Source of the DNA: Alphaproteobacteria bacterium
GTDB lineage: Bacteria > Pseudomonadota > Alphaproteobacteria > CAAHEQ01 > UBA3637
Assembly (NCBI GenBank): GCA_017647405.1
Contig: JAGCKR010000019.1
Location: 1,913-65,912 of the forward strand
Length of the DNA stretch: 64,000 nucleotides
Reading direction: 5' to 3'
Shown here: positions 1 to 64,000 of the stretch, piece by piece
Layout of the letters: each line of letters opens with the position of its first letter
How positions within the stretch are numbered: the stretch's first letter is position 1
Notes under the pieces: model-generated
What the model saw: the letters and a program-made list of their open reading frames with translations, nothing else
What the model was told of the DNA's origin: nothing
Databases searched by the model: none
Made by a program: the position numbers and the translations under genes

Positions 1-542
1 TCCAAATTACCTGTCGGCTCATCGGCAAAAATAATGGATGGATTATTTACCAGTGCCCTTGCAATAGCAACACGCTGTTGCATCCCACCGGAAATTTGAG
101 TTGGTAATCTGTCCTCATACCCTTTCAATCCCACTACTGAAAGCATTTCAACGGCCTTTTTATATCTTTCTTTTTCGCCAACGCCTCGATAAATCAACGG
201 CATTGAAACATTATCCGCAATGCTTCGTTTCATCAACAGATTAAAATTTTGAAAAACAAAACCAATTTTTTCACCACGCACTATTGCTAATTCATTATCT
301 GTTTTTAAGGAAACCAAATCTCCTTGTAGATAATATTTCCCGCTGGTTGGTCGATCTAAACAGCCCAAAATATTCATAAGTGTAGATTTGCCGGATCCGG
401 AATGTCCCATAATTGCAACAAATTCACCTGATTTGATTTGAAAAGAAATATGCTTCAATACAGATTGGCTCATCCCTCCTGCCATATAGTATGTTTTACA
501 TAAATCTTTAACTTCAATAACCGTTTGTTTTGTTGCTTTCAT
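1..542 (-). CDS. ABC transporter ATP-binding protein, MacB/LolD-like. N-terminal part only; the gene continues beyond the window start.
   Basis: Reverse translation from the ATG at 542..540 gives [14 protein letters not shown]...[22 protein letters not shown] (Walker A), then [15 protein letters not shown] (ABC signature). The ATG overlaps the stop of the upstream adaptor gene (TAATG). Confidence 0.8.
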
Positions 543-1654
543 TATTTCCTACCATTTTTTTGAATATGTTCCGTGATAAAAGAGTCACCTTCTTTTAAAC
601 CATCTTTCACCTCAACATAAGAAGCATCCATGATTCCTCTAGTAAATACGATTGGGTGAATTTGACCGTTTTTAAGCTGATAAACAACGCTTTGATTTGG
701 ATTTAAATTTAAAGAAATTTTCGGCAAAAATTTACGAACAGCCGCATTTGGTTTATATTGCAAAGCCGCTGTTGGGATTCTTAACACATCATTGACATCA
801 TGAATAATAATTTGAACAAAAGCCGTCATCCCCGGCAACAGTTTTCTTGATGAATTATCCACCTCAATCACAACAGTATACATCACAACATTTGATTCTT
901 CAGTTGGAGATAAGCGAACTTGTTTAATCACGCCGGCAAATGAATCATTCGGATACGCATCAACCGTAAACGTTGCTTTCATTCCTGATTGAATGGCCCC
1001 AATATCCGCTTCTGCAATACTTGCTTCAATTTGCATTTTTGATAAATCTTCAGCAATAGTGAACAATGTTGGCGTTTGAAGACTGGCGGCCACCGTTTGA
1101 CCTTGCTCAACTTCCTTTGAAATAACGGTACCTGAAACAGGTGATGTAATTTGCGCATAACCATAATTGCGCTCAGCCTTATTATAATCCGCCGTTGCCG
1201 TCAACACATCAGCGTCTGCTATTGCTAAATTCACTTCGGCTTCTTCCAATGTTGCCTTTGCAATTAACTTATCTTTATAAAGTTTTTCATATCTTTTAAA
1301 ATTCAAATCAGCAACTTTCTTTTTGGCATGTGCCAAATCAAGGCGCGCTTTGGCATCATTTTTATTTTCAACCAATACCGCCGTATCTAATTGAGCCAAA
1401 AGTTGCCCCTCTTTAACTTCATCATTATAATCAACCAACACACGTTCAACTATACCGGAAACTTGGGTACCAACACTGACCGTATTAATCGGTTGAATTT
1501 TCCCAGAAGCGGTAACTTCTTCAACAATGCGTCCTTTTTCAACTTTCAAAATTTCAAAATCAGATGGTTTTAAAGTAGCCTCCTCTCCTCGAGAAAAATA
1601 AAAAACACCACCAATAACCCCTATTAATACCAAACTCCATATAATTTTTTTCAT
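542..1654 (-). CDS. Periplasmic adaptor (membrane fusion protein) of the HlyD/MacA family, from a tripartite efflux pump.
   Basis: 370 aa with an N-terminal TM anchor, a coiled-coil region and C-terminal beta domains. It lies between a TolC-like OMP gene and an ABC ATPase gene, with overlapping stop/start codons. Confidence 0.8.
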   Translation of the reverse strand: MKKIIWSLVLIGVIGGVFYFSRGEEATLKPSDFEILKVEKGRIVEEVTASGKIQPINTVSVGTQVSGIVERVLVDYNDEVKEGQLLAQLDTAVLVENKNDAKARLDLAHAKKKVADLNFKRYEKLYKDKLIAKATLEEAEVNLAIADADVLTATADYNKAERNYGYAQITSPVSGTVISKEVEQGQTVAASLQTPTLFTIAEDLSKMQIEASIAEADIGAIQSGMKATFTVDAYPNDSFAGVIKQVRLSPTEESNVVMYTVVIEVDNSSRKLLPGMTAFVQIIIHDVNDVLRIPTAALQYKPNAAVRKFLPKISLNLNPNQSVVYQLKNGQIHPIVFTRGIMDASYVEVKDGLKEGDSFITEHIQKNGRK

Positions 1655-2997
1655 TAAAATCTCCCTATTGCTCTATATAACGTTGCTTTACTCGTTAAAA
1701 CAGAATAATAAGCCACAATCACTTCTTTTCTGGCTGTTGAAAGTTGCGAACCAGCCGTCAAAAGGTTTAAAATATCACCTTTGCCAACCTGATACGAGGC
1801 AAAAGCCACCCGTTCATTTTCTTTAGCACTCTCCAAAGCTTTTTTGCTGATATCGTATGAAGAAACGGCTGTTTTATAATTATGATATGCAGTCCACACC
1901 TCATTTTTAACTGTTTGAGTGACATCTTCTTTAGAAAAGAATGCCTGTTCTTTTTGATATTCAGCCTGCTTTATTTTATATGTATCCGAAAAACCCGTAA
2001 ACAAGGGAACAGATACATTAATACCAACCGATGACCCATATTGATATAAACTCTCTTTCCGCCAATCATCATTCATCCCCATCTTGGCCGAAAAAGAAAT
2101 TTTCGGCAATGCTGCTGCTTTTTGAACCTTCACATTGGCAACTGCCGCCTCAACATCTTTTTGACTTTTTTGAATTTCAGGGCGCAATGTTAATGCCGTT
2201 TCAATCATTTCGGAAACAGGCATATCTCCCATTTCCAACTTTGTTAAATCTTTATCATTTTTAGGCTTTAACAAATTAAACTTTGTTTCAGGCGAAACAT
2301 TTAATAACATAGCTAATTTGCCCTGACTTGTTTTGACTTGGTTTTCAGCTTGCACAACTTCTAATCTGGATTCTTCATAGCTTGTTTTTGCTAAAAGTTT
2401 ATCACTCAGGGAAACTAACCCCAATTCATAACGCTTTGAGGATTCTTCAAATGATTTCTTAAAACTGGCCTCACTTGTTTTAGCGCTTTTTAAAATTTCT
2501 TGTGCACCAAGTAATTCAAAATAGGCATTATTAATACTTAAAAATGTATCTTTCAGCAAAGCATTATATTGAAATCCTGCTGCATCCAAATATTTTTTTT
2601 CTCTTTCCAAACGTGCTGACCGCCCACCAAAATCATATATCAACCAGGACAATCCTATATTTGCCGAATAAGGATCTGTTTCAAAAGAAGAAAATTCTTC
2701 CCCATTCGAATATGTTTTCGAAAGAGATCCATCAACATTAACACTTGGCAAATATTCAGATTTTGCACTCCCCAATTCGGCTTGCGAAGTTTTAACTTGC
2801 ATATATCCCTTATTTAACATCGGATTATTGCAAAAACCGATTTCCAAAAGTTCCGGCAACCCTATTTTATTTTGAGTTATATCTTTATCAATACAGCCTT
2901 GTGGTGACTGCGTATTAAAAACAGATAAAGGATCAAACGCCAACGCATTCAACGAAACAAAAAAAACACAACCTGTTAATAACAATCTTTTTTTCAT
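1654..2997 (-). CDS. TolC-like outer membrane efflux protein.
   Basis: 447 aa with a signal peptide (MKKRLLLTGCVFFVSLNALA) and two coiled-coil/beta repeats typical of the OEP family. First gene of the OMP-MFP-ABC operon. Confidence 0.8.
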   Translation of the reverse strand: MKKRLLLTGCVFFVSLNALAFDPLSVFNTQSPQGCIDKDITQNKIGLPELLEIGFCNNPMLNKGYMQVKTSQAELGSAKSEYLPSVNVDGSLSKTYSNGEEFSSFETDPYSANIGLSWLIYDFGGRSARLEREKKYLDAAGFQYNALLKDTFLSINNAYFELLGAQEILKSAKTSEASFKKSFEESSKRYELGLVSLSDKLLAKTSYEESRLEVVQAENQVKTSQGKLAMLLNVSPETKFNLLKPKNDKDLTKLEMGDMPVSEMIETALTLRPEIQKSQKDVEAAVANVKVQKAAALPKISFSAKMGMNDDWRKESLYQYGSSVGINVSVPLFTGFSDTYKIKQAEYQKEQAFFSKEDVTQTVKNEVWTAYHNYKTAVSSYDISKKALESAKENERVAFASYQVGKGDILNLLTAGSQLSTARKEVIVAYYSVLTSKATLYRAIGRF

Positions 2998-3174
2998 AAA
3001 AAAAACTCCTTACATGAGCTTAAACGAGAAATCCCCATAAAATGTTCAATTATTTTATAAAGATAGTAATACGATGACAAATATCGTGTCAATATTTTTT
3101 TCCTCCAAAAGAAAAGACTTGTATTTAAAATAAACTTCCTATAAACTAATTTTAAATTAAAAAGGAGTAATAAA

Positions 3175-3534
3175 ATGGATAAAATCATCAAAAAAATTGA
3201 AGCATTAAACAAATTAAACGATCAAGCTCATAACCCCAAAATTTTATGGGAAGAAATGAAACTCGTTTCAGATAAAGCCTTTAAATTACAAGAGGAAATT
3301 TTAGAACTGATTCAAAATGCCGAAGAAAAAGAAACAGATATCAGCGTTTTGCAACAACTTTTTGCAACAAGAGAAATTGTTTGGGATCTGATTGATGCGA
3401 TTGCAGAGCAAGAACTTTTTATTAAAGAAACAACGCATACCCCTCAAAAAAAGAAATGTTGCAACAAGAAGAAAAAAGAAGAAGCTTGCGAATGTGATGA
3501 CAAAAACTGTTGTTGCAAACATAAACATGGGTAA
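3175..3534 (+). CDS. Hypothetical protein with a Cys/Lys-rich C-terminus, possibly metal-binding.
   Basis: An RBS AAAGGAG lies 8 nt upstream of the ATG. The C-terminus reads CCNKKKKEEACECDDKNCCCKHKHG. No homolog recognised. Confidence 0.45.
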   Translation: MDKIIKKIEALNKLNDQAHNPKILWEEMKLVSDKAFKLQEEILELIQNAEEKETDISVLQQLFATREIVWDLIDAIAEQELFIKETTHTPQKKKCCNKKKKEEACECDDKNCCCKHKHG

Positions 3535-3545
3535 AAGGATAATTT

Positions 3546-3794
3546 ATGACAGAAAACTTAAAAAATCTTTCATTTGAAGAGGCTTTACAAGAACTTGAAA
3601 CGGTTGTCAGGCAATTGGAAACAGGCAAGGTTAAATTAGATGATGCCGTTCAAGCATATGAAAAAGGCGTCGCTTTAAAAAATTTATGTGAAGAAAAACT
3701 TAAAAATGCAAAATCTAAAATAGACTTATTAGTCATTGACAATACCTCTATTCCAACGCAAATGGAAGATTTTGATGCAAACATTAACGAATAA
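3546..3794 (+). CDS. xseB: Exodeoxyribonuclease VII small subunit.
   Basis: 82 aa starting LSFEEALQELETVVRQLETGKVKLDDAVQAYEKGVAL, which matches the XseB family. An RBS AAGGA is upstream and ispA follows, as in the xseB-ispA arrangement. Confidence 0.85.
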   Translation: MTENLKNLSFEEALQELETVVRQLETGKVKLDDAVQAYEKGVALKNLCEEKLKNAKSKIDLLVIDNTSIPTQMEDFDANINE

Positions 3795-4665
3795 ATTACA
3801 ACTGGCCAGAAAAAAAACTGACGAAGCTTTTTTAAATGCTTTTGCCGATCTGGTACTTAAAAATAATGAAATTGAAGAAGCGGCAACATATTCTTTTGTT
3901 GGTGGGGGCAAAGCTTTAAGGCCTTTTTTGGTTTTTACGGTGTCAGATTTGCTGGGTTTAAATCAACAATCCGCCACACAAATTGCCCTAGCCATTGAAA
4001 TGGTACACACTTATTCTTTGATACATGATGATTTGCCGGCAATGGATAACGATACTTTACGGCGTGGGAAGGCAACCTGTCACATTCAATTTTCAGAAGC
4101 TACCGCGATTTTAACCGGCGATGCATTATTAACAAAGGCCTTTGAAATTCTTGCCGATGAAAAAACGCATCCAGATGCAACTATCCGTTGTCAATTAATA
4201 TCTCTTCTGGCAAAAAACGCCGGTATAAATGGTATGATCGGTGGCCAACTTCTAGATTTAAGCAGTGAAAAAAATCCCCTTTGTGAAGATGAAATATATC
4301 TTATGCAAAAGTTAAAAACTGGCGCCCTGCTCCGTTTTTCCTGCATTGCACCTGCCATTGCGGCACAATCATCAAAAATAGTCATCCAACAACTTGAAAA
4401 ATATGCAGAATTAATTGGCATTTTGTTTCAAATCACTGATGATATTTTAGATGCAGTTGGAGATGAAATGATTGTCGGGAAAACTCTTCAGAAAGATAAA
4501 AAATCAAATAAATCAAATTTTGTAACTATTTATGGAAAAGAAAAAGCTCAACTTCTGGCCAATAAAATACATACCAATGCTATTTCGCTACTAAATGAAT
4601 CATCTTTAGATAATGATGGTGTTTTAAAAAATTTAACTGATTTTATTTTAACGAGGGAATATTAA
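3775..4665 (+). CDS. ispA: Farnesyl diphosphate synthase (polyprenyl synthetase).
   Basis: Carries the FARM motif LIHDDLPAMDNDTLRRGK and a second Asp-rich motif FQITDDILD. The ORF track starts at 3736; a likelier start is the M at 3775, which still overlaps the xseB end. Confidence 0.85.
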   Translation: MQTLTNKLQLARKKTDEAFLNAFADLVLKNNEIEEAATYSFVGGGKALRPFLVFTVSDLLGLNQQSATQIALAIEMVHTYSLIHDDLPAMDNDTLRRGKATCHIQFSEATAILTGDALLTKAFEILADEKTHPDATIRCQLISLLAKNAGINGMIGGQLLDLSSEKNPLCEDEIYLMQKLKTGALLRFSCIAPAIAAQSSKIVIQQLEKYAELIGILFQITDDILDAVGDEMIVGKTLQKDKKSNKSNFVTIYGKEKAQLLANKIHTNAISLLNESSLDNDGVLKNLTDFILTREY

Positions 4666-4666
4666 A

Positions 4667-5311
4667 ATGGCTTTACTTAAAAAAGAGCAGTTAACATTTT
4701 TTTTGGATCGACTCTTTGAATTATATCCAAACCCCAAATGTGAGTTAAACTATAAAAATCACTTCACATTACTTGTTGCTATTGTTTTATCTGCCCAAAG
4801 CACCGATAAAGGGGTTAATAAAGTAACTGACAAACTATTTGAAGTCGCCTCAACTCCTCAAGAGATGGTATCTCTTGGTGAAGAAAATTTAAAATCCTAC
4901 ATTCGTTCCATTAATTATTTTAATAATAAGGCCAAATCAATCATTGCCTTATCACAGCAACTCATTACCAAATATAACGGAATTGTGCCAAATACTGTTG
5001 AAGAATTGCTTTTACTCAGTGGCGTCGGAAATAAAACAGCCAGCGTCTTTATGAATGTTGCTTATCAAGCACCGCTTATCGGTGTTGATACCCATGTATT
5101 CAGACTTTGTCACCGCTTAAATATCTGTAAGGGGAAAACACCAACTGAGGTACAAGAAAAACTTCACAAGATTATTCCACAAAAATATAAAACTGATGTT
5201 GCTTTAGCATTAATTTTACACGGACGTTATACGTGTACCGCAAAAAACCCAAAATGCAAAATCTGCCCGCTTATCGATATTTGCACTGCCAAAGAAAAAA
5301 AGGGAATCTAA
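4667..5311 (+). CDS. nth: Endonuclease III (DNA glycosylase/AP lyase).
   Basis: Has the HhH-GPD motif LLLSGVGNKTASV...GVDTHV and a C-terminal 4Fe-4S cluster loop CTAKNPKCKICPLIDIC. Confidence 0.9.
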   Translation: MALLKKEQLTFFLDRLFELYPNPKCELNYKNHFTLLVAIVLSAQSTDKGVNKVTDKLFEVASTPQEMVSLGEENLKSYIRSINYFNNKAKSIIALSQQLITKYNGIVPNTVEELLLLSGVGNKTASVFMNVAYQAPLIGVDTHVFRLCHRLNICKGKTPTEVQEKLHKIIPQKYKTDVALALILHGRYTCTAKNPKCKICPLIDICTAKEKKGI

Positions 5312-6883
5312 ATGAAAATTATTTTTGTTTTATGTTTTTTTATCACACACCTAACTGCTTTTGCGCAAGGCTATTTACCAGAAAAAATTCTCAACCCCAA
5401 TAACCCTGAATATTTTGCCGAACGGATTGATAAAGTTTATACCGGTGAACCTATTGTTAAAATAGGCGGTGGAAAAGTGAAAAATACAGGACCAAGATTA
5501 AATCTTTCTACCAAAGAGGAATTGGCAGAAAAAGATCCCCCTCTCAATTTAATTTATAACATAAAAACCCCTTTCGGCATTCCCAAAACAGCTATCAATA
5601 CCGATCATACAACTGATTTTTATACAAAAATTCAAGTTATTGACAATAAAAATCTTTTAATACATGAAAATATTCAATTTGTGACAACAAAACCAACAAA
5701 AATTGAACGAGTTTTACCACTCATATTAACAAAAACAAATATGAAACCTTTTGAAATCAATGTTCTTTCTTTTGAAAAAAATGGGAAAAACATTAATTAT
5801 ACTATCGATCAAACAAAGAAACATTTTCATATTCAAAGCGTTAAGGAATATCCGGCAGGCGTTCATTCAATTAATTTTAAATATATCTTAAAAAACGGTA
5901 TTCAAAACATTAATTCACTGAGCCATCTTTTTGTCAGCATAACCGGACCAAAATGGAAATTCCCAATTAATCGTTTTCGCGTAATTGTTTTATACCCACA
6001 TAGCCCCATCAATTATCAAAAAGATTTATTATTCGGAAACAATAACGTTTCTATTAACGAAAGTTTTCTTTCTTCCACAGATATAAAAGGCAATACTCTT
6101 TATACCAATACCAGACCCATCCCTGCATTTGCCGATGTGCGCATTTTAGAGACATTTAATGGGAAAAATTTGCCTTTAAGTTTTGATGAAAATTTCTTAG
6201 AAAAATATTTTAATTATCTTTTAACCGGTTTTGCTTTTATCTGTTTAAGTTTTTATTTAACAATATCAAATATCTATTTGAAAAAGCAAACAAAAAAAGG
6301 TGAAAATATTTTAAAAAAAATTAATGACTTACCGACATGTGTTTTAATGATGTTGTGTAACAGAAATTTTTCCTCAAACAATTTATCCGATTTTAAACGC
6401 ATTGAAAAAACATGTAAAAAATCTTCACTTAAAACAAAAGTTCTTCGCACCTGCTTTAAGATAAAAGGTATGGGTGGATTAATGAATTTTCTTTTAAAAA
6501 GCACCGCTATTTTTTACCTAACCTATAAATACATTCTGACAGGTGGAATTTTGTTTTTCATTATTATGCATACAATTATTCTGGATAACTACTCAAAAAA
6601 CAAATACTTGATAATTGCAACAATTTTAATCTATCTGATTGAACTTATTTATCTTTATAAAAAAACAATCAAACCTTCATATTTAAATGCAATAAATGAT
6701 TTTAAGAAAAAAATATTGAATCCTTATTTATGTTATGGATTAAATGGTAAAACAATCATCTCTTTTTATAAGCGCTATTACAAAACGGTATATATCTTAG
6801 GTATTCATGATGATTTAAAACAGGTGATTACAGAACATTCAAAAAACATTTCTTTACCCTCGTTAAAATCAAAAGGAAAATAA
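5312..6883 (+). CDS. Hypothetical protein with a signal peptide and multiple C-terminal TM segments.
   Basis: 523 aa. The N-terminus MKIIFVLCFFITHLTAFAQG is a signal peptide, the composition is K/N/I-rich like the host genome, and hydrophobic segments occur in the last roughly 200 aa. The start abuts the nth stop. Confidence 0.55.
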   Translation: MKIIFVLCFFITHLTAFAQGYLPEKILNPNNPEYFAERIDKVYTGEPIVKIGGGKVKNTGPRLNLSTKEELAEKDPPLNLIYNIKTPFGIPKTAINTDHTTDFYTKIQVIDNKNLLIHENIQFVTTKPTKIERVLPLILTKTNMKPFEINVLSFEKNGKNINYTIDQTKKHFHIQSVKEYPAGVHSINFKYILKNGIQNINSLSHLFVSITGPKWKFPINRFRVIVLYPHSPINYQKDLLFGNNNVSINESFLSSTDIKGNTLYTNTRPIPAFADVRILETFNGKNLPLSFDENFLEKYFNYLLTGFAFICLSFYLTISNIYLKKQTKKGENILKKINDLPTCVLMMLCNRNFSSNNLSDFKRIEKTCKKSSLKTKVLRTCFKIKGMGGLMNFLLKSTAIFYLTYKYILTGGILFFIIMHTIILDNYSKNKYLIIATILIYLIELIYLYKKTIKPSYLNAINDFKKKILNPYLCYGLNGKTIISFYKRYYKTVYILGIHDDLKQVITEHSKNISLPSLKSKGK

Positions 6884-6884
6884 C

Positions 6885-7973
6885 ATGTTAAAAAAGTATA
6901 TATTTTGCATCACGACTTCTTTTTTATGTTTCAATTCAGCATTCGCAAATGAAAATTTGCCTTTAAATAATTCCGACAACAAGGATATCATTGAATTATC
7001 CGCGCCTTTATTTGGAAAAATCAAAAAAAGCAATATCACAAAAATTCAAGAACAATATAATAAAGCATTCGATGATGACCAACGAATTGCGCTTTATCTG
7101 AAAACGCCATATGACAAAAGACAATATGTTTTTCCGATGATACATGCCTCACCATTTATTTCTCACAAGATAAAAACTCATCCTGAAATCATTATATGGA
7201 AAAACAAAAAACCAACCATTATTGCCAAACAGTTAAACAACTTTGCCAAAAATCACTTAGATGATTTATCACCATTTTTTTATGTTTATCTTGATCCGGA
7301 TTTTTGGAATCCAAAAGTTAAAGAATCAAATTTAGATAATTCATTTAACAATCCTTTTGCCATGTTACCGCAAAAAGAGGCTGATTATGTTTATCCTACA
7401 CTTAAACAACTTTTTAATATTTCCAATCAACCCTCTGAAAATTATTTAAAAACAGAGTTATCCGAAAATGATATCCTCAATATTTCAAATGTATTAACTA
7501 ATTTAGACACCTATCAACCTGCCAACGGTTCTTTACAAGAATTATCACTCAAAATCATTAATTTACAAAAAGATCAAATCCACAGAGCCATTGCAGATCC
7601 TTTTAAAGTTTTTATCAATTCACTCAAAGTCTTAGGCGAAGAAAAATCCTTTGCTGATTTTTTGAAAAAGCATAATATTTCTTCTCCAAATGAATTTGCT
7701 GCCAAAGCCGATCTTACTTTAAAAGCATTTCAAATTTTGAATTTGAATTTAAATGCCGCCATTGAACTCAATCATGTTCAGTTTAACAGACAGATAAAAC
7801 CATTTGAAGAAACCGAATTTTTAAGTCAAGATATTGAACCAATAGACATGTATATCCGCCTTCATCAAGCCAAAAGCGGTGATGTCTACTTTATTAAACA
7901 ACACGCAGAGCTATTGAAAAGCATTTTCAAAAACAACTTTATTGATAAAGGGCTCATGATTTCGATTGACTAA
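6885..7973 (+). CDS. Hypothetical secreted protein.
   Basis: 362 aa with an N-terminal signal peptide (MLKKYIFCITTSFLCFNSAFA). The start is 1 nt after the previous stop. No recognised domain. Confidence 0.55.
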   Translation: MLKKYIFCITTSFLCFNSAFANENLPLNNSDNKDIIELSAPLFGKIKKSNITKIQEQYNKAFDDDQRIALYLKTPYDKRQYVFPMIHASPFISHKIKTHPEIIIWKNKKPTIIAKQLNNFAKNHLDDLSPFFYVYLDPDFWNPKVKESNLDNSFNNPFAMLPQKEADYVYPTLKQLFNISNQPSENYLKTELSENDILNISNVLTNLDTYQPANGSLQELSLKIINLQKDQIHRAIADPFKVFINSLKVLGEEKSFADFLKKHNISSPNEFAAKADLTLKAFQILNLNLNAAIELNHVQFNRQIKPFEETEFLSQDIEPIDMYIRLHQAKSGDVYFIKQHAELLKSIFKNNFIDKGLMISID

Positions 7974-8018
7974 AACAAAAAGAAACGATATACTCTCATA
8001 AAACAAAAGGAGTTAGAA

Positions 8019-8534
8019 ATGGTTTGGACACCGGAAAAAATTAAGTTATTAAAAAAATTATGGCTCAAAGGTAAAAGCACTGTTGAAATCGGCAAAGAAC
8101 TTGGCATGTCTAAAAATGCCGTTGTCGGGAAAGTACACCGGTTGGAATTAGCGGCACGCCCTTCCCCGATTAAAAAGAATCAAAAACAATCTGAACAAAA
8201 AACAAAAACAAGTAAAGAAAGTAAAACCAACAAGGTCACTTTAATGGATTTAAAATTGAATTCTTGTCGTTGGCCAATGGGTGACCCGAAAGATGAAGAC
8301 TTTCATTTTTGCGGTGCAGACACAGTAACAGGAAAGCCATATTGTTCCGAACACTGTAAAATTGCATACACATCTTTAAAAGAATTAACATTGCAAAATG
8401 CCAAAGCTAAAAAAGAAAAAGAAGAAAACAAATCTTTAGATGAAGATCTTGAAGATGATGAACTTATTAAAAAAATGGCAGAATCAAAAAAGAAACCTAA
8501 CTCTAAAACTTCTTCTACAAAAACAGAAAAATAA
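8019..8534 (+). CDS. gcrA: GcrA cell-cycle regulator.
   Basis: The N-terminus MVWTPEKIKLLKKLWLKGKSTVEIGKELGMSKNAVVGKVHRL and C-terminus CRWPMGDP...FHFCGADTVTGKPYCSEHC match the GcrA family, which is specific to alphaproteobacteria. Confidence 0.85.
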   Translation: MVWTPEKIKLLKKLWLKGKSTVEIGKELGMSKNAVVGKVHRLELAARPSPIKKNQKQSEQKTKTSKESKTNKVTLMDLKLNSCRWPMGDPKDEDFHFCGADTVTGKPYCSEHCKIAYTSLKELTLQNAKAKKEKEENKSLDEDLEDDELIKKMAESKKKPNSKTSSTKTEK

Positions 8535-11302
8535 TGACTGCTGAATCCAATAAATCCCTTTGCCTTGTTGATGGTTCCGGATATATATTCAGGGCGTTTT
8601 ATGCTTTACCCATGATGACCAGACCTGATGGAACGCCTGTTAATGCCGTTTATGGTTTTTTAAATATGCTCATGAATCTTGTATCAGAAAACAGGTGTTC
8701 ACATATTGTTGTTGTTTTTGATGCAAAAAGAAAAAATTTCAGGAATGATATTTTTTCGGCCTATAAAGAAAACAGAAAAGAAACACCGCCAGAATTGGTT
8801 CCGCAATTTCCTTTGATAAGACAAGCCAGTGAAGTTTTAAATATTCCATGGATTGAACTTGAAGGATATGAAGCTGATGATTTAATTGCTACTTATGCAA
8901 AAATAGCCTCAGATCAAGGATGGTGCACAACAGTTGTTTCGGCTGATAAAGATTTAATGCAACTCATGAATGATCATGTATCCTTATATGATCCGATGAA
9001 AAAAAAGATTATCACAAATGAAGACGTCTTAAATAAATTCGGCGTTCTTCCTGATAAAGTCACAGATGTTCAATCACTCATGGGTGATTCAACGGATAAC
9101 ATTCCAGGTGCAACGGGTATTGGTCCTAAAACAGCAGCAGCTCTTATCAATGAATTCGGCTCTCTTGAAAACTTATTAGCAAACATTCCTGATATTAAGA
9201 ATGAAAAAAGGCGCATGATTTTAGAGCGCGATAAAGATCAGATTTTAATTTCTCAAAAGCTTGTTACACTGGATAATCAAGCTCCTGTTTCTTCTGATTT
9301 ATCAATTTTTAAAGCAAAAGAACCTCAAATTGAAAAAATTGAGCCATTTTTAATTGAAAACAATTTTAAAAGTCTACTGGCAAAAATTTCAAATTGGTCT
9401 GTTTCGCGAACAAATGATATCGTCGAAATAAAAAAAAGAGAAATAGTTGAAAAAAAATATTCTCTTGTTCAAACAAAAGAAGAACTAAATACTTGGATTC
9501 AAAGAATTAATCAACAACAGCTTTTTGCCATTGATACAGAAACAACCTCGCTTAACACACAAGAAGCTAAAATTGTTGGTATCTCACTAGCAACTGAGGA
9601 AGGATTGGCTTGTTATATTCCACTCAGACATGGCAAAAAAGAAGAGCAAAGTAATGATTTATTTTCTTTTAATCAACCGATAAAAAAGCATGAAAATCAG
9701 TTAGATGTCAACTATGTTCTCAATGAATTATCCCCTCTTCTTAAAAACGCTAACATCAAAAAAATCGGTCATAATATTAAATATGATATGCATATTTTAG
9801 CCAATGAGTATCAAAATCAACCTTTTGAAATTCAAAACATTGAAGATACCATGGTTTTAAGTTATGTTTTAAATGGGGTTGAACATGGCCACGGAATGGA
9901 CGAACTGGCCTCAATTTATTTGGATTATACAACCATAAAATATCAAGATGTTTGTGGATCAGGAAAAGATAAGATTACATTTGATGAAGTGGAACTTGAT
10001 AAAGCGCTCGATTATGCAGCTGAAGATGCCGATATAACATTGCGCCTATACCATAACCTATATAAAAAATTAAACAATCCGGACTTAAAGAAAATATATT
10101 CTGATATTGAAATGCCCTTGGTTCAAATTCTTTTTGAAATGGAAAGAGCCGGTATAAAGGTTGACTGCAATCATTTAAGCACCTTAAAAATATTTTTTGC
10201 ACAAGAAATTAACAGGCTGACAACTCAAATTTATGAATTAGCCGGTGAAGAGTTCAATATTAATTCTCCGGCACAATTAGGAAATATTCTCTTTGAAAAA
10301 ATGGGTCTTCAAGGTGGTAAAAAGGGATCTAAAGGAACATATTCAACAGATGTCAAAGTGCTTGAATCATTAGCAGAAGAAGGTCATGAAATTGCTAAAA
10401 CAATGCTTGAATATCGATCTGTTTCAAAACTAAAAAGTACATACGTTGATGCGTTGCTTGGTTTAACAGACAAACAAAGTCGAGTTCATACCTCATATAT
10501 GCAAACAGTCACTAGTACCGGTCGCTTATCATCAACGGATCCAAACCTACAAAATATTCCCATTAAAAATCAGGCAGGGAAAGAAATCAGAAAAGCTTTT
10601 ATTGCAAAACCAGGATATAAGCTTGTTGCTGCTGATTATTCTCAAATTGAACTGCGCTTAATGGCCGATGTTGCCGATATTAAAAACCTAAAACAATCAT
10701 TTTTGAATAATGAAGATATTCACACTCGAACAGCGGCACAAATTTTCAATACCCCCATTGATGAGGTTTCAGCAGATTTAAGACGACAAGCAAAAGCCAT
10801 TAATTTTGGAATCATTTATGGCATGAGTGCCTTCGGATTATCGAATCAATTAGGCATATCTCGAACAGAAGCCGGCAAATATATCGAAGCTTATTTAAAA
10901 GAATATCCGGAAATTAAGGAATATATGGATAAAACAACAAACTTTGCAGTTCAACATGGTTATGTTTTAACTCCATTTAAACGAAAATGTTTTATAAGAG
11001 GCATAACAGATCCTAAAACAAAAGGTCTTGCTTCCAGAGCTGCCATTAATGCGCCAATTCAAGGTGGAGCTGCAGATATCATCAAAATGGCAATGATTAA
11101 GGTTATAAAAGAGCTGAAAAAGTCAACTCTTGATGCAACTCTTTTATTGCAGGTTCATGATGAACTTGTTCTAGAAGTAAAAGATGAGCATGTAAACGAA
11201 ATAAAAAATCTTCTTAAAAATGCAATGGAAAATGTTGTTCAACTATCTGTTCCTCTGGTTGTTGAGGTCGGTGTTGCAGATAACTGGAAAGATGCCCACT
11301 AA
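8534..11302 (+). CDS. polA: DNA polymerase I.
   Basis: 922 aa with a 5'-3' exonuclease N-terminus, a 3'-5' exonuclease domain and a polymerase domain (motif A DYSQIELRLMA; motif B RRQAKAINFGIIYGMSAFGL; motif C VHDELVLE). The ATG overlaps the gcrA stop (TAATG). Confidence 0.95.
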   Translation: MTAESNKSLCLVDGSGYIFRAFYALPMMTRPDGTPVNAVYGFLNMLMNLVSENRCSHIVVVFDAKRKNFRNDIFSAYKENRKETPPELVPQFPLIRQASEVLNIPWIELEGYEADDLIATYAKIASDQGWCTTVVSADKDLMQLMNDHVSLYDPMKKKIITNEDVLNKFGVLPDKVTDVQSLMGDSTDNIPGATGIGPKTAAALINEFGSLENLLANIPDIKNEKRRMILERDKDQILISQKLVTLDNQAPVSSDLSIFKAKEPQIEKIEPFLIENNFKSLLAKISNWSVSRTNDIVEIKKREIVEKKYSLVQTKEELNTWIQRINQQQLFAIDTETTSLNTQEAKIVGISLATEEGLACYIPLRHGKKEEQSNDLFSFNQPIKKHENQLDVNYVLNELSPLLKNANIKKIGHNIKYDMHILANEYQNQPFEIQNIEDTMVLSYVLNGVEHGHGMDELASIYLDYTTIKYQDVCGSGKDKITFDEVELDKALDYAAEDADITLRLYHNLYKKLNNPDLKKIYSDIEMPLVQILFEMERAGIKVDCNHLSTLKIFFAQEINRLTTQIYELAGEEFNINSPAQLGNILFEKMGLQGGKKGSKGTYSTDVKVLESLAEEGHEIAKTMLEYRSVSKLKSTYVDALLGLTDKQSRVHTSYMQTVTSTGRLSSTDPNLQNIPIKNQAGKEIRKAFIAKPGYKLVAADYSQIELRLMADVADIKNLKQSFLNNEDIHTRTAAQIFNTPIDEVSADLRRQAKAINFGIIYGMSAFGLSNQLGISRTEAGKYIEAYLKEYPEIKEYMDKTTNFAVQHGYVLTPFKRKCFIRGITDPKTKGLASRAAINAPIQGGAADIIKMAMIKVIKELKKSTLDATLLLQVHDELVLEVKDEHVNEIKNLLKNAMENVVQLSVPLVVEVGVADNWKDAH

Positions 11303-11350
11303 AAAAATATTTTTTAATTCTCTCTTAAAGTTATCATTTAAGAATAAAGT
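11303..11350. repeat. Copy 1 of a roughly 50-nt conserved 3'-end motif containing a short hairpin (terminator-like).
   Basis: The sequence AAAAAATATTTTTTAATTCTCTCTTAAAGTTATCATTTAAGAATAAAG begins immediately after the polA stop. A near-identical copy follows the rmuC stop at 28039. Confidence 0.5.
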
Positions 11351-11547
11351 ATAATACACTGTTTTATAGTAATTTTCTTAAAAAAACCAGCCCATAAAAA
11401 AATAAAACTTTTTATTTCTTACTTATACTTGAAATACACATATTTTGAGTAATTTCTCTTTGAATAAGTTTTTTTCAAAATGCCCTATTCTAACTTAATA
11501 ATTTCAATTAAATAAAAAAAATAGCAAGTCTTTAATATTTATATAAG

Positions 11548-12183
11548 CTAGCTCATTCGACCATTTGAATTATTAGAAAATCCACCAGTATTTTGAGTGA
11601 TATTAGACCCGACCGCTCTTAAAATAGCACTTAAAGATTGTTGTTCCCCATCCACAGCCATTTGAACCAATCTAACTATCCCCGGTACATTATTTAAATA
11701 TTGGACTTGTTGCTCTGTTTGAACTGATCCATTTCTTTGCATACGCACATCCGAATATTTTGAACGACGCGCTTCTGTTTCAGAATATCTTTTTCTCGTA
11801 TCAGTATCCGGATTATAGTTTCTTGCAGCACGCAGCGCTAATTCTTCCCCTCCAAGAACTGAACCATTTTCTTCTTTGGAAATGGCCATTGTCATTGCCG
11901 CTCTAAACTCTGGATCAGAAAAATCGAGCCTTGTGCTAAAATCAATATCATATCCTTGATTTCTTAAATAAGCTAAAACATCACGCGCATATTTGGAAGG
12001 ATTATTACCGCCATCGCTACTGGGAGCATACATGGCAAACATTTCCTTTAAAGTCATACGATCATATCTTCGATATAAAAGCGAATTTAAAGCCGTATAC
12101 CCCTCTTCTAACGTTGCATATTTTGCGTAACCATTGCCGGATCTGATACATCCCGGATTATTATTTTTTGTCCCAATACCCAT
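11548..12183 (-). CDS. Hypothetical protein with atypical, Ala/Arg/Gly-rich composition.
   Basis: 211 aa. The local GC content and amino-acid usage differ from the K/N/I-rich neighbours. It carries an N-terminal NNPGCIRSGNGY motif and a C-terminal tail QQSLSAILRAVGSNITQNTGGFSNNSNGRMS. No confident family assignment. Confidence 0.5.
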   Translation of the reverse strand: MGIGTKNNNPGCIRSGNGYAKYATLEEGYTALNSLLYRRYDRMTLKEMFAMYAPSSDGGNNPSKYARDVLAYLRNQGYDIDFSTRLDFSDPEFRAAMTMAISKEENGSVLGGEELALRAARNYNPDTDTRKRYSETEARRSKYSDVRMQRNGSVQTEQQVQYLNNVPGIVRLVQMAVDGEQQSLSAILRAVGSNITQNTGGFSNNSNGRMS

Positions 12184-12253
12184 TTTAAACTCCTATCAAA
12201 TAAACTTAGTGTCTATATTATATCATATTTTATAATTTTATACAAATAAAATT

Positions 12254-13366
12254 TTATCGATCTCCTCTACTCATATCCAAAATTGGAAGAGGCTCTGTTC
12301 TATCATTTTGAGAAATTTCTTCACTGCTTGCTGCCAATGTTGCAGAAAGTCCTCCTGAAGGTGCCGGCGCTTCTCGTCGTCCAGTCATCACATCAAATGC
12401 TAAATCAGGATTATCCCTATATGCTTCTACTTCAGATGCAGAAATAAAGTGATCTCCATCAACATCTAATCTTCCCAATGCCGTTCGATATTCATCTCTA
12501 GAAACTGTTCCATCATTATTTACATCAAGCTCTTGAAATCTTTCCCCAATAACGCCGGCAGCATCATCTCCAAGTGTTCTCATTAAATTATATCTGGCAA
12601 AATTGCCATCATCATATTCTACTTCATCAATAGCTTCTCTATGATGAGCTTGAATAAAAGCTAATGCCCCACTAAGACCTCCATGCGCATCAATTTCCGA
12701 TTGAGAAATATTACCATCTTTATCCGCATCTAACAAATTTCTGGCACTATTCAGCTCTAACATATCCACACGCCCATCTCTATTTTGATCTAAATCAGCG
12801 GCAATGCCTTGTATAATCTGTTCATCTTCAACATGAAATGTTTCCTGTAAAGCTTCTCTATCAAAATCAACATCGTTACTCAGCAATTTTCTCATTTGAT
12901 AAGTTGATTGAGCCGTACTTACTGTATCTTCCAAAGTTTTTCCAAATGGAATAAGCGCACCAAAAAAACCGGAAATTTTGCCACCTATCCAAGATAATCC
13001 TTCCCCTATTTTATCCCAAAAGGACAACCTTTTTGAATTAACAATTTCAGAAAATTCATCTGTTCCAGTAGCCCCTTCAATACCACTCATCACAGAAGCA
13101 TTTAGTTGCCCTGCTTGATAACCTTCCAATACAACATCACCAACACCCGAAACAGTGTTAAATCCAGGGGTATTCCTTGCTTCTTGAACAGCACGGTTCG
13201 CAAGACCTTTCCCAATTTCAACAATATCTCCTTTTGCAAGTTTTTTAGCATCAACATCAAAACTGAGCGCTTGCGTAAAAGAGTTTCCACTCCGCGCTTG
13301 CCTCATAGCAGTCAGAGTATCCGTTTCACTTTCACCATATGCTTGATGATTTTCAGGCTTTTTCAT
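12254..13366 (-). CDS. EF-hand calcium-binding protein with four canonical EF loops.
   Basis: 370 aa. The four EF loops are DQNRDGRVDMLE, DADKDGNISQSE, DVNNDGTVSRDE and DVDGDHFISASE, all fitting D-x-[DN]-x-D-G-x-[IV]-x-x-x-E. Composition is atypical. The C-terminal tail is GGLSATLAASSEEISQND. Confidence 0.65.
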   Translation of the reverse strand: MKKPENHQAYGESETDTLTAMRQARSGNSFTQALSFDVDAKKLAKGDIVEIGKGLANRAVQEARNTPGFNTVSGVGDVVLEGYQAGQLNASVMSGIEGATGTDEFSEIVNSKRLSFWDKIGEGLSWIGGKISGFFGALIPFGKTLEDTVSTAQSTYQMRKLLSNDVDFDREALQETFHVEDEQIIQGIAADLDQNRDGRVDMLELNSARNLLDADKDGNISQSEIDAHGGLSGALAFIQAHHREAIDEVEYDDGNFARYNLMRTLGDDAAGVIGERFQELDVNNDGTVSRDEYRTALGRLDVDGDHFISASEVEAYRDNPDLAFDVMTGRREAPAPSGGLSATLAASSEEISQNDRTEPLPILDMSRGDR

Positions 13367-13438
13367 TCATCCCCCTTTCTACCTCTCTTTTTCTATTATA
13401 CAATGAAACAAGTCTTTCTGCAAGAGATATCCATAAAA

Positions 13439-14447
13439 CTATCGCCCTTGAGATTGCCTATACCCAACCATAACATCAAAAGCTGCATTTGGATCATCTT
13501 TATAAGCCGATACTTCTTCTCGAGATGCCGTACCATCTCTATTTGTATCCAAACGACCAAGCGCAGTTCGATACTCATGCCGAGAAACCTCTCCATCATT
13601 ATTCCGATCAAGTTCCTCAAATCGCTCTCCTATAACCTGAGCAGAAGCATTACCAAGCGTCCGCATTAAATTATATCTGGCAAAGTTACCTCCATCATAT
13701 TCTACTTCATCAACGGCTTCTTTATGATGCGTCTGAATAAAAGCTAATGCCCCTTCAATACCACCACGAGCATCAATTTCCGATTGAGAAACAGTACCAT
13801 CATTGTTTATATCCAATAACTTTTTTGCTGCAGAAAGCTCTAAGACATCCAACTATCCATCTTTATTTTGATCCAATAATTTTGCTGCTTTTTGCATAAG
13901 GTCCTCATCATCAACATGAATAATCTCTTGTAAATCTTCTCTGTCAAAATCAACATTAAAATTTCAGTTGCAGCATCGTAAACAACTTTTGACATATTGG
14001 TTGCATCTACCGCACTTCCAAAAAATGGAACGATTGCTCGCACTCCTGAAACAATTGACTTGCCTATCCAAGAAAAAAACGACCAAATCGCTTCAAGCGT
14101 TGTTTTACGTTCAGACGTAACCCTTTCTGATAGTTCATCAACACGCAAGGCTCCACCAACACCATACCAAAGTGAATCATGCAACTGTGATGCCTGATAT
14201 GCATTTTCACCCGCATGAACAACCCCTTTCACTCCAGCAACACCAGGGGTTCTGTTTTCAATCACGTTGATTACACCATTTCCAACAGTTTTAGCAATAG
14301 CTTCCTCATTACCTGATATCACTGCAAGCTGGTTTGTTTCAAAAGGGGTATATTCATCCAAAACAGATCTGTCTCTAGCATTTTGCATTGCTGTCACAGA
14401 TCTGTTTCGTTAAAACCGTATGCATAGTGTTCTGTTTTTTCTGTCAT
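13439..14447 (-). pseudogene. Frameshifted tandem paralog of the EF-hand protein gene.
   Basis: Three consecutive minus-strand fragments align to the intact upstream copy. The first (ATG at 14447) reads MTEKTEHYAYGFNETDL*. The second is ORF 13840..14397, TAMQNARDRS...WSFFSWIGKSIVSGVRAIVPFFG. The third is ORF 13439..13852 with EF loops DINNDGTVSQSE, DRNNDGEVSRHE and DTNRDGTASREE. The reading frame changes near 14395 and near 13850-13990. Confidence 0.6.
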
Positions 14448-14637
14448 ATTGCCCCCCTGTATTCATATACTTATTATAGTTTAACACAAAAAACTTTTTT
14501 TGTGCAAAAAAATACTTTGCTATAAAAAAATGCCCTTATACCGCCAAATTTTCAAAATTTTTCATTTTGTCTATTTTCTTTCAAGTTTTTTTGGTGTATA
14601 GTCAAAAAAACAAAACAAAAAACAAAAGGAGTTATCT

Positions 14638-15627
14638 ATGGAAGAAATTATTTTCCCTAACCAAATCAGAATGTTCAGACGTGTTCGAGGTAAAACGATG
14701 AAAAGCTTAGCTGATGCTTTAGGGTTAAGTTTATCTGCTATTTCAAAAATCGAAAAAGGATACAGACGCGTTGATGATGTTCAGTTAAAGAAAATATCTG
14801 CTTTTTTAAACTGCCCAAGTGAATCTCTTTTCGTTAGTGAACGTTCTTCTCAACCAGAAGTTATAAAAGCATGGAAACGCGAACAAGAACGCAGACAAAA
14901 AATCAACTCTGGCTCCGGTTTAAAAACATTGGGTGCTGGTTTAAGATATTTGCGTGGAGAAAAAGGGTTAACTTTATATAACGTTGCCAAGGGCGCCAAA
15001 ATGACTCTTTCGGTTTACCACCGCATTGAAATGGGCCAACGCGAGGTTGATGAAAAAACTTTTAAAGATATTGCTCATGCACTTGGTTATTCCGAAACAG
15101 ATCTCCAACTGAAAATTTATGAATTAGATATGTCTGGAGCATTAGATGAATTAAAATCTCTTGATGGAAAATCCGGTGTTTTCACCTCAAAAGGCGGATA
15201 TAATGATCTTCCAGTCAGCCGATTTATGGTTAGAACAGCCGATTCACAAGAATTTTCAGTTCCAATTTATGGCTTCCCAGCCGAAGGAGATCAAGTTTTA
15301 GTAAACAAAAAACAATCTATTGGTTCTGTTCTTTGCCCATCAACACTTTCAAATGAAAAGGATTTATATGCTATTCGGTTAAAAAATCAGGTATTAGGAC
15401 CCGCTGTTCCTGTCGATGCTGTTTTGGTTGTTGCTCCGGAAGTTAAACCAAACAAAGGAGATATCTGTGTTTTGCCAATTGAAAATGACAGAGTTAAAAT
15501 TGGCGTTTTCAGAACAAATGGGAATGATCAACCAACAATTTTTTCTCCTATTACGGAGCAAACGAATATTCTGTCAACAAATGAGCTTGAATCAATGCAT
15601 CGAGTTGTGATGATTATGATGAGCTAA
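14638..15627 (+). CDS. XRE-family transcriptional regulator with tandem HTH domains and a C-terminal S24 (LexA/CI-like) domain that may be non-catalytic.
   Basis: Two HTH_3-like segments (MKSLADALGLSLSAISKIEKG and LTLYNVAKGAKMTLSVYHRIEMG). The C-terminal beta-rich region has a GDQVLV/GDICVLPIENDRVKIGVF pattern resembling the LexA C-terminus, but with no obvious GDSM serine. An RBS AAAGGAG is upstream. Confidence 0.6.
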   Translation: MEEIIFPNQIRMFRRVRGKTMKSLADALGLSLSAISKIEKGYRRVDDVQLKKISAFLNCPSESLFVSERSSQPEVIKAWKREQERRQKINSGSGLKTLGAGLRYLRGEKGLTLYNVAKGAKMTLSVYHRIEMGQREVDEKTFKDIAHALGYSETDLQLKIYELDMSGALDELKSLDGKSGVFTSKGGYNDLPVSRFMVRTADSQEFSVPIYGFPAEGDQVLVNKKQSIGSVLCPSTLSNEKDLYAIRLKNQVLGPAVPVDAVLVVAPEVKPNKGDICVLPIENDRVKIGVFRTNGNDQPTIFSPITEQTNILSTNELESMHRVVMIMMS

Positions 15628-15668
15628 AGGGGACCGACAAAAAATCACAAAAATAAGGAGAAATCATT

Positions 15669-17126
15669 ATGACAGATACTCTAAAGGATTCATATCCAAT
15701 GCCAACAGAAGATGAGAACTTTGCTTCTCCTTCTGATTTGGCAGAACAGGAATTACCGCCTTTTCAAAATATAACGGAAGATGATATCTTTGCGCACAAC
15801 ATTGACGATGCTTTACTGCAAGAGGCAAAAAATGGCATAGATTATGATGAAAATAATTTACCGGAACGAGAATATATTCCGATGCCGACAATCTTTGAGC
15901 CAATTCCAGAAGAAGCCCAAAAAGAAATTCTTTCGAAGTTTGCCCTTAAAAAACGCGAAAAAGAAAGTTCCGTTATAAAAACAGCACAACGCCTCGTGAA
16001 CCAATTTCGTGCACTATCTGCTTTCCGTGATGATTATGTTGCCGAATATAATGAAGAACTTCTGAATGCTTCTGAAGATGTTCTCTCCTTTTTGCCAACA
16101 ATTATCGGTGGTCCGGCCGTTCGCGAATATTTGGATTACTTGTTAGCTCACAAACAACAAGGCAAAGTTTTTGATCAAGATAATATCGATTTTACTATCA
16201 CCAAAAAGCAAGGCTATCTGCCCTCACCTGATGAAGATGAAATTTATACCGCACCATTAAGAGAAAGTGGCGGTCAAAATATTTCCATTGATCATACACC
16301 GCTTATTCAACAAACACAAATTCTATCTGATACATTAAACTCTCTGAAAAAGAGTTTATCAGACCAAACAGCAGAATTAAAATCCGCTATCACGTTAATG
16401 GGTGAAGCTATTAACAGACCAATTCAAGTTAATACAGAAGGAACTCTTGCTGTTCAACCACAAGAAAGCAGCGAGCAAATTGCTAAATCAGTTCAAATTC
16501 AACGAGAAATGCTTGAAACTGCTTTTGAAAAAATGGTAACGATGCAATCAGATCTTTTCCAAAAAACTGTTGAAGAACTGTCAAAAACCGTTCAAGCGAT
16601 GCAAGAACAGTTACGTCCAACCGGTGTTGTTCGTCAAGCACTGAGCTCTTTAAAAGCGGCACAACAAACAACGAAAGAAGAACAAAACATAGACTCAACC
16701 CAAACAGACGTAAAAGAGAAAAAATCATTAAAACGACAAAATAAAAAAGAAGTTGCTAAATTACCTATAGTCGAAACAACTCAGGAAAAACAACTTGAAC
16801 CAGATTCTTTTGTGGCTCAAGAAGAACAGAATTCAAATCTCGTTGAAGAAAAAGAACCTTTAGTATCAGATGAGATCAAAGATGAAACTCTATCTTCTTT
16901 GGAAAAAGAGGCCGTAGAAACAAAAGAAACCGTTGACCCTTTTAAACCGGTGTCAAAAACAGATGTTCAAGAAAAACCTTTTTCATTGTTAGATGAGCTT
17001 GGCATTAGTGATGAATTTGATTTATATGGCGCAGACAAGAAAAATAAAACCTATTCACTACTTGATGAACTTGAAGATGATGAAATAGAAATGCTTTCAG
17101 AGTTTGATATTTCAAAACAAGATTAA
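15669..17126 (+). CDS. Hypothetical acidic protein with a coiled-coil region and C-terminal repeated SLLDEL-type acidic motifs.
   Basis: 485 aa, rich in E/D/Q. The C-terminus reads FSLLDELGISDEFDLYGADKKNKTYSLLDELEDDEIEMLSEFDI. An RBS AAGGAG is upstream. It is the first gene of a four-gene co-directional cluster. Confidence 0.55.
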   Translation: MTDTLKDSYPMPTEDENFASPSDLAEQELPPFQNITEDDIFAHNIDDALLQEAKNGIDYDENNLPEREYIPMPTIFEPIPEEAQKEILSKFALKKREKESSVIKTAQRLVNQFRALSAFRDDYVAEYNEELLNASEDVLSFLPTIIGGPAVREYLDYLLAHKQQGKVFDQDNIDFTITKKQGYLPSPDEDEIYTAPLRESGGQNISIDHTPLIQQTQILSDTLNSLKKSLSDQTAELKSAITLMGEAINRPIQVNTEGTLAVQPQESSEQIAKSVQIQREMLETAFEKMVTMQSDLFQKTVEELSKTVQAMQEQLRPTGVVRQALSSLKAAQQTTKEEQNIDSTQTDVKEKKSLKRQNKKEVAKLPIVETTQEKQLEPDSFVAQEEQNSNLVEEKEPLVSDEIKDETLSSLEKEAVETKETVDPFKPVSKTDVQEKPFSLLDELGISDEFDLYGADKKNKTYSLLDELEDDEIEMLSEFDISKQD

Positions 17127-17149
17127 GAGGATATTGGGGGACAAAAAAA

Positions 17150-18664
17150 ATGGCAAATACAACAAATTTACTAGAAGCTCTTTCCTCTTATAAAGGGGAT
17201 CAGGCGTCTCTTTCAAATTTTGTTGCAATCGCAAAACAGGAATTGGGTGATGAGTGGACATCAACCATCTATCAAACATTACCCAATTTACCAAATGGCT
17301 TAAAAGAAAAACTAGATCATGCGTTTCAATATAATGGCGCCTCACTGGCTTGGACAGAAATCCAATCTTATCTTTCCAATAAAGAGCCACTTGATATTGA
17401 ACATGTATCGGAACGTGTTGAAACATTAGACTATTGGCTCAAATTTTTTGGTAATGCCGGCGAAACTGTTATTCAACAGTTAAAGGACAAATTAGAACAA
17501 GAGAAAAAAATTCAAGAAACCATCCCTGTTAATGAAACTGACTTCATTGATGATACTTCTTTTGTTGAGGAAACTCATCCGGTTTCAGACCCATCTGAAT
17601 ACTCAGCTGATGAAGAAAATTATCCCGCTGAAAATCTCCAATCTGAGATATATGATGAAAATACATTTACTCAGGAAAGTTCAGAATACTCAACTACTGA
17701 TAATAACGAATATTATGAAGAGCCGGCAGCTGAAAATTATACTGAAGATAATTATCAACAAGAAGAATATACTGGCTATGATGAAGAATATGTGAACAAT
17801 GGCTATATATCAGAGGAATATTCCAATCAAAACGAAGAATATTATCAAGATACATATCAAGACAATGCTTATGACGATGCATCATATGATAACACCACCT
17901 ATACACAAGAAAATAATTTAGAAGAATATTCTGATCAAAATTATCAACAAGAAGAATATAGTGATAACGGTTATTATGATGATGCATATACCGATCATAG
18001 TTATGCCGAAAATGAATATATTCAAGATGCGGATGATAGCCAAAACGAAGAACAGTTCGTTTCACTTGAGGATCAAGAAGCTCCTTTTTGGCGCACACCT
18101 GTATATGAACCGCAACAGCCTGAAACAAATGAAGAATTTATGTCAAGAAAAGTATTTCACCAAATTGATTTTTTAACGGCTGTCAGATGTTGGATCAATG
18201 CGCGTTGTATTTCTCTGGGAAATAAAGAAATATACAGCTATCGACATTATGGCTTTTTAATTGATATTATGGAAGAAACAAAAAAAGATTTGGAAATTGT
18301 TTTAGGGTCACCAACTTATTATCCCGCAGTTGAACAAGTTCGACCAGATGGTATCAAACAATTACAATCATTTTTAAAATCTCTTGAAAGTGATTTAAAA
18401 ACAGCCTATGACAATTTACCAAGCGAACTGACAGATCTGATCAGTGACTCCACAAATGTTAATGATTTGAAAAAAATGCTTGGAGCTCTTGATACATCAG
18501 ATAAACCAGAACTTTTAGGCGTAGCTCCTGATGGTTTTGAAATGCTTGATGATCCTTTTGATGGAATTGATACAGAAAAAACAAAAATACCCCCTTCACA
18601 AAAAGATCAAACTGGTATACAAAAGAAAAAGACTTTTTCTTTTAACAAAAAAAATGCTTCGTAA
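17150..18664 (+). CDS. Hypothetical protein with a central Tyr/Glu/Asp/Asn-rich low-complexity region.
   Basis: 504 aa. Residues roughly 140-300 are a Y/E/D/N/Q low-complexity region (for example EEYTGYDEEYVNNGYISEEYSNQNEEYYQDTYQDNAYDD). It is flanked by ordinary N- and C-terminal domains. An RBS is upstream. Confidence 0.55.
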   Translation: MANTTNLLEALSSYKGDQASLSNFVAIAKQELGDEWTSTIYQTLPNLPNGLKEKLDHAFQYNGASLAWTEIQSYLSNKEPLDIEHVSERVETLDYWLKFFGNAGETVIQQLKDKLEQEKKIQETIPVNETDFIDDTSFVEETHPVSDPSEYSADEENYPAENLQSEIYDENTFTQESSEYSTTDNNEYYEEPAAENYTEDNYQQEEYTGYDEEYVNNGYISEEYSNQNEEYYQDTYQDNAYDDASYDNTTYTQENNLEEYSDQNYQQEEYSDNGYYDDAYTDHSYAENEYIQDADDSQNEEQFVSLEDQEAPFWRTPVYEPQQPETNEEFMSRKVFHQIDFLTAVRCWINARCISLGNKEIYSYRHYGFLIDIMEETKKDLEIVLGSPTYYPAVEQVRPDGIKQLQSFLKSLESDLKTAYDNLPSELTDLISDSTNVNDLKKMLGALDTSDKPELLGVAPDGFEMLDDPFDGIDTEKTKIPPSQKDQTGIQKKKTFSFNKKNAS

Positions 18665-18685
18665 TAAAAAAAGGGACTTAAACAA

Positions 18686-19867
18686 ATGAAAAAAATCTCC
18701 ACCATTTTTTTACTTTCAACATTTCTTATTTCAACCGGGGCTACTGCTTCATTGAATAATATTTATAGCATTATTCAACAACAGTTTACCCCTCAACAAC
18801 ACAAAGTTGAAAATTCTTATTTGAATACACTTGATTTGGAATCTCCCTATCGTTGCAAAATTGATGGCGGACACAATAAAAATATTTCAACAACCATACC
18901 GGTTAATTTAAATGATTTTAAACTGTCAAAAACAACACCGTCTGATCCAATGCCTCGTTTTGAAGTAAATGGTTATACATTTAAAAATCAGGCTCTTGAT
19001 GAAGCACTTCAAACACTTGTTGATGAAGCAGGAATTTCTGTTTACACACAAGATAGAGTTTATCCAACATTGTCTGCAAAAAATGTTTATGGTGATTTAG
19101 AATCAGTTGTAGAAGCCTTAAGTAAAAATGGTGAAGTTTTCTACTCATATAATGAGGCTGCAAAAAAACTTTACATTTCAAGACAAGCTGATTTCACCAT
19201 TTCCCTTCCAAAAAACAGATTGGTTATTTTAGGTGTATTAGATGCCTTACGTGGTGCCGGTGTTGAAAATATTGTAACCGATTGGCATCAAGGTGTTTTA
19301 CGCTTAACCCTTTCAAGAGCCGAGGAAAAAACGGTAAAAGATTTAATCGAAAGTATTCAGTCAAACGGTGAAATGCTTGTTGCCGATACTCAAACATATC
19401 AATTAAACTCTGTTGCTGATTGGAGAAAGATCATTTATGAATATGGTCACAATAATGTTTTTTCAGCAACAAACGGTTTACAAGGAAAATTACTTGTTTT
19501 AAATAATTCAGCAAAAAGTAACTCTTTTTTGAATACCGTTCAAAAAACAAGCATTGCCCACTTAACAAGTGAAGGCATCAGTGTTGTTCCAAATGGTTGG
19601 CGAATGTTTTTCGATATTTCAAAGTGTGGCATTAAAGATTCACAAGCACCTCATGTGAGTTTAAGCATAAATCCTAAAATGGATTCTGAATCAAAAATAA
19701 ATGCCCTTATTACTCTCAATGCACAACAAGGCGAAATTTCATCATTTAACGTTACAGCGTCACTAAATGATGAATTAGCGATCATTGGTATACCAAATAT
19801 TGCTGTTGGAGGCGAATTATTAATTTTGGTAAAATTAAAACTTATTCGTTTGGTAGGAGAAAATTAA
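18686..19867 (+). CDS. Hypothetical secreted (periplasmic or outer-membrane) protein.
   Basis: 393 aa with a signal peptide MKKISTIFLLSTFLISTGATA. An RBS AAGGGA is upstream. The stop overlaps the next ATG (TAATGA). Confidence 0.55.
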   Translation: MKKISTIFLLSTFLISTGATASLNNIYSIIQQQFTPQQHKVENSYLNTLDLESPYRCKIDGGHNKNISTTIPVNLNDFKLSKTTPSDPMPRFEVNGYTFKNQALDEALQTLVDEAGISVYTQDRVYPTLSAKNVYGDLESVVEALSKNGEVFYSYNEAAKKLYISRQADFTISLPKNRLVILGVLDALRGAGVENIVTDWHQGVLRLTLSRAEEKTVKDLIESIQSNGEMLVADTQTYQLNSVADWRKIIYEYGHNNVFSATNGLQGKLLVLNNSAKSNSFLNTVQKTSIAHLTSEGISVVPNGWRMFFDISKCGIKDSQAPHVSLSINPKMDSESKINALITLNAQQGEISSFNVTASLNDELAIIGIPNIAVGGELLILVKLKLIRLVGEN

Positions 19868-20694
19868 TGACAGAACAAAATAAACCCGTTAATCAACCTT
19901 CTGCAACACAACAACGAACAGGTCAACAACCTCAAACTGGCAGACCTCTTCAACAAAGGCCTCTTCAAGGCGTTCCGCCTCAAGCAAACAGGCCTCAGCA
20001 AGGAATCTCTCCCCAAGCAAACAGACCGCATCAAGGTTCTACCGCACCTATGCATAGACCAACATCACCTCAAGGTCACCCCATGCATGCCGGTACATCT
20101 CACCCTGCAAGACAAGGTCAAATGCCTTCCAGAACAGGGATTCCGCAACGACAAATGGGGCAAAGACCGTTAAACACTCCTCCATATACACATCCGCAAG
20201 GTTCTGTGAGACAAGATCAAGGTCAAATGCAAAAACAAATAAATTCTATACCACAACAACAGGAACGACCACCACAAAACCATAATAATCAGTCTTATCA
20301 GGAAACACCTATATCCCCTGCTCAATCATTTTTATCAAATTCCAGAAATTTAACATTCATATTAATTGGAGCAATTATTTTTGGAATTTTACTTGGAGCC
20401 ATGATGTTTGGTGGTTCTTCGCAACCTGTCCGCACAGGTTTACAAAATTTTGTTAAAAATCAAGATATCAGACAAAAACTTCCATTATGTGGAAGAGTTG
20501 TTAAAGGACAGGCCTGTATTCTTTATATCATGAATGCAACAAGATATGACAGATTGGCTGAAAGTTTCTTTGATGAAGCACTGAGATTAACAGAAGTTCC
20601 CAGACGAAATATTGAGTGGGCAAATCCTAAGTATGCAAAGCAACGAATTCCGCCGGGAGCTTTTGCTGAAATTTTTATTCCAAATGTCAGATAA
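19867..20694 (+). CDS. Hypothetical bitopic membrane protein with an N-terminal Pro/Gln-rich repeat region.
   Basis: 275 aa. The N-terminus has repeats such as PQANRPQQGISPQANRPHQG. One TM helix LTFILIGAIIFGILLGAMMFGG is followed by a C-terminal domain of about 95 aa. The ATG overlaps the previous stop. A rho-independent terminator follows. Confidence 0.55.
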   Translation: MTEQNKPVNQPSATQQRTGQQPQTGRPLQQRPLQGVPPQANRPQQGISPQANRPHQGSTAPMHRPTSPQGHPMHAGTSHPARQGQMPSRTGIPQRQMGQRPLNTPPYTHPQGSVRQDQGQMQKQINSIPQQQERPPQNHNNQSYQETPISPAQSFLSNSRNLTFILIGAIIFGILLGAMMFGGSSQPVRTGLQNFVKNQDIRQKLPLCGRVVKGQACILYIMNATRYDRLAESFFDEALRLTEVPRRNIEWANPKYAKQRIPPGAFAEIFIPNVR

Positions 20695-20726
20695 AAAAAA
20701 GAGGGTTCATCCCTCTTTTTTTTAAT
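20695..20726. terminator. Bidirectional rho-independent terminator.
   Basis: AAAAAAAAGAGGGTTCATCCCTCTTTTTTTT: a 7-bp GC-containing stem flanked by an A-run and a T-run, sitting between convergent genes. Confidence 0.7.
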
Positions 20727-22218
20727 CTCTTAATTTATCTTTATTTTTATTAGCAAGTCGTCCACTTCTTGCCCCCAGAGATTGCAATAATTTTTTTATT
20801 ATTTTTCCTTCCTCCGGCGTTTTAACCCTTGATAATATAATATCAAAAATTGTTTGTTTATTTTTTTTCATTTTCTGATTTATCGGAACACCAAATTCTT
20901 TCAAAAGAGAAACCATTTGAACCATTTTAAAAGGTATGGCATCCGATTTTTCAATCAAATCTAACACCCCTTCCCCTTTTTTATTTTGAAGAAACGGATC
21001 AGCACCAGATTCCAATAATAATTTCATCATTTCCAAATCATTTTTTAATACAGAAACCATTAAAGGGGTTTCACCGGCTTCATTTTCAACGTTAACATAT
21101 ATCCCCCATTCTATCAATTGTTTTAAATGATTAGCATTCCCTTTTTGGATGATCTGAAAAATGCGAGGATTTCTTTTTTCATTTTCGCACGCCTCTTTTA
21201 ATAATCTGGCAATTTCATATTTTTCATTTTGAACAGCATAATCAAGTGCTATTTTTCCACGATAATCCTTTTTCATTAAATCTGCTCCCATATCAATAAA
21301 ATAGGTTACCAATGGTTCATGCCCTTCAAAAGAAGCAATCATAAGAGGGGTTGTCCCATTTTCATCTGTAGTGTTGATATCTATTCCTCCGGTCATCATT
21401 TGCTTAACAATATCCAACTTTCCCTTAGAAACAGCACTCAAGAATCTTTTTGGTAATTTCTTATATTTTGGCGAAAGAATATTTTCTCCTAACAAATCAA
21501 TAAAGTAATTCAAAACTTCTTTATGTGATTTTTCTGCCGCTATTTCGGCGGCGGTCAATTCTCTTTTATTTTTTTTCGATACATCAGCCCCATTTTCAAC
21601 CAAATACTTCACAATATCCAATTTTCCGGCACCAGAAGCCAACATTAATGCCGTGTTTCCATCTTTACTTATCTGATTAACATCAATCCCATTGTTGAGC
21701 AATAATTTACTCATCTGGCTATACCCCAAAAAAGATGCCAACATTAAAGCATTCATACCTTCATTATTTTGATGATGAATATCAACCCCCATCTCAAGTA
21801 ATTTATTAACCAAGGCTAAATTATCTTTCTTTACAGCTAATAATAGTGCTGTCTCTCCTTCATAATTCGCCTTTTGAATATCAGCACCAGCCTGATATAA
21901 AGCATCAGCAATTTCTTTATTACCTTGCCAAACGGCGACAAGAAACGGTGTCAAGGCGCCTTTATTTTGAGCATCAATAATGGCTCCATTTTTTAATAAA
22001 AGCGTTGCAATATCTTGCGCATTTTCCCAAGAAGCCAACATCAATGGGGAATTTTCAAAATCATCTAGCTGATTGACATTTACACCAGCTTGAATTAACA
22101 GTGAAACAGCATCCAAATTTTTTTCCCTGATCGCTTTATGTAATAAAAATTCACCTTGTTCATTCGGTTCATTTAAATTTTTACCCTCAGCAATTAATCT
22201 TTTAATTTTTTCAAGCAT
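20722..22218 (-). CDS. Ankyrin-repeat protein.
   Basis: 498 aa with at least 10 tandem 33-aa ANK repeats (G-TPL-A...G---V--LL--GA--N consensus, for example DGNTALMLASGAGKLDIVKYLVENGADV). Confidence 0.85.
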   Translation of the reverse strand: MLEKIKRLIAEGKNLNEPNEQGEFLLHKAIREKNLDAVSLLIQAGVNVNQLDDFENSPLMLASWENAQDIATLLLKNGAIIDAQNKGALTPFLVAVWQGNKEIADALYQAGADIQKANYEGETALLLAVKKDNLALVNKLLEMGVDIHHQNNEGMNALMLASFLGYSQMSKLLLNNGIDVNQISKDGNTALMLASGAGKLDIVKYLVENGADVSKKNKRELTAAEIAAEKSHKEVLNYFIDLLGENILSPKYKKLPKRFLSAVSKGKLDIVKQMMTGGIDINTTDENGTTPLMIASFEGHEPLVTYFIDMGADLMKKDYRGKIALDYAVQNEKYEIARLLKEACENEKRNPRIFQIIQKGNANHLKQLIEWGIYVNVENEAGETPLMVSVLKNDLEMMKLLLESGADPFLQNKKGEGVLDLIEKSDAIPFKMVQMVSLLKEFGVPINQKMKKNKQTIFDIILSRVKTPEEGKIIKKLLQSLGARSGRLANKNKDKLRD

Positions 22219-22363
22219 GTTTCACCTATATTATCCATTTAATCAGCTTTCTACACAGGCTATCACAAAAATAAAAAATTAGCAAGCCAAGTTTATTAAA
22301 AAGCATTTGACATTTATGATTATTTTAGATACCCTCAAAAAAAAACAAACAAGGATTTTTAGG

Positions 22364-22915
22364 ATGAAAAAACAACTCTCTCTTATTTTTATATCACTAT
22401 TTTTTATTTTCGCATTCAGCGGAATATTATTTTTATATTCAACAGCAAAAAAATCTGAAAATATTCTTCAAGATACTACTCGTTTGGTAGAAAAATCTCT
22501 GTCTGAGATATCTGATAACTCAATTGAAAATCCTGTTATAATAACAAAATTAAAATCTATTCCCACTCATATAACTTATTTCAGAACAACTGACCAAAGT
22601 TATTTTGATCATCATAATTTTGCAGAAGCACATCTAAAAAATATATCTCCTTTTTTATGTCATTTCATAATTAAAAATAAAAAACCATTTCAAATGCGTC
22701 TTTTTGTTAATAATCAAGAAACATTTTTCGGTGCCAATAGCTCTATATGCTTTCAAAAACTTAAAAATGATGTTCACTTCTATTTCGAATTATACAGTTA
22801 TTCTCCATATTATCACATGAAGGAACCTGAACTATGTTTAACGACTAAAGATTGTTCTTCAGAGGAAGCTGACTGCATAAATGGTTATTGCAAAAAGTCA
22901 GGAAACGATCTTTGA
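22364..22915 (+). CDS. Hypothetical small membrane or secreted protein with a Cys-rich C-terminus.
   Basis: The likely start is MKKQLSLIFISLFFIFAFSGILFLY (signal/TM); the ORF track starts earlier at 22307. The C-terminus reads CLTTKDCSSEEADCINGYCKK. Confidence 0.4.
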   Translation: MKKQLSLIFISLFFIFAFSGILFLYSTAKKSENILQDTTRLVEKSLSEISDNSIENPVIITKLKSIPTHITYFRTTDQSYFDHHNFAEAHLKNISPFLCHFIIKNKKPFQMRLFVNNQETFFGANSSICFQKLKNDVHFYFELYSYSPYYHMKEPELCLTTKDCSSEEADCINGYCKKSGNDL

Positions 22916-22986
22916 AACGCTTGACAAAATTCTTTTGTTACGTTAAAAAAACAGATGTTTAATCCATTCTTTTTGGGCTTAAGAAA

Positions 22987-24087
22987 ATGAATTTAATTTT
23001 ATTTAGGTATATTTTAAAACATTTTTCATTAATCTTTTTTGCAACACTCTTTTCATTAGCTGTGATCATCATGCTGTTTGATACAGTTGAATTATTAAGA
23101 ATTGCATCAAAACGTGAAAATATTGCATTTCTGGATATTTTAGCCTTAGCCTTTTTAAAATCGCCACAAATGATTCATATTATTTTTCCGTTTATTGTTT
23201 TAATTTCCGGAATTATTTTCTTTTTAAAATATAGTGCGTCTCTTGAATTAACGGTTATGAGAGCAGTAGGATTTTCTGCCTGGAATTTTATGGTTCCAAT
23301 TGTTACTTTTGTTTTACTTATCGGCGTTTTTGATGTAACAATTTTTAGTCCATTTTCCGCTCTAACAGCCAAAAGATACGAACGACTTGAAGAAAGAATT
23401 GGATTAACAAAATCAACTCCTTTTTCATGGACAGAAAAAGGACTTTGGCTCAGAGATGCGCAAGAAAATCAAACTTTAGTTGTGAGAGCCTCTCGCGTCA
23501 GACAGGAAAAAAACGCTGTTATTTTAGATAATATTTCTATCTTTGAATTGGATAAAAAAGATCAACTGTTACGACAAATTGAAGCTGAAAATGGTCTTCT
23601 TTCAAACAATACACTCACCCTTCCAAACGCATTCATTATCGATCCTATTTTAGCGGACAGTTATGCTAAACAGGTAGAAAGTATACAAACCAATATTTCT
23701 CTAAATCAAATTTTAGAAAGATTTGATGAACCAAGAACAATGTCTTTTTGGCGTTTTCCAAAATTTATTGATTTTTTAAAAGAATCAGGATTTTCAACCA
23801 ATGTTCACCAAATGTATTTTCATCAACTGATTGCTTATCCTATAACAATGCTTGCCATGCTTTTCATTGCGGCAGTCTTCTCGCTTCCAGCCACCATGCG
23901 ACAAGGAAAAACTCTTCTTAGAATTGTTTCTGCTGTTTTATGTGGATTTTTGCTTTACTCATTAGGTCAAATCTCTGGAGTTGCTGGTTTAAGCCAAAAT
24001 CTGCCTTTCTTTTTAGCTGCATGGGGCCCAGCTGTAATTTCCCTTTTACTTTCGGTATCTGCTTTATTGCACTTAGAAGATGGGTAA
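22987..24087 (+). CDS. LPS export ABC permease of the LptF/LptG (YjgP/YjgQ) family.
   Basis: 366 aa. Its architecture fits the LptF/LptG family: three N-terminal TM helices, a periplasmic beta-jellyroll segment, then three C-terminal TM helices. Confidence 0.7.
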   Translation: MNLILFRYILKHFSLIFFATLFSLAVIIMLFDTVELLRIASKRENIAFLDILALAFLKSPQMIHIIFPFIVLISGIIFFLKYSASLELTVMRAVGFSAWNFMVPIVTFVLLIGVFDVTIFSPFSALTAKRYERLEERIGLTKSTPFSWTEKGLWLRDAQENQTLVVRASRVRQEKNAVILDNISIFELDKKDQLLRQIEAENGLLSNNTLTLPNAFIIDPILADSYAKQVESIQTNISLNQILERFDEPRTMSFWRFPKFIDFLKESGFSTNVHQMYFHQLIAYPITMLAMLFIAAVFSLPATMRQGKTLLRIVSAVLCGFLLYSLGQISGVAGLSQNLPFFLAAWGPAVISLLLSVSALLHLEDG

Positions 24088-24112
24088 AATCTTAATGATT
24101 AAAAGTCAGTTA

Positions 24113-24150
24113 AAAAGCCTCTTTTCTTAAGGGGCTTTTATTTTAATTAG
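24113..24150 (+). terminator. Rho-independent terminator downstream of the lptF/G-like gene.
   Basis: The hairpin is AAAAGCCTC-ttttcttaa-GGGGCTTTT, followed by a TATTTTAATT T-rich tract. Confidence 0.55.
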
Positions 24151-24164
24151 AAACCAAGCGATAA

Positions 24165-24204
24165 GCTCCAATAAAAATATCCCCATCAGAATTGACGGGG
24201 ATAT
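24165..24204 (-). terminator. Rho-independent terminator of aspS.
   Basis: ATATCCCC-atcagaattgac-GGGGATAT is a perfect 8-bp stem. On the minus strand it is followed by TTTTTATT, immediately after the aspS stop. Confidence 0.7.
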
Positions 24205-24222
24205 TTTATTAAATAAACAGAT

Positions 24223-25989
24223 TTATCTAATCTTGATATGCAATTCTCTTAATTGCTTTTCAGTAACCTCAGCCGGCGCTTTCATTAATAAATCCAGACC
24301 TTGTTGGGTAAGTGGGAAAGCAATAACTTCACGGATATAATCCTCGTCGGTCAATAACATAACTAATCTATCAATCCCAAAAGCACAACCACCGTGTGGC
24401 GGAGCGCCAAATTTAAAGGCATTAAGCAAACCGGCAAATTTTTGCTCAACAACTTCCGGACCATATCCTGCAATTTCAAAAGCTTTATACATAACATCCG
24501 GTCTGTGATTACGAATAGCGCCTGATAAAATTTCATATCCGTTACAAACCATATCAAACTGGTAAGCCATAATTTCGAGCGGATTTTTGTTCAATAAAGC
24601 ATCCATTTCCCCTTGTGGCATAGAGAATGGGTTATGTGAAAATTCAGGGGCCCCGGTTTCTTCATTAAGCTCATACATTGGGAAATCAACAATCCAGCAG
24701 AATTTAAATGCGCCTTTTTCAATTAAATCCAATTCTTGACCAAGTAATGTTCTAACTTGACCAGCAAATTTAACAACTTTATCACCTTTACCACAAATGA
24801 AGAAAACACTATCACCTTTTTGAGCACCGGTCATTTCAATTAATTTTTGAATTCTTTCTTCATCCAAATTCTTGGCAATCGGACCTTTATTTCCATCTTC
24901 AGCAAAAGAGATATATCCTAATCCACCAAAACCGGATTCAACTGCAAAAGCATTCATTTTATCGAACCAACTGCGTGGACGAGCAGCCGTATTTGGTGTT
25001 TTAATTGCTCTGACAAAGCCACCTTCTGCAACTTTTGAGGCAAATAAACCAAAATTTGATCCCTCAAAAACAGCTGAAACATCTTTAATTAAAAGAGGGT
25101 TTCTTAAATCAGGCTTATCCGTCCCGTATGTTAACATTGATTCCAAATACGGAATATGAACAAACGGTGCCTGAGTTACCGCAGCAGTCGGCGCAAATTC
25201 TTCAAATAATCCTTGAATAATCGGCTCAACAGTTGCAAAAATTTCATCCTGTGTCACGAAAGACATTTCTATATCTAATTGATAAAATTCACCTGGTGAA
25301 CGATCCGCTCTGGCATCTTCATCTCTGAAACAAGGCGCAACTTGGAAATACCGATCAAAACCAGAAACCATTAATAATTGTTTAAATTGTTGTGGTGCTT
25401 GCGGTAAAGCATAAAACTTTCCATGATGCAAACGTGATGGGACCAAAAAGTCACGAGCCCCTTCCGGTGAAGAAGCGGTTAAAATCGGTGTTTGAAATTC
25501 GCTAAAACCAGCCTTCCACATTCTTTCTCTAACTGAACGAACAAAAGCATTACGAAGCAAAATATTTGCATGTGGTTTTTCGCGTCTTAAATCCAAGAAA
25601 CGATAAGTTAAACGTTGTTCCTCAGATAAATCAGCCGTATCTGCAACAACCTGCATTGGCAATACTTCTGCTTCAGATAACACTTCAACAGATAAAACCT
25701 GAACTTCAATTTCCCCTGTCGGCATTTTTGGATTTATCGTTGAAGGTTCACGCAAAATCACCGTTCCATCAATTTTAACAACTGATTCCGGACGAACTTT
25801 TTCCAACACAGGGAAACAATCGCTTGACGTATCTAAAACACATTGTGTGATGCCATAATTATCTCGAAGGTCAACAAATAATAAATTTCCGTGATCTCGT
25901 TTACGATGAATCCAACCGGATAAACGAACTGTTTGACCTTTATTTTCGGCTCTTAAAGCGCCACAAGTATGTGTTCTGTATTGGTGCAT
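24223..25989 (-). CDS. aspS: Aspartate--tRNA ligase.
   Basis: 588 aa with an N-terminal anticodon-binding OB fold ([13 protein letters not shown]...[26 protein letters not shown]) and class II motifs ([17 protein letters not shown]). Confidence 0.95.
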
Positions 25990-26075
25990 AAATATTTCTC
26001 CTTTAAATAAACCAATTTAGCAGGAGATAAAATACAAAATTTCTTACCAAAAAGCAAGGATTATTATTGTTTTTT

Positions 26076-26765
26076 TTAAATTAACGATAAAATAGGTTGC
26101 AAAAAAACTTCCGTTCGATGCCATACAAGATTTAAATAAGCCTCAACCCCTGACCATCCCTTAACGGAATAACAAAAAACAAGGCCATACTTTAAAAAAG
26201 AGATACCCGGTAAAAAACAAAAGGTAAAAGGATAACCCGCAACTTTAAAATCCGTTTGTTTGGGATGAATGGAAAGACATGTTACAATAAAATTATACCC
26301 CAAAAAAACACCCAATAAAGAAAGATAAAACTCTGGTAAATTTCCCATAACAGCTTTATAAATCGGCATCAATAAAACAATAAAAAACCAAAATGTCGGG
26401 AAAAAATATGGAGCCAAAGCAATAAGCCAATTCCCCTTCCCTTCAAAAGAAAATGACCCACCAACATCTTGTTTCACATCTAAACCTTTGGGTTTATGAA
26501 ATGTTAAAACGGCAAAAAGCATATGGGTCAACTCATGTTCCATGATAGCAAAAAAAGAACCGGCCAACATTGGCATAAAAAGAAATAGAACAGCCGTTAC
26601 ACCAAAAGGGAGAAAAAATTCAATTAAAACATCCACATTTGTTAATTTTTGAATAGCGATCAAATCAGCATAAAAAGAAGGTACAAGTAAAATAACCATT
26701 AACACGGCTATCGGCCACTTAATTAAATTAAAAAACAAATTAAATAAATGGTTTATACTTTTCAT
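26076..26765 (-). CDS. Polytopic membrane protein with an HExxH motif, a putative zinc metalloprotease-like protein.
   Basis: 229 aa with at least 5 hydrophobic helices. The HExxH motif sits in AIMEHELTHMLFA. The family assignment (DUF3267/M50-like) is tentative. Confidence 0.45.
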   Translation of the reverse strand: MKSINHLFNLFFNLIKWPIAVLMVILLVPSFYADLIAIQKLTNVDVLIEFFLPFGVTAVLFLFMPMLAGSFFAIMEHELTHMLFAVLTFHKPKGLDVKQDVGGSFSFEGKGNWLIALAPYFFPTFWFFIVLLMPIYKAVMGNLPEFYLSLLGVFLGYNFIVTCLSIHPKQTDFKVAGYPFTFCFLPGISFLKYGLVFCYSVKGWSGVEAYLNLVWHRTEVFLQPILSLI

Positions 26766-26853
26766 AACTGCTCCTCACAAAAAAAGCATTGTTTTTTTTC
26801 TCGTCTTTGATACACTATATATAATTTTATTAATCAATGTAAAGGGGATTTTT

Positions 26854-28038
26854 ATGCAGGCACAGGTTTTTCTTTATTTTGCCGGAGCGATTGGCATTAT
26901 TTTAACACTTTTAATTTTCACACTTTGCTTAAAGTTTTTTTCAAGCAATAAAAAAAATATATCCTTGAGTACTGAAATTGAACGATTAGAACGAATATCA
27001 AGAGAAGATGCAAAAGCGCTTCGTCAAGAGCTTGCTCAATCATTATTACAATTCAATGATTCCATTCGCCAATCCGTTGAAATGCAACTAACAAAAATGA
27101 CAACTGAAAACTCTTTAAAATTAGATCAGATGCGTGAAACGGTAGATGAAAAACTGCATGTCACACTTGAAAAACGTTTAGGTGAATCTTTTTCCCAAGT
27201 TTCAGAACGTTTGGAAAAAGTCCACCAGGGATTAGGTGAAATGCAATTACTTGCATCAGATGTCGGTGGGCTAAAACGTGTTCTTACAAATGTTAAAACA
27301 AGGGGAACATGGGGAGAAGTACAATTAGGTTCGTTACTTGAACAAATGCTTTCTCCTGATCAATTTGTTAAAAATGCACATATTCAAGAAGGATCTGCGG
27401 AAGTTGTTGAATTTGCTGTAAAATTACCTGACGGTGATGTTCTTATTCCCATTGATTCAAAATTTCCTATCGAAGATTATGAACGATTGATTGAAGCCTC
27501 AGACAAAGGTGATGCTACGCAAATTGACTTTGCCTCAAATGAACTTGAAAAACGCATTAAATTAGAAGCTAAACGCATTTCAAGTAAATATATTTATCCA
27601 CCTAAAACAACCGATTTTGCCATTATGTTTTTGCCAACAGAAGGGCTTTATGCTGAAGTCATGAAAAAACCCGGACTTTCAAGTGAAATTCAATCAAAAT
27701 ATCGCATTTCTATTGCTGGACCATCTACCTTAGGTGCTTTTTTAAATTCCCTTCAAATGGGATTTAGATCTTTTGCCATTCAAAAACGTTCAGGCGAAGT
27801 TTGGAAAACATTAAGTGAAGTGAAAACAGAATTTGAAAAATACCTTTCTTGGATTGAAAAGGTTAAACGCAATTTGGAACAAGCTTATAAAACCATTGAT
27901 GAAGCAGATACCAGAACAAGAGCTGTTGCAAGAAAACTGCGTGGTATAACGGAAAACACTAATTCTGAAATTGATGGTGGCGAACTCAATATCCAAAGCC
28001 TCCCTCAAAGTCTTATCGAAACTCAAGAAGCTTCTTAA
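26854..28038 (+). CDS. rmuC: DNA recombination protein RmuC.
   Basis: 394 aa with an N-terminal TM segment and a long coiled coil. The conserved RmuC C-terminal region is present (DFAIMFLPTEGLYAEV, IAGPSTLGAFLNSLQMGF). Confidence 0.8.
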   Translation: MQAQVFLYFAGAIGIILTLLIFTLCLKFFSSNKKNISLSTEIERLERISREDAKALRQELAQSLLQFNDSIRQSVEMQLTKMTTENSLKLDQMRETVDEKLHVTLEKRLGESFSQVSERLEKVHQGLGEMQLLASDVGGLKRVLTNVKTRGTWGEVQLGSLLEQMLSPDQFVKNAHIQEGSAEVVEFAVKLPDGDVLIPIDSKFPIEDYERLIEASDKGDATQIDFASNELEKRIKLEAKRISSKYIYPPKTTDFAIMFLPTEGLYAEVMKKPGLSSEIQSKYRISIAGPSTLGAFLNSLQMGFRSFAIQKRSGEVWKTLSEVKTEFEKYLSWIEKVKRNLEQAYKTIDEADTRTRAVARKLRGITENTNSEIDGGELNIQSLPQSLIETQEAS

Positions 28039-28092
28039 AAAAAATATCTTTTAATTTTCTCTTAAAGTTATAAGTTAAGAGAAAATTATAAT
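28039..28092. repeat. Copy 2 of the roughly 50-nt conserved 3'-end motif; contains a 9-bp hairpin.
   Basis: AAAAAAATATCTTTTAATTTTCTCTTAAAGTTATAAGTTAAGAGAAAATTAT. The hairpin is TTCTCTTAA/TTAAGAGAA. This copy matches the motif after polA at about 85% identity. Confidence 0.5.
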
Positions 28093-28106
28093 CTATTGAT
28101 ATAATT

Positions 28107-28137
28107 AAAAAAAAGCAATCAAATGATTGCTTTTTTT
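28107..28137. terminator. Bidirectional terminator hairpin.
   Basis: AAAAAAAGCAATCaaatGATTGCTTTTTTT. Stem flanked by an A-run and a T-run, between the convergent rmuC and autotransporter genes. Confidence 0.65.
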
Positions 28138-28325
28138 ACTGTTTAAAACATCCATTCAGAGTTCATTTAATAAAAAGACTTTAAAAGAGAAAGATTCTAG
28201 GATAGGAATAATATCTACAAAGTTTAGATATGGTCAGATAAATATAAAGTCATCCTCTATCTTAAAATTACAGTTTAAAACTTTTTATAACCGCCCTTTC
28301 CGAAATGATTCCTATAAGTAAATAA

Positions 28326-28371
28326 CTAAAGGCGACTTAACATCTACTTAAAGATGAGAAATCGCCTTTAG
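28326..28371 (-). terminator. Terminator-like hairpin immediately 3' of the giant autotransporter gene.
   Basis: CTAAAGGCGA ... TCGCCTTTAG is a perfect 10-bp stem with a loop of about 26 nt. The right arm overlaps the autotransporter stop at 28379..28381. Confidence 0.5.
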
Positions 28372-28378
28372 ATACTGG

Positions 28379-31300
28379 TTAGAAACGCATTTCAAGTTTA
28401 AGCATTCCAGAGTGATCCTGATACTCTTTTCTGAATGTACCAGAATATTCAAGTTTCAAACTTGTTCGGTCAGATAATTCGGCTTCAAGACCGGTTGTAA
28501 CCGTTGAGCTCAAGCGATCCAAAGCTTCACCTTTAACAGTGTAACTCGCCCCATTAGAAAGTGTGTTGGTAACTGACATATCATCTGTAATAATATCATA
28601 ACCAAACATCACTCCTGCCATTGGGCGAACTTTAAATCCTTTAACCGTTTTCATTGGTGCATCTATATCTAATCCCAACATAACCGTCATATAGTCAGAT
28701 GATAAATTATCAACTGTTGTACCAAGTGAATCAGTATATGCTTCTTGATTCAAGCGCATATAACTTAATCCAAATTTCGGTGTCAACACAAGATTTTTAT
28801 ACGTATAATCATAACCCAATATACCTTGAAGACCTAACACATCAACATTGTAATTGGCACTTGCGCTCGTTGAAAGAATATATTTATCTTCTTCATACTG
28901 ACCACGCATATAACTTGCAATTCCATCAACAAACCAATTTGATGGTTGATATTTCAAATAAATAAAACCAGCATTGTTTTGAGCAATCGTTTCTCTGAAT
29001 GTTTGTTTCACATCGGCATGAGAATAAGAATAACCGGCACCAAGAATCAATGAATCCGTCACCTGTGTTTGAAGAGCCAAAATGCCTCCTGTTCCATTAA
29101 TCTTATAATTCCCATTTGATGAATTTTTTGTATGGGAATAAAAAGCTTTTCCCCAAACAACAGATCTTGGTGCTTCATCACCACCTGCTCTGCCAGTTTT
29201 TGCATTCATTGCTTTAACCGATTGTGTTTGAACAGCATTTGAAATTGAATTAAAATGTTCAAAACTAACTGTTTGAATAATCGGTTTTATATCACCACCA
29301 ACAGCATTCACTGACTCTACAGCCTTTTGTTTTGCCTCTTTATTATCCGATTGCAGATAATCAATCAACTCTGCTTGCATTTTGTTAAATTCCTGATTTT
29401 CAGAAGTGCCTTTATGCAAAGCAAGAATAGCCTTTGTTTCGTTTTCATCAGATCCAAAGGTTGAAGCTACCTCATTTGAATTTGTTGAAATAAAAGAATA
29501 ACGTCCATCCTTCATATCCAAAATTTGGTAATCATCGCCGTTATAATTGACTTGAGGCAATGACATAATCTCATTCATATAGAAGATTTGATATAAACCA
29601 GCTTCGAAATTATCTCCTAAATTTAAATCAAGAACAGCGGCAGCAGCTGAATTTATTTGCTGTCCTTTAACAACGGCATGTTCAGATAAGCCGTTTAACG
29701 TAACAGAAATCGTTGAACCTTCTCCTAAAGACAATTGGTTCAATGTCATTTGAACTGTTCCCAAATCAAATTGAGAGTTTGAAGAAACTTCAAAATCAGC
29801 CACAGAAATCTCTTGAACACTGTCACCTAAAATCATGTTATGACTTACCAAACTATTTTCAGTTTTAAAGGAAGATGACACATTCAAAATGGAATCATTC
29901 ATATAAAGCGTTCCATTACCATCTAACGGTTGTGTCAGTGATAAAACACTTCCCTCTTCAACGGTCATATCAGCATTATTGGTTACATTTCCAGTTAAAG
30001 AAACATCTCCTTTCACTTGAAGGGATGCTCCTAATTTATTTTCAATTGTTGCCTCTGTTTGCATATCAACAAGAGTCAACTCTTTTTCATTTGAAATTAA
30101 TCCTTGAGCCGAAACGTTTGTTAATGTTAGTTTTCCTTTATTTGAAACAGATTCGGTGACAGTTGTTTGGGTTAAAACCGCTTCCCCAAGTGAGTTGTTA
30201 TTAAGCGTGTTAATCACCATTTTTTCTGCTGTTAATACGTTATCATTATTCACAATATCTGCTTCTGAATCATCATTTAAAAAGGCAGTTCCACTATTAT
30301 TCAATGTTTGAACGGTTGAATAAGAATTAAAACTCACCTGACCCAAAGTATTATTCATTGTTTGAACTTCAGTCAAAGATGAAGCATCCGTTCCGCTAAA
30401 TAATGCTGTAGCATTTGCATTTTTATTTTCAACAGAAGAAACCATTCCACCTATCATTTGCAATTGAGCATTATTATTCACTGTTTTTAAAGAACTTTCG
30501 CCATTCACCATTAACGTTCCATCATTTGAAATTGAACCGCCAGTTCCTGTTATTTGAACATTTGTTAATGTTAACTGTGATGCATTTTCAATTGCTTTAT
30601 CTGCCGAATTATTAATTATAACATTATTAAAAATTGTTTCTCCTGATCCTAAAGCTGTTTTTAAAACAGATCCAGCATTTTTAATTGTCAAATCCTGAAC
30701 TGTTAATTTAGTTAAACTTGATTGAACATCAAACAAATCGTAACCAACCGCATTAATAACACTTTGAGTAGCATCTGTTGATTTACCATAAATATTCTTT
30801 GCTCCCTCACCTGTTTTGCCTAACCCAGCACCAACAGTATATTCAACAACTCCTGAGGTATTTCCAGAAGCTACATCCATATAAAAAGCACTGTTGCCAT
30901 TATATTGGTTGATATGAGACAATGTTTTATCATCAGTCAATCCAACAGCTTTAAATTTAACAGATTGAAGCAATGAATCTGTTTCATTTTCAACAAGTTG
31001 TGTCACATAAGAATAAGCATTTGTCTGGGCGATATAAGAAGCTAAATCCGTTGAAGGAATATTATCAAACTCCGCTTCCCCACTCAAAACTTGAACAGTA
31101 TACTCTTTATTTAAACCACTATCTGCTACCTTACTATCAACAACAAGATTAAAATGAATCCCTGTTATTTTAAAACTATCATCAGTCGCGTTAACAACAG
31201 TTAATTTATCAGATTTGGCAACAATACCAGAACCCGTTGCATCCACTGTTAAACCTAAATCAAATTTACCAATTGCTGAACCAGAAGCATTTTGAATGCT

Positions 31301-34300
31301 AACATTGTTATATCGGTTTTGATTTTCTTGCAATGAAATCGTTGAATTATTAACGAATGTATATGTTTCACCTTCATAAGAAGAACCAGTTAATTTAACT
31401 GTTCCATTGTTAATACGAACCATATCATTCGCGTTATTATTTACATCTCCCCCCATATCTGCCATGGCATAGTTACCACGAACAAATTCAATGGTAGCAT
31501 TCCCATTTTCTGCGCTGGATATAACCAATTTATTGGCATTTTGTTGTTGCGTTCCACTTGCCGTATGACGAATAATTCCATTTGATGTTGCCGTTGCACC
31601 ATATCCCAATGTAGCTCCAGAAGTTTCCAACGTTCCACCTTTAATTATATTATTAGAAGAACCCCCTTGGAAAAAATCTTCACTTGAAGCAATGGTTGTT
31701 CCAGCTGTCTGAATAAACTGACCAGAAAAAGTGTTATTCTTTGCACTTGTTCCCTTAATTAAATTCAATTTACCAACATTGTTAATTATACCTGTTCCAG
31801 TAACTCCATTCAATTGAACTGTTTCAGAACCTTGAATATTTAACACATCTGAAACTGTTGTAACCCCTGATACAACAAGTTCATCACCAGCCACATTTGA
31901 AAGTAATGTCACCTCACCAGAAATAATATTTAATGTTTTTTGAATATCCGTTCCATTTAATGAGGCTAAACTATTTGATCCTGCATTATTTTCAAATGAT
32001 TCAATTGATCCACCTGTAACAGTCAATTCACCTGAATTAACAACACTTTTCATCGACACATTATTCGTTGCTGTCAATGAACCGCTATTTGAAACGCTAT
32101 CAAAAGTCACACCATCAGCTTTAACAACACCTGCATTTGTTGTGTTACCAGAAATAATTACCTTATCTGACGCATTTGCTTTCAAATCAACTGTTCCACC
32201 ATTAACGGTTAATGTATTCAAATCTGTTCCGTTTAATGTGGCTAAACTGTTTGATCCTGCATTATTTTCTAATGTTTCAATTGATCCACCTGTAACCAAT
32301 AATGAAGAATTATTTCTTACACCTAACAAAGAGCTGTTATTCGATATTAAACGTCCTGTATTAACAATTTCACCTTTTGTGCCTGTTACAGAAACATTTG
32401 TTAAAGAAAGTGTTGCTCCATTTTGAATGACAATATTATTATCATCACCAGAATTATTGATTATCACATTATTAAATTCAGCATTTCCTGATCCTTGTTC
32501 ACTAGACAAAACCAAACCAGCATTTTCAATTTTCAAATCCTTAACCAACAGAGTTGTTGTTTGATTTTCACCACTTGTATCTTGAACAAGATTAAACATA
32601 TTATATGTATTTGCATTAATAATGCTTACCGGTGTTGTTGATGAATCAGTTGGAGCCTCCCCAGATATTATCTTTTGACCATATCCTGTTACACCTAAAT
32701 CACCATTCTCCATTACATACGTTTGCGAAGAGGAAGGAATAAAAGAACTATTCCCGTCAAAAACATTTACTGCATACAGATCATCACTTGCCCGAATGAT
32801 GTTCTTCAAAATAATTGATTGCCCATTATCAGACAAATCTATATTATATTGAAATCCATTTGTAAAGGCAAAATCAGGGGCAGAAATAAACTGTGCATTG
32901 CCTTTTAATACATCTATTTGATATGTTCCACCATCAGCAAAAAGTCCCAAATCAAAACCATAATTAATTAATTCAGGATTTAATGTAAATGTATATGATG
33001 TATCAGATGTTAATGTATCAGATAAGAAACTAATTGTTCCATTATTTTCTTGCATCAGGACATTAAAAGCAAAAACAGCCCCACTACCAGACATATTTTG
33101 AAATTTAATGTCTTCGATAGCATTTTCATCTGTTCTAGCCTCAACAATCGAATTAGCATCAAACTGATATGTTTCACCCAAATAACTGGTTCCATAATCA
33201 CTTCTTCCTTTAACCTGCACCGTAGCATTTTGAAAGCTGATTATATCTTCACTTGTTCCAGTACCCATATCTGAAAACATTTGGTAATTGCCATTAACAA
33301 ACGTTATACTGGCAGATGATGAAGCATCACTATCCCCATATAATTCAAGCGCATTGGCGTTTACAATATTGTATCCTGTATTGGTTTCAACTGCCGTATG
33401 CGTCAAAGAACCATTTTTTGAAACAGCAGCATAATAATTTAATTTTTCACCTTTTGTGACTAATTGTCCACCATAAATGTTGTTTGTGCCTTTAAAAAAT
33501 TGAGTACTATTAGCATAAGTTGTTCCATTATATTGATTAAATGTTCCAGTATATCCGGCGTTGTTTGAATGAGACACGCCAAGTAATGCCGTTTGCGTTA
33601 AATTTGCGTTAAAATAGTCTTTTGAAGACAAGAATAATGAACCTGCTGAATATTTGTTTATTATTCCACTTCCAGATATTCCACCTTCAGTTATCAATTC
33701 ATCAGCTGTTGTTTGAACTGCTGTTGATTCAGCATCTCCAAAATTTAAAACAACATTACCTCCTGACATATAGATATCATTTTTTTGTCCATTAGCCATA
33801 TTTCCAGAAAATGAAACACCACCTTTAAATGAAATGACACCAGAGGCATTTGAAATTGCCCCTCCATTTCCCGTTGCCGTGTTTCCAACAAAAGAAACTG
33901 AATTTAAAAATGTGATAACTGCTCCAGAATTGGCTTCAATAGCGCCGCCACCACCATTTGTTGCTTTATTATTTTCAAAAATGGTTTGCCCGGCATTAAA
34001 ATCAATCAATCCTTTTGTATAAATCGCACCACCATACAACGCCTGATTTCCAGAAAACTTTGTGTATCCATTTGTAATCTCTTGATCATTAACTGTAACA
34101 GTGCTACCAGTAAATGTTGTTTGCGATTCTCTTGCTGCATGCAACGCACCACCCCATTTTGACGCCTGGTTGTTTAAAAACTCAGCATTGTTCACAGTTG
34201 CTGTTCCTTGGTTATAAATCGCACCACCGCCCATATCTAAACCCGTTGCTTTTGAAATATTTTCAGAAAAAGAAGCATTGGTTAAAAACATTTTTCCACT

Positions 34301-35872
34301 TGTATTGTTAATAGCGCCACCATTTCCTGTTGCCGTATTTCCAACAAAAGAAACCGAGTTTAAAAAATTAAGAACAGCAGTTCCATTCACTTCAATGGCG
34401 CCGCCACCACCATTTGTTGCTTTATTATTTTCAAAAATGGTTTGCCCGGCATTAAAATTAATCGAACCTTTTGTATAAATCGCACCACCATATAGGGCCT
34501 GATTTCCAGAAAACTTTGTATATCCCCCTTCAATCGTTTGATCATTAACTGTAACAGAGCTACCAGTAAACGTTGTTTGCGATTCTCTTGCTGCATGCAA
34601 TGCCCCACCCCATTTTGACGCCAGGTTGTTTAAAAACTCAGCATTGTTCACAGTTGCAGTTCCTTGGTTATAAATCGCACCACCGCCCATATCTGAACCA
34701 GTTGCTTTTGAAATATTCCCAGAAAAAAGGCTTGTTCCAGTTACATTTAAAACACCACTACTCGTATTATAAATAGCACCACCGCTCCCTGTTACTTGGT
34801 TGCCAGCGCCAGCATCAGACTTATCACCAAACGACACATTATTAAAATTAAGAATACCTTCATTATAAACAGCACCACCTTTTTGAGTGATAACCTTTAA
34901 AACAGGTGTTGCATCCGCCGTATAATAATAACCGTTTCCAATAAAAGAAACATCATTCAAAAAATCAATAACCGCTCCTTGAGCATTATAAACAGCGCCA
35001 CCATTTCCTGTTACTCTTTTACCACGGGTCACATTCTCAGCGACACTACCAAAAGAGACTTTTGAATCAAACTTAATTGTTCCCGTATTATAAATGGCCC
35101 CACCATTTGTTGCATCTTTCTCACTTGTTGAGGTTGAAAGAAAAACAACCCCTTTTTTTTCTGTTGTTGCATCATTAAAAATCATACCATAAGAGGATAC
35201 AACGCCATTTTGAACAACACCACCTGCATTATAAATCGTTCCACCATTATCTGATGCGGTATTGCTGCTGAAACTTGCGATATTCATAAAATTCATCGCT
35301 CCAACATTATAAATCGCGCCACCATTTGTTGCTTTATTTGTGGAACTTTCATCTTTTGTTCCAAATTGTGATGCATCTTTAAATGTTAAATTTCCAGTAT
35401 TATAAATCGCCCCACCGTTATTTGCTTGATTTGCCTGGAAAAGACCTTGATAAATTTGCAAGCTCCCTGCATTATAAATTGCGCCACCATCTCCTAAAAC
35501 AATTGAATCCCTAAAATTTGTTACTTCAGAATTCAAAATTGAAACATCACCTGAAACAATGTTTAAAATACCGCCATTTCCATCAACTGTTGAAGGTATC
35601 CGGGGACCAAAATATAAAATAGAACTTCCCTCAATTAAATAGGTGGCAGCATTATTTAAAGTAACTCTATTCCCATTTGACAACGCTTCTAATAGAGCAG
35701 TTGAATCAACAGGATTTTCAATCGTTGCTGCCGAAGCATGCACAGGACACATAACCGCCAAAGCAATAGCATTTAAATAAGCACATTTTAACAAAACATC
35801 TTTATATCTTTTTTTAAGTTCTTTAAGCGCTGTTTTAGATAAATTTTGCATAAAATGTCTCCCTAAAAACAA
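28379..35872 (-). CDS. Giant autotransporter (type Va). A polymorphic-membrane-protein (Pmp)-like passenger carries GGAI and FxxN repeats, and the C-terminus is a beta-barrel translocator.
   Basis: 2497 aa with an N-terminal signal peptide (MQNLSKTALKELKKRYKDVLLKCAYLNAIALAVMCPVHASA). The passenger contains dozens of GGAIYN/GGAV and F(S/L)xN motifs. The C-terminal roughly 280 aa have alternating beta strands and end in a terminal aromatic (...LKLEMRF). This part is homologous to the C-terminus of the second autotransporter at 45247..48054. Confidence 0.85.
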   Translation of the reverse strand: MFLGRHFMQNLSKTALKELKKRYKDVLLKCAYLNAIALAVMCPVHASAATIENPVDSTALLEALSNGNRVTLNNAATYLIEGSSILYFGPRIPSTVDGNGGILNIVSGDVSILNSEVTNFRDSIVLGDGGAIYNAGSLQIYQGLFQANQANNGGAIYNTGNLTFKDASQFGTKDESSTNKATNGGAIYNVGAMNFMNIASFSSNTASDNGGTIYNAGGVVQNGVVSSYGMIFNDATTEKKGVVFLSTSTSEKDATNGGAIYNTGTIKFDSKVSFGSVAENVTRGKRVTGNGGAVYNAQGAVIDFLNDVSFIGNGYYYTADATPVLKVITQKGGAVYNEGILNFNNVSFGDKSDAGAGNQVTGSGGAIYNTSSGVLNVTGTSLFSGNISKATGSDMGGGAIYNQGTATVNNAEFLNNLASKWGGALHAARESQTTFTGSSVTVNDQTIEGGYTKFSGNQALYGGAIYTKGSINFNAGQTIFENNKATNGGGGAIEVNGTAVLNFLNSVSFVGNTATGNGGAINNTSGKMFLTNASFSENISKATGLDMGGGAIYNQGTATVNNAEFLNNQASKWGGALHAARESQTTFTGSTVTVNDQEITNGYTKFSGNQALYGGAIYTKGLIDFNAGQTIFENNKATNGGGGAIEANSGAVITFLNSVSFVGNTATGNGGAISNASGVISFKGGVSFSGNMANGQKNDIYMSGGNVVLNFGDAESTAVQTTADELITEGGISGSGIINKYSAGSLFLSSKDYFNANLTQTALLGVSHSNNAGYTGTFNQYNGTTYANSTQFFKGTNNIYGGQLVTKGEKLNYYAAVSKNGSLTHTAVETNTGYNIVNANALELYGDSDASSSASITFVNGNYQMFSDMGTGTSEDIISFQNATVQVKGRSDYGTSYLGETYQFDANSIVEARTDENAIEDIKFQNMSGSGAVFAFNVLMQENNGTISFLSDTLTSDTSYTFTLNPELINYGFDLGLFADGGTYQIDVLKGNAQFISAPDFAFTNGFQYNIDLSDNGQSIILKNIIRASDDLYAVNVFDGNSSFIPSSSQTYVMENGDLGVTGYGQKIISGEAPTDSSTTPVSIINANTYNMFNLVQDTSGENQTTTLLVKDLKIENAGLVLSSEQGSGNAEFNNVIINNSGDDNNIVIQNGATLSLTNVSVTGTKGEIVNTGRLISNNSSLLGVRNNSSLLVTGGSIETLENNAGSNSLATLNGTDLNTLTVNGGTVDLKANASDKVIISGNTTNAGVVKADGVTFDSVSNSGSLTATNNVSMKSVVNSGELTVTGGSIESFENNAGSNSLASLNGTDIQKTLNIISGEVTLLSNVAGDELVVSGVTTVSDVLNIQGSETVQLNGVTGTGIINNVGKLNLIKGTSAKNNTFSGQFIQTAGTTIASSEDFFQGGSSNNIIKGGTLETSGATLGYGATATSNGIIRHTASGTQQQNANKLVISSAENGNATIEFVRGNYAMADMGGDVNNNANDMVRINNGTVKLTGSSYEGETYTFVNNSTISLQENQNRYNNVSIQNASGSAIGKFDLGLTVDATGSGIVAKSDKLTVVNATDDSFKITGIHFNLVVDSKVADSGLNKEYTVQVLSGEAEFDNIPSTDLASYIAQTNAYSYVTQLVENETDSLLQSVKFKAVGLTDDKTLSHINQYNGNSAFYMDVASGNTSGVVEYTVGAGLGKTGEGAKNIYGKSTDATQSVINAVGYDLFDVQSSLTKLTVQDLTIKNAGSVLKTALGSGETIFNNVIINNSADKAIENASQLTLTNVQITGTGGSISNDGTLMVNGESSLKTVNNNAQLQMIGGMVSSVENKNANATALFSGTDASSLTEVQTMNNTLGQVSFNSYSTVQTLNNSGTAFLNDDSEADIVNNDNVLTAEKMVINTLNNNSLGEAVLTQTTVTESVSNKGKLTLTNVSAQGLISNEKELTLVDMQTEATIENKLGASLQVKGDVSLTGNVTNNADMTVEEGSVLSLTQPLDGNGTLYMNDSILNVSSSFKTENSLVSHNMILGDSVQEISVADFEVSSNSQFDLGTVQMTLNQLSLGEGSTISVTLNGLSEHAVVKGQQINSAAAAVLDLNLGDNFEAGLYQIFYMNEIMSLPQVNYNGDDYQILDMKDGRYSFISTNSNEVASTFGSDENETKAILALHKGTSENQEFNKMQAELIDYLQSDNKEAKQKAVESVNAVGGDIKPIIQTVSFEHFNSISNAVQTQSVKAMNAKTGRAGGDEAPRSVVWGKAFYSHTKNSSNGNYKINGTGGILALQTQVTDSLILGAGYSYSHADVKQTFRETIAQNNAGFIYLKYQPSNWFVDGIASYMRGQYEEDKYILSTSASANYNVDVLGLQGILGYDYTYKNLVLTPKFGLSYMRLNQEAYTDSLGTTVDNLSSDYMTVMLGLDIDAPMKTVKGFKVRPMAGVMFGYDIITDDMSVTNTLSNGASYTVKGEALDRLSSTVTTGLEAELSDRTSLKLEYSGTFRKEYQDHSGMLKLEMRF
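33810..34720. repeat. Tandem duplication of about 456 bp (2 copies) inside the autotransporter passenger.
   Basis: It encodes two consecutive copies of about 152 aa, each starting ISKATG(S/L)DMGGGAIYNQGTATVNNAEFLNN and running to VSFVGNTATGNGGAI(N/S)N, with about 90% protein identity. The antisense ORFs 33834..34022 and 34278..34478 give near-identical translations, which confirms the DNA-level repeat. Confidence 0.8.
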
Positions 35873-36187
35873 AAAATTTCAATATGCAATATCCTTTTAT
35901 CAATGAATTAAATGTAAAAAAAACAGTTATTTTTACACAAGCTCACCTATTCATACTTTCATTATATCATAAATTTTAAAATTTTAAACTAAAATTTCAA
36001 AAAAAAACGTCTAATTTTTTAATATTTTCCTTCTACTTACTGATTTAAAAGATTATTTTTATTAAAATTTTATATAAAAAGAAATAAACAATAAAAAATT
36101 TTCTCCCCTTGCAGAAAGAATTTTTCTTAGAAAAAAGTTTTTAAGTAAACTAAAACATCATCTGATTTTAAAACTTTTTTTCATATT

Positions 36188-36403
36188 TCAATCAGGCCTT
36201 ACAACAACATGAACCTCTATCTTTTTTTCATTCATCATCCGCTTGACTTTTCTTATAAATAAAACTATTTCTTCCATAACCAATTCTTTACGTCGGTCAC
36301 CTAAAATAAAATTTGGATCTTCCGACGCTTGGTCATTCATTATAATTTCTTCAATCAACGGAATATTATCATCATTTATATAATACTTTTTATTTAAATT
36401 CAT
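36188..36403 (-). CDS. Small hypothetical protein.
   Basis: A 71-aa ORF with a GGAG 8 nt upstream of the ATG. No recognised family. Confidence 0.3.
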   Translation of the reverse strand: MNLNKKYYINDDNIPLIEEIIMNDQASEDPNFILGDRRKELVMEEIVLFIRKVKRMMNEKKIEVHVVVRPD

Positions 36404-36530
36404 TTCTAAACTCCATTATAACATTTACAACTTGTGGTTGTATTTATAAAAACAGTTTTAACTAATAAACTTAAAGTTGTCAAGCATTATTTTACAACCT
36501 GAAGTTTTTATTACAAATAAATTCAAATAT

Positions 36531-36572
36531 AAAAAAAATCCTCCCAAAAACTTTTCAGGAGGATTTTTTTTG
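36531..36572. terminator. Bidirectional rho-independent terminator downstream of the MFS gene.
   Basis: AAAAAAAATCCTCCcaaaaacttttcaGGAGGATTTTTTTT, a 7-bp stem. Confidence 0.7.
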
Positions 36573-36581
36573 ATATCAACG

Positions 36582-37832
36582 CTATACTTCTTTTGCTTTC
36601 AAAATCTTTGATAATGGATACAAACTTATTAAGAAAATTGTTAAATACACAAAAAATGAATTCTGAAGCGAAATATCATCCAACAAAAACTTAAATAATA
36701 TCAACAGGATACCAGCAATCGATCTTGAAATCATATTATTTACAGAAGATACTGTTGACCGTTCTTCCGATCCAATATATGTATGCAATCTTGAAATATT
36801 AGCCATTGTAAACGACCATTGAAACCCGATAACAATACAAATAAATGTTAACAATATGAAACCCAACACCGGCGATTCAAAACGAACAACAGCCGCGCAC
36901 GACAAAAAGGAAATCACAAATAAAGCAAATGTTACTTTTCCCAATGTTTTAAGCGACATAAAAGAAAGGGTTTTTGGTAATAAAATCCCCGCTAAAGCCC
37001 GACACCCATGATTAATAGCATAAATCACGCCGAACAAAACAACCGGAATTCCTGCCGTTTTCATTAAAGGCTGAAAACTCCAAACAAATACCATTGTTGT
37101 CCCCGCAAGCATGCCCGAATAAAACATATAATATTTAATTTTTTGATTTTTAAGTGCATTCTTTGAAATCGCATATAACTCTTTATATTTTGACTTTAAT
37201 CCCTTAATGCGCTTTCTGGCAGAAGGAACTTTTGGCAAGAAGAATAAGAGACCTATTGCCGAAAGATTAAAGATAATTTCAATCGTGATTAAGGCTGCAA
37301 AACCATATTTTTCATATAAAATCGGACCCATGAAAGAAGCAATCGCCGTTCCAACAGACATACAAAAATTCATTTTCCCATATTTTTGAAGCATTCTATC
37401 TGTTTTATGCTGACTTTTCAGATAATCATAAATATATCCATCTGCCACACCAGCATAAGATGCTTTTGAAAGAGAATAAAGAATTTCCCCTGCTAAGATA
37501 ATCCAATAAGCATTTGATTGAAATACCGGAACACCCGCAACCAAAAAGGACCACAATACCAACCTTAATAAAAACATTGAAAATGAAAAAACCAGCATAT
37601 TTCTTCTGGGGAAAATATCTCCAAAATAACCAGCAGGTATCTCAAATAAAAGAGCGGTTATTGAAAAAATACCCTGAAATAAAAAATAATCTCCGGCAGT
37701 TAACCCGTTTTCCTGATAAAAAAGCAATAAAACAGGTAACATTAAAATTTGCGTTTGCAAAAACGTTGAAAGATTAAATAATCTTAATGGATTTTTTAAC
37801 ATTAAAGTCTCCTTTTCCCCCATTAAATTCAT
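36582..37832 (-). CDS. MFS-type transporter.
   Basis: 416 aa with about 12 predicted TM helices and an MFS-like loop between TM2 and TM3 (GYFGDIFPRRNML). Confidence 0.65.
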   Translation of the reverse strand: MNLMGEKETLMLKNPLRLFNLSTFLQTQILMLPVLLLFYQENGLTAGDYFLFQGIFSITALLFEIPAGYFGDIFPRRNMLVFSFSMFLLRLVLWSFLVAGVPVFQSNAYWIILAGEILYSLSKASYAGVADGYIYDYLKSQHKTDRMLQKYGKMNFCMSVGTAIASFMGPILYEKYGFAALITIEIIFNLSAIGLLFFLPKVPSARKRIKGLKSKYKELYAISKNALKNQKIKYYMFYSGMLAGTTMVFVWSFQPLMKTAGIPVVLFGVIYAINHGCRALAGILLPKTLSFMSLKTLGKVTFALFVISFLSCAAVVRFESPVLGFILLTFICIVIGFQWSFTMANISRLHTYIGSEERSTVSSVNNMISRSIAGILLILFKFLLDDISLQNSFFVYLTIFLISLYPLSKILKAKEV

Positions 37833-37871
37833 ATAAAAGCATTCTATATAAAGAGAAAGCTAAAAGTCAAT

Positions 37872-37900
37872 AAAAAAAGCCTTCAAAAGAAGGCTTTTTT
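37872..37900. terminator. Bidirectional terminator hairpin.
   Basis: AAAAAAAGCCTTCaaaaGAAGGCTTTTTT, downstream of the DUF465 gene on the minus strand. Confidence 0.7.
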
Positions 37901-37916
37901 CTTATACTAAAAATTA

Positions 37917-38141
37917 TTATTTGTTTTCAATGGCTTCAATTTCTTGTTTCACAGCCAATTTTTGCTTTTTATATTCTTGGATTTTCAAGCTATCCGGCAA
38001 AGGACGAGCTTCTTCTTCAGCTAATTTAACATCTAATTCTGCATGTTTTTCTTTTAATGCTTTCAAGTGTTTTTCAATTTTATCCATTTTTAACTCCTTT
38101 GTTACATATCTTAGTATAATGCTTTTTTTTATGAAAAGCAA
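37917..38141 (-). CDS. DUF465 (YdcH-like) small coiled-coil protein.
   Basis: 74 aa reading HLKALKEKHAELDVKLAEEEARPLPDSLKIQEYKKQKLAVKQEIEAIE, which matches the DUF465 family pattern. Confidence 0.7.
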   Translation of the reverse strand: MLFIKKSIILRYVTKELKMDKIEKHLKALKEKHAELDVKLAEEEARPLPDSLKIQEYKKQKLAVKQEIEAIENK

Positions 38142-38156
38142 GTATCAACTAGCGAA

Positions 38157-39251
38157 TTAGTCTTCTTCACCAACATAAATACCCAAAGATCTGGCCGTTT
38201 TTACCAAAGCACCATTCGGATCAACTGGGGTATTTGCAATTTTCAAAACCATGTTCAAGTCCATATCGGTTACTCGACCAGCCTGATAAACAACAACACG
38301 GTTATCTGCTCCATTTGCAATTAAGTCAATTGCCCATGTGGCAAACCGAGCAGCCAATAAACGATCTGACGGAACAGGAACTCCCGCACGTTGAATATGA
38401 CCCAAAACATTGGCGCGAACATTGAAACCTTCTTCTTGCAAATGCTCAACAAAATATTGCGACACCCCTTGGAATGTTTTTCCATTTGCTGCAAAAATAT
38501 GCTTTCCTTCCGGTGTTTTAACGCCTTCTGCAATCACAACAAGACCAAAGCGTTTGCCTTTCTTTTGAATTTCTTTCAATTTGGCAACAACATTTTCATA
38601 AGTATATCTGATTTCAGGAACCAAAATAACATCAGCAAATCCTGCAACACCTGCATCTAATGCCAAATGCCCTGCTCCACGCCCCATCACTTCCGCAATC
38701 ATGATACGGTTATGTGAGGTTGCCGTTGTTGTTAAATTATCAAGCGCATTTGTTACAACTCCAACCGCTGTTGCAAAACCAATGGCTTTATCCGTACCTG
38801 GCGCATCATTATCAATTGTTTTTGGAATACCAATCATAGAAATACCAGCCATTTTGCAATATTTGCTGACAATAGCCATAGATCCATCTCCGCCAACAAC
38901 GATTAAGGCAGAAATTCCCAATTCCTTAACACCTTCTTTAAAGCGTTCATTGAGTTCTTCATCTGTTAATTCTTCTGTTGTTCCGTCAGCTTTTTTTTGA
39001 ATATGCGGATTACCTGTATTATTTGTTCCAAGCATTGTTCCACCCAAAGCGGCATATGGGAAATCAAAATCAGAAACTTTTAAATCTCTGTATCTCATCG
39101 GACGGGAAAATAAACCATCTGTTGCATCAAAAATACCAACAACTTCCCAACCTTTACTGTTTGCGGCAAAAACAACATTTCTGATCACACTGTTTAAACC
39201 GGAACAATCTCCGCCACTTGTTAAAATACCAATTTTTTTCACTTGTGTCAT
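38157..39251 (-). CDS. pfkA: 6-phosphofructokinase.
   Basis: 364 aa with IGILTSGGDCSGLNSVIR, VVGGDGSM, MGRGAGHLAL and PKTIDND motifs, all diagnostic of the PFK-A family. ATP- versus PPi-dependence cannot be decided from the sequence. Confidence 0.85.
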   Translation of the reverse strand: MTQVKKIGILTSGGDCSGLNSVIRNVVFAANSKGWEVVGIFDATDGLFSRPMRYRDLKVSDFDFPYAALGGTMLGTNNTGNPHIQKKADGTTEELTDEELNERFKEGVKELGISALIVVGGDGSMAIVSKYCKMAGISMIGIPKTIDNDAPGTDKAIGFATAVGVVTNALDNLTTTATSHNRIMIAEVMGRGAGHLALDAGVAGFADVILVPEIRYTYENVVAKLKEIQKKGKRFGLVVIAEGVKTPEGKHIFAANGKTFQGVSQYFVEHLQEEGFNVRANVLGHIQRAGVPVPSDRLLAARFATWAIDLIANGADNRVVVYQAGRVTDMDLNMVLKIANTPVDPNGALVKTARSLGIYVGEED

Positions 39252-39268
39252 AAATACCTCACTATTAT

Positions 39269-40003
39269 TTATAAAGAAAAGTTTTTGCCCAAATATGTTC
39301 TGCGGACGTTTTCATCAGCTATAATTTCTTCTGGAGTGCCTTGTTTTAAAACCACCCCGTCATGCAGAATATAGGCCCTATCAATAATACTCAATGTTTC
39401 ACGAACATTATGGTCCGTAATCAAAACACCGAGACCTCTGTTTTTGAGTTGCGCAACCAACTCTTTAATTTCTCCAACCGCAATCGGATCAATTCCGGCC
39501 AAAGGTTCATCCAACAAAATATATGAAGGACGAGATGCCAATGCCCGAGCAATTTCCAAACGACGCCTTTCACCCCCCGAAAGCGCCCGTGAAGGTGAAA
39601 ATCTTAAATGTTCAATTGAAAACTCTTTTAAAAGAGAATCCAACTCCTGCTCCCGTTTCTCCTTATTTTTTTCAACAACTTCCAAAACGGCACGGATATT
39701 ATCCTCAACATTTAACCCTCTAAAAATAGAAGCTTCTTGCGGTAAATATCCAATTCCCAATCGAGCTCTTCGATAAACCGGAAATTTTGTTATATCAATA
39801 CCATTTAATGTTATTTTCCCTGTGTTTGGGGAAATCAAGCCCGTTACACAATAAAAGGATGTTGTTTTCCCTGCCCCATTCGGACCCAACAATCCAACGG
39901 CTTCGCCTTGCTCAACAAACAAGGAAACATCTTTTAAAACCGTTCTCTTTTTGTAACTTTTACTTAAATTTGTTACAACAAGACCTCGTTGCGGAACAAT
40001 CAT
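39269..40003 (-). CDS. lptB: LPS export ABC transporter ATP-binding protein.
   Basis: 244 aa with Walker A GPNGAGKTT, signature LSGGERRRLEIARAL and Walker B ILLDEP. It lies in a cluster with lptC/lptA-like and kdsD genes. Confidence 0.85.
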   Translation of the reverse strand: MIVPQRGLVVTNLSKSYKKRTVLKDVSLFVEQGEAVGLLGPNGAGKTTSFYCVTGLISPNTGKITLNGIDITKFPVYRRARLGIGYLPQEASIFRGLNVEDNIRAVLEVVEKNKEKREQELDSLLKEFSIEHLRFSPSRALSGGERRRLEIARALASRPSYILLDEPLAGIDPIAVGEIKELVAQLKNRGLGVLITDHNVRETLSIIDRAYILHDGVVLKQGTPEEIIADENVRRTYLGKNFSL

Positions 40004-41370
40004 TTTCCCTCTCTTTCTTGCTCAAAATCATCTGCAATCAAGCTTCCCTTGATTCTTTGCGGTTGTTGCTCTTTTGATTTTAAAGAGCTCACACCTGTTT
40101 CAAGATTTAAATTTGCCCAATCACCATTTAAAACACTCTTTCCTTGTTTTAACCGAACATTATCATAAACGTCAACCATTTTTGTTATCGGATTGTAAAT
40201 TCCATACTTACCTTCAATTCGCTGTGTTCCATTTGATGCTTGCACATTACCTAACGCAATAACTCGATCTATTTGTGACTGATTCTTTGAAATATTTTTA
40301 TAAAAAACATACATTTTATCAGCTAAAATTAAATATTCATCTTCTTTAACAAGGGCTTTTTTGTTCAAAACAATAACTTGTTGCATTGACTCCAAGATAG
40401 CATCTTTATAATAATTTTTCACAAGATTTAAATTCATCAACATATCTTGTTTTTCTTTATATAATACCATTTCTTCTGCTTTGGCCGTTTTGTTTTGAGA
40501 AAAAACCTGAGCATTTTGATAAGCTTCAGCTTTCACAACCTGATTCTTATTATATTCATCTTTTTTATATGTTAAAATGATTTTTTCGGCTTTTACATGA
40601 TCTTTTTCACGATAAACATGTGCATTTTTTTTGGCGGTTATTGTTTTTCCCATTTGATCAATGATAAGCCCATCTTCACTTGTAACCATTACTGAATTTT
40701 TATTCTTTTTAAAGTAACTTTCCTGCTTATCAAATGTCAGTTCCTTAACTTCCGGAATTTTCTTTTCTGTTTCAAATAAAAGTGTTTTCGTATTTCCTTT
40801 AAAATTTAGTTTTTCACCTTTATCGGTAATAAAAAAACCTTCCCCTCTCAACATACCGGATGGTCCTTTAATAAAAACAGGAAAATCACTCGAAATCGTA
40901 TTTTTATCGTAGTCATAAGTCACTTTTTCAGAAACAGCTTCATATCCCGTATCTGTTGTTGATAATATTTCTTTTTCAAAGTAAAGATATTTTTCGTTTT
41001 GAAAAGCCAACCCATATGCGCTAACAGACGTTAATAAAATATTATCTGCCGTTTTATAGGTTGCTTTCGGGTCATTCAGCTTTAAAATCTTTTTTTCCGG
41101 ATCGATTTCCTGAACTGAAACCGCCACAATATTCATCGGATTATTACGTTTATCTTTTGAGAAAAAACGCACATTTTCCATATCCACATCCCCACCTTGT
41201 ATTGACTCCGCAGTAGGAACAGCAACAGAGAACTTTTCTTTATGTTCAACAAAAGCCGGCCAAACGAGCATCATTGATGCCAATAAAAATGCAAATATCG
41301 GCAAACATCTTTTAAAGATGAAAACGCGTCGAGAATGGATTTTTATTTTCAGCAACCGTAATGTGAACAT
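40000..41370 (-). CDS. LptC/LptA-like periplasmic LPS-transport protein, apparently a fusion of an N-terminal TM/LptC-like module with an LptA (OstA_N)-like module.
   Basis: 456 aa with an N-terminal TM anchor (LPIFAFLLASMMLVWPAF) followed by long beta-rich regions. It occupies the position between kdsD and lptB, where separate lptC and lptA genes normally sit. Its stop overlaps the lptB start. Confidence 0.55.
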   Translation of the reverse strand: MFTLRLLKIKIHSRRVFIFKRCLPIFAFLLASMMLVWPAFVEHKEKFSVAVPTAESIQGGDVDMENVRFFSKDKRNNPMNIVAVSVQEIDPEKKILKLNDPKATYKTADNILLTSVSAYGLAFQNEKYLYFEKEILSTTDTGYEAVSEKVTYDYDKNTISSDFPVFIKGPSGMLRGEGFFITDKGEKLNFKGNTKTLLFETEKKIPEVKELTFDKQESYFKKNKNSVMVTSEDGLIIDQMGKTITAKKNAHVYREKDHVKAEKIILTYKKDEYNKNQVVKAEAYQNAQVFSQNKTAKAEEMVLYKEKQDMLMNLNLVKNYYKDAILESMQQVIVLNKKALVKEDEYLILADKMYVFYKNISKNQSQIDRVIALGNVQASNGTQRIEGKYGIYNPITKMVDVYDNVRLKQGKSVLNGDWANLNLETGVSSLKSKEQQPQRIKGSLIADDFEQEREGK

Positions 41371-41385
41371 AAACTCTCCCGTTTT

Positions 41386-42357
41386 TTAAGCAACGCCCAT
41401 TTGTAATAATAAATGCATTGTTAACAACCCTTGCGGTTTCATATCTGCATCAACAACAAATAAGTTAGTTATCATCTTTTCATTCATTAATCTTAAAACT
41501 TCAACACAAAGCAAATCACCAATAACCGTTTTTGGATTTTTGGTCATAATTTCACCGGCAGTTTTATTAATTAAATCATTACCCATATGACGACGCAAGT
41601 CACCATCTGTAATCATACCAACCAATGCGCCTGTTTCATCTATAATACCCAAACAGCCCCAACTTTTCGCCGTCATAATCACAAGAGCCTCAGACATATG
41701 CATATCCAATGGCACAAGAGGCATTTCATCCCCTTTCACCATTAAATCTCGCGCTCTCAAAAGCACATTACCCAACTTTCCACCCGGATGACGATCCTTG
41801 AACTCTTCGGCCGAAAAACCCTTTTGTTCAATCAAGGCAACAGCCAACGCATCACCAAGAGCTAATGTTGTTGTTGTCGATGTTGTTGGAGCAAGCCCCA
41901 GCGGGCAAGCTTCCGGCGCTTCTTTTTTATCCGGAATTAGAAGCGTTAAATCAGCCGCTCTCGCCATAGAACTAGACATCACACTTGTTATGGCAATCAT
42001 CGGAATACCAAATCTTCTGGAATAAGAAATAATATCCGCCATTTCTTTGCTTTCACCCGAATTAGAAATCGCAAGCAACAAGTCATCTTTGGTAAGCATA
42101 CCTAAATCGCCATGACTTGCCTCTCCCGGATGAACAAAAAATGCCGGCGTTCCTGTTGAAGCCAACGTTGCAGCAATTTTTTGCCCAATATGACCACTTT
42201 TTCCCATACCTGATATAATAATCCGCCCTTTAACGGACATCATTTTTTCAACAGCCTGAACAAAAGCATCGGAAAATGACTGTTTTAAAATTTCCAACCC
42301 CTTAATTTCTTTATCAATAACTCGACAGGCGCTTTGAATTAATTCTTCTTTTACCAT
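41386..42357 (-). CDS. kdsD: Arabinose-5-phosphate isomerase (SIS plus tandem CBS domains).
   Basis: 323 aa. The SIS domain (GRIIISGMGKSGHIGQKIAATL, DLLLAISNSGES) is followed by two CBS domains. Confidence 0.85.
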   Translation of the reverse strand: MVKEELIQSACRVIDKEIKGLEILKQSFSDAFVQAVEKMMSVKGRIIISGMGKSGHIGQKIAATLASTGTPAFFVHPGEASHGDLGMLTKDDLLLAISNSGESKEMADIISYSRRFGIPMIAITSVMSSSMARAADLTLLIPDKKEAPEACPLGLAPTTSTTTTLALGDALAVALIEQKGFSAEEFKDRHPGGKLGNVLLRARDLMVKGDEMPLVPLDMHMSEALVIMTAKSWGCLGIIDETGALVGMITDGDLRRHMGNDLINKTAGEIMTKNPKTVIGDLLCVEVLRLMNEKMITNLFVVDADMKPQGLLTMHLLLQMGVA

Positions 42358-42369
42358 TACCCCCTCCTT

Positions 42370-42981
42370 TTAATGAGCAAAAATATCAGGTTCAGAAAAC
42401 GAAAGCAAATCAAGTTTTGCTCTTGTTCCCAGAAATGAAAAACATTCTAAAGCCAGCTCATAACGACCTTCTCGCTTTAATAAAACATCCAACTTTTCTT
42501 TCAATTGATGCAAATATAAAACATCGTTGGCTGCATATTGTTGCTGAGCCTTTGAAAGCGTTTCAACACCCCAATCAGATGTTTGTTGCTCTTTTTCCAA
42601 TGAAATATTCAATAAATCGAAACACAATGATTTTAAACTATGCGACGGACTGGATGTTCTTGCCAATTTTGAAGCAATCTTCGTACAATAAACCGGCGCC
42701 ACTTCAACTCCTAAATCATTTAAAATTTTGGCAACATCAAAACGGGCAAAATGAAATATTTTCAAAATATTTTTATCTGTTAAAACCTTTTTCAAGTTCG
42801 GACAGTCAATTCCCTTCATAATTTGAACCAAATATGCCTTTCCATTTCCATCTGAAAGCTGAACCAAACAAAGTCTATCTCTTAACAGATTCAACCCCAT
42901 TGTTTCCGTATCCACCGCAACGGGCCCATTTAATATAATATTATCTGGCAAATCCCCTTTAAAAACAATTATTTGATTCAT
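42370..42981 (-). CDS. 3'-5' exonuclease of the DEDDy (RNase D-like) family, single domain.
   Basis: 203 aa with Exo I VAVDTETMGL, Exo II KIFHFARFD and Exo III YAANDVLYL motifs. Confidence 0.75.
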   Translation of the reverse strand: MNQIIVFKGDLPDNIILNGPVAVDTETMGLNLLRDRLCLVQLSDGNGKAYLVQIMKGIDCPNLKKVLTDKNILKIFHFARFDVAKILNDLGVEVAPVYCTKIASKLARTSSPSHSLKSLCFDLLNISLEKEQQTSDWGVETLSKAQQQYAANDVLYLHQLKEKLDVLLKREGRYELALECFSFLGTRAKLDLLSFSEPDIFAH

Positions 42982-43223
42982 TTATAATCCTCACTTGACT
43001 TACAATATCCTATCTTTATATACTAACAGGCAATGAAAATCAACAAAAAATTTTTTTTATTTTGTTTGCATTTTAATTCATTAACTGATATTTTCTTATG
43101 TATTTATAAGGGGACATATGAAAAGATTAATCTTAATTGGCATTTTTACTTTTGTAACACTCTTATTGAATTTTCTTTACAAGAGCGATAGCCATTTTCT
43201 TTTTATGAGGGAGATAAAAAATA

Positions 43224-43964
43224 ATGGAACAATTTATTGAATTTACCATTTTGGGATTTTTTGCCAATCTGATAGATGGGTGCATTGGAATGGCCTATGG
43301 TACTATTATTGCTTCAGTTTTAACATTTTTTGGCATGCCTCCGCTACAAATCAGCTCATCAATTCATTTTTCTGAAATTTTTACAACCGGTGCCTCTGCT
43401 CTTTCTCACTTAAAAATCAAAAACATTGATTTTAAACTTTTCAAACGCATTGTTTTTGCCGGTGTTCTTGGCGGAATTTCCGGCGCTCTTTGTCTTTCCC
43501 TCATCTCTCAAGATTTTATCACACCGGTAATCACCGTTTATCTTATTATTATCGGCATTTCACTTATTTACAAAAGCTTTAATCTTTCGAAAAATAAAAA
43601 AAAGATCAAATATGTCCGGCAAATCAGCTTTCTTGGCGGTTTTTGCGATGCTCTTTGTGGCGGCGGTTGGGGACCTATTGTGAATGGAAGCTTGATTGGA
43701 CAAAGCAAAAAAATCACCAAAACAATCGGAACAGTCAATAGCGCCGAATTTTTTGTTACATTAACACAATCTGTTATTTTTTTCACGGTTGTTGGTTTTA
43801 ATTACTTAAACCTTGTTTTTGGACTTATTTTGGGCGGAGTTCTGGCGGCTCCTTTAGCTGTTTTTATCTTAACTAAAATTAATCCAAAAGTTTTATGTTT
43901 TTTAATTGGTGCCATTATTTTGATTGCAAATATTTTTGTATTCATTCAAATTTTCAGGGGATAA
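43224..43964 (+). CDS. TSUP (TauE/SafE) family membrane transporter.
   Basis: 246 aa with 7-8 TM helices in two repeated halves carrying the family's glycine-rich motifs (GFFANLIDGCIGMAYG, GGFCDALCGGGWGPI). Confidence 0.7.
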   Translation: MEQFIEFTILGFFANLIDGCIGMAYGTIIASVLTFFGMPPLQISSSIHFSEIFTTGASALSHLKIKNIDFKLFKRIVFAGVLGGISGALCLSLISQDFITPVITVYLIIIGISLIYKSFNLSKNKKKIKYVRQISFLGGFCDALCGGGWGPIVNGSLIGQSKKITKTIGTVNSAEFFVTLTQSVIFFTVVGFNYLNLVFGLILGGVLAAPLAVFILTKINPKVLCFLIGAIILIANIFVFIQIFRG

Positions 43965-44159
43965 ATTATAAAAGTAATTTTTATACAAATATCAAAGAAG
44001 ATAAACTACAAATAATCATCCCTAGCGCATTTTGTCTTTTCTTCCGGATATGGAATTATCTAAATCGCAAGCCAATCTTTTATGGGAATTTTATCTTTCT
44101 GATAACACTAACTGCTCATATAAAACAAATCATTACCGATATTTTTTTGTAGAAAAATA

Positions 44160-44188
44160 TTTACAAAAAAATATTTTTATGATATAAT
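44160..44188 (+). promoter_or_regulatory. Sigma-70-like promoter (TTTACA-N17-TATAAT) for the 44219 gene.
   Basis: TTTACA at 44160-44165 and TATAAT at 44183-44188, with a 17-nt spacer, about 30 nt upstream of the RBS AAGGAGG. An AAAATATTT/AAATATTTT inverted repeat overlaps the spacer. Confidence 0.45.
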
Positions 44189-44218
44189 TGCCAAAATATT
44201 GCTATTTAAGGAGGATTT

Positions 44219-45181
44219 ATGAGCGAAAAGCCATCATCAATTGATTTATACAGAAGCAGTAAAGAACATATCACCATTGACCCTGTTTACTGTTATGGCG
44301 TTTTAGATAATAAGCATTTTCTTGTAATGAGAGAAACCCAAGGCGATAATAATGTTTATATCCGTTGGCAAAAAAATCAAAACACACGGTTTAGTGGTCA
44401 AAATGTTTTTGGACTCAGAGCCGAAAAACTTTTAAAACTCATTCTTTCAAAAATTCAAAATTCACCAATGGCGCAAGAAACCATTGAGCAAATGAAAATT
44501 ATGATTGAAAAGAATAAAAAGGCAACTGAATATTATGTTGTTAAACAACATAAAAAAGAGGATCCTCAACCGGTTATAAAAAGCGAAGAACAACTCAAAA
44601 GAGAGCGCGAGTTTAAAAAATTTATGGAAAATAAGGATCGCTTTGCTGCTCAAAATGAAGAACGCAAAAAGAAAAAAGAAGCCGAAAAATTAGCTAGAAC
44701 AGCTCAAAAAGAAGAAGAAAAAAGAAAAAGACAAGAAGCTGCTCAAAAACGGATTCAAGAACAACGAATACTCAAAGAGTTAAAAGACCAAGAACAGGCC
44801 TATTTAAAGATGATGCGCTCAACAGAAGATAAAAATCCAGTTGTTATCATCGCAAATGAAACAAATATTATCTTGGGCTATCTAAATAATAAATTCTATC
44901 GAATTAAAATGGATGATAACAACTCTTCATTTTATAGTGTTTCAGAAAAAAAATTAGAACCAATGGATATCGAAACATTCCAAAATATCATCGTTTCCAT
45001 TGATGAAAACTTAAATCAAAATGGACAATTTGATAATTTATTAACTCAAATCGTCAGCGCTTATGGCGCATTTACAAGCTCAGCTCAATCCGTTCAAAAA
45101 GATACATTAAGAGAAAGAGTTGCCATTGGAAAAAATATTTTAATTCAAAAAGGAATTTTAACACCTCAAAATTCTCTTTAA
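44219..45181 (+). CDS. Hypothetical protein with a central Lys/Glu-rich coiled coil.
   Basis: 320 aa with a strong RBS AAGGAGG. The central region reads KKEAEKLARTAQKEEEKRKRQEAAQKR. No family recognised. Confidence 0.55.
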   Translation: MSEKPSSIDLYRSSKEHITIDPVYCYGVLDNKHFLVMRETQGDNNVYIRWQKNQNTRFSGQNVFGLRAEKLLKLILSKIQNSPMAQETIEQMKIMIEKNKKATEYYVVKQHKKEDPQPVIKSEEQLKREREFKKFMENKDRFAAQNEERKKKKEAEKLARTAQKEEEKRKRQEAAQKRIQEQRILKELKDQEQAYLKMMRSTEDKNPVVIIANETNIILGYLNNKFYRIKMDDNNSSFYSVSEKKLEPMDIETFQNIIVSIDENLNQNGQFDNLLTQIVSAYGAFTSSAQSVQKDTLRERVAIGKNILIQKGILTPQNSL

Positions 45182-45202
45182 GAATTAACTTTATGATATA
45201 TA

Positions 45203-45240
45203 AAAAAGACTTGAATTCAGCTATTCAAGTCTTTTTTTAG
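45203..45240. terminator. Bidirectional rho-independent terminator.
   Basis: AAAAAAGACTTGAATtcagctATTCAAGTCTTTTTTT is a 10-bp stem between convergent genes. Confidence 0.7.
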
Positions 45241-45246
45241 TTTTTA

Positions 45247-48054
45247 CTAAAAATTATATCGTAACTTTAAGAACCCACCATGATCTTGATATGATTTTCT
45301 AAACGAACCGGAATACTCTAAACTCAATGTTGTTTTTTCATTCAGCTCTGTTTCCAATCCGGCATTAATGGTTGCACTAAAACGAGATAACGCTTCTCCT
45401 TCAACAAGATAGGTGGTCCCATTAGCCAATGTATTAACCCCTTGCATATCATCTGTTTTCGCATCATAACCAAATAAAATACCTGCTGTTGGGCGAACAT
45501 TAAAGCCCTTCACTGCTTTATAAGGCATAGCAATATCTAATCCAGCCAAAACCGTGATGTAATCAGTAGAAACATTTCCAACATTCGTACCAAATGTATC
45601 TGTATATGACTCTTGATTAACTTTAATATATCGAAGACCTGTCTTCAAGGTTAAAAGAGTATTTCTATAAGAAATATCATATCCAACAATGCCTTGAACA
45701 GCTAAAGAATCAACATTATATGTAGCCGTTCCTTTTGAAGAAAGAATTGTTTTTTCTTCTTCATATTCTCCCCGTGTATACAAAAACAATCCATCCACAA
45801 ACCAATTAGATGGCTGATATCTCAAATATCCAAAAGCGGTATTATTATGAATTGTTGTCTCACGGCCATCCTGATAAATATCCCCATATGAATAAGCATA
45901 TCCGAGACCAAGTGTTAAAGCCTCATTTGCTTTTGTTTGAACCCCTAAAACACCCCCTGCTCCATTGATTTTATAGTCACTATGAGAGGTATCTTTTGTT
46001 TGGGAATAAAAGGCCTTCGTCCAAACAGAAGCTCTGGCCGTTTCATCACCACCGGAATGACCGATTGTTTCAGATTTTCCTTGAATATTTAAATTAATCG
46101 CTGACATAAGAGTCCCAACCTGCTCCACAGCAACTGATTGCGCCATGGTTGCCGAATTTAACCCCACCACATCAAGTGCCTTTGTTGCTTTTTTGACTGT
46201 TGCCCTATTGCCAGAATTCAAACCGGATAATAATTCGCGTTGCATCTTATTAAATGAAAGATTATTTCCTTCTCCACTTTTTAAGGCAACAAAAGCGCCA
46301 ACTTTATTCAAATCACCTTCAAATAAAACGGGTTTATTTTCCGTTTTCTTTAATTCAAAAGAATAACTACCATTTTTTAAATCAATAAAAGTATATTCAC
46401 CGTTTGAATTCATAATTAAAGGCAACGATACAATCTCATCCATTGAAAAAATCTGATAAACACCGGTTTCAAAATTATCACCTAAATCAAATTTTATGCT
46501 TGAACCATTTTGAGCTTCAAGTTTTTCCCCTGTTATTTTTCCATAATCCGATAAACCGTTTAAGGTGACTTTCAGGGTTGAATTTTCACCCAAAACCAAT
46601 TCCTTTACAGTAACATCCAGTGTTTTTACATCAAAAACAGAATTTTCTGCAATTTCAAATTTTGCAACTTTAAACCTATTCTTAACCCGTTCCCCCAAAA
46701 GCATACCTTTGCTGACTATATCCGTATTTAATTCAAAGTCATCCGGAATATCCAAAATCGCCCCCTCATTCAAAACAAGGCCATTAAGCGCTATTGATCC
46801 TTTCCCATCTAATTTTAGCGAAGAAGAAACCGTTGTAAGCCCTGAAATCTTCACTTCATCATTTTCATTTGTTGCAAGCAAAGAAACATATCCATCATCA
46901 ATGGATAATGTCCCTTGAATATCCGTATTGATTAGTGTTGCCTGTCCTGTATTAACAACATCTTTTAAAATTGAATTTTTAGCTATTAAAACATCACCAT
47001 TTTGAATCAGTCCTGAATTTTGTCCTAAAATTTGCACATTATTTAGTTCAACCGTTCCAGAATTTGCTGCACTTTTTATAACCGTTTTTGCATCTTTAAT
47101 AATTAAATCTTTAATCAAAAGAGATGTTTTTGAATCTTCTTGTTGGCTTTTTAAATCAAACAGATTATTACCATTTGCTAAAATAGTGCTCGTTGGTGTT
47201 GCATTTGTTTCAAGACCTTTAATAATTTTATTACCCGCACCGGTTGTCCCTAAATCAGACGATAAATTATAGTCAGCCTGCTTATCATGAAAAAATAAAC
47301 TATCCCCCTGATATTGGTTTAAACTTAACAATGTTGAATCATCCGTTTGTCCTTTATAAGTGAACTCCACAGATTGCAATGGCGAACTAACATTAGATGA
47401 CTCATTTCGAACAACTTTTGTTATACTTGCATAACCATTCGTTGAGGCAGCATAAACTTCCTTTCCTTCAAATGCTGATCTAAATTCAGCCTTCCCATCC
47501 AATGGTTGGAACTTATCTTTTGAAATATTTGTATCAACTGAAATCAACAAAGGATCAAAATCAAACAGGTAAGAAGTATCTGTTGCAATGAATTTATCTG
47601 AACCGTTATTTGTTATATAAAAAGCAAGCGATGCCCCTTCTCCAGTGATATTTTTAAATTGAACACGTTGCTCGCCTTTATTATCCTCAAATCTTATATC
47701 AAGAACACTTGCATCATCAAATGAATATGTTATATTTTCATATGCAAAACCATATCCATCAACATTAACCCACGCATTTTGAAATTCAACCGGACCAGTG
47801 TCATTTTCTGAATCTGCTTCTAAATCCATATACATCTCAAAAACACCATTGGAAAATAGACGATATTTTGGAAAATTATTTTGCACACTCACAGGTTCTT
47901 GCATTGTGCCACCCAAAACAGCTTTTTGTTCTTCTGAATAAGCAAAAGAAGAAAATCCAATCAAAGATATATACATCCCACAAAAAATGCTTTTTATCAA
48001 AAAACATCTATATCTTTTAAGCAGTTCTTTTAATGCCGTCCTTGATAACTTCAT
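45247..48054 (-). CDS. Autotransporter (type Va), paralogous to the giant autotransporter in its N-terminal leader and C-terminal beta-barrel.
   Basis: 935 aa. The N-terminus MKLSRTALKELLKRYRCFL matches the MQNLSKTALKELKKRYKDVL leader of the 28379..35872 protein. The C-terminal roughly 280 aa align with that protein (VWTKAFYSQTKDTSHSDYKINGAGGVLGVQTK versus VWGKAFYSHTKNSSNGNYKINGTGGILALQTQ) and end in ...LKLRYNF. Confidence 0.8.
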   Translation of the reverse strand: MKLSRTALKELLKRYRCFLIKSIFCGMYISLIGFSSFAYSEEQKAVLGGTMQEPVSVQNNFPKYRLFSNGVFEMYMDLEADSENDTGPVEFQNAWVNVDGYGFAYENITYSFDDASVLDIRFEDNKGEQRVQFKNITGEGASLAFYITNNGSDKFIATDTSYLFDFDPLLISVDTNISKDKFQPLDGKAEFRSAFEGKEVYAASTNGYASITKVVRNESSNVSSPLQSVEFTYKGQTDDSTLLSLNQYQGDSLFFHDKQADYNLSSDLGTTGAGNKIIKGLETNATPTSTILANGNNLFDLKSQQEDSKTSLLIKDLIIKDAKTVIKSAANSGTVELNNVQILGQNSGLIQNGDVLIAKNSILKDVVNTGQATLINTDIQGTLSIDDGYVSLLATNENDEVKISGLTTVSSSLKLDGKGSIALNGLVLNEGAILDIPDDFELNTDIVSKGMLLGERVKNRFKVAKFEIAENSVFDVKTLDVTVKELVLGENSTLKVTLNGLSDYGKITGEKLEAQNGSSIKFDLGDNFETGVYQIFSMDEIVSLPLIMNSNGEYTFIDLKNGSYSFELKKTENKPVLFEGDLNKVGAFVALKSGEGNNLSFNKMQRELLSGLNSGNRATVKKATKALDVVGLNSATMAQSVAVEQVGTLMSAINLNIQGKSETIGHSGGDETARASVWTKAFYSQTKDTSHSDYKINGAGGVLGVQTKANEALTLGLGYAYSYGDIYQDGRETTIHNNTAFGYLRYQPSNWFVDGLFLYTRGEYEEEKTILSSKGTATYNVDSLAVQGIVGYDISYRNTLLTLKTGLRYIKVNQESYTDTFGTNVGNVSTDYITVLAGLDIAMPYKAVKGFNVRPTAGILFGYDAKTDDMQGVNTLANGTTYLVEGEALSRFSATINAGLETELNEKTTLSLEYSGSFRKSYQDHGGFLKLRYNF

Positions 48055-48170
48055 AACTGTCTCCCCACTGTAAATGGACTTTTAAAACGTTCATTTATCC
48101 TTTCCTTTTTATATTTTAAAGGGAAACACTATAAAGCGCAAGCATTTTCTTTTTTAATCATAATACAGGC

Positions 48171-50939
48171 TTATGCCATTTTTCCATCAGTAGAAATAAA
48201 AGCAACTCTTCTATCTTGAGAAATTCCTTCCGCTGTATATTCCGGAACAACTTCACCTGTTTCATTTAACTTTTGCTGAACGTTTTGCCTTGTTTCTTCA
48301 ACATCATTCGTAGCTCCAGGACGATAACTAAATCTATCTAAAATACGCCCCCTATGATGCGCACGATCATGTCCTTTATTATCAATACAGCGCTCTGCTG
48401 TTAATATTGTTACGGCATAAGATCTTAATTGATTATCAGATAACTCTCTGGCAATTAAATTTGAATAAACTCTGTTTAAGGATTTTCCATCACTTGAACG
48501 AAATAAATCAGACACACGTCGATATTCTCCACCTTCAATCATTAAATATTCTTGAGGATGATAAAATTCTCGGGCTTGATACAAACGATACAAATATACA
48601 TCAGCATTGCTTTCACCATTTGGGCCTTTGGGTAAAAGTCCCATTTCTTCCATTCGGCGAATATTACTTATAGCCGTTTGGTATGGTGTCGGTCTATTCC
48701 GATTGCGCCGGCCTCGTCTTCTGTGATCAAGTCGTTCCCGATTTCTTCCATTCGCAAAATCCAACACTTCACTGTGATCTATTCTGGATTCATCTTCTCC
48801 TAAATCACCATATTGATGCCGAATTACTTGAACTTGATTTTGTTGCTCTCCTTGTGGTGACACAGCATTTGGTTGAGTACCCTCAGCTGTCGGGCGTTCC
48901 AGCGTTGGTGCCGGACTATCCGTCGGAGCTGGATTATTCTCAGTTGTCGAGCTTTCCGGCGTTGGTACCGACCTATCCGCCGGAGCAGGATTATTCTCGG
49001 TTGTCGGATGTTCCGGCGCTGTCGCTTCTCTATTCGCAGGAACTGGATTATTCTCAGTTGTCGGATGTTCCGGCGCTGTCGCTTCTCTATTCGCAGGAGC
49101 AGGATTATCCTCAGCTATCGGGCGTTCCGCCTCTGGCGCTTCTCTATCCGCAGGAGCTGGAATAACCTGTGGTTGCGAATTTGATACAGAATCTTGTTCA
49201 GGCTTTGGGTCTAAACTGTCGGACGGCAGAACATCCGTTGATTCTTCAACCAGATTCCTTTCTCTTTCAGAATTTTCAACTACCGGCGTATCCGACAAGA
49301 TAGCTGATTGACCTTCTTCCAATACCGAATTTTCAGATTCTGAATTAAAATCAATATCAGAATCTATCCCTGTTTGCAAACCAATATTTTCAAGACCTAC
49401 AACCTCATCTGATTCAACCCCTTCAAGAAGCCCATTTAAATCTTCAGGAGGCAATACATCCGTGGTTTGTACATCCACTTGAATTGGAATAACTGGATCT
49501 AAATTCAATTCAACAGGTGGAACCTCTATCTTCCTTATCCTTCTTTCTTCAGCACTTTCTTCTGAAGGGATATATTCCAAAAATGAAATTTCAGATAATC
49601 CTCTCTTAAGCGCCTCATTATTCCCAACTAATGCAAGTAGTTCTTGTTCCCTTTCCGTGCTTATTTGAACATTTTGCTCTTTATAAATTCTTACTAATTG
49701 GTTAGCCGTTACAAAATGCCTATTTTCAAGTGCTTCTTTTAAACTATAATAAGCCATTTCAGAAGCATTATTAGCTTCTTGCCTTGCATTTAATACATAT
49801 TTAATTCCAAGAGAATCCGCAGAACAACTCCCTTGATTCCTTGCCTGTTGTAAAGTTATATTTTGAGTAATCATTTCTATTGCTCTTCGCTCCTCTGCAT
49901 TAGGCAAAGAAATATCTGCTCCATGATTCAATAAATAAACAACAACATTTAAATTATCATTCGCAACCGCTTCATGTAAAGGCGTTGTACCCTGATTGCT
50001 TTTTGCATTCACATCGGCCCCATGAGTAACAAGTTCTTGAATAATTGTCATATTCCCTTTATATGAAGCATAATGCAAGGCTGTGAGTCCATCTTTATTA
50101 GGAAGACAAACATCGGCACCCTTATCGATTAAAAACAAAACATTTTCTTCTGAGTTGAATTCACGTGGTAACGATAATACTGATACTAACGGTGTGTTCC
50201 CCTTATTATCTTGAATATTTAAATTTGCACCACTTTCCACCATCAAAGATAACACTTCTGTTGATTGAGATTCTATTGCGATATGCAAAGGGGTTCTTCC
50301 ATATTGATTTCGAAAATTTAAATTGATTCCTGTTGATAAAAGCTCTTGCCACACATCTTCATTTCCACAAGAAGCAGCAATGTTCCCGATCGAATTACCG
50401 TTAAAATCTGTGCCAGAAAGACATACGCCATCTTTAATTTTTTGAATAGCCGTCTCTAAATTACCATCCTCTAAGTCCCTCATAATCGAATTAACATTAT
50501 ACCGTCTAGAATTATTTATTAATCTCTTAATTTCATCATCTGTTGCCACTTCAGCAGGTGTATCTCCCCTAAAAATACTACGCCACCTTGTTCTTGCCGT
50601 TGCATCAAATCCTGCATTTAAAAGATATTGAACAATATCTCTATGTCCATTTTGTGCCGCCAAATGAAGGGGCGTATATCCTTGAATGGCATCAACCGTA
50701 CCAATTTTTACGTCATTTTTTATCCCCCAACTTTTGGCGCCATTGGCAAGCAAAAAACGAACAGCCTCCACATGCCCACTTTCAGCAGCATAATGAAGCA
50801 AGGTGACAGCATTTTGATCAGCGGCATTAATATTATTGGCACGGGCATTAATAAATGACTGTAATTTTGCAATGACATTCTCATCCTTTGTTTGAATAGC
50901 CATTACAATTTCTTGAAAAGTTGGAACCTGATTTGTCAT
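48171..50939 (-). CDS. Ankyrin-repeat protein with a C-terminal Pro-rich tandem-repeat region and a basic C-terminal domain.
   Basis: At least 9 ANK repeats in the N-terminal half (for example NGNTPLVSV, DGLTALHYASYKGNMTIIQELVTHGADVN). The likely start is the ATG at 50939, preceded by an AGGGAGG RBS; the ORF track extends to 51062. The central region has 19-aa Pro-rich repeats (NNPAPANREATAPEHPTTE). Confidence 0.8.
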   Translation of the reverse strand: MTNQVPTFQEIVMAIQTKDENVIAKLQSFINARANNINAADQNAVTLLHYAAESGHVEAVRFLLANGAKSWGIKNDVKIGTVDAIQGYTPLHLAAQNGHRDIVQYLLNAGFDATARTRWRSIFRGDTPAEVATDDEIKRLINNSRRYNVNSIMRDLEDGNLETAIQKIKDGVCLSGTDFNGNSIGNIAASCGNEDVWQELLSTGINLNFRNQYGRTPLHIAIESQSTEVLSLMVESGANLNIQDNKGNTPLVSVLSLPREFNSEENVLFLIDKGADVCLPNKDGLTALHYASYKGNMTIIQELVTHGADVNAKSNQGTTPLHEAVANDNLNVVVYLLNHGADISLPNAEERRAIEMITQNITLQQARNQGSCSADSLGIKYVLNARQEANNASEMAYYSLKEALENRHFVTANQLVRIYKEQNVQISTEREQELLALVGNNEALKRGLSEISFLEYIPSEESAEERRIRKIEVPPVELNLDPVIPIQVDVQTTDVLPPEDLNGLLEGVESDEVVGLENIGLQTGIDSDIDFNSESENSVLEEGQSAILSDTPVVENSERERNLVEESTDVLPSDSLDPKPEQDSVSNSQPQVIPAPADREAPEAERPIAEDNPAPANREATAPEHPTTENNPVPANREATAPEHPTTENNPAPADRSVPTPESSTTENNPAPTDSPAPTLERPTAEGTQPNAVSPQGEQQNQVQVIRHQYGDLGEDESRIDHSEVLDFANGRNRERLDHRRRGRRNRNRPTPYQTAISNIRRMEEMGLLPKGPNGESNADVYLYRLYQAREFYHPQEYLMIEGGEYRRVSDLFRSSDGKSLNRVYSNLIARELSDNQLRSYAVTILTAERCIDNKGHDRAHHRGRILDRFSYRPGATNDVEETRQNVQQKLNETGEVVPEYTAEGISQDRRVAFISTDGKMA
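48870..49185. repeat. Tandem 57-bp repeats (about 5 copies) inside the ankyrin gene, encoding 19-aa Pro-rich units.
   Basis: Units such as CCGGCGCTGTCGCTTCTCTATTCGCAGGAACTGGATTATTCTCAGTTGTCGGATGTT repeat at 49014 and 49071 (near-identical), with more diverged copies at 48900 and 48957. The antisense ORFs 48683..49184 are artefacts of the repeat. Confidence 0.8.
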
Positions 50940-51267
50940 AACAACGCCCTCCCTTTTTATTACACTATATCTATTATACCATAAAAATTGAAATTTTGTA
51001 AATTTTTTTGTCATAACAACAAAAATACTCACAAGAGCTAAAAGCACTTCATAACCCTTCAACTACACTATAATCGATATTTTTTTGATGTTTTTTTATA
51101 GCAAGTAGATTTTTTTATTTCCGGCCTTTTCTATAAAAAAACCTTTAAAAGACATAAAAGATATTAGACAAAGTGACCCATTAATTCACCAACACCAGAG
51201 GTGTGGCATTAGAAGCGTTGTAAAGTAATAGATACGAAGAAACTTTAAATGAGCTGTGTACACTGCG

Positions 51268-51300
51268 ACAAAAAAACAATAAAAGTAATTATTGTTTTTT
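51268..51300. terminator. Perfect 13-bp AT-rich hairpin (A7...T7), candidate bidirectional terminator.
   Basis: AAAAAAACAATAAaagtaaTTATTGTTTTTTT. Confidence 0.4.
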
Positions 51301-51551
51301 TGGTGATAAGCAATGAGACTCCTTGAGAAAGTGTTATTCCAAAATAACACTGAGCGAAAGGTTAGTCGGAATTGAAGTACATGAGAGTTTGGGTTTCGAT
51401 TTAGATGCACTTTAAAAACCCCAGCCTCAAAGAACAATCTCTTAAAAACGCGCCCCTAAGAGGCAAATAAAAACCCTTAGCGACCCGTAGTGTACAAAAA
51501 AGCGTACATGAGGGAAGCTAAGGGTTTATTAGTTGCCCTTAGAGAGCGTTT

Positions 51552-53831
51552 TTAAATTTTTTCGTGGAATGTTCTGCTAATAACATCCATTTGTTGCTCA
51601 CGTGTGAGCTTAATGAAGTTAACAGCATAACCAGAAACACGAATGGTTAATTGCGGATATTGTTCCGGATGTTCCATTGCGTCTTTAAGTGTTTCACGAT
51701 TAAGAACGTTCACATTGATGTGTTGTCCTGAATTTCCACAATAACCATCTAACAAGCTTGTGAGGTTATTGATTTGAATTTCTTTTGTTTTACCCAAAGA
51801 ATTTGGAATAATCGTGAATGTATTTGAAATACCATCTTGTGCATGTTCAAATGGTAATTTTGCAACTGAGCACAAAGAAGCAATAGCACCGTTTGTATCG
51901 CGTCCATGCAATGGGTTAGCCCCTGGAGCAAACGGAACACCAGCTTGACGACCATCAGGTGTTGCCCCTGTTTTCTTACCATACACAACGTTTGACGTAA
52001 TTGTCAAAATAGATTGTGTTGGAATGGCGTTGCGATAGATCGGCAAACGACGGATTTTATCCATAAATTGTTTAACAACTCTGCGAGCAATGCTATCTAC
52101 ACGTTCATCATTGTTACCATATTTCGGATAATCGCCTTCGATTTCAAAGTTTGTTGCCAAACCTCTTTCATCACGGATAACTTTAACTTTGGCATGTTTA
52201 ACAGCTGACAAAGAGTCAACAACGATTGATAACCCGGCAATACCGCAACCAAGTGTTCTGACAACATCTTTATCATGCAAAGCAAGCATTGATTTTTCAT
52301 AAGAATATTTATCATGCATATAATGAATGATGTTCAAAGCATTAACATATGTTTCAGCCAACCAATCCATCATTTTATCAAATTTGCGTTCTAATTCTTC
52401 AATTTCAAGGTATTCACCTGTCATTGGAGCAAATTCAGGACCAACTTGTGCACCTGATTTTTCATCTTTACCACCGTTGATGGCATAAAGAAGTGTTTTA
52501 GCCAAGTTAGCACGAGCACCAAAGAATTGCATTTGTTTACCAATACGCATTGGAGATACACAGCAAGCAATACCATAGTCATCACCAAAGAAACCACGCA
52601 TCAAGTCATCATTTTCGTATTGGATGGATGATGTGTCAATTGAAACTTTAGCACAGAATTTTTTGAAACCTTCTGGTAAATGATTTGACCAAAGAACTGT
52701 CAAGTTTGGTTCCGGAGCCGGACCTAAGTTATAAAGTGTGTGTAAAACACGGAAAGAGTTCTTTGTAACCAAAGTTCTACCGTCAATACCCATACCACCG
52801 ATTGATTCTGTTACCCAAACCGGATCGCCAGAGAAAAGTTCATTGTATTCTGGTGTTCTTAAGAAACGAACCATACGGAGTTTAATAACCAAATCATCCA
52901 TCATTTCTTGAGCTTCTGATTCCGTAATCACACCGTTTTCGATATCACGGTTGATATAAATGTCAAGGAATGTTGAAATACGGCCGATTGACATAGCAGC
53001 ACCATTTTGATCTTTAATGGCAGCTAAGTAACCAAAATATGTCCATTGAATGGCTTCTTTTGCATTTGTAGCTGGTTTTGAAATATCTAAACCATATTCA
53101 GCAGCCATTTTTTTCATATCATTCAAAGCGTTGATTTGTTCAGCAATTTCTTCGCGTTCGCGGATAACATCAGCTGTCATAGATGACAAATCTGTCAAAG
53201 CTTTTTGTTCGTTTTTATCTTGGATTAAACGATCGATACCATAAAGAGCAATACGGCGATAGTCACCAATGATACGGCCACGGCCATAAGCATCTGGAAG
53301 ACCGGTAATAATACCGCTCTTACGGCAAGAACGAATATCTGGTGTATAAGCATCAAAAACACCGTCATTGTGCGTTTTTCTATATGTTGTGAAAACTTCT
53401 GTTACTTTCGGATCCAATTCCAAATTATAAGCTTGGCAAGAACCTTCAACCATACGGTAACCACCATAAGGCATCAAAGCTCTTTTAAGTGGAGCATCTG
53501 TTTGAAGACCAACAATAACTTCTTCGTCTTTATTGATATAACCGGCTTTATGTGAAGTAATTGATGAAACAACAGATGTATCAGCATCCAAAAGACCGTT
53601 GTTTTCACGTTCTTTTTTCATAAGTTCAGCAACTGTTTTCCACATTTTTTCTGTGCGAGCTGTTGCCGGAGCTAAGAATGAATCATCACCTTCATATGGT
53701 GTATAGTTATTGACAATAAAATCACGAACGTTGATTTCATCTTGCCATTTACTTGTTTTAAAGCCTTCCCAAGCTTTTACTGATGAATTTTCCATAGATT
53801 TTATATCCTTTTTTATGTTATTTCCGACCAA
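51552..53831 (-). CDS. pflB: Formate C-acetyltransferase (pyruvate formate-lyase, glycyl radical enzyme).
   Basis: 759 aa. The C-terminal glycyl-radical motif [27 protein letters not shown] and the active-site Cys-Cys (GIACCVSPM) are present. Confidence 0.9.
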
Positions 53832-54011
53832 ATAAGCTTCATTAAAAACTTACAAAACCCCTTTTTCTTAAGGCTTTTTATAGGCCCGGATGTCTTGGTG
53901 CGGATTTTAGCACGAAGGTTTTTATTTTGCAAGATTTTTTTTATTGTTTTCATAAAATCGTCATCAAAAAAACAAGATAAAAAAATATTCTTTTTAGACA
54001 ATATTTTTAAA

Positions 54012-54051
54012 CAAAATATAAAAAATACCGCACCCACTTAGGATGCGGTAT
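54012..54051 (-). terminator. Rho-independent terminator of rpsA.
   Basis: ATACCGCAcccacttaggaTGCGGTAT is an 8-bp stem. On the minus strand it is followed by TTTTTATAT, and it lies 25 nt after the rpsA stop. Confidence 0.65.
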
Positions 54052-54075
54052 CTTTTAAAGATAAAGAACTAAAAA

Positions 54076-55806
54076 TTATTCTGCGTCTGTTGTTTCAGCA
54101 GCTTCTTCTTTAGCAGCTTTTTTCTTTGTTGTTTTTTTAGCTTTTGCCAAAGCATCACCTAAAATGTCACCCAAAGAAGCACCAGCATTGGTTGAACCAA
54201 ATTCTTCCATAGCTGCTTTTTCTTCAGCAACTTCACGAGCTTTGATTGACAATGTCAATTTGCGTGTTTTAGCATCAAATGATGTGACTTTAGCATCAAC
54301 TTTTTCACCGATTGCAAAGCGTTCTGTTTTTTGTTCTGAACGATCTTTTGCAAGATCTGTGCGTTTGATGAAACCTTTAACGCCGTTAACTTCAACTTCG
54401 ATACCACCTTCTTCAATGTTTGAAACGATACCTGTAACAATTTCACCTTTTTTGATTTTGTCTGAAGCATCAGCAAACGGATCTTGAGTTAATTGCTTAA
54501 TACCCAAAGAAATACGTTCTTTTTCAACATCGATGTCCAAAACTTTAGCTTTGACAACCATGCCTTTTTTGTAATCTTTGATAGCTTCTTCGCTTGATTT
54601 TTCCCATGAAAGATCTGATGTATGAATCATACCATCGATTTCATCGTTCAATGCAATAAAGATACCGAATTCGATCATATTTTTGATTTCGCCTTCGATT
54701 TCATCACCGATTGCATGTGTATCAGCAAAAGCTTTCCAAGGATTTTCTTGAATTTGTTTCATACCAAGTGAAATACGGCGTTTTGATTCATCAACATCCA
54801 AAACAATACCTTCAACTTCTTGACTCAATGAAACGATTTTGCTTGGGTGAACGTTTTTCTTTGTCCAGCTCATTTCTGAAACATGGATTAAACCTTCAAC
54901 ACCATTTGCTAATTCAACAAATGCACCGTAATCCGTGATATTGCTGATTTTTCCTTTGAAAGAAGCACCAACCGGGAATTTTTCATTTACACCGACCCAT
55001 GGATCGCTTTCAAGTTGTTTCATACCAAGTGAAATACGGCCTGTATCTGTGTTAAATTTGATAATTTGAACAGTAACAGGTTGACCAACCGTCAAAACTT
55101 CACCCGGATTTGTGATACGTTTCCATGAAATATCTGTAACATGCAATAAACCGTCAACACCGCCTAAATCAACGAATGCACCGTAATCAGTGATGTTTTT
55201 AACAGTTCCTTCAACGATTTGACCTTCTGAAAGGTTTTTGATAATTTCAGAACGTTGTTCAGCTCTTGTTTCTTCCAAAACAGCACGACGAGAAACAACA
55301 ATATTTCCACGAACTCTGTCCATTTTCAAAAGAGCGAACGGTTGAGCAACACCCATAAGCGGTGTAATATCTCTGATCGGACGAACATCAATTTGTGAAC
55401 CAGGTAAGAAAGCTGTTGCGCCATTTAAATCAACTGTGAACCCACCTTTAACACGACCAAAAATCGTTCCGATAACATGTTCGCCAGCTGCCAATGATTT
55501 TTCCAAATCACCCCAAACTTCTTCACGGCGAGCTTTTTCACGTGATAAAACAACATTACCGTCTTTGTCTTCATAACGATCAACAAAAACATCAACGCTA
55601 TCATCCAAATTCAATGTTTGTGCGCCGAATTCTGAAACAGGAATACGACCTTCTGATTTTAAACCAACGTCAACTGTGACGTAGTCATCATCAAAACCAA
55701 CGATTTTGCCGGAAACAACTTTGCCTTGCAAAGAACCTTTACCCATAAATTCGTCTAATAATGCGCCAAAATCTTCTGCCGGCATTTGGTTTTCAATTGT
55801 ACTCAT
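54076..55806 (-). CDS. rpsA: 30S ribosomal protein S1.
   Basis: 576 aa with six S1 domains. It sits downstream of cmk, as in the conserved cmk-rpsA operon. Confidence 0.95.
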   Translation of the reverse strand: MSTIENQMPAEDFGALLDEFMGKGSLQGKVVSGKIVGFDDDYVTVDVGLKSEGRIPVSEFGAQTLNLDDSVDVFVDRYEDKDGNVVLSREKARREEVWGDLEKSLAAGEHVIGTIFGRVKGGFTVDLNGATAFLPGSQIDVRPIRDITPLMGVAQPFALLKMDRVRGNIVVSRRAVLEETRAEQRSEIIKNLSEGQIVEGTVKNITDYGAFVDLGGVDGLLHVTDISWKRITNPGEVLTVGQPVTVQIIKFNTDTGRISLGMKQLESDPWVGVNEKFPVGASFKGKISNITDYGAFVELANGVEGLIHVSEMSWTKKNVHPSKIVSLSQEVEGIVLDVDESKRRISLGMKQIQENPWKAFADTHAIGDEIEGEIKNMIEFGIFIALNDEIDGMIHTSDLSWEKSSEEAIKDYKKGMVVKAKVLDIDVEKERISLGIKQLTQDPFADASDKIKKGEIVTGIVSNIEEGGIEVEVNGVKGFIKRTDLAKDRSEQKTERFAIGEKVDAKVTSFDAKTRKLTLSIKAREVAEEKAAMEEFGSTNAGASLGDILGDALAKAKKTTKKKAAKEEAAETTDAE

Positions 55807-55863
55807 TTTAATCCTTTTAAATAAATATAGTTGGCCGCCAAAGCTTTACCACTTTGGGGACTT

Positions 55864-56562
55864 TTAAATCCGCTCTTTAATATAGGCGATGACTTGAGCG
55901 TATACATCATCTGCCGTCATATCGGACGTGTCAATGACCAAAGCGTCCTCAGCTGGCTTTAAGGGAGCCGTTTCTCTTTCCTGATCTCGCTTATCTCGTT
56001 GAATAATATCCGATAAAACATCTTCATATATAACACATAATCCTTTTAATTGCAACTCTTTATATCGTCTTTTTGCACGAATTTCACTACTTGCCGTCAA
56101 AAAAAGCTTAATTTTGGCTTCCGGACAGATTACAGTCCCGATATCTCGCCCATCTAAAATAGCTCCTTTTGCCGGTGTTTTATCTTTTTTAATCGGGAAA
56201 AGCGCGAATCGGCGTTGAAAATCAAACAAAGCCTCTCTGACTTTTGGCAACCTTGAAACATAAGAGGCTGCTTTTCCACAAACTTCATTTCTGATACACG
56301 AATCGTCTTGCAACGACAACATCCGCTCAACACTCAAGCTTTTAGCAACTTGAACAGCCGCTTCTTCATCTTGCGGGTCCAATCCATTTTGCAAAAGTTC
56401 ATAACCCACTCCCCGATAAAGAGCACCCGTATCTAAATAAGCATAATCCAATTCTTCTGCCAGTTTTAGAGCCAATGTCCCCTTCCCTGCAGAAGAAGAT
56501 CCATCAATCGCAATGACTTTCAATTTATTTTTTTTCCTTTTTTTTAATTTTTTTATTGACAA
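55864..56562 (-). CDS. cmk: Cytidylate kinase.
   Basis: 232 aa with a P-loop IAIDGSSSAGKGT and the CMP-binding region YLDTGALYR. Confidence 0.9.
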   Translation of the reverse strand: MSIKKLKKRKKNKLKVIAIDGSSSAGKGTLALKLAEELDYAYLDTGALYRGVGYELLQNGLDPQDEEAAVQVAKSLSVERMLSLQDDSCIRNEVCGKAASYVSRLPKVREALFDFQRRFALFPIKKDKTPAKGAILDGRDIGTVICPEAKIKLFLTASSEIRAKRRYKELQLKGLCVIYEDVLSDIIQRDKRDQERETAPLKPAEDALVIDTSDMTADDVYAQVIAYIKERI

Positions 56563-56622
56563 ATTTTAGATTACATGTAAAAGGCACAAATAACAAGTAT
56601 TTTTTATTAATGGAGGATCAAA

Positions 56623-56988
56623 ATGGCTAAACCAGAATGGGGTTTGAAACGTAAATGTCTGAAATGTGGAACTTTTTTCTATGATATGAATAAAAAAAGC
56701 TTTACATGCCCAAAATGCGGTGAATCATATACACTTGATTCATATGCAGAAAACAAAACCAAACAATTATTAAAGCTTGCAAAAAAAGCTGCTCCTAAGA
56801 TCGAAGATGAAACATTAGATGAAGAAGCATTGTTACAAATGACGGAAGATATTCCTTTATCTGATGACGATATGGGTCCAGATGAACTTGAAATTTTAGA
56901 TGATGAAGCCGAACTTGATGATACCGAAAGTTCTGAATTAACAGGATTTGTTGATCAATTCGATGATGAAGAACAAAACGACAAATAA
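56623..56988 (+). CDS. TIGR02300 (FYDLN_acid) zinc-ribbon protein.
   Basis: The N-terminus KPEWGLKRKCLKCGTFFYDMNKKSFTCPKCGESY is the hallmark FYDLN zinc ribbon. The C-terminal tail is acidic. The family is typical of alphaproteobacteria. Confidence 0.75.
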   Translation: MAKPEWGLKRKCLKCGTFFYDMNKKSFTCPKCGESYTLDSYAENKTKQLLKLAKKAAPKIEDETLDEEALLQMTEDIPLSDDDMGPDELEILDDEAELDDTESSELTGFVDQFDDEEQNDK

Positions 56989-57565
56989 CAAAAAATCGCA
57001 CTTTCAATCCCTGAAAGGGCAACTTCTTGTTGCCATGCCAGGGATTGATGATTTGAGATTTAATAAAACAGTTATTTATATTTATGAGCATTCTCTGGAA
57101 TTTGGGGCACACGGTTTAGTTATCAATAAACCGGCTGTAAAAATGTCGTTCAACGATATTTTAACGCAGCTAAAAATTGATAATATAGACACATCAAAAA
57201 CAACTGTTCCCCAAATTTTACTGGGCGGACCTGAACAAATAACGCATGGTTTTATTCTACATTCAGATGACTATTTCAGGCCGGAAACTTGTTTCATTGA
57301 AAACAACATCGCCCTCACATCTACACAAGATATTTTGGAAGATATCGCAGCAGGGAACGGCCCTGAACAATCTTTAATTGCGTTAGGCTGTGCCACCTGG
57401 ATCAGAGGTCAGCTAGAGGATGAAATCATGAGTAATGTATGGTTAACGGTTCCAGCTGATCCCAATCTGCTTTTCAATACACCTTTTTCAAACAGGTGGG
57501 AAAAAGCAATTGAAATTTTAGGTATTAATCATTTTTATCTAACAAATATATCAGGGAAAGCTTAG
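56963..57565 (+). CDS. YqgE/AlgH family protein (UPF0301).
   Basis: The conserved N-terminal core LKGQLLVAMPGIDDLRFNKTVIYIYEH matches the YqgE family. The start is uncertain, with candidate ATGs at 56948, 56963/56966 and 57035. Confidence 0.7.
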   Translation: MMKNKTTNNKKSHFQSLKGQLLVAMPGIDDLRFNKTVIYIYEHSLEFGAHGLVINKPAVKMSFNDILTQLKIDNIDTSKTTVPQILLGGPEQITHGFILHSDDYFRPETCFIENNIALTSTQDILEDIAAGNGPEQSLIALGCATWIRGQLEDEIMSNVWLTVPADPNLLFNTPFSNRWEKAIEILGINHFYLTNISGKA

Positions 57566-57567
57566 TT

Positions 57568-58734
57568 ATGAAAAAATATATATTGTTATGCTCCATACCG
57601 GTCATTAGTTTTGGAGCACTTTTATATTCATATATGGATCACCGCCCTCTTGTTAGTGTTGTTATGCCAACATATAACAGAATTCATCTTTTACCACGTT
57701 CAATCGAATCAATTTTAAACCAAACATATGATAAATTTGAGTTTATTATTGTTGATGATGCCTCAACAGACGGGTCTAATAATCTTTTGGAGTCATATGC
57801 AAAACTAGATCCGAGAATTCGCATCCTAACAAATGAAACAAATAAAGGCATTTCCTATTCAAGAAATAAAGGAACAGATGCGGCAAAAGGCAAGTATGTT
57901 GCCATCATGGACTCTGATGATTTTTCATTACCTACCCGCTTTGAAAAACATGTAGAATATTTGGAAAAACATGATGATGTGATTGCCTTAAATGCATTAT
58001 ATTTAGAAATGGGTAAAGAAAAAAATGGTTTAAATAATTGGGTGCCTCCCCATCGTTTTGAAGTTATTTTTCATTTAAAAAATTACTATACCAATATTGC
58101 ATTTTTTAGAACAGATTTCATCAGAAAACATAAAATTCGCTACGATGAAACACGGTTATCAAGTGAGGATTATGATTTTTGGTCAAAGATCTTTTTAAAA
58201 GGCGGAAAACTCCACATGCTCAATGAGCATTTAATTGATTTAAGACGGCATAGAACAAACTCAAGAGAATATTATGATCAAATTAAAACAAATTCTCGCA
58301 AAACAAGTGATAAACTATTAGCCGCTATGGGCGTTGCGGAACCTGAAAAATTAAAGACAGATTGCGAACGATTGAATGCCATGACAAAAGCAAATCAATT
58401 ATCCCACAGAGTTGATCAATATACGTTAGAATTAATATATAACAGACAGTGCCAGGGTGGGAAAATACCTGCAAATGGATATCAAATTAAACACATTGAT
58501 TTTGTTGATTATTTTGAGCCAACGCAAACGAAACATATTTTCAAACGCATGAGAAACAATGACAAATACACCTTTATGGGTATGCATGGTGATTTATACG
58601 CCTTTAAAAATCCCAAAGGCGAAATCGAACTATACAACAAGCAATTTGAGAAGACTTTGGCTTTAAAAGAAATTCAAAAAAATGAAAACTCTTTTTTGAA
58701 AAACTTATTAGAAAAAATTAAATCTTTTTTTTAA
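57568..58734 (+). CDS. Family 2 glycosyltransferase.
   Basis: 388 aa. The N-terminal GT-A domain has VSVVMPTYNR, FEFIIVDDASTDGS and a DSDD motif (IMDSDDF). Confidence 0.8.
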   Translation: MKKYILLCSIPVISFGALLYSYMDHRPLVSVVMPTYNRIHLLPRSIESILNQTYDKFEFIIVDDASTDGSNNLLESYAKLDPRIRILTNETNKGISYSRNKGTDAAKGKYVAIMDSDDFSLPTRFEKHVEYLEKHDDVIALNALYLEMGKEKNGLNNWVPPHRFEVIFHLKNYYTNIAFFRTDFIRKHKIRYDETRLSSEDYDFWSKIFLKGGKLHMLNEHLIDLRRHRTNSREYYDQIKTNSRKTSDKLLAAMGVAEPEKLKTDCERLNAMTKANQLSHRVDQYTLELIYNRQCQGGKIPANGYQIKHIDFVDYFEPTQTKHIFKRMRNNDKYTFMGMHGDLYAFKNPKGEIELYNKQFEKTLALKEIQKNENSFLKNLLEKIKSFF

Positions 58735-59417
58735 TTTTGATCAACTGATAACAACTGATATGCTTCTCGAATCCTTAAATAGTCTGGATGAGCGTTTTTT
58801 TCAATAATATCGGTAGCATACTCATCTAAAATAACGCACACATCTTTATGCGTTAAAGGTTCGTTATTCTTGTTGTAACCAGTAAAATCGAGAGCCATTT
58901 TATCAAAATTCATTATAATTGCTTTATCAATAACCCGAGAAAACTTGCCATTCAAACGCGCATAAGAAGGTTCCAATCCTATTCCTTTTTTTGATCTCAA
59001 ATAATTATCAAAAAAAGATTGCTGTACCTCAAAAAAAGAGGAAAAAATTTGAGAATACTGAACCAACGCAACACCTTGATCCTGACAATACTTCACATAT
59101 CCATTTTGATGTTTATAAAAAACCATAACCATTGAAACGGCCTTTTGGTCTTTTAAAACTTCTGCCTCTGAATCAATAAACATATTTTGCTCAATACGTG
59201 TTTTAAGCAAAAATAAACAAGGGACAATAACAAGTAAAGCCGCTAGTGATAAAATAAAATAACTTAATCTTTTGCGACGTTTTTTGTCTTCACTCTCAGA
59301 TAAAAAACAATTTCCCTGATCTAAAACAGATTTTTGTCTTCTTTTTGTATATTTGTGTTTATACGTTTTTCTGATTCGTTTCAACATAAAAAAGTCTCCT
59401 TTCTGTCGCTTCTTCAA
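58731..59417 (-). CDS. Hypothetical membrane-anchored protein.
   Basis: 228 aa with a basic N-terminus and a single TM helix (LSYFILSLAALLVIVPCLFLL). Its stop overlaps the GT2 gene stop, as the two genes are convergent. Confidence 0.45.
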   Translation of the reverse strand: MKKRQKGDFFMLKRIRKTYKHKYTKRRQKSVLDQGNCFLSESEDKKRRKRLSYFILSLAALLVIVPCLFLLKTRIEQNMFIDSEAEVLKDQKAVSMVMVFYKHQNGYVKYCQDQGVALVQYSQIFSSFFEVQQSFFDNYLRSKKGIGLEPSYARLNGKFSRVIDKAIIMNFDKMALDFTGYNKNNEPLTHKDVCVILDEYATDIIEKNAHPDYLRIREAYQLLSVDQN

Positions 59418-59483
59418 GCTTTCTTTTTTTTATTGGAGCTATTTTAATTCTTTTTGAATAAAGACGCAACTCATTTTATATTC

Positions 59484-59516
59484 AAAAGAGGGGTAAAATC
59501 CCCTCTTTTTTATTTT
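59484..59516. terminator. Bidirectional rho-independent terminator.
   Basis: AAAAGAGGGGtaaaatCCCCTCTTTTTTATTTTT. Confidence 0.7.
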
Positions 59517-59535
59517 TCGTCATATAATCATATAG

Positions 59536-59955
59536 TTATTTTTTATGTTTTTTTAATTTTATTTTTTCAAGATGCTCCTGTTTCATTTTTTGCAATATTT
59601 CTTTTTGCTCTGGTGTTAAAATAGATTCAAATTCTTCTTTATTTTGCTTTCTGATTTCTTCAGCTTGTTTTCTTAGCTCTCTCATTTTAGCAAAAAGCTC
59701 TTCCATTTGAGGTTTATTTTTTTCTCTTAACTCCTTTGCTTTTTGTTTTTGTTCTTCCGTTAAATTTAACCGTTCAATAAAATTATTTTTATGTTTTTGA
59801 CGAATATGACCTTTCGCATGAGCTTCATTTTCAACTTTTTCAACGGATACAGGCACCGTCTCTTTTTGAGTTTCATCTTCCAAAACGGGCTGAGCTAATA
59901 AAGCTGTTGAGCTTAAAACCATCCCCATAAGCATAATTGATAAATATTTTTTCAT
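59536..59955 (-). CDS. Periplasmic LTXXQ-motif protein (Spy/CpxP-like).
   Basis: 139 aa with a signal peptide. It carries two LTxxQ motifs (LTEEQKQKAKEL and LTPEQKEILQKM). It lies immediately downstream of the ECF sigma factor gene. Confidence 0.7.
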   Translation of the reverse strand: MKKYLSIMLMGMVLSSTALLAQPVLEDETQKETVPVSVEKVENEAHAKGHIRQKHKNNFIERLNLTEEQKQKAKELREKNKPQMEELFAKMRELRKQAEEIRKQNKEEFESILTPEQKEILQKMKQEHLEKIKLKKHKK

Positions 59956-59956
59956 T

Positions 59957-60448
59957 TTATTCTCCTTTCAAATGTGATAATTTTTGACTTAAAATTTCTC
60001 TGGCATTAAACAGTCTTGATTTCACCGTCCCAACTGATATTCCCAATTTCAAAGCTGTTTCTTCATAACTTAACTCTTCAAACTCATAAAGATAAATAAC
60101 ATCTCGCATCTTTATCGGCAAAGAATCCACCGCTTTTAATATGATTTTTTGCCGTTCTTTTTGCAACTGAACATCAAGAGCTGATTTATTTTTATCTTCA
60201 ATCTGAATTGTTTCAAGATCCCCTGTAACAGCACTATTTCTAAAATATGAACTTTTAAACATATCTTTAGCTGTATTTTGAGCAATCATCTTTAACCAAG
60301 CAATCAATTTTCCTTCTTCTTCATAGTGTTCTTTATGTTCAATTGCTTTTAAAAAAACCTCCTGTTCCAAATCCTCATTAACCGAACCGGTTATTCTTTT
60401 TATAACCGAACGAACTTTTAACCGTATTTCATTAAATGAGTTTGTCAT
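59957..60448 (-). CDS. ECF (sigma-70 family group IV) RNA polymerase sigma factor.
   Basis: 163 aa. Region 2 (EQEVFLKAIEH...AWLKMIAQNTAKD) and region 4 (YEETALKLGISVGTVKSRL) are recognisable. Confidence 0.8.
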   Translation of the reverse strand: MTNSFNEIRLKVRSVIKRITGSVNEDLEQEVFLKAIEHKEHYEEEGKLIAWLKMIAQNTAKDMFKSSYFRNSAVTGDLETIQIEDKNKSALDVQLQKERQKIILKAVDSLPIKMRDVIYLYEFEELSYEETALKLGISVGTVKSRLFNAREILSQKLSHLKGE

Positions 60449-60753
60449 GCACTCACCAAAATCAACCCAAATTCATCTACCGGATAAACATCCGTTTCCT
60501 GAACCATTAAATGATATTTTGAATCAAAAACCTCATCATCATATAAACTCATATATAAATCATCCAGTTGATAGATCCCCTTGCTTGAAGAGATATTTTG
60601 AAATCCAAATCCTAATAAAAGAGAACACATCGTTATTCCAACCGCAGTATTTTTTATCATCTGCCGCTGTTTTTTTCTTTTAACATATAATGGTTTTGCT
60701 TCTTTTAATAACGTTGAAATATCTGTCATTTTTTTTGACCTCCTGTTAATCAT
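60445..60753 (-). CDS. Small membrane protein co-transcribed upstream of the ECF sigma gene.
   Basis: 102 aa with one TM helix (TAVGITMCSLLLGFGF). Its stop overlaps the sigma factor start. Confidence 0.45.
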   Translation of the reverse strand: MINRRSKKMTDISTLLKEAKPLYVKRKKQRQMIKNTAVGITMCSLLLGFGFQNISSSKGIYQLDDLYMSLYDDEVFDSKYHLMVQETDVYPVDEFGLILVSA

Positions 60754-60826
60754 AACGATATCCTATAAAAAAAGTTCATTTTTAACAAGATTTTTTATTT
60801 TATTGACCTTTTAACAAAAAAAAGAT

Positions 60827-62158
60827 ATGATACCCCCCATGAAAAAAAAGAAGCTTCAATTTGATTTAACCGGCGTCACTTTAAGCGCAGAACAACATGA
60901 GCTATTTCATCGGATTGAAAACTCAAACGATAATTATATTTTACAAGGTCAAGCCGGCACCGGTAAATCAACTTTTATCAAATATCTTTTTAACCACTCA
61001 AATAAAAAAATAAGAATTGTGTGCCCCACAGCTATTGCAGCCCTTAATATTTCAGGGGTCACCTTGCATTCTCTTTTTCAACTGCCGTTAGGTGACTTTG
61101 TCATTAAAGAACAGGTTGAAATCAAACAAAAAACAATTAAAATCCTTCAAAAAACAGATATGATTATTATCGATGAAATTTCAATGGTTCGCCCTGATAT
61201 TTTGGATACCATCGATTATTTGCTTAAAAAGGCCAGAGGGGATTTTTCATCTTTTGGGGGCGTTCAAATGATATTTGTCGGAGATCTTTGCCAACTTCCC
61301 CCTGTTATTAAAAATACAACTCACCATATTTTTCAACAAAAATACGGCTATTCAAATGCTTTTTTCTTTGATGCTAAAAGCTTTCAAAATACCGGATTTT
61401 GTTTTTATGAATTTAAAAAGGTTTACCGCCAAAGCGATCATCAACTTCTTAATTTTCTGGTTGATATCAGAGAACGAAAAAATCTTTCTTCGGCCTTAAC
61501 CGCATTTAATCAATTAAAATTTAAGGATGAAGAAACTTTTCGAACCGCTGTCACTATCACACCGTATCGTCAAGTTGCCGAACAAATCAATCAAATGAGA
61601 TTAAATCAAATCGCTAGTGAAGAAAAAACATATATTGCCAACGCTAAGGGAACTTTTGAAAAATCACAAGACACCCCTTCCCCCAAAAATTTAACCCTCA
61701 AAAAAGGGGCTTTAGTTCTTTTCAATAAAAATAATCCACCATACTTTATTAACGGGTCAATGGGCGAAATTGTTGACATGCGAGAAGAATATCTTATCGT
61801 TCGACTGATTCAAGAAAATAAAATGATAACCGTTGGCAAGGAAATATGGCAAAGTTTCAGTTATGATTACGATGCAAAAACTGATTCTGTTACAGAAAAA
61901 GAAACCGGTTCTTTTGAACAATTCCCCTTACAGCTTGGATATGCACTCACAATTCACAAAGCACAGGGAAAAACCTTAGATAAGGTTATTATTGACACAA
62001 ATAAAGGTGCTTTTGCTCATGGACAAATGTATGTTGCATTAAGCAGAACCAGAAAATTATCTGATATACATATTTCAACACATATCAGACAACAAGATAT
62101 TATCTTAGATAATCGTGTAACGGATTTTCTTAATAAACTTAATCAATTCTCTTTTTAG
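60827..62158 (+). CDS. PIF1-like (RecD/AAA_30 family) ATP-dependent DNA helicase.
   Basis: 443 aa with Walker A GQAGTGKST, Walker B IIIDEISMV, motif III FVGDLCQLPPV and C-terminal motifs ALTIHKAQGKTLD and ALSRTRKLSDIHI. Confidence 0.75.
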   Translation: MIPPMKKKKLQFDLTGVTLSAEQHELFHRIENSNDNYILQGQAGTGKSTFIKYLFNHSNKKIRIVCPTAIAALNISGVTLHSLFQLPLGDFVIKEQVEIKQKTIKILQKTDMIIIDEISMVRPDILDTIDYLLKKARGDFSSFGGVQMIFVGDLCQLPPVIKNTTHHIFQQKYGYSNAFFFDAKSFQNTGFCFYEFKKVYRQSDHQLLNFLVDIRERKNLSSALTAFNQLKFKDEETFRTAVTITPYRQVAEQINQMRLNQIASEEKTYIANAKGTFEKSQDTPSPKNLTLKKGALVLFNKNNPPYFINGSMGEIVDMREEYLIVRLIQENKMITVGKEIWQSFSYDYDAKTDSVTEKETGSFEQFPLQLGYALTIHKAQGKTLDKVIIDTNKGAFAHGQMYVALSRTRKLSDIHISTHIRQQDIILDNRVTDFLNKLNQFSF

Positions 62159-62170
62159 ATAAGGATCATC

Positions 62171-63043
62171 ATGCACCACCATTCTGTATTTGATGTTTTT
62201 ACTCATGCCAGCCACGAAAGCCTTATGTTGCTGCCTTATTTGTTTGTTACCTATCTTATTTTGGAGTATCTTGAAAAAAGAACACAAAATATAAGTTTGC
62301 TTTTTGCAAAAACACACTCTGTTTTCACTCCGATTCTGGCCGCACTTACGGGTATCTTACCCCAATGCGGTCTCAGCGTCGCCGGTGCTAATTTTTATGC
62401 CACCAGAGTGATTTCAACCGGCGCTCTTGTGTCCTTATTTTTGGCAACCTCTGATGAAATGTTACCTGTTTTAATTTCAAATCAAGTACCAGTTCAAACA
62501 ATTGGCACCATTATCTTTTATAAAACAATTATCGCAGTAATTGCAGGTCTTTTACTAGATAGAATTTTAAAAAAGAAAAATCACGGCGCAAAACCTTCAT
62601 TTAAAATGAACTCTCTTTGCCAAGAAGTTGAATGCGGATGTTGCCACTCAAGTCCGTGGTTGTCCGCCATTAAACATACCTTAAATATTTTTCTGTTTAT
62701 CTATATTATAACAATTGCATTGAACTTTATTTTCCTTTATGTACACTTGAGTGAACTTGAAAATGATATTTTTCAACATCGTTTTTTAGGACCAGTTGTT
62801 GCTTCACTCTTTGGGCTTATACCAAATTGCGCAACATCCGTTATAACGGCGCAACTTTATGCGAATGGAACAATTCCGAATGGAACATTTTTAAGCGCTG
62901 TTTTAGCTAATGCCGGCATTGGGCTTGTTGTATTATTTCATGTCAATCGTCGATTAAAACAAAACTTAAAAATTATTTTATTTTTGTTTATAACAGCTCT
63001 TGTTAGTGGGCTTATCTTTAATATAGCAAATATCAAATTCTGA
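62171..63043 (+). CDS. Integral membrane protein with an internal two-fold repeat, a putative permease of unknown family.
   Basis: 290 aa with about 8 TM helices. The repeated motifs are LPQCGLSVAGANFYA and IPNCATSVITAQLYA. The family assignment is uncertain. Confidence 0.5.
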   Translation: MHHHSVFDVFTHASHESLMLLPYLFVTYLILEYLEKRTQNISLLFAKTHSVFTPILAALTGILPQCGLSVAGANFYATRVISTGALVSLFLATSDEMLPVLISNQVPVQTIGTIIFYKTIIAVIAGLLLDRILKKKNHGAKPSFKMNSLCQEVECGCCHSSPWLSAIKHTLNIFLFIYIITIALNFIFLYVHLSELENDIFQHRFLGPVVASLFGLIPNCATSVITAQLYANGTIPNGTFLSAVLANAGIGLVVLFHVNRRLKQNLKIILFLFITALVSGLIFNIANIKF

Positions 63044-63124
63044 CAATAACAAAACCCTATTACGCTTAACTTATTCTAAAAAAGTATAGATTCAAATTAA
63101 TAATCCTTTAAGGTTTATTAAACC

Positions 63125-63991
63125 CTATGTATTATTATTTTTGCCACTTATCAAAGCCGATGCAATAGCAGAAATACTCTCAGATGAAGAATTATTCGTA
63201 TCTGTATCCAAAACATTACCAACAATTTTTAAAAGCGCCTGCATCCCAATCATCTCCAAAACCGTTCCAACAATCATGTCTCCGGTTGAAGACTCTTTTG
63301 TTGCACTATCCTGCGCTTGGCGACCTTCAGCTTGCGCTGTTTGCGCTCTTGCTAATCGACTGTTAACCCCCTCTTCTTGTCCAACAGAATTAACAACATA
63401 TTCTGCCTGTTGTTGATATAATCGAAATGAATCAGCACTTGCTGGCGTTATTTGCTCCCCATTTGAACCAATTCCATGTGTTCCGGTTGCAACATCTGGA
63501 AAAGAAAGCGCAAAATCTCTAATATCCTGTTCAGAGCAAGAAACACCATAAGCAACCATTGTTGAACGATAAAGGAGTGCCAGTTCATCTCTTGTTAATT
63601 CTGAATCCGTTCCATTTAAGCCACGATATTTCACAATCATTTGTTGCGCCAAAAGAGAAGCAACTGCGCGTGGTTCCGCCATCGGATTTGCCCCATAAGC
63701 AGCCTCAATTTGCATCCCCATTTCAATAGCTCGACCACGAATAGCAGCTCTTTCCTTATTCCCATTTTTCGGTAAAGATGTATTTGTCAACGTATTATAG
63801 ACAGCCTGCATATTTCCTTGATTGAAATCATCATCAATCCGCGTCCAAAATCCTTGATATGTTGTATCCAAAATCAATGCCTGATAACAAGGAAGCAATC
63901 TATCATAATTTGGAAATTGCGTACGACATTTTTCATTGATTTTATACATCATTTCTTCTTTTGCCAAAGAAACGGCTCTCTCTTCCGTCAC
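63125..63991 (-). CDS. Hypothetical protein with atypical (Ala/Arg/Gly-rich, GC-richer) composition; possibly truncated at the window edge.
   Basis: 288 aa as read from the ATG at 63991. The ORF is open to the window end, so the true start may lie beyond it. The C-terminal tail SESISAIASALISGKNNNT resembles the tails of the proteins at 11548 and 12254. Confidence 0.5.
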   Translation of the reverse strand: MTEERAVSLAKEEMMYKINEKCRTQFPNYDRLLPCYQALILDTTYQGFWTRIDDDFNQGNMQAVYNTLTNTSLPKNGNKERAAIRGRAIEMGMQIEAAYGANPMAEPRAVASLLAQQMIVKYRGLNGTDSELTRDELALLYRSTMVAYGVSCSEQDIRDFALSFPDVATGTHGIGSNGEQITPASADSFRLYQQQAEYVVNSVGQEEGVNSRLARAQTAQAEGRQAQDSATKESSTGDMIVGTVLEMIGMQALLKIVGNVLDTDTNNSSSESISAIASALISGKNNNT

Positions 63992-64000
63992 GGTTTTAGA

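Follow-up and report, generated by a model that had tools for sequence, protein, structure and literature searches.

A narrowly distributed bacterial four-EF-hand protein with unusual loop geometry and an orphan N-terminal domain

What is the role of a bacterial protein that carries four EF hands in its C-terminal half and no recognizable domain in its N-terminal half? This question is raised by a gene in a stretch of 64,000 nucleotides from an uncultured alphaproteobacterium, which was analyzed as a whole and is referred to as the window. A sequence-only reading had likened the encoded protein to calmodulin, regarded paired EF-hand proteins as uncommon in bacteria and considered a role as secreted calcium-binding or host-mimicking factor. 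Here, we address the architecture of the protein, the distribution of its family and its genomic neighborhood, and weigh the functions that these features may indicate.

The gene and its EF-hand module

The ORF is real. Its start codon is preceded at a distance of 5 nt by the Shine-Dalgarno-like sequence AAAGGGGG, and at least 10 independent contigs contain the ORF in intact form. Comparison with a 98%-identical ortholog (7 synonymous and 6 non-synonymous changes) yielded a dN/dS ratio of 0.24, and the overall ratio was ~0.38 when the P0002 and P0003 lineages were used. In the latter comparisons the N-terminal domain evolves faster (0.47-0.52) than the C-terminal module (0.27-0.33). The protein is acidic. 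Judged by hydropathy, its N-terminus MKKPENHQAYGESETD is hydrophilic and a signal peptide is lacking, which speaks against the secretion signal that the earlier reading had proposed to look for. All other family members end with a short ...G(G)R(G/S) motif, and none of them has the 35-aa C-terminal tail of the window protein. In a scan for promoters and terminators, counts did not exceed those obtained for shuffled sequence, and an Rfam scan of the 64-kb window returned no matches. The coordinates of all features are compiled in the table.

Table. Features of the EF-hand locus (window coordinates)
Feature	Position	Strand	Remarks
Partner gene, 211 aa	11548..12183	minus	70 nt downstream of EF-hand gene; no signal peptide
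Intact EF-hand family gene	12254..13366	minus	ATG start; 370 aa; pI 4.45; 0 Cys
C-terminal tail, residues 336-370, 35 aa	12257..12361	minus	modelled as disordered
EF3 and EF4	12431..12526	minus	loop 3: residues 281-292, start at 12526; loop 4: residues 301-312, start at 12466
Linker between doublets, residues 225-280, 56 residues	12527..12694	minus	conserved, helical
Degenerate pseudo-hand DVDFDREALQETFH (residues 165-178), followed by EF1 and EF2	12695..12874	minus	loop 1: residues 193-204, start at 12790; loop 2: residues 213-224, start at 12730
N-terminal orphan domain, residues 1-164	12875..13366	minus	predicted all-helical, low confidence
Tandem paralog, pseudogene	13439..14447	minus	directly upstream of EF-hand gene
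Regulator, 329 aa, CI/LexA-like	14638..15627	plus	two HTH_3 domains, weak C-terminal Peptidase_S24-like match
Four conserved orphan genes, 485, 504, 393 and 275 aa	15669..20694	plus	downstream of regulator

The four EF loops described by the earlier reading were confirmed. The protein exceeds the gathering cut-offs of Pfam entries PF00036, PF13202, PF13405 and PF13499 (bits, with cut-offs in parenthesis: EF-hand_1, 47.6 (25.4); EF-hand_5, 46.7 (25.9); EF-hand_6, 42.6 (25); EF-hand_7, 40.1 (30)), whereas the dockerin-type identity that had also been mentioned falls short of its threshold (PF00404, 14.9 bits versus a cut-off of 22.9). All four loops conform to the 12-residue consensus (oxygen ligands at positions 1, 3 and 5, Gly at position 6, a hydrophobic residue at position 8 and Glu or Asp at position 12), the first three of them without deviation. 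In loop 4, Gly6 is replaced by His, but D1, D3, D5 and E12 are retained. Position 2 is occupied by Q, A, V and V in EF1 to EF4, i.e. never by Pro. A PROSITE-like EF-loop pattern matched seven times in the six-frame translation of the 64 kb, and chance can be dismissed as explanation because all seven matches fall into the EF-hand gene or its broken paralog. In an alignment of six diverged members the Ca2+-ligand positions of the loops (1, 3, 5 and 12) are invariant or conservatively replaced; residues D193, N195, D197, E204, D213, G218, E224, D281, G286, E292, D301 and E312 are invariant. Judged from these sequence features, the four loops very probably bind Ca2+.

The arrangement of the loops is less familiar. 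Eight residues separate EF1 from EF2 (LNSARNLL) and EF3 from EF4 (YRTALGRL), and the two doublets are held apart by a linker that ranks among the best-conserved regions of the protein, with invariant residues G229, G233, A234, H242, I246, D247, E250 and Y251. The resulting 8/56/8 spacing recurs as 8/54-57/8 in every family member. Since the loops of a doublet are only 8 residues apart, they should share one helix, giving a helix-loop-helix-loop-helix unit. An AlphaFold2 model of residues 165-340 based on seven sequences (mean pLDDT 82) places helices on both sides of every loop, and its single beta-bridge connects residue 167 of the pseudo-hand to position 7 of loop 1 (residue 199). When this model was compared with the PDB by Foldseek, no global match was obtained (best E 0.37, TM-score 0.14-0.29); the matches were mostly EF-hand proteins, but weak ones. 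No match was found among the viral structures of BFVD. A sequence profile search of the PDB aligned calmodulin one hand at a time and never with four hands in order. The C-terminal module is thus confidently predicted to consist of helix-loop-helix units without a calmodulin-like global fold. Of the earlier proposal, the helices flanking each loop are therefore retained, while the calmodulin-like arrangement has to be abandoned. In a full-length AlphaFold2 model derived from a 6-sequence alignment, the N-terminal domain had a pLDDT below 50; Foldseek matches of this model were discarded as meaningless.

The orphan N-terminal domain and the distribution of the family

The sequence-only reading had recognized no domain in the N-terminal ~200 residues, and this view withstood searches of Pfam, NCBIfam, PHROGs, PADLOC and PDB sequences, none of which returned a match to the N-terminal domain. 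A profile of this domain, run against 1.84 billion representative proteins, recovered seven matches, all of them full-length family members or pseudogene fragments. The domain contains a conserved segment, RLSxxxK..FSWIG....IP(F)G (residues 113-142), which is also the most hydrophobic stretch. A classical transmembrane helix was ruled out, as the highest Kyte-Doolittle hydropathy over 19 residues is 1.12, and a glycine-zipper at residues 125-137 was likewise rejected, because the small-xxx-small pattern is not kept in P0002. A sub-threshold CAP18_C match on the amphipathic segment (E 0.03) was dismissed as chance.

Searches with the entire protein gave a similarly sparse picture. Only four relatives were found among 5.8 billion clustered sequences, and the family amounts to about five 50%-identity clusters among the 1.84 billion representatives. 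Six diverged full-length members share 38-49% identity with the window protein. Neither the EF-hand protein nor its N-terminal domain had a match in GenBank phages, PLSDB plasmids or IMG/VR. With a profile of the C-terminal module, family members scored 202-278 bits, followed by a sharp fall to at most 82 bits, at which generic multi-EF-hand proteins appear. By these searches, both halves of the protein are specific to a single small clade. The family is tiny, and all of its members belong to one group of low-GC, probably gut-associated alphaproteobacteria without cultured representatives or to prophages of these bacteria.

The module profile also bears on the notion that EF-hand proteins are uncommon in bacteria, which did not hold: 312 genomic and metagenomic multi-EF-hand proteins were detected at E<=1e-3 among 5978 scored candidates, and published bacterial examples include calerythrin, calsymin, CabB/CabC and EfhP (PMC4053335). 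As bacterial EF-hand proteins are common, the bare observation of EF hands is an ordinary one.

Neighboring genes, copy turnover and the link to phages

The sequence-only reading had not mentioned the minus-strand orientation of the gene and had overlooked the broken tandem paralog, the partner gene and the prophage-borne family member described below. The paralog directly upstream reads in three frames, with one break near 14400 and a second one between 13978 and 13957, and carries an in-frame TAG at 13853-13855, within its EF1 loop. It shares 75% DNA identity with the intact gene over 300 nt, and its C-terminal half is 66% identical to that of the intact copy. The same broken gene calls recur in independent assemblies, and other strains (P0006, P0009, P0011) exhibit different subsets of the lesions. 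The two copies diverged long ago (dS >1, dN/dS 0.23-0.34), which shows that the paralog had been functional over a long period when it broke. In L015, a related metagenome-assembled genome, no EF-hand gene at all separates the regulator from the partner gene. Copies of the gene are thus gained, lost and pseudogenized between close lineages.

The partner gene follows the EF-hand gene in L005, L009-L012, L017/L018 and L022; in the P0003 lineage it is absent and the neighbors differ, one of them carrying a Gln_deamidase_2 domain (29.6 bits versus a cut-off of 25). The partner protein has no Pfam match, but among the PHROG families it hits those of tape-measure and endolysin proteins (1e-11 to 1e-12). 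Searches by tblastn matched it to epsilon15 gp15 (annotated as 'putative lytic transglycosylase'), 'structural protein P5' and a T7-like internal virion protein D, with 29-30% identity over 55-83% of its length and E values of 7e-9 to 6e-4 in the records listed. By sequence, its NNPGCIR-type domain resembles segments of phage internal-virion, tape-measure and 'endolysin' proteins. At a more distant locus (L019), the partner homolog comes after a 653-aa protein, which has a weak GH24-lysozyme-like N-terminus and, when read by eye, two copies of the partner's domain; the next ORF is small and contains several hydrophobic segments.

The regulator is transcribed divergently from the EF-hand/partner pair and adjoins the module in every related locus examined. 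The products of the four orphan genes downstream of it gave no matches in Pfam, NCBIfam, PHROGs and PADLOC, and those of 504, 393 and 275 aa gave none in PDB sequence searches. The 504-aa product contains a long acidic low-complexity stretch, the 393-aa product a signal-peptide-like N-terminus, and the 275-aa product, which is rich in Pro and Gln, a single hydrophobic segment.

A direct connection to phages is provided by a diverged family member, P0010 (L021), whose gene is located inside a clear prophage, while the same metagenome-assembled genome harbors a syntenic ortholog, P0008. A gap of 546 nt follows the P0010 gene, which has the large terminase on one side and, on the other, a block encoding endolysin, a virion structural protein, a GroES-like protein and the portal, as well as spanin-like and holin-like ORFs recognized by reading the sequence. 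This prophage gene may be a passenger without a role in phage biology. The window copy itself is not surrounded by structural, packaging or lysis genes; phage affinities are confined to the partner and the CI-like regulator, and no convincing att-like repeats or tRNA genes mark a prophage boundary at ~11-23 kb. Because the phage databases yielded no match to the EF-hand protein, the phage link rests on one prophage and the ~30% identity of the partner. On balance, we consider it rather likely that the EF-hand gene is a phage-derived mobile accessory gene.

With respect to the organism, the window has a GC content of 28-40% and, adjacent to polA, encodes the alphaproteobacterial cell-cycle regulator GcrA. 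Two Ank-repeat proteins, autotransporters, a 2497-aa PMP-like protein, pyruvate formate-lyase and phosphofructokinase are encoded as well. This gene content fits the host-associated life that the earlier reading had assumed, and a host- or gut-associated organism is plausible. No type III or type IV secretion genes, nor any other dedicated protein-secretion system, were found in the 64-kb window. Type I secretion through the nearby OEP and HlyD-family genes was considered, but was weakened by the third component, a MacB-type ABC protein, which gives the layout of an efflux pump; this is the sole tripartite pump seen.

Possible functions and comparison with known systems

Taken together, we favor, with a probability of roughly one in three, a two-domain, phage-derived, Ca2+-switched accessory protein that acts with its partner at the cell envelope. 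The EF-hand module would serve as Ca2+ switch: free of Ca2+ in the bacterial cytoplasm, where Ca2+ is scarce, it would adopt an ordered state on exposure to high Ca2+ at the envelope or in the extracellular space. This change could control the orphan helical N-terminal domain. Contact with a membrane or a partner is probably made by the conserved amphipathic FSWIG...IPFG segment of this domain. Together with the 211-aa protein, the EF-hand protein would accordingly form a phage-derived envelope-acting accessory pair of the lysogenic-conversion or ejection type rather than a calmodulin mimic. The specific envelope mechanism is put forward tentatively, on the grounds that the protein has no export signal, that its gene is stably paired with the partner gene, that one paralog is carried by a prophage and that copies come and go between lineages. 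A more far-reaching version, which we regard as quite unlikely, is a Ca2+-triggered envelope protein of phages or prophages of an undescribed kind: the module would be unfolded in the Ca2+-poor cytoplasm or capsid, fold at the Ca2+-rich envelope and activate a membrane-active N-terminal domain, in concert with an ejection-protein-like muralytic partner. By analogy, such a protein could be the EF-hand counterpart of Ca2+-driven RTX protein folding in phages of gut alphaproteobacteria.

Several of these observations could also be accommodated by an effector aimed at a eukaryotic host, either a protist or an animal cell, which leaves the bacterium through a type IV, I or III system, binds Ca2+ in the host and directs its N-terminal domain against a host target or membrane. 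The host-associated gene content with its Ank-repeat proteins, autotransporters and PMP-like giant protein is compatible with this idea, as are the lack of a Sec signal, a pI of 4.45 and the absence of Cys, the fast evolution and paralog turnover, the sub-threshold match to XopAW (37 bits), the Gln_deamidase_2 neighbor in the P0003 lineage and the terminal ...G(G)R(G/S) motif of the other members, which could be an export signal. However, the window provides neither type III/IV secretion genes nor a tripartite pump other than the MacB-type one, the XopAW score is far below the cut-off of 120, one paralog resides in the structural/lysis region of a prophage and the partner resembles phage virion proteins. 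Moreover, the gene is absent from a sister lineage (L015), and nothing eukaryote-like is present beyond the generic EF-hand motif. We view a host-directed effector as less likely, but still as a serious rival.

The missing export signal and the four loops with intact ligands would also suit a cytoplasmic Ca2+ buffer or sensor serving the physiology of the bacterium itself, like calerythrin, CabC or EfhP, and such roles have been described for other bacterial EF-hand proteins (PMC4053335). Yet a housekeeping role would not be expected in a family of about five 50%-identity clusters, nor would loss and pseudogenization between close relatives, prophage carriage and an N-terminal dN/dS of ~0.4-0.5. 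Family distribution and turnover thus make a housekeeping sensor unlikely. That the ORF is a decaying, functionless remnant with relic loops, following its already broken neighbor into pseudogenization, might be suggested by the disordered 35-aa extension unique to this copy. However, it is intact in many independent contigs, its dN/dS ratios of 0.24-0.38 indicate purifying selection, and the Ca2+-ligand positions and the 8/~55/8 spacing are kept in members as diverged as 38-49% identity, making a dead gene highly improbable. The phage-derived, Ca2+-switched accessory protein remains the reading that we prefer.

Should the Ca2+ switch and the role at the envelope or in phages prove true, the protein would represent a new use of Ca2+ gradients by a phage or symbiont and a compact new metal-binding scaffold. 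If they are false, it would be another lineage-specific hypothetical protein with EF hands.

Generic bacterial multi-EF-hand proteins, represented by Pfam EF-hand_5/EF-hand_7, the annotation 'Ca2+-binding EF-hand superfamily protein', EfhP (PA4107) and Sphingopyxis periplasmic proteins (L001-L004), are the sole proteins outside the family that were found to be related to the C-terminal module. They have the same tandem DxDxDG-type 12-residue loops with an acidic position 12 and short spacers. However, they lack the orphan N-terminal domain and the conserved 55-residue linker, and in 118 such proteins the spacers are mostly 11-12 residues long, a spacer of 8 residues occurring in 4 of ~700 gaps. 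A signal-like N-terminus, defined by a hydropathy >1.8 in the most hydrophobic 10-residue stretch of the first 35 residues (a simple test, not SignalP), is present in 94 of 111 generic proteins, but in none of the relatives of the window protein, which reach at most 0.12 in this stretch.

The XopAW-family type III Ca2+-binding effectors (NCBIfam NF041410) are likewise signal-less bacterial proteins with an EF-hand pair and provide the best NCBIfam match of the window protein; however, this match reaches 37.3 bits versus a cut-off of 120, covers the loops only and contains a large gap. Phage internal virion or ejection proteins with a 'P5'/NNPG-type domain resemble the partner gene product only. 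In these phage proteins the domain is embedded in 800-1300 residues, whereas the partner is a stand-alone chromosomal protein of 211 aa; we know of no experimental demonstration of an activity for this domain in phages.

Calmodulin shares with the window protein four loops in two groups of two, and its individual hands align. However, adjacent loops of Ca2+-responsive EF-hand proteins, calmodulin included, are typically separated by ~25 residues, in contrast to the 8 residues within the doublets described here (PMC10232371). In calmodulin-like proteins, the wider spacing gives rise to two four-helix lobes. Calmodulin also lacks the extra 165-aa N-terminal domain, and the poor Foldseek scores reported above for the C-terminal model apply to calmodulin-type structures. 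Closer in some respects is lanmodulin, which also has four hands, unusually short spacers and helices common to adjacent hands. It is characterized by 12-13 residues between each hand and the next, by Pro as second loop residue and by a size below 200 aa (PMC10232371). The window protein differs in each of these features, with 8/56/8 spacers, no Pro at position 2 and 370 aa, and scores 18 bits against the lanmodulin family NF053806, the cut-off of which is 135.

In conclusion, the protein represents a variant of narrow distribution within a very well-known motif family, which combines an unusual arrangement of loops with an orphan domain at the N-terminus. Three features set it apart: an invariant loop arrangement with 8-residue spacers, which is tighter than that of lanmodulin and without a structural match among solved proteins; a fused domain that recurs in no more than a handful of sequences out of billions; and the association with phage-type genes and with a fast turnover of genes in an uncultured gut lineage that is probably host-associated.

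C-terminal ends, decay and surroundings of the EF-hand family

The relatives P0002, P0003, P0007, P0008 and P0010 and the pseudogene, i.e. all family members except the intact window copy, terminate in ...G(G)R, ...GRS or ...GRG, while the window copy extends 35 residues beyond the point where the others stop and ends in ...SRGDR. Similar termini were seen in neighbouring gene products: the partner proteins end in ...NGRMS and ...GRGRV, and an unrelated 340-aa protein adjoining the partner homolog at L019 ends in ...QAGGR. The ...GR-type ending could be a C-terminal signal for sorting or secretion that these proteins have in common.

The tandem paralog of the EF-hand gene is broken (see table), and the subsets of its lesions differ between metagenome strains (P0006, P0009, P0011), which indicates that decay of the paralog has been caught in progress. 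At L007, the locus of the P0003 lineage, two other genes come after the EF-hand gene in place of the 211-aa partner: one encodes a 193-aa product in which a Gln_deamidase_2 domain scores 29.6 bits (cut-off 25), the other a member of the phage gp30.3 family. The surroundings of the EF-hand gene are variable and look mobile.

Features of the window and of related loci
Location	Strand	Feature	Remarks
Window 1-2997	-	OEP (TolC-like), HlyD-family membrane-fusion protein, MacB-type ABC protein	MacB-type: start only
Window 13439-14447	-	Tandem paralog of EF-hand gene, pseudogene	Two frameshifts, in-frame TAG
Window 14638-20694	+	CI/LexA-like regulator and four orphans	Conserved unit, five genes
Window 20722-22218	-	Large Ank-repeat protein
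Window 28379-35872	-	Chlam_PMP-like protein	2497 aa
Window 38157-39251	-	Phosphofructokinase
Window 45247-48054	-	Autotransporter	935 aa
Window 48171-51062	-	Large Ank-repeat protein
Window 51552-53831	-	Glycyl-radical enzyme	Pyruvate formate-lyase-like
Window 60827-62158	+	PIF1-like helicase	93.6 bits
L007:1875-2456		Gln_deamidase_2-domain protein	After EF-hand gene
L007:2500-3219		Phage gp30.3-family protein	After EF-hand gene
L019:3963-6939		653-aa protein, stand-alone partner homolog, 104-aa ORF	In this order
L019:6948-7970		340-aa protein

Orphan unit and gene content of the window

The regulator of the five-gene unit carries two HTH domains and is followed by orphans of 485, 504, 393 and 275 aa. 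The 504-aa protein contains a long low-complexity acidic run, the 393-aa protein has a signal-peptide-like N-terminus, and the Pro/Gln-rich 275-aa protein possesses one hydrophobic segment. Synteny is kept in the related loci L013, L015, L017 and L022. Searches of the unit against Pfam, PHROGs and PADLOC gave no match, and nothing was found in the PDB for the 504-, 393- and 275-aa proteins. One possibility is that the unit encodes a surface or secretion apparatus not yet recognised as such; another is that it is left over from a prophage.

The Chlam_PMP-like protein and the autotransporter resemble each other at both the N-terminus (...ALKELxKRYxxx) and the C-terminus (LEYSGxFRKxYQDH); together with the Ank-repeat proteins, they suggest interaction with a eukaryotic host. 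The pyruvate formate-lyase-like enzyme and phosphofructokinase point to an anaerobic, fermentative lifestyle of this alphaproteobacterium. GC skew is negative in nearly all 2-kb bins (cumulative -4.7 across 64 kb), and neither tRNA genes nor Rfam matches were detected in the 64-kb window.

Comparison with pump and lysis gene sets

The OEP, HlyD-family and MacB-type genes, the last of which continues past the window edge, encode a tripartite, MacAB-TolC-like pump. At the more distant locus L019, the 653-aa protein has a weakly GH24-lysozyme-like N-terminus and, as read by eye, the NNPG-type domain of the partner twice. The 104-aa ORF contains several hydrophobic segments, and this gene order looks like a lysis cassette.

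Follow-up and report, generated by a model that had tools for sequence, protein, structure and literature searches.

A putative repressor gene and a four-gene operon with a shortened secretin homologue, probably an undescribed add-on to type IV secretion systems of uncultured gut Alphaproteobacteria

Within a window of 64 kb, which is the whole stretch of DNA analyzed here, a regulator gene and the four genes following it (g1 to g4) on balance probably encode a repressor together with an envelope module of four proteins that is an accessory to a VirB-type type IV secretion system (T4SS), in a lineage of uncultured gut Alphaproteobacteria. We prefer this reading because related genomes embed the module among VirB6, VirB10 and VirB11 genes. 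As judged from sequence comparisons, the module is best read as centered on a secretin taken over from a conjugative type IVb pilus and placed under a TrbA/CI-like repressor. A first-pass annotation of the window had regarded the operon as a candidate undescribed system; a free-standing one without known relatives it is not, as g3 is a member of the secretin superfamily and the module is embedded among T4SS genes elsewhere.

The known secretins serve type II and type III secretion, type IV pili and filamentous phages, and the outer-membrane cores of T4SS are formed by VirB7, VirB9 and VirB10. A secretin homologue fixed beside VirB6, VirB10 and VirB11 would be a case of an envelope machine that has taken over the outer-membrane part of a different one. 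If this is true, three unnamed protein families join the T4SS parts list, and multicopy VirB6, regarded as a hallmark of the Rickettsiales, extends to Alphaproteobacteria that are abundant, though uncultured, in the guts of ruminants, rabbits and humans. The operon with its regulator and operator would then offer a handle on what these bacteria inject and into whom, and ankyrin-repeat proteins encoded near the operon would be the obvious candidate substrates. The module is probably an undescribed add-on to the T4SS; in the literature on RF32 and gut Alphaproteobacteria with T4SS, VirB6 or secretin we found no description of the cluster.

Layout of the operon and its regulator

The five ORFs lie on the plus strand and comprise the regulator (14638–15627, 329 aa), g1 (15669–17126, 485 aa), g2 (17150–18664, 504 aa), g3 (18686–19867, 393 aa) and g4 (19867–20694, 275 aa). 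Most of the layout described in the first-pass annotation proved to be real: the intergenic gaps measure 41, 23 and 21 nt, each gene has its own ribosome-binding site (GGAG-like sites upstream of the starts, a weaker one at g2), and the operon is closed by a strong terminator, a hairpin at 20693–20723 flanked by A and T runs. An ATGA overlap had been claimed for the last pair, but g3 and g4 actually overlap by one base, in TAATG. The hairpin is a bidirectional intrinsic terminator, common to the operon and a convergent ankyrin-repeat gene; its folding energy is −18.3 kcal/mol (z −6.3), an equally good folding was obtained in 0 of 200 shuffles, and a simple terminator scan missed it. The operon is flanked by chromosomal housekeeping genes, which differ between genomes, and its GC content is unremarkable. 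The host is a low-GC, gut-living bacterium that is rich in ankyrin-repeat and autotransporter proteins and encodes GcrA and pyruvate formate-lyase; its lineage may be part of the gut orders of RF32/Rs-D84 type.

The regulator had been described as a protein of tandem-HTH/S24-like architecture. Two HTH_3 domains were indeed found (Pfam, E 5e-22), whereas the S24-like part at the C-terminus is a weak and partial match to Peptidase_S24 that lies below the cut-off (Pfam, E 0.0013). Aligning this C-terminal domain by eye, we did not find the Ser–Lys catalytic dyad of the self-cleaving LexA/CI repressors; the expected GDSM position reads KNQV in the window and TTQT and SDNE in two homologues (loci L004 and L005). 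The S24-like domain, which is of LexA/CI type, thus appears to be devoid of the catalytic Ser nucleophile, at a position that seems unconserved among homologues. A weak NCBIfam match was obtained to the IncP repressor TrbA (E 8e-5). Like TrbA and the XRE repressors of CI/LexA type, the regulator combines an XRE HTH with a C-terminal S24-like domain, and like TrbA- and CI-type repressors it is sited to control transfer-type genes; unlike them, it carries a tandem pair of HTH domains besides apparently lacking the catalytic Ser. It is also the most conserved protein of the set (full-length median identity of 59% versus 32–41% for the other genes), which is unusually high for a local repressor.

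A conserved element is located upstream of the regulator on the plus strand (14564–14602, ATTTTGTCTATTTTC ... GTGTATAGT). Looking upstream of the regulator in 67 loci, we found its 10-mer TTTTGTCTAT in 51 and GTGTATAGT in 41. For TTTGTCTAT we counted 65 occurrences in 1.38 Mb of loci, 51 of them upstream of the regulator, and the 64-kb window holds a single exact copy of the element. From this distribution we infer a promoter/operator. A regulon-wide operator was considered and rejected, the element being essentially restricted to the regulator's own promoter. In loci with an array of VirB6 genes, the regulator always lies between this array and the four-gene module. We propose that the conserved element would be the site at which the regulator acts, as a repressor resembling TrbA and CI, and that in this way it may set how strongly the operon is expressed, together with the virB6 array if one adjoins.

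The protein families of the module

Direct scans of g1 to g4 against Pfam, NCBIfam, PHROGs and PADLOC gave no significant match. The earlier statement that none of the four has a recognisable domain holds for such scans, but it fails for g3 once profiles and folds are compared. A defence-system reading was rejected, since PADLOC models were matched by the HTH domains of the regulator only.

The g3 product (18686–19867, plus strand) is an exported, shortened secretin homologue with N0, N1 and a truncated secretin domain, and it belongs to the secretin superfamily (Pfam PF00263). Its family profile retrieved 242 proteins, bona fide secretins included, and the second tier of matches consists of proteins with Pfam Secretin and STN domains, some of them with a TcpQ domain. 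Comparison of the g3 family with secretins by hhalign gave a probability of 99.9% (E 3.9e-31, 332 columns), and in a Foldseek search of a monomer model against the PDB the top 47 hits were all secretins, with BfpB as the best. Secretins assemble into outer-membrane pores of 12–15 subunits, of which the g3 model covers one. BfpB is likewise the best solved relative of the secretins retrieved by the g3 profile (E 7.8e-37). The homology is visible only profile-to-profile and by fold: scanned directly, g3 does not match Pfam Secretin even at E ≤ 1 and has no NCBIfam match, and its family profile gave no match to PDB sequences, or coiled-coil noise only. The secretin relatives of g3 sit in loci that pair a T4SS with a type IVb pilus, and its nearest kin are the lipoprotein secretins of type IVb pili on conjugative elements.

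With the type IVb pilus secretins BfpB of EPEC, PilN of the IncI plasmid R64 and TcpC, g3 shares homology over N0, N1 and the secretin domain. A lipobox, present in g3 of some clades, resembles that of type IVb lipoprotein secretins, and the gene of a small envelope protein follows g3 as it follows bfpB and pilN. The periplasmic N0 (STN-like) and N1 domains, which build rings, are both present. In contrast to BfpB, PilN and TcpC, g3 falls below the Pfam Secretin and NCBIfam thresholds and its pore domain is about 65 residues shorter, the missing residues lying in the gate regions. At the gate-1 position, behind FDISKCG, about 19 columns of the alignment are empty in g3, and between the lip and the last strand it is shorter than GspD and BfpB by about 45 residues. 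Going by the structure of GspD, we take these gaps to be the distal gate-1 hairpin and the gate 2/VPLLGDIP segment. A complete double-walled barrel with gate hairpins was not found in g3 when it was aligned with GspD and BfpB.

The filamentous phage protein pIV was also among the structural matches of g3, and in PHROGs the regulator has matches among the families of phage repressors, as would be expected if a CI-like repressor and a pIV-like secretin were what is left of a filamentous phage or prophage. We regard this origin as extremely improbable and rejected the prophage/inovirus reading, as g1 to g4 have no PHROGs match and no relatives in IMG/VR. Genes for Zot/pI, coat proteins and an integrase are absent as well, and neither the housekeeping chromosomal flanks, with their differences between genomes, nor the GC content is in favor of a phage.

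The g4 product (19867–20694, plus strand) is a bitopic inner-membrane protein. A Pro/Gln-rich, disordered cytoplasmic N-terminus is followed by a transmembrane helix (residues 159–181 in the AF2 model) and by a conserved domain in the periplasm. This domain comprises about 90 aa, has a beta-alpha-alpha-beta fold and contains an invariant pair of Cys. It is disulfide-bearing and possibly LysM-like; LysM domains have a beta-alpha-alpha-beta fold of about 45 aa and a sequence signature of their own. We considered VirB8 and VirB10 as identities of g4 and rejected both: the periplasmic part is too small and has the wrong fold compared to the NTF2-like domain of VirB8 and the TrbI barrel. Searched against PDB sequences, the g4 family profile gave no match, or coiled-coil noise only. 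When all genes in two loci with both a T4SS and a type IVb pilus were compared with HMMs of g1, g2, g4 and the regulator, no significant match emerged, so that g4 could not be identified with the PilP-like protein encoded after the canonical secretins in these loci.

The two remaining proteins are acidic. g1 has neither a signal peptide nor a transmembrane segment and is predicted to be cytoplasmic; it consists of a conserved helical core (approximately residues 100–190), a variable coiled-coil or low-complexity region and a short acidic motif at the C-terminus, and homologues of 175–879 aa occupy the same position in 79 loci. g2, also cytoplasmic, has conserved helical domains at the N-terminus (~1–130) and C-terminus (~310–460), which are separated by a linker that is variable and rich in Tyr and Glu; the tail at its C-terminal end is basic and conserved, with the motif VQRKxSFSxxxK. 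The protein was found in 85 of 85 loci with lengths of 158–886 aa, and its 37 homologues in a large sequence database are all unnamed. The family profiles of g1 and g2 gave no match to PDB sequences, or coiled-coil noise only. The SLLDEL repeat, the Tyr/Glu-rich core and the Pro/Gln-rich stretch pointed out in the first-pass annotation are all present in the translations, but the weight placed on them was misplaced: they are lineage-specific linkers and other segments are conserved. The locations proposed for the exported and the bitopic protein fit the signal peptide of g3 and the single transmembrane helix of g4, so that the proteins form the multi-compartment set that had been suggested, spanning cytoplasm, inner membrane and periplasm or outer membrane.

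Agrobacterium and Legionella use charged tails at the C-terminus as T4SS signals. The acidic motif that ends g1 and the basic tail that ends g2, together with the acidic, largely disordered nature and highly variable length of both proteins, would suit a role of both as conserved substrates or effectors of the T4SS, or as an effector–chaperone pair, beside structural g3 and g4. We think this quite unlikely, as the strict position upstream of g3 and the conserved folded cores are more typical of machine parts, and toxin or enzyme domains were looked for in Pfam, NCBIfam and the PDB and none was found.

T4SS genes beside the module in related genomes

The order regulator–g1–g2–g3–g4 is kept in all 85 loci examined, down to 30% identity, which bears out the co-conservation of the four genes whose absence would have spoken against the first-pass proposal. 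All 85 loci come from uncultured gut Alphaproteobacteria, and the operon is intact in over 100 species-level genomes. In 45 of the 85 loci the module adjoins an array of three to four tandem VirB6/TrbL-like paralogues; 9 of 40 tested members match Pfam TrbL/VirB6 (PF04610), the best at E 4e-7 and most of them weakly, and the family profile has no match in the PDB. A TrbI/VirB10 gene (E 1e-30 to 1e-33) and a gene for a 322-aa ATPase are adjacent in 14 of 85 loci. The best match of this ATPase, over its full length, is VirB11 (TIGR02788, E 1e-40), with pilus ATPases far worse, and the VirB10 of these loci carries huge beta-flower repeat inserts. Four loci (L072, L076, L077 and L080) show the order VirB10–VirB11–g1–g2–g3–g4, followed by the regulator on the opposite strand and four VirB6 genes. 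Remote homology to a known pathway, which had been named as the finding that would weigh against an undescribed system, was detected for one of the four genes, g3.

The search for a T4SS, proposed in the first-pass annotation, turned up T4SS genes beside the module in related genomes and none on the window's own 73-kb contig; the VirB6 family profile has no match in the whole 64-kb window or at both contig ends. About one-third of the loci with enough flanking sequence are without adjacent T4SS genes, and the linkage between module and T4SS is frequent but not universal. VirB4, VirD4, VirB8, VirB9 and VirB2/3 were not seen within ±10 kb of the module in the 85 loci.

These observations bear on the possibility that the operon encodes a secretin-based envelope machine that works independently of a T4SS and is merely often parked beside one. 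It would be a minimal exporter or surface structure, with g3 as an ungated outer-membrane pore, g4 as its inner-membrane partner and g1 and g2 as cytoplasmic components or cargo. The five genes travel together without a nearby T4SS gene in the window and in about 19 further loci whose upstream sequence measures 4 kb or more, the module has its own regulator, conserved promoter element and terminator, and g1, g2 and g4 have no T4SS relatives in the two T4SS and type IVb pilus loci compared. We nevertheless consider such a machine unlikely. Across the 85 loci the module is accompanied by no conserved ATPase, pilin, platform protein or other energy source, the only recurrent non-housekeeping neighbors are VirB6, VirB10 and VirB11, and the secretin domain of g3 is missing segments that all functional pores conserve.

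Type IVb pilus systems differ from the module in that pilin, PilQ-type ATPase, platform protein and prepilin peptidase are absent beside g3. Among the conserved neighbors in the 85 loci we found no pilin, prepilin peptidase, PilB/PilQ-type ATPase or polytopic platform protein, and the sole ATPase near the module is of VirB11 type. The kinship of g3 with the type IVb pilus secretins of conjugative elements and its truncated secretin domain could still be explained if the operon were the decaying remains of a conjugative type IVb (thin) pilus and had lost most or all of its function. We judge this to be highly improbable, not only from the lack of pilus genes nearby: the ORFs are intact in more than 100 species-level genomes at identities down to 30%, and invariant residues, including the Cys pair, and the unchanged gene order are found throughout, which together indicate purifying selection.

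Proposed role of the module and comparison with known systems

As an accessory module of a T4SS, the operon might work as follows. g3 would be exported and oligomerise via its ring-building N0 and N1 domains, and with its truncated, apparently gate-less secretin domain it could form a ring in the periplasm or outer membrane. Comparable to the N0 rings formed by Xanthomonas VirB7 and Legionella DotD, it would surround the outer-membrane core of the T4SS as a collar, or lengthen it, instead of acting as an autonomous gated pore. g4, encoded directly after g3 and translationally coupled to it, may anchor the ring to the inner membrane, and its small, disulfide-stabilised and possibly LysM-like domain may also tether it to peptidoglycan. 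The proline-rich cytoplasmic tail of g4 could recruit the acidic g1 and g2, which would be scaffold or adaptor proteins in the cytoplasm, or early substrates. The collar, the protein–protein contacts, the repressor and the mechanism as a whole are deduced from domain content and gene order. A more far-reaching version, which we put forward tentatively and hold to be rather unlikely, is a lineage-wide new architectural class of T4SS, in which the gate-less secretin derivative g3 replaces or caps the VirB7/VirB9 core, g4, g1 and g2 are extra core subunits, and multicopy VirB6 and giant beta-flower VirB10 complete a true secretin/T4SS hybrid.

Components with an N0 domain are known from T4SS outer-membrane complexes, namely Xanthomonas VirB7 (PMC3093366) and Legionella DotD (PDB 6x62). 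They have the N0 domain only, whereas g3 keeps N1 and a remnant of the secretin domain and is clearly derived from a full secretin. For g4, the closest parallels are the secretin-associated envelope proteins GspB/OutB (PMC9239104), TsaP (bioRxiv 10.1101/2020.05.29.123786) and ExeA/B, which link a secretin to the inner membrane or peptidoglycan and which g4 resembles by its bitopic topology and its possibly LysM-like beta-alpha-alpha-beta domain.

The Rickettsiales vir homolog (rvh) T4SS, for which multicopy RvhB6 is listed as a hallmark (PMC11077975), offers a comparison at the level of the whole system. No secretin-like gene and no equivalent of g1, g2 or g4 has been described for rvh, and the VirB10 with huge beta-flower repeat inserts, GcrA, pyruvate formate-lyase and the life in the gut set the present systems apart from it. 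What both have in common is the chromosomal, scattered arrangement with tandem multicopy VirB6-like genes, in a low-GC alphaproteobacterial host rich in ankyrin-repeat and autotransporter proteins.

Organization, conservation and setting of the operon

We observed five ORFs on the same strand: a regulator (14638-15627, 329 aa) followed by g1 (15669-17126, 485 aa), g2 (17150-18664, 504 aa), g3 (18686-19867, 393 aa) and g4 (19867-20694, 275 aa). The intergenic gaps along the operon are 41, 23 and 21 nt, and the starts are preceded by GGAG-type ribosome-binding sites. The operon observation of the first-pass annotation stands, because g1-g4 have no significant match in Pfam, NCBIfam, PADLOC or PHROGs, although small corrections were needed: the overlap of g3 and g4 is present, but comprises one base in the sequence TAATG instead of the claimed ATGA. 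Directly 3' of g4, folding revealed a terminator hairpin (AAAAAAAAGAGGG-TTCAT-CCCTCTTTTTTTT, 20693-20723; -18.3 kcal/mol, z -6.3 compared to shuffled sequences), which is common to the end of g4 and a convergent ankyrin-repeat gene (20722-22218). That the genes are a phage remnant is hardly credible, as PHROGs gave no match for g1-g4 and IMG/VR contained no relatives.

Scanning one genome per species, we found 111 genomes with a relative and kept 80 loci. Together with four loci fetched earlier and the window this made 85 loci, in which ORFs were called and HMMs built for the five proteins; two pairs of identical sequences (L004/L039 and L006/L064) are counted twice in this number. The order regulator-g1-g2-g3-g4 of these genes, here called the module, is kept in 85 of 85 loci wherever the contig allows; five loci have the regulator just past the end of g4 and on the opposite strand. 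These data show that purifying selection acts on the five genes, which are passed on as one unit. Conservation is highest for the regulator (median identity 59% over the full length, compared to 32-41% over partial lengths for g1-g4). All these genomes are MAGs of uncultured gut bacteria, and the samples came from sheep, deer, yak, buffalo, goats, rabbits and humans. Every module protein is named 'hypothetical protein' in the databases, and the cluster is not described in the literature searched. Three cluster-bearing contigs (L033, L061 and L065) are recorded as 'uncultured Lactobacillales' or 'Holdemanella biformis', probably through mislabelling or contaminated binning of public MAGs.

The window is a portion of a 73-kb metagenomic contig from an uncultured alphaproteobacterium, as indicated by a GcrA gene and by NCBI names of identical proteins such as 'MAG: Alphaproteobacteria bacterium'. 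The operon is flanked by housekeeping genes (PolA, LptG, AspS, RmuC, LptB, PFK) with a GC content of about 35% across the window and no compositional break at the operon. The lineage encodes GcrA (8019-8534 in the window) and pyruvate formate-lyase; it may resemble the gut RF32-type orders, to judge by names such as 'Azospirillum sp. UMGS63'. The opposite strand immediately upstream of the operon encodes two paralogous EF-hand/dockerin-like proteins (12254-14397 on the minus strand, and 11548-12183) adjoined by a 211-aa protein without family match. One paralogue has 370 aa; the second appears as overlapping ORFs (137 and about 182-185 aa), a split that is called identically in several assemblies. 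Large ankyrin-repeat proteins (20722-22218, 498 aa; 48171-51062, about 960 aa), a Chlam_PMP-like protein (28379-35872, 2497 aa) and an autotransporter (45247-48054, 935 aa) are also encoded; these are of typical host-interaction or effector type and would be obvious candidates for substrates of a type IV secretion system (T4SS) or for adhesins. At the left edge (542-2997 and adjoining contig) we found TolC-like OEP, membrane-fusion and MacB-type ABC genes, an efflux or type I secretion-like set that bears on the T1SS which the first-pass annotation had proposed to look for.

Secretin ancestry of g3

A database search yielded 110 full-length homologues of g3, all unnamed, with identities down to 31%. 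The AlphaFold2 model built from an alignment of 51 homologues was confident (pLDDT 84.8, pTM 0.78), and its top 47 Foldseek matches in the PDB were all secretins (best BfpB, E 1.4e-10); the TM-scores were low (0.15-0.28), as expected for a monomer model compared with subunits out of assembled rings. By exhaustively searching 1.84 billion representative proteins with the g3 profile we obtained 242 matches. Beneath g3's own family we observed a second tier of 450-850-aa proteins (E 1e-18 to 1e-8); all 10 of those tested contain the Pfam Secretin domain, some also STN and a C-terminal TcpQ domain. Profile-to-profile comparison of the two families gave 99.9% probability (E 3.9e-31, g3 residues 68-393), and g3 also matched a plasmid secretin directly (tblastn, E 9e-6). 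Taken together, as judged from sequence profiles and the predicted structure, g3 is shown to belong to the secretin superfamily and to derive from type IVb pilus (T4b-pilus) secretins.

The best solved relative of the second-tier secretins is BfpB (E 7.8e-37), and on plasmids they match type IVb secretins of the PilN family as well as the secretin of a conjugative Rhodoferax plasmid. Two second-tier secretins were placed on contigs. One lies in a T4SS set of VirB3, VirB4, VirB8, VirB9/CagX, the secretin, a 180-aa protein, T2SSE ATPase and T2SSF, then TrbI and VirB11; the other is located beside pilin-like ORFs, an ATPase, a platform gene, TraU and TrbC. The same secretin-ATPase-platform arrangement occurs on the Rhodoferax plasmid. 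The loci of these nearest true secretins thus place the origin of g3 in the secretin of a type IVb pilus associated with conjugation. For g1, g2 and g4 no matching gene was found in the two T4SS and T4b-pilus loci. The Rhodoferax ferrireducens plasmid (NC_007901; L091, 12569-15953) is matched by g3 at two places and carries tandem secretin-like genes, one of 471 aa annotated 'PulD-like protein' and the other a 622-aa secretin, ahead of pilus ATPase and platform genes.

In the alignment about 19 columns are missing from g3 just after FDISKCG, and from the lip region to the last strand ELLILVKLKLIR g3 has about 45 residues fewer than GspD or BfpB. Going by the general architecture of GspD, these gaps presumably correspond to the distal gate-1 hairpin and to the region of gate 2 and the VPLLGDIP motif. 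Two cysteines, C57 and C314, do not vary among the homologues, and some clades carry a lipobox in place of the plain signal peptide and in this resemble BfpB and PilN, which are lipoprotein secretins. Across the 85 loci the conserved neighbours of the module include no gene for a pilin, platform or pilus ATPase; that such a shortened secretin and its neighbours are a decaying pilus relic seems very improbable to us for genes under purifying selection.

Type IV secretion genes beside the module and a possible role

Clustering of neighbouring ORFs revealed a sixth family, occurring as three to four tandem paralogues in 45 of the 85 loci, either immediately upstream of the regulator or close by on the downstream side. 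Its members, polytopic membrane proteins, have 400-1300 aa and share an invariant CWxC motif; of 40 members, 9 gave a Pfam TrbL/VirB6 match (best E 4.3e-7). The hallmarks listed for the rvh system of Rickettsiales include multicopy VirB6 (PMC11077975). In 14 loci we additionally found the module flanked by a TrbI/VirB10 protein (E 1e-30 to 1e-33; 1500-2455 aa, enlarged by beta-flower repeats) and by a 322-aa ATPase, whose best match is VirB11 TIGR02788 (full-length, E ~1e-40), far better than any pilus ATPase model. No other secretion-related family was recurrent in this clustering, and the remaining recurrent neighbours with checked identity are housekeeping genes, e.g. RimI and TsaB. The module thus often directly adjoins genes for VirB6, VirB10 and VirB11. 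In about one-third of the loci with enough flanking sequence no T4SS gene lies beside the module, and there is none on the window's own 73-kb contig; the apparent link is genomic only and, for the window's genome, known from relatives. A secretin-based module independent of a T4SS seems rather unlikely to us.

We lean slightly towards the module being an accessory part of a VirB-type T4SS with a TrbA-like regulator. g3 would form a ring via its N0 and N1 domains and a gate-less barrel remnant, for which the N0 domain of Xanthomonas VirB7 (PMC3093366) and DotD are precedents. g4 would tie this ring to the inner membrane, and perhaps also to peptidoglycan, as in GspB/OutB (PMC9239104) and TsaP, and g1 and g2 would dock on the cytoplasmic tail of g4. 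On this reading the module is not a categorically new system; a known machine class would gain a borrowed, remodelled secretin and three orphan families.

g1 and g2 have neither a signal peptide nor a TM segment, match nothing in the PDB or family databases, and consist of conserved helical cores with highly variable acidic linkers between. The g1 C-terminus (~17040-17126) usually carries an acidic motif, YSE[IV]IE or E[IY]E[IM]LSEFD, and the g2 C-terminus (~18600-18664) a basic tail, VQRKxSFSxxxK, conserved across the family. Both could be docking or translocation signals; that g1 and g2 are substrates and not parts we regard as distinctly unlikely. The SLLDEL, Tyr/Glu and Pro/Gln repeats noticed in the first-pass annotation are present, but lineage-specific only.

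Several neighbouring genes showed unusual architectures. Module-adjacent VirB10/TrbI proteins (L080:990-5705, L052:12773-20140, L073:12813-17417 and 17420-20866) carry up to 18 beta-flower repeat units ahead of the TrbI domain, and next to them lies a gene for another beta-flower protein; to our knowledge no VirB10 with such an insert has been described. A 1334-aa VirB6/TrbL paralogue (L085:1382-5386) has an N-terminal M23 peptidase and a VgrG3-like C-terminal peptidoglycan-hydrolase domain, suggesting that the ability to cut cell walls is built in or that the T4SS has an antibacterial role. The site of the VirB6 array in relatives is occupied in the window by the EF-hand/dockerin-like genes.

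The regulator and its upstream element

In Pfam the regulator matches two HTH_3 domains and, weakly, Peptidase_S24 (E 0.0013); inspecting the sequences by eye, we observed no conserved Ser in the family at the S24 GDSM position. A weak NCBIfam match points to a resemblance to the IncP repressor TrbA. About 40-75 nt upstream of the regulator start lies a conserved element, ATTTTGTCTATTTTC...GTGTATAGT (14564-14602). The 10-mer TTTTGTCTAT was found upstream of the regulator in 51 of 67 loci, and TTTGTCTAT occurs 65 times in the 1.38 Mb that the loci comprise, 51 times at this element. Since intergenic DNA is conserved here across such divergent genomes, the sequence comparison implies a functional promoter or operator. 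The regulator itself may bind the element and may behave like TrbA. The element is kept even between species that share only about 50-60% protein identity, and more distant clades have a 14-bp palindrome, ATTTGTACACAAAT, at its position instead.
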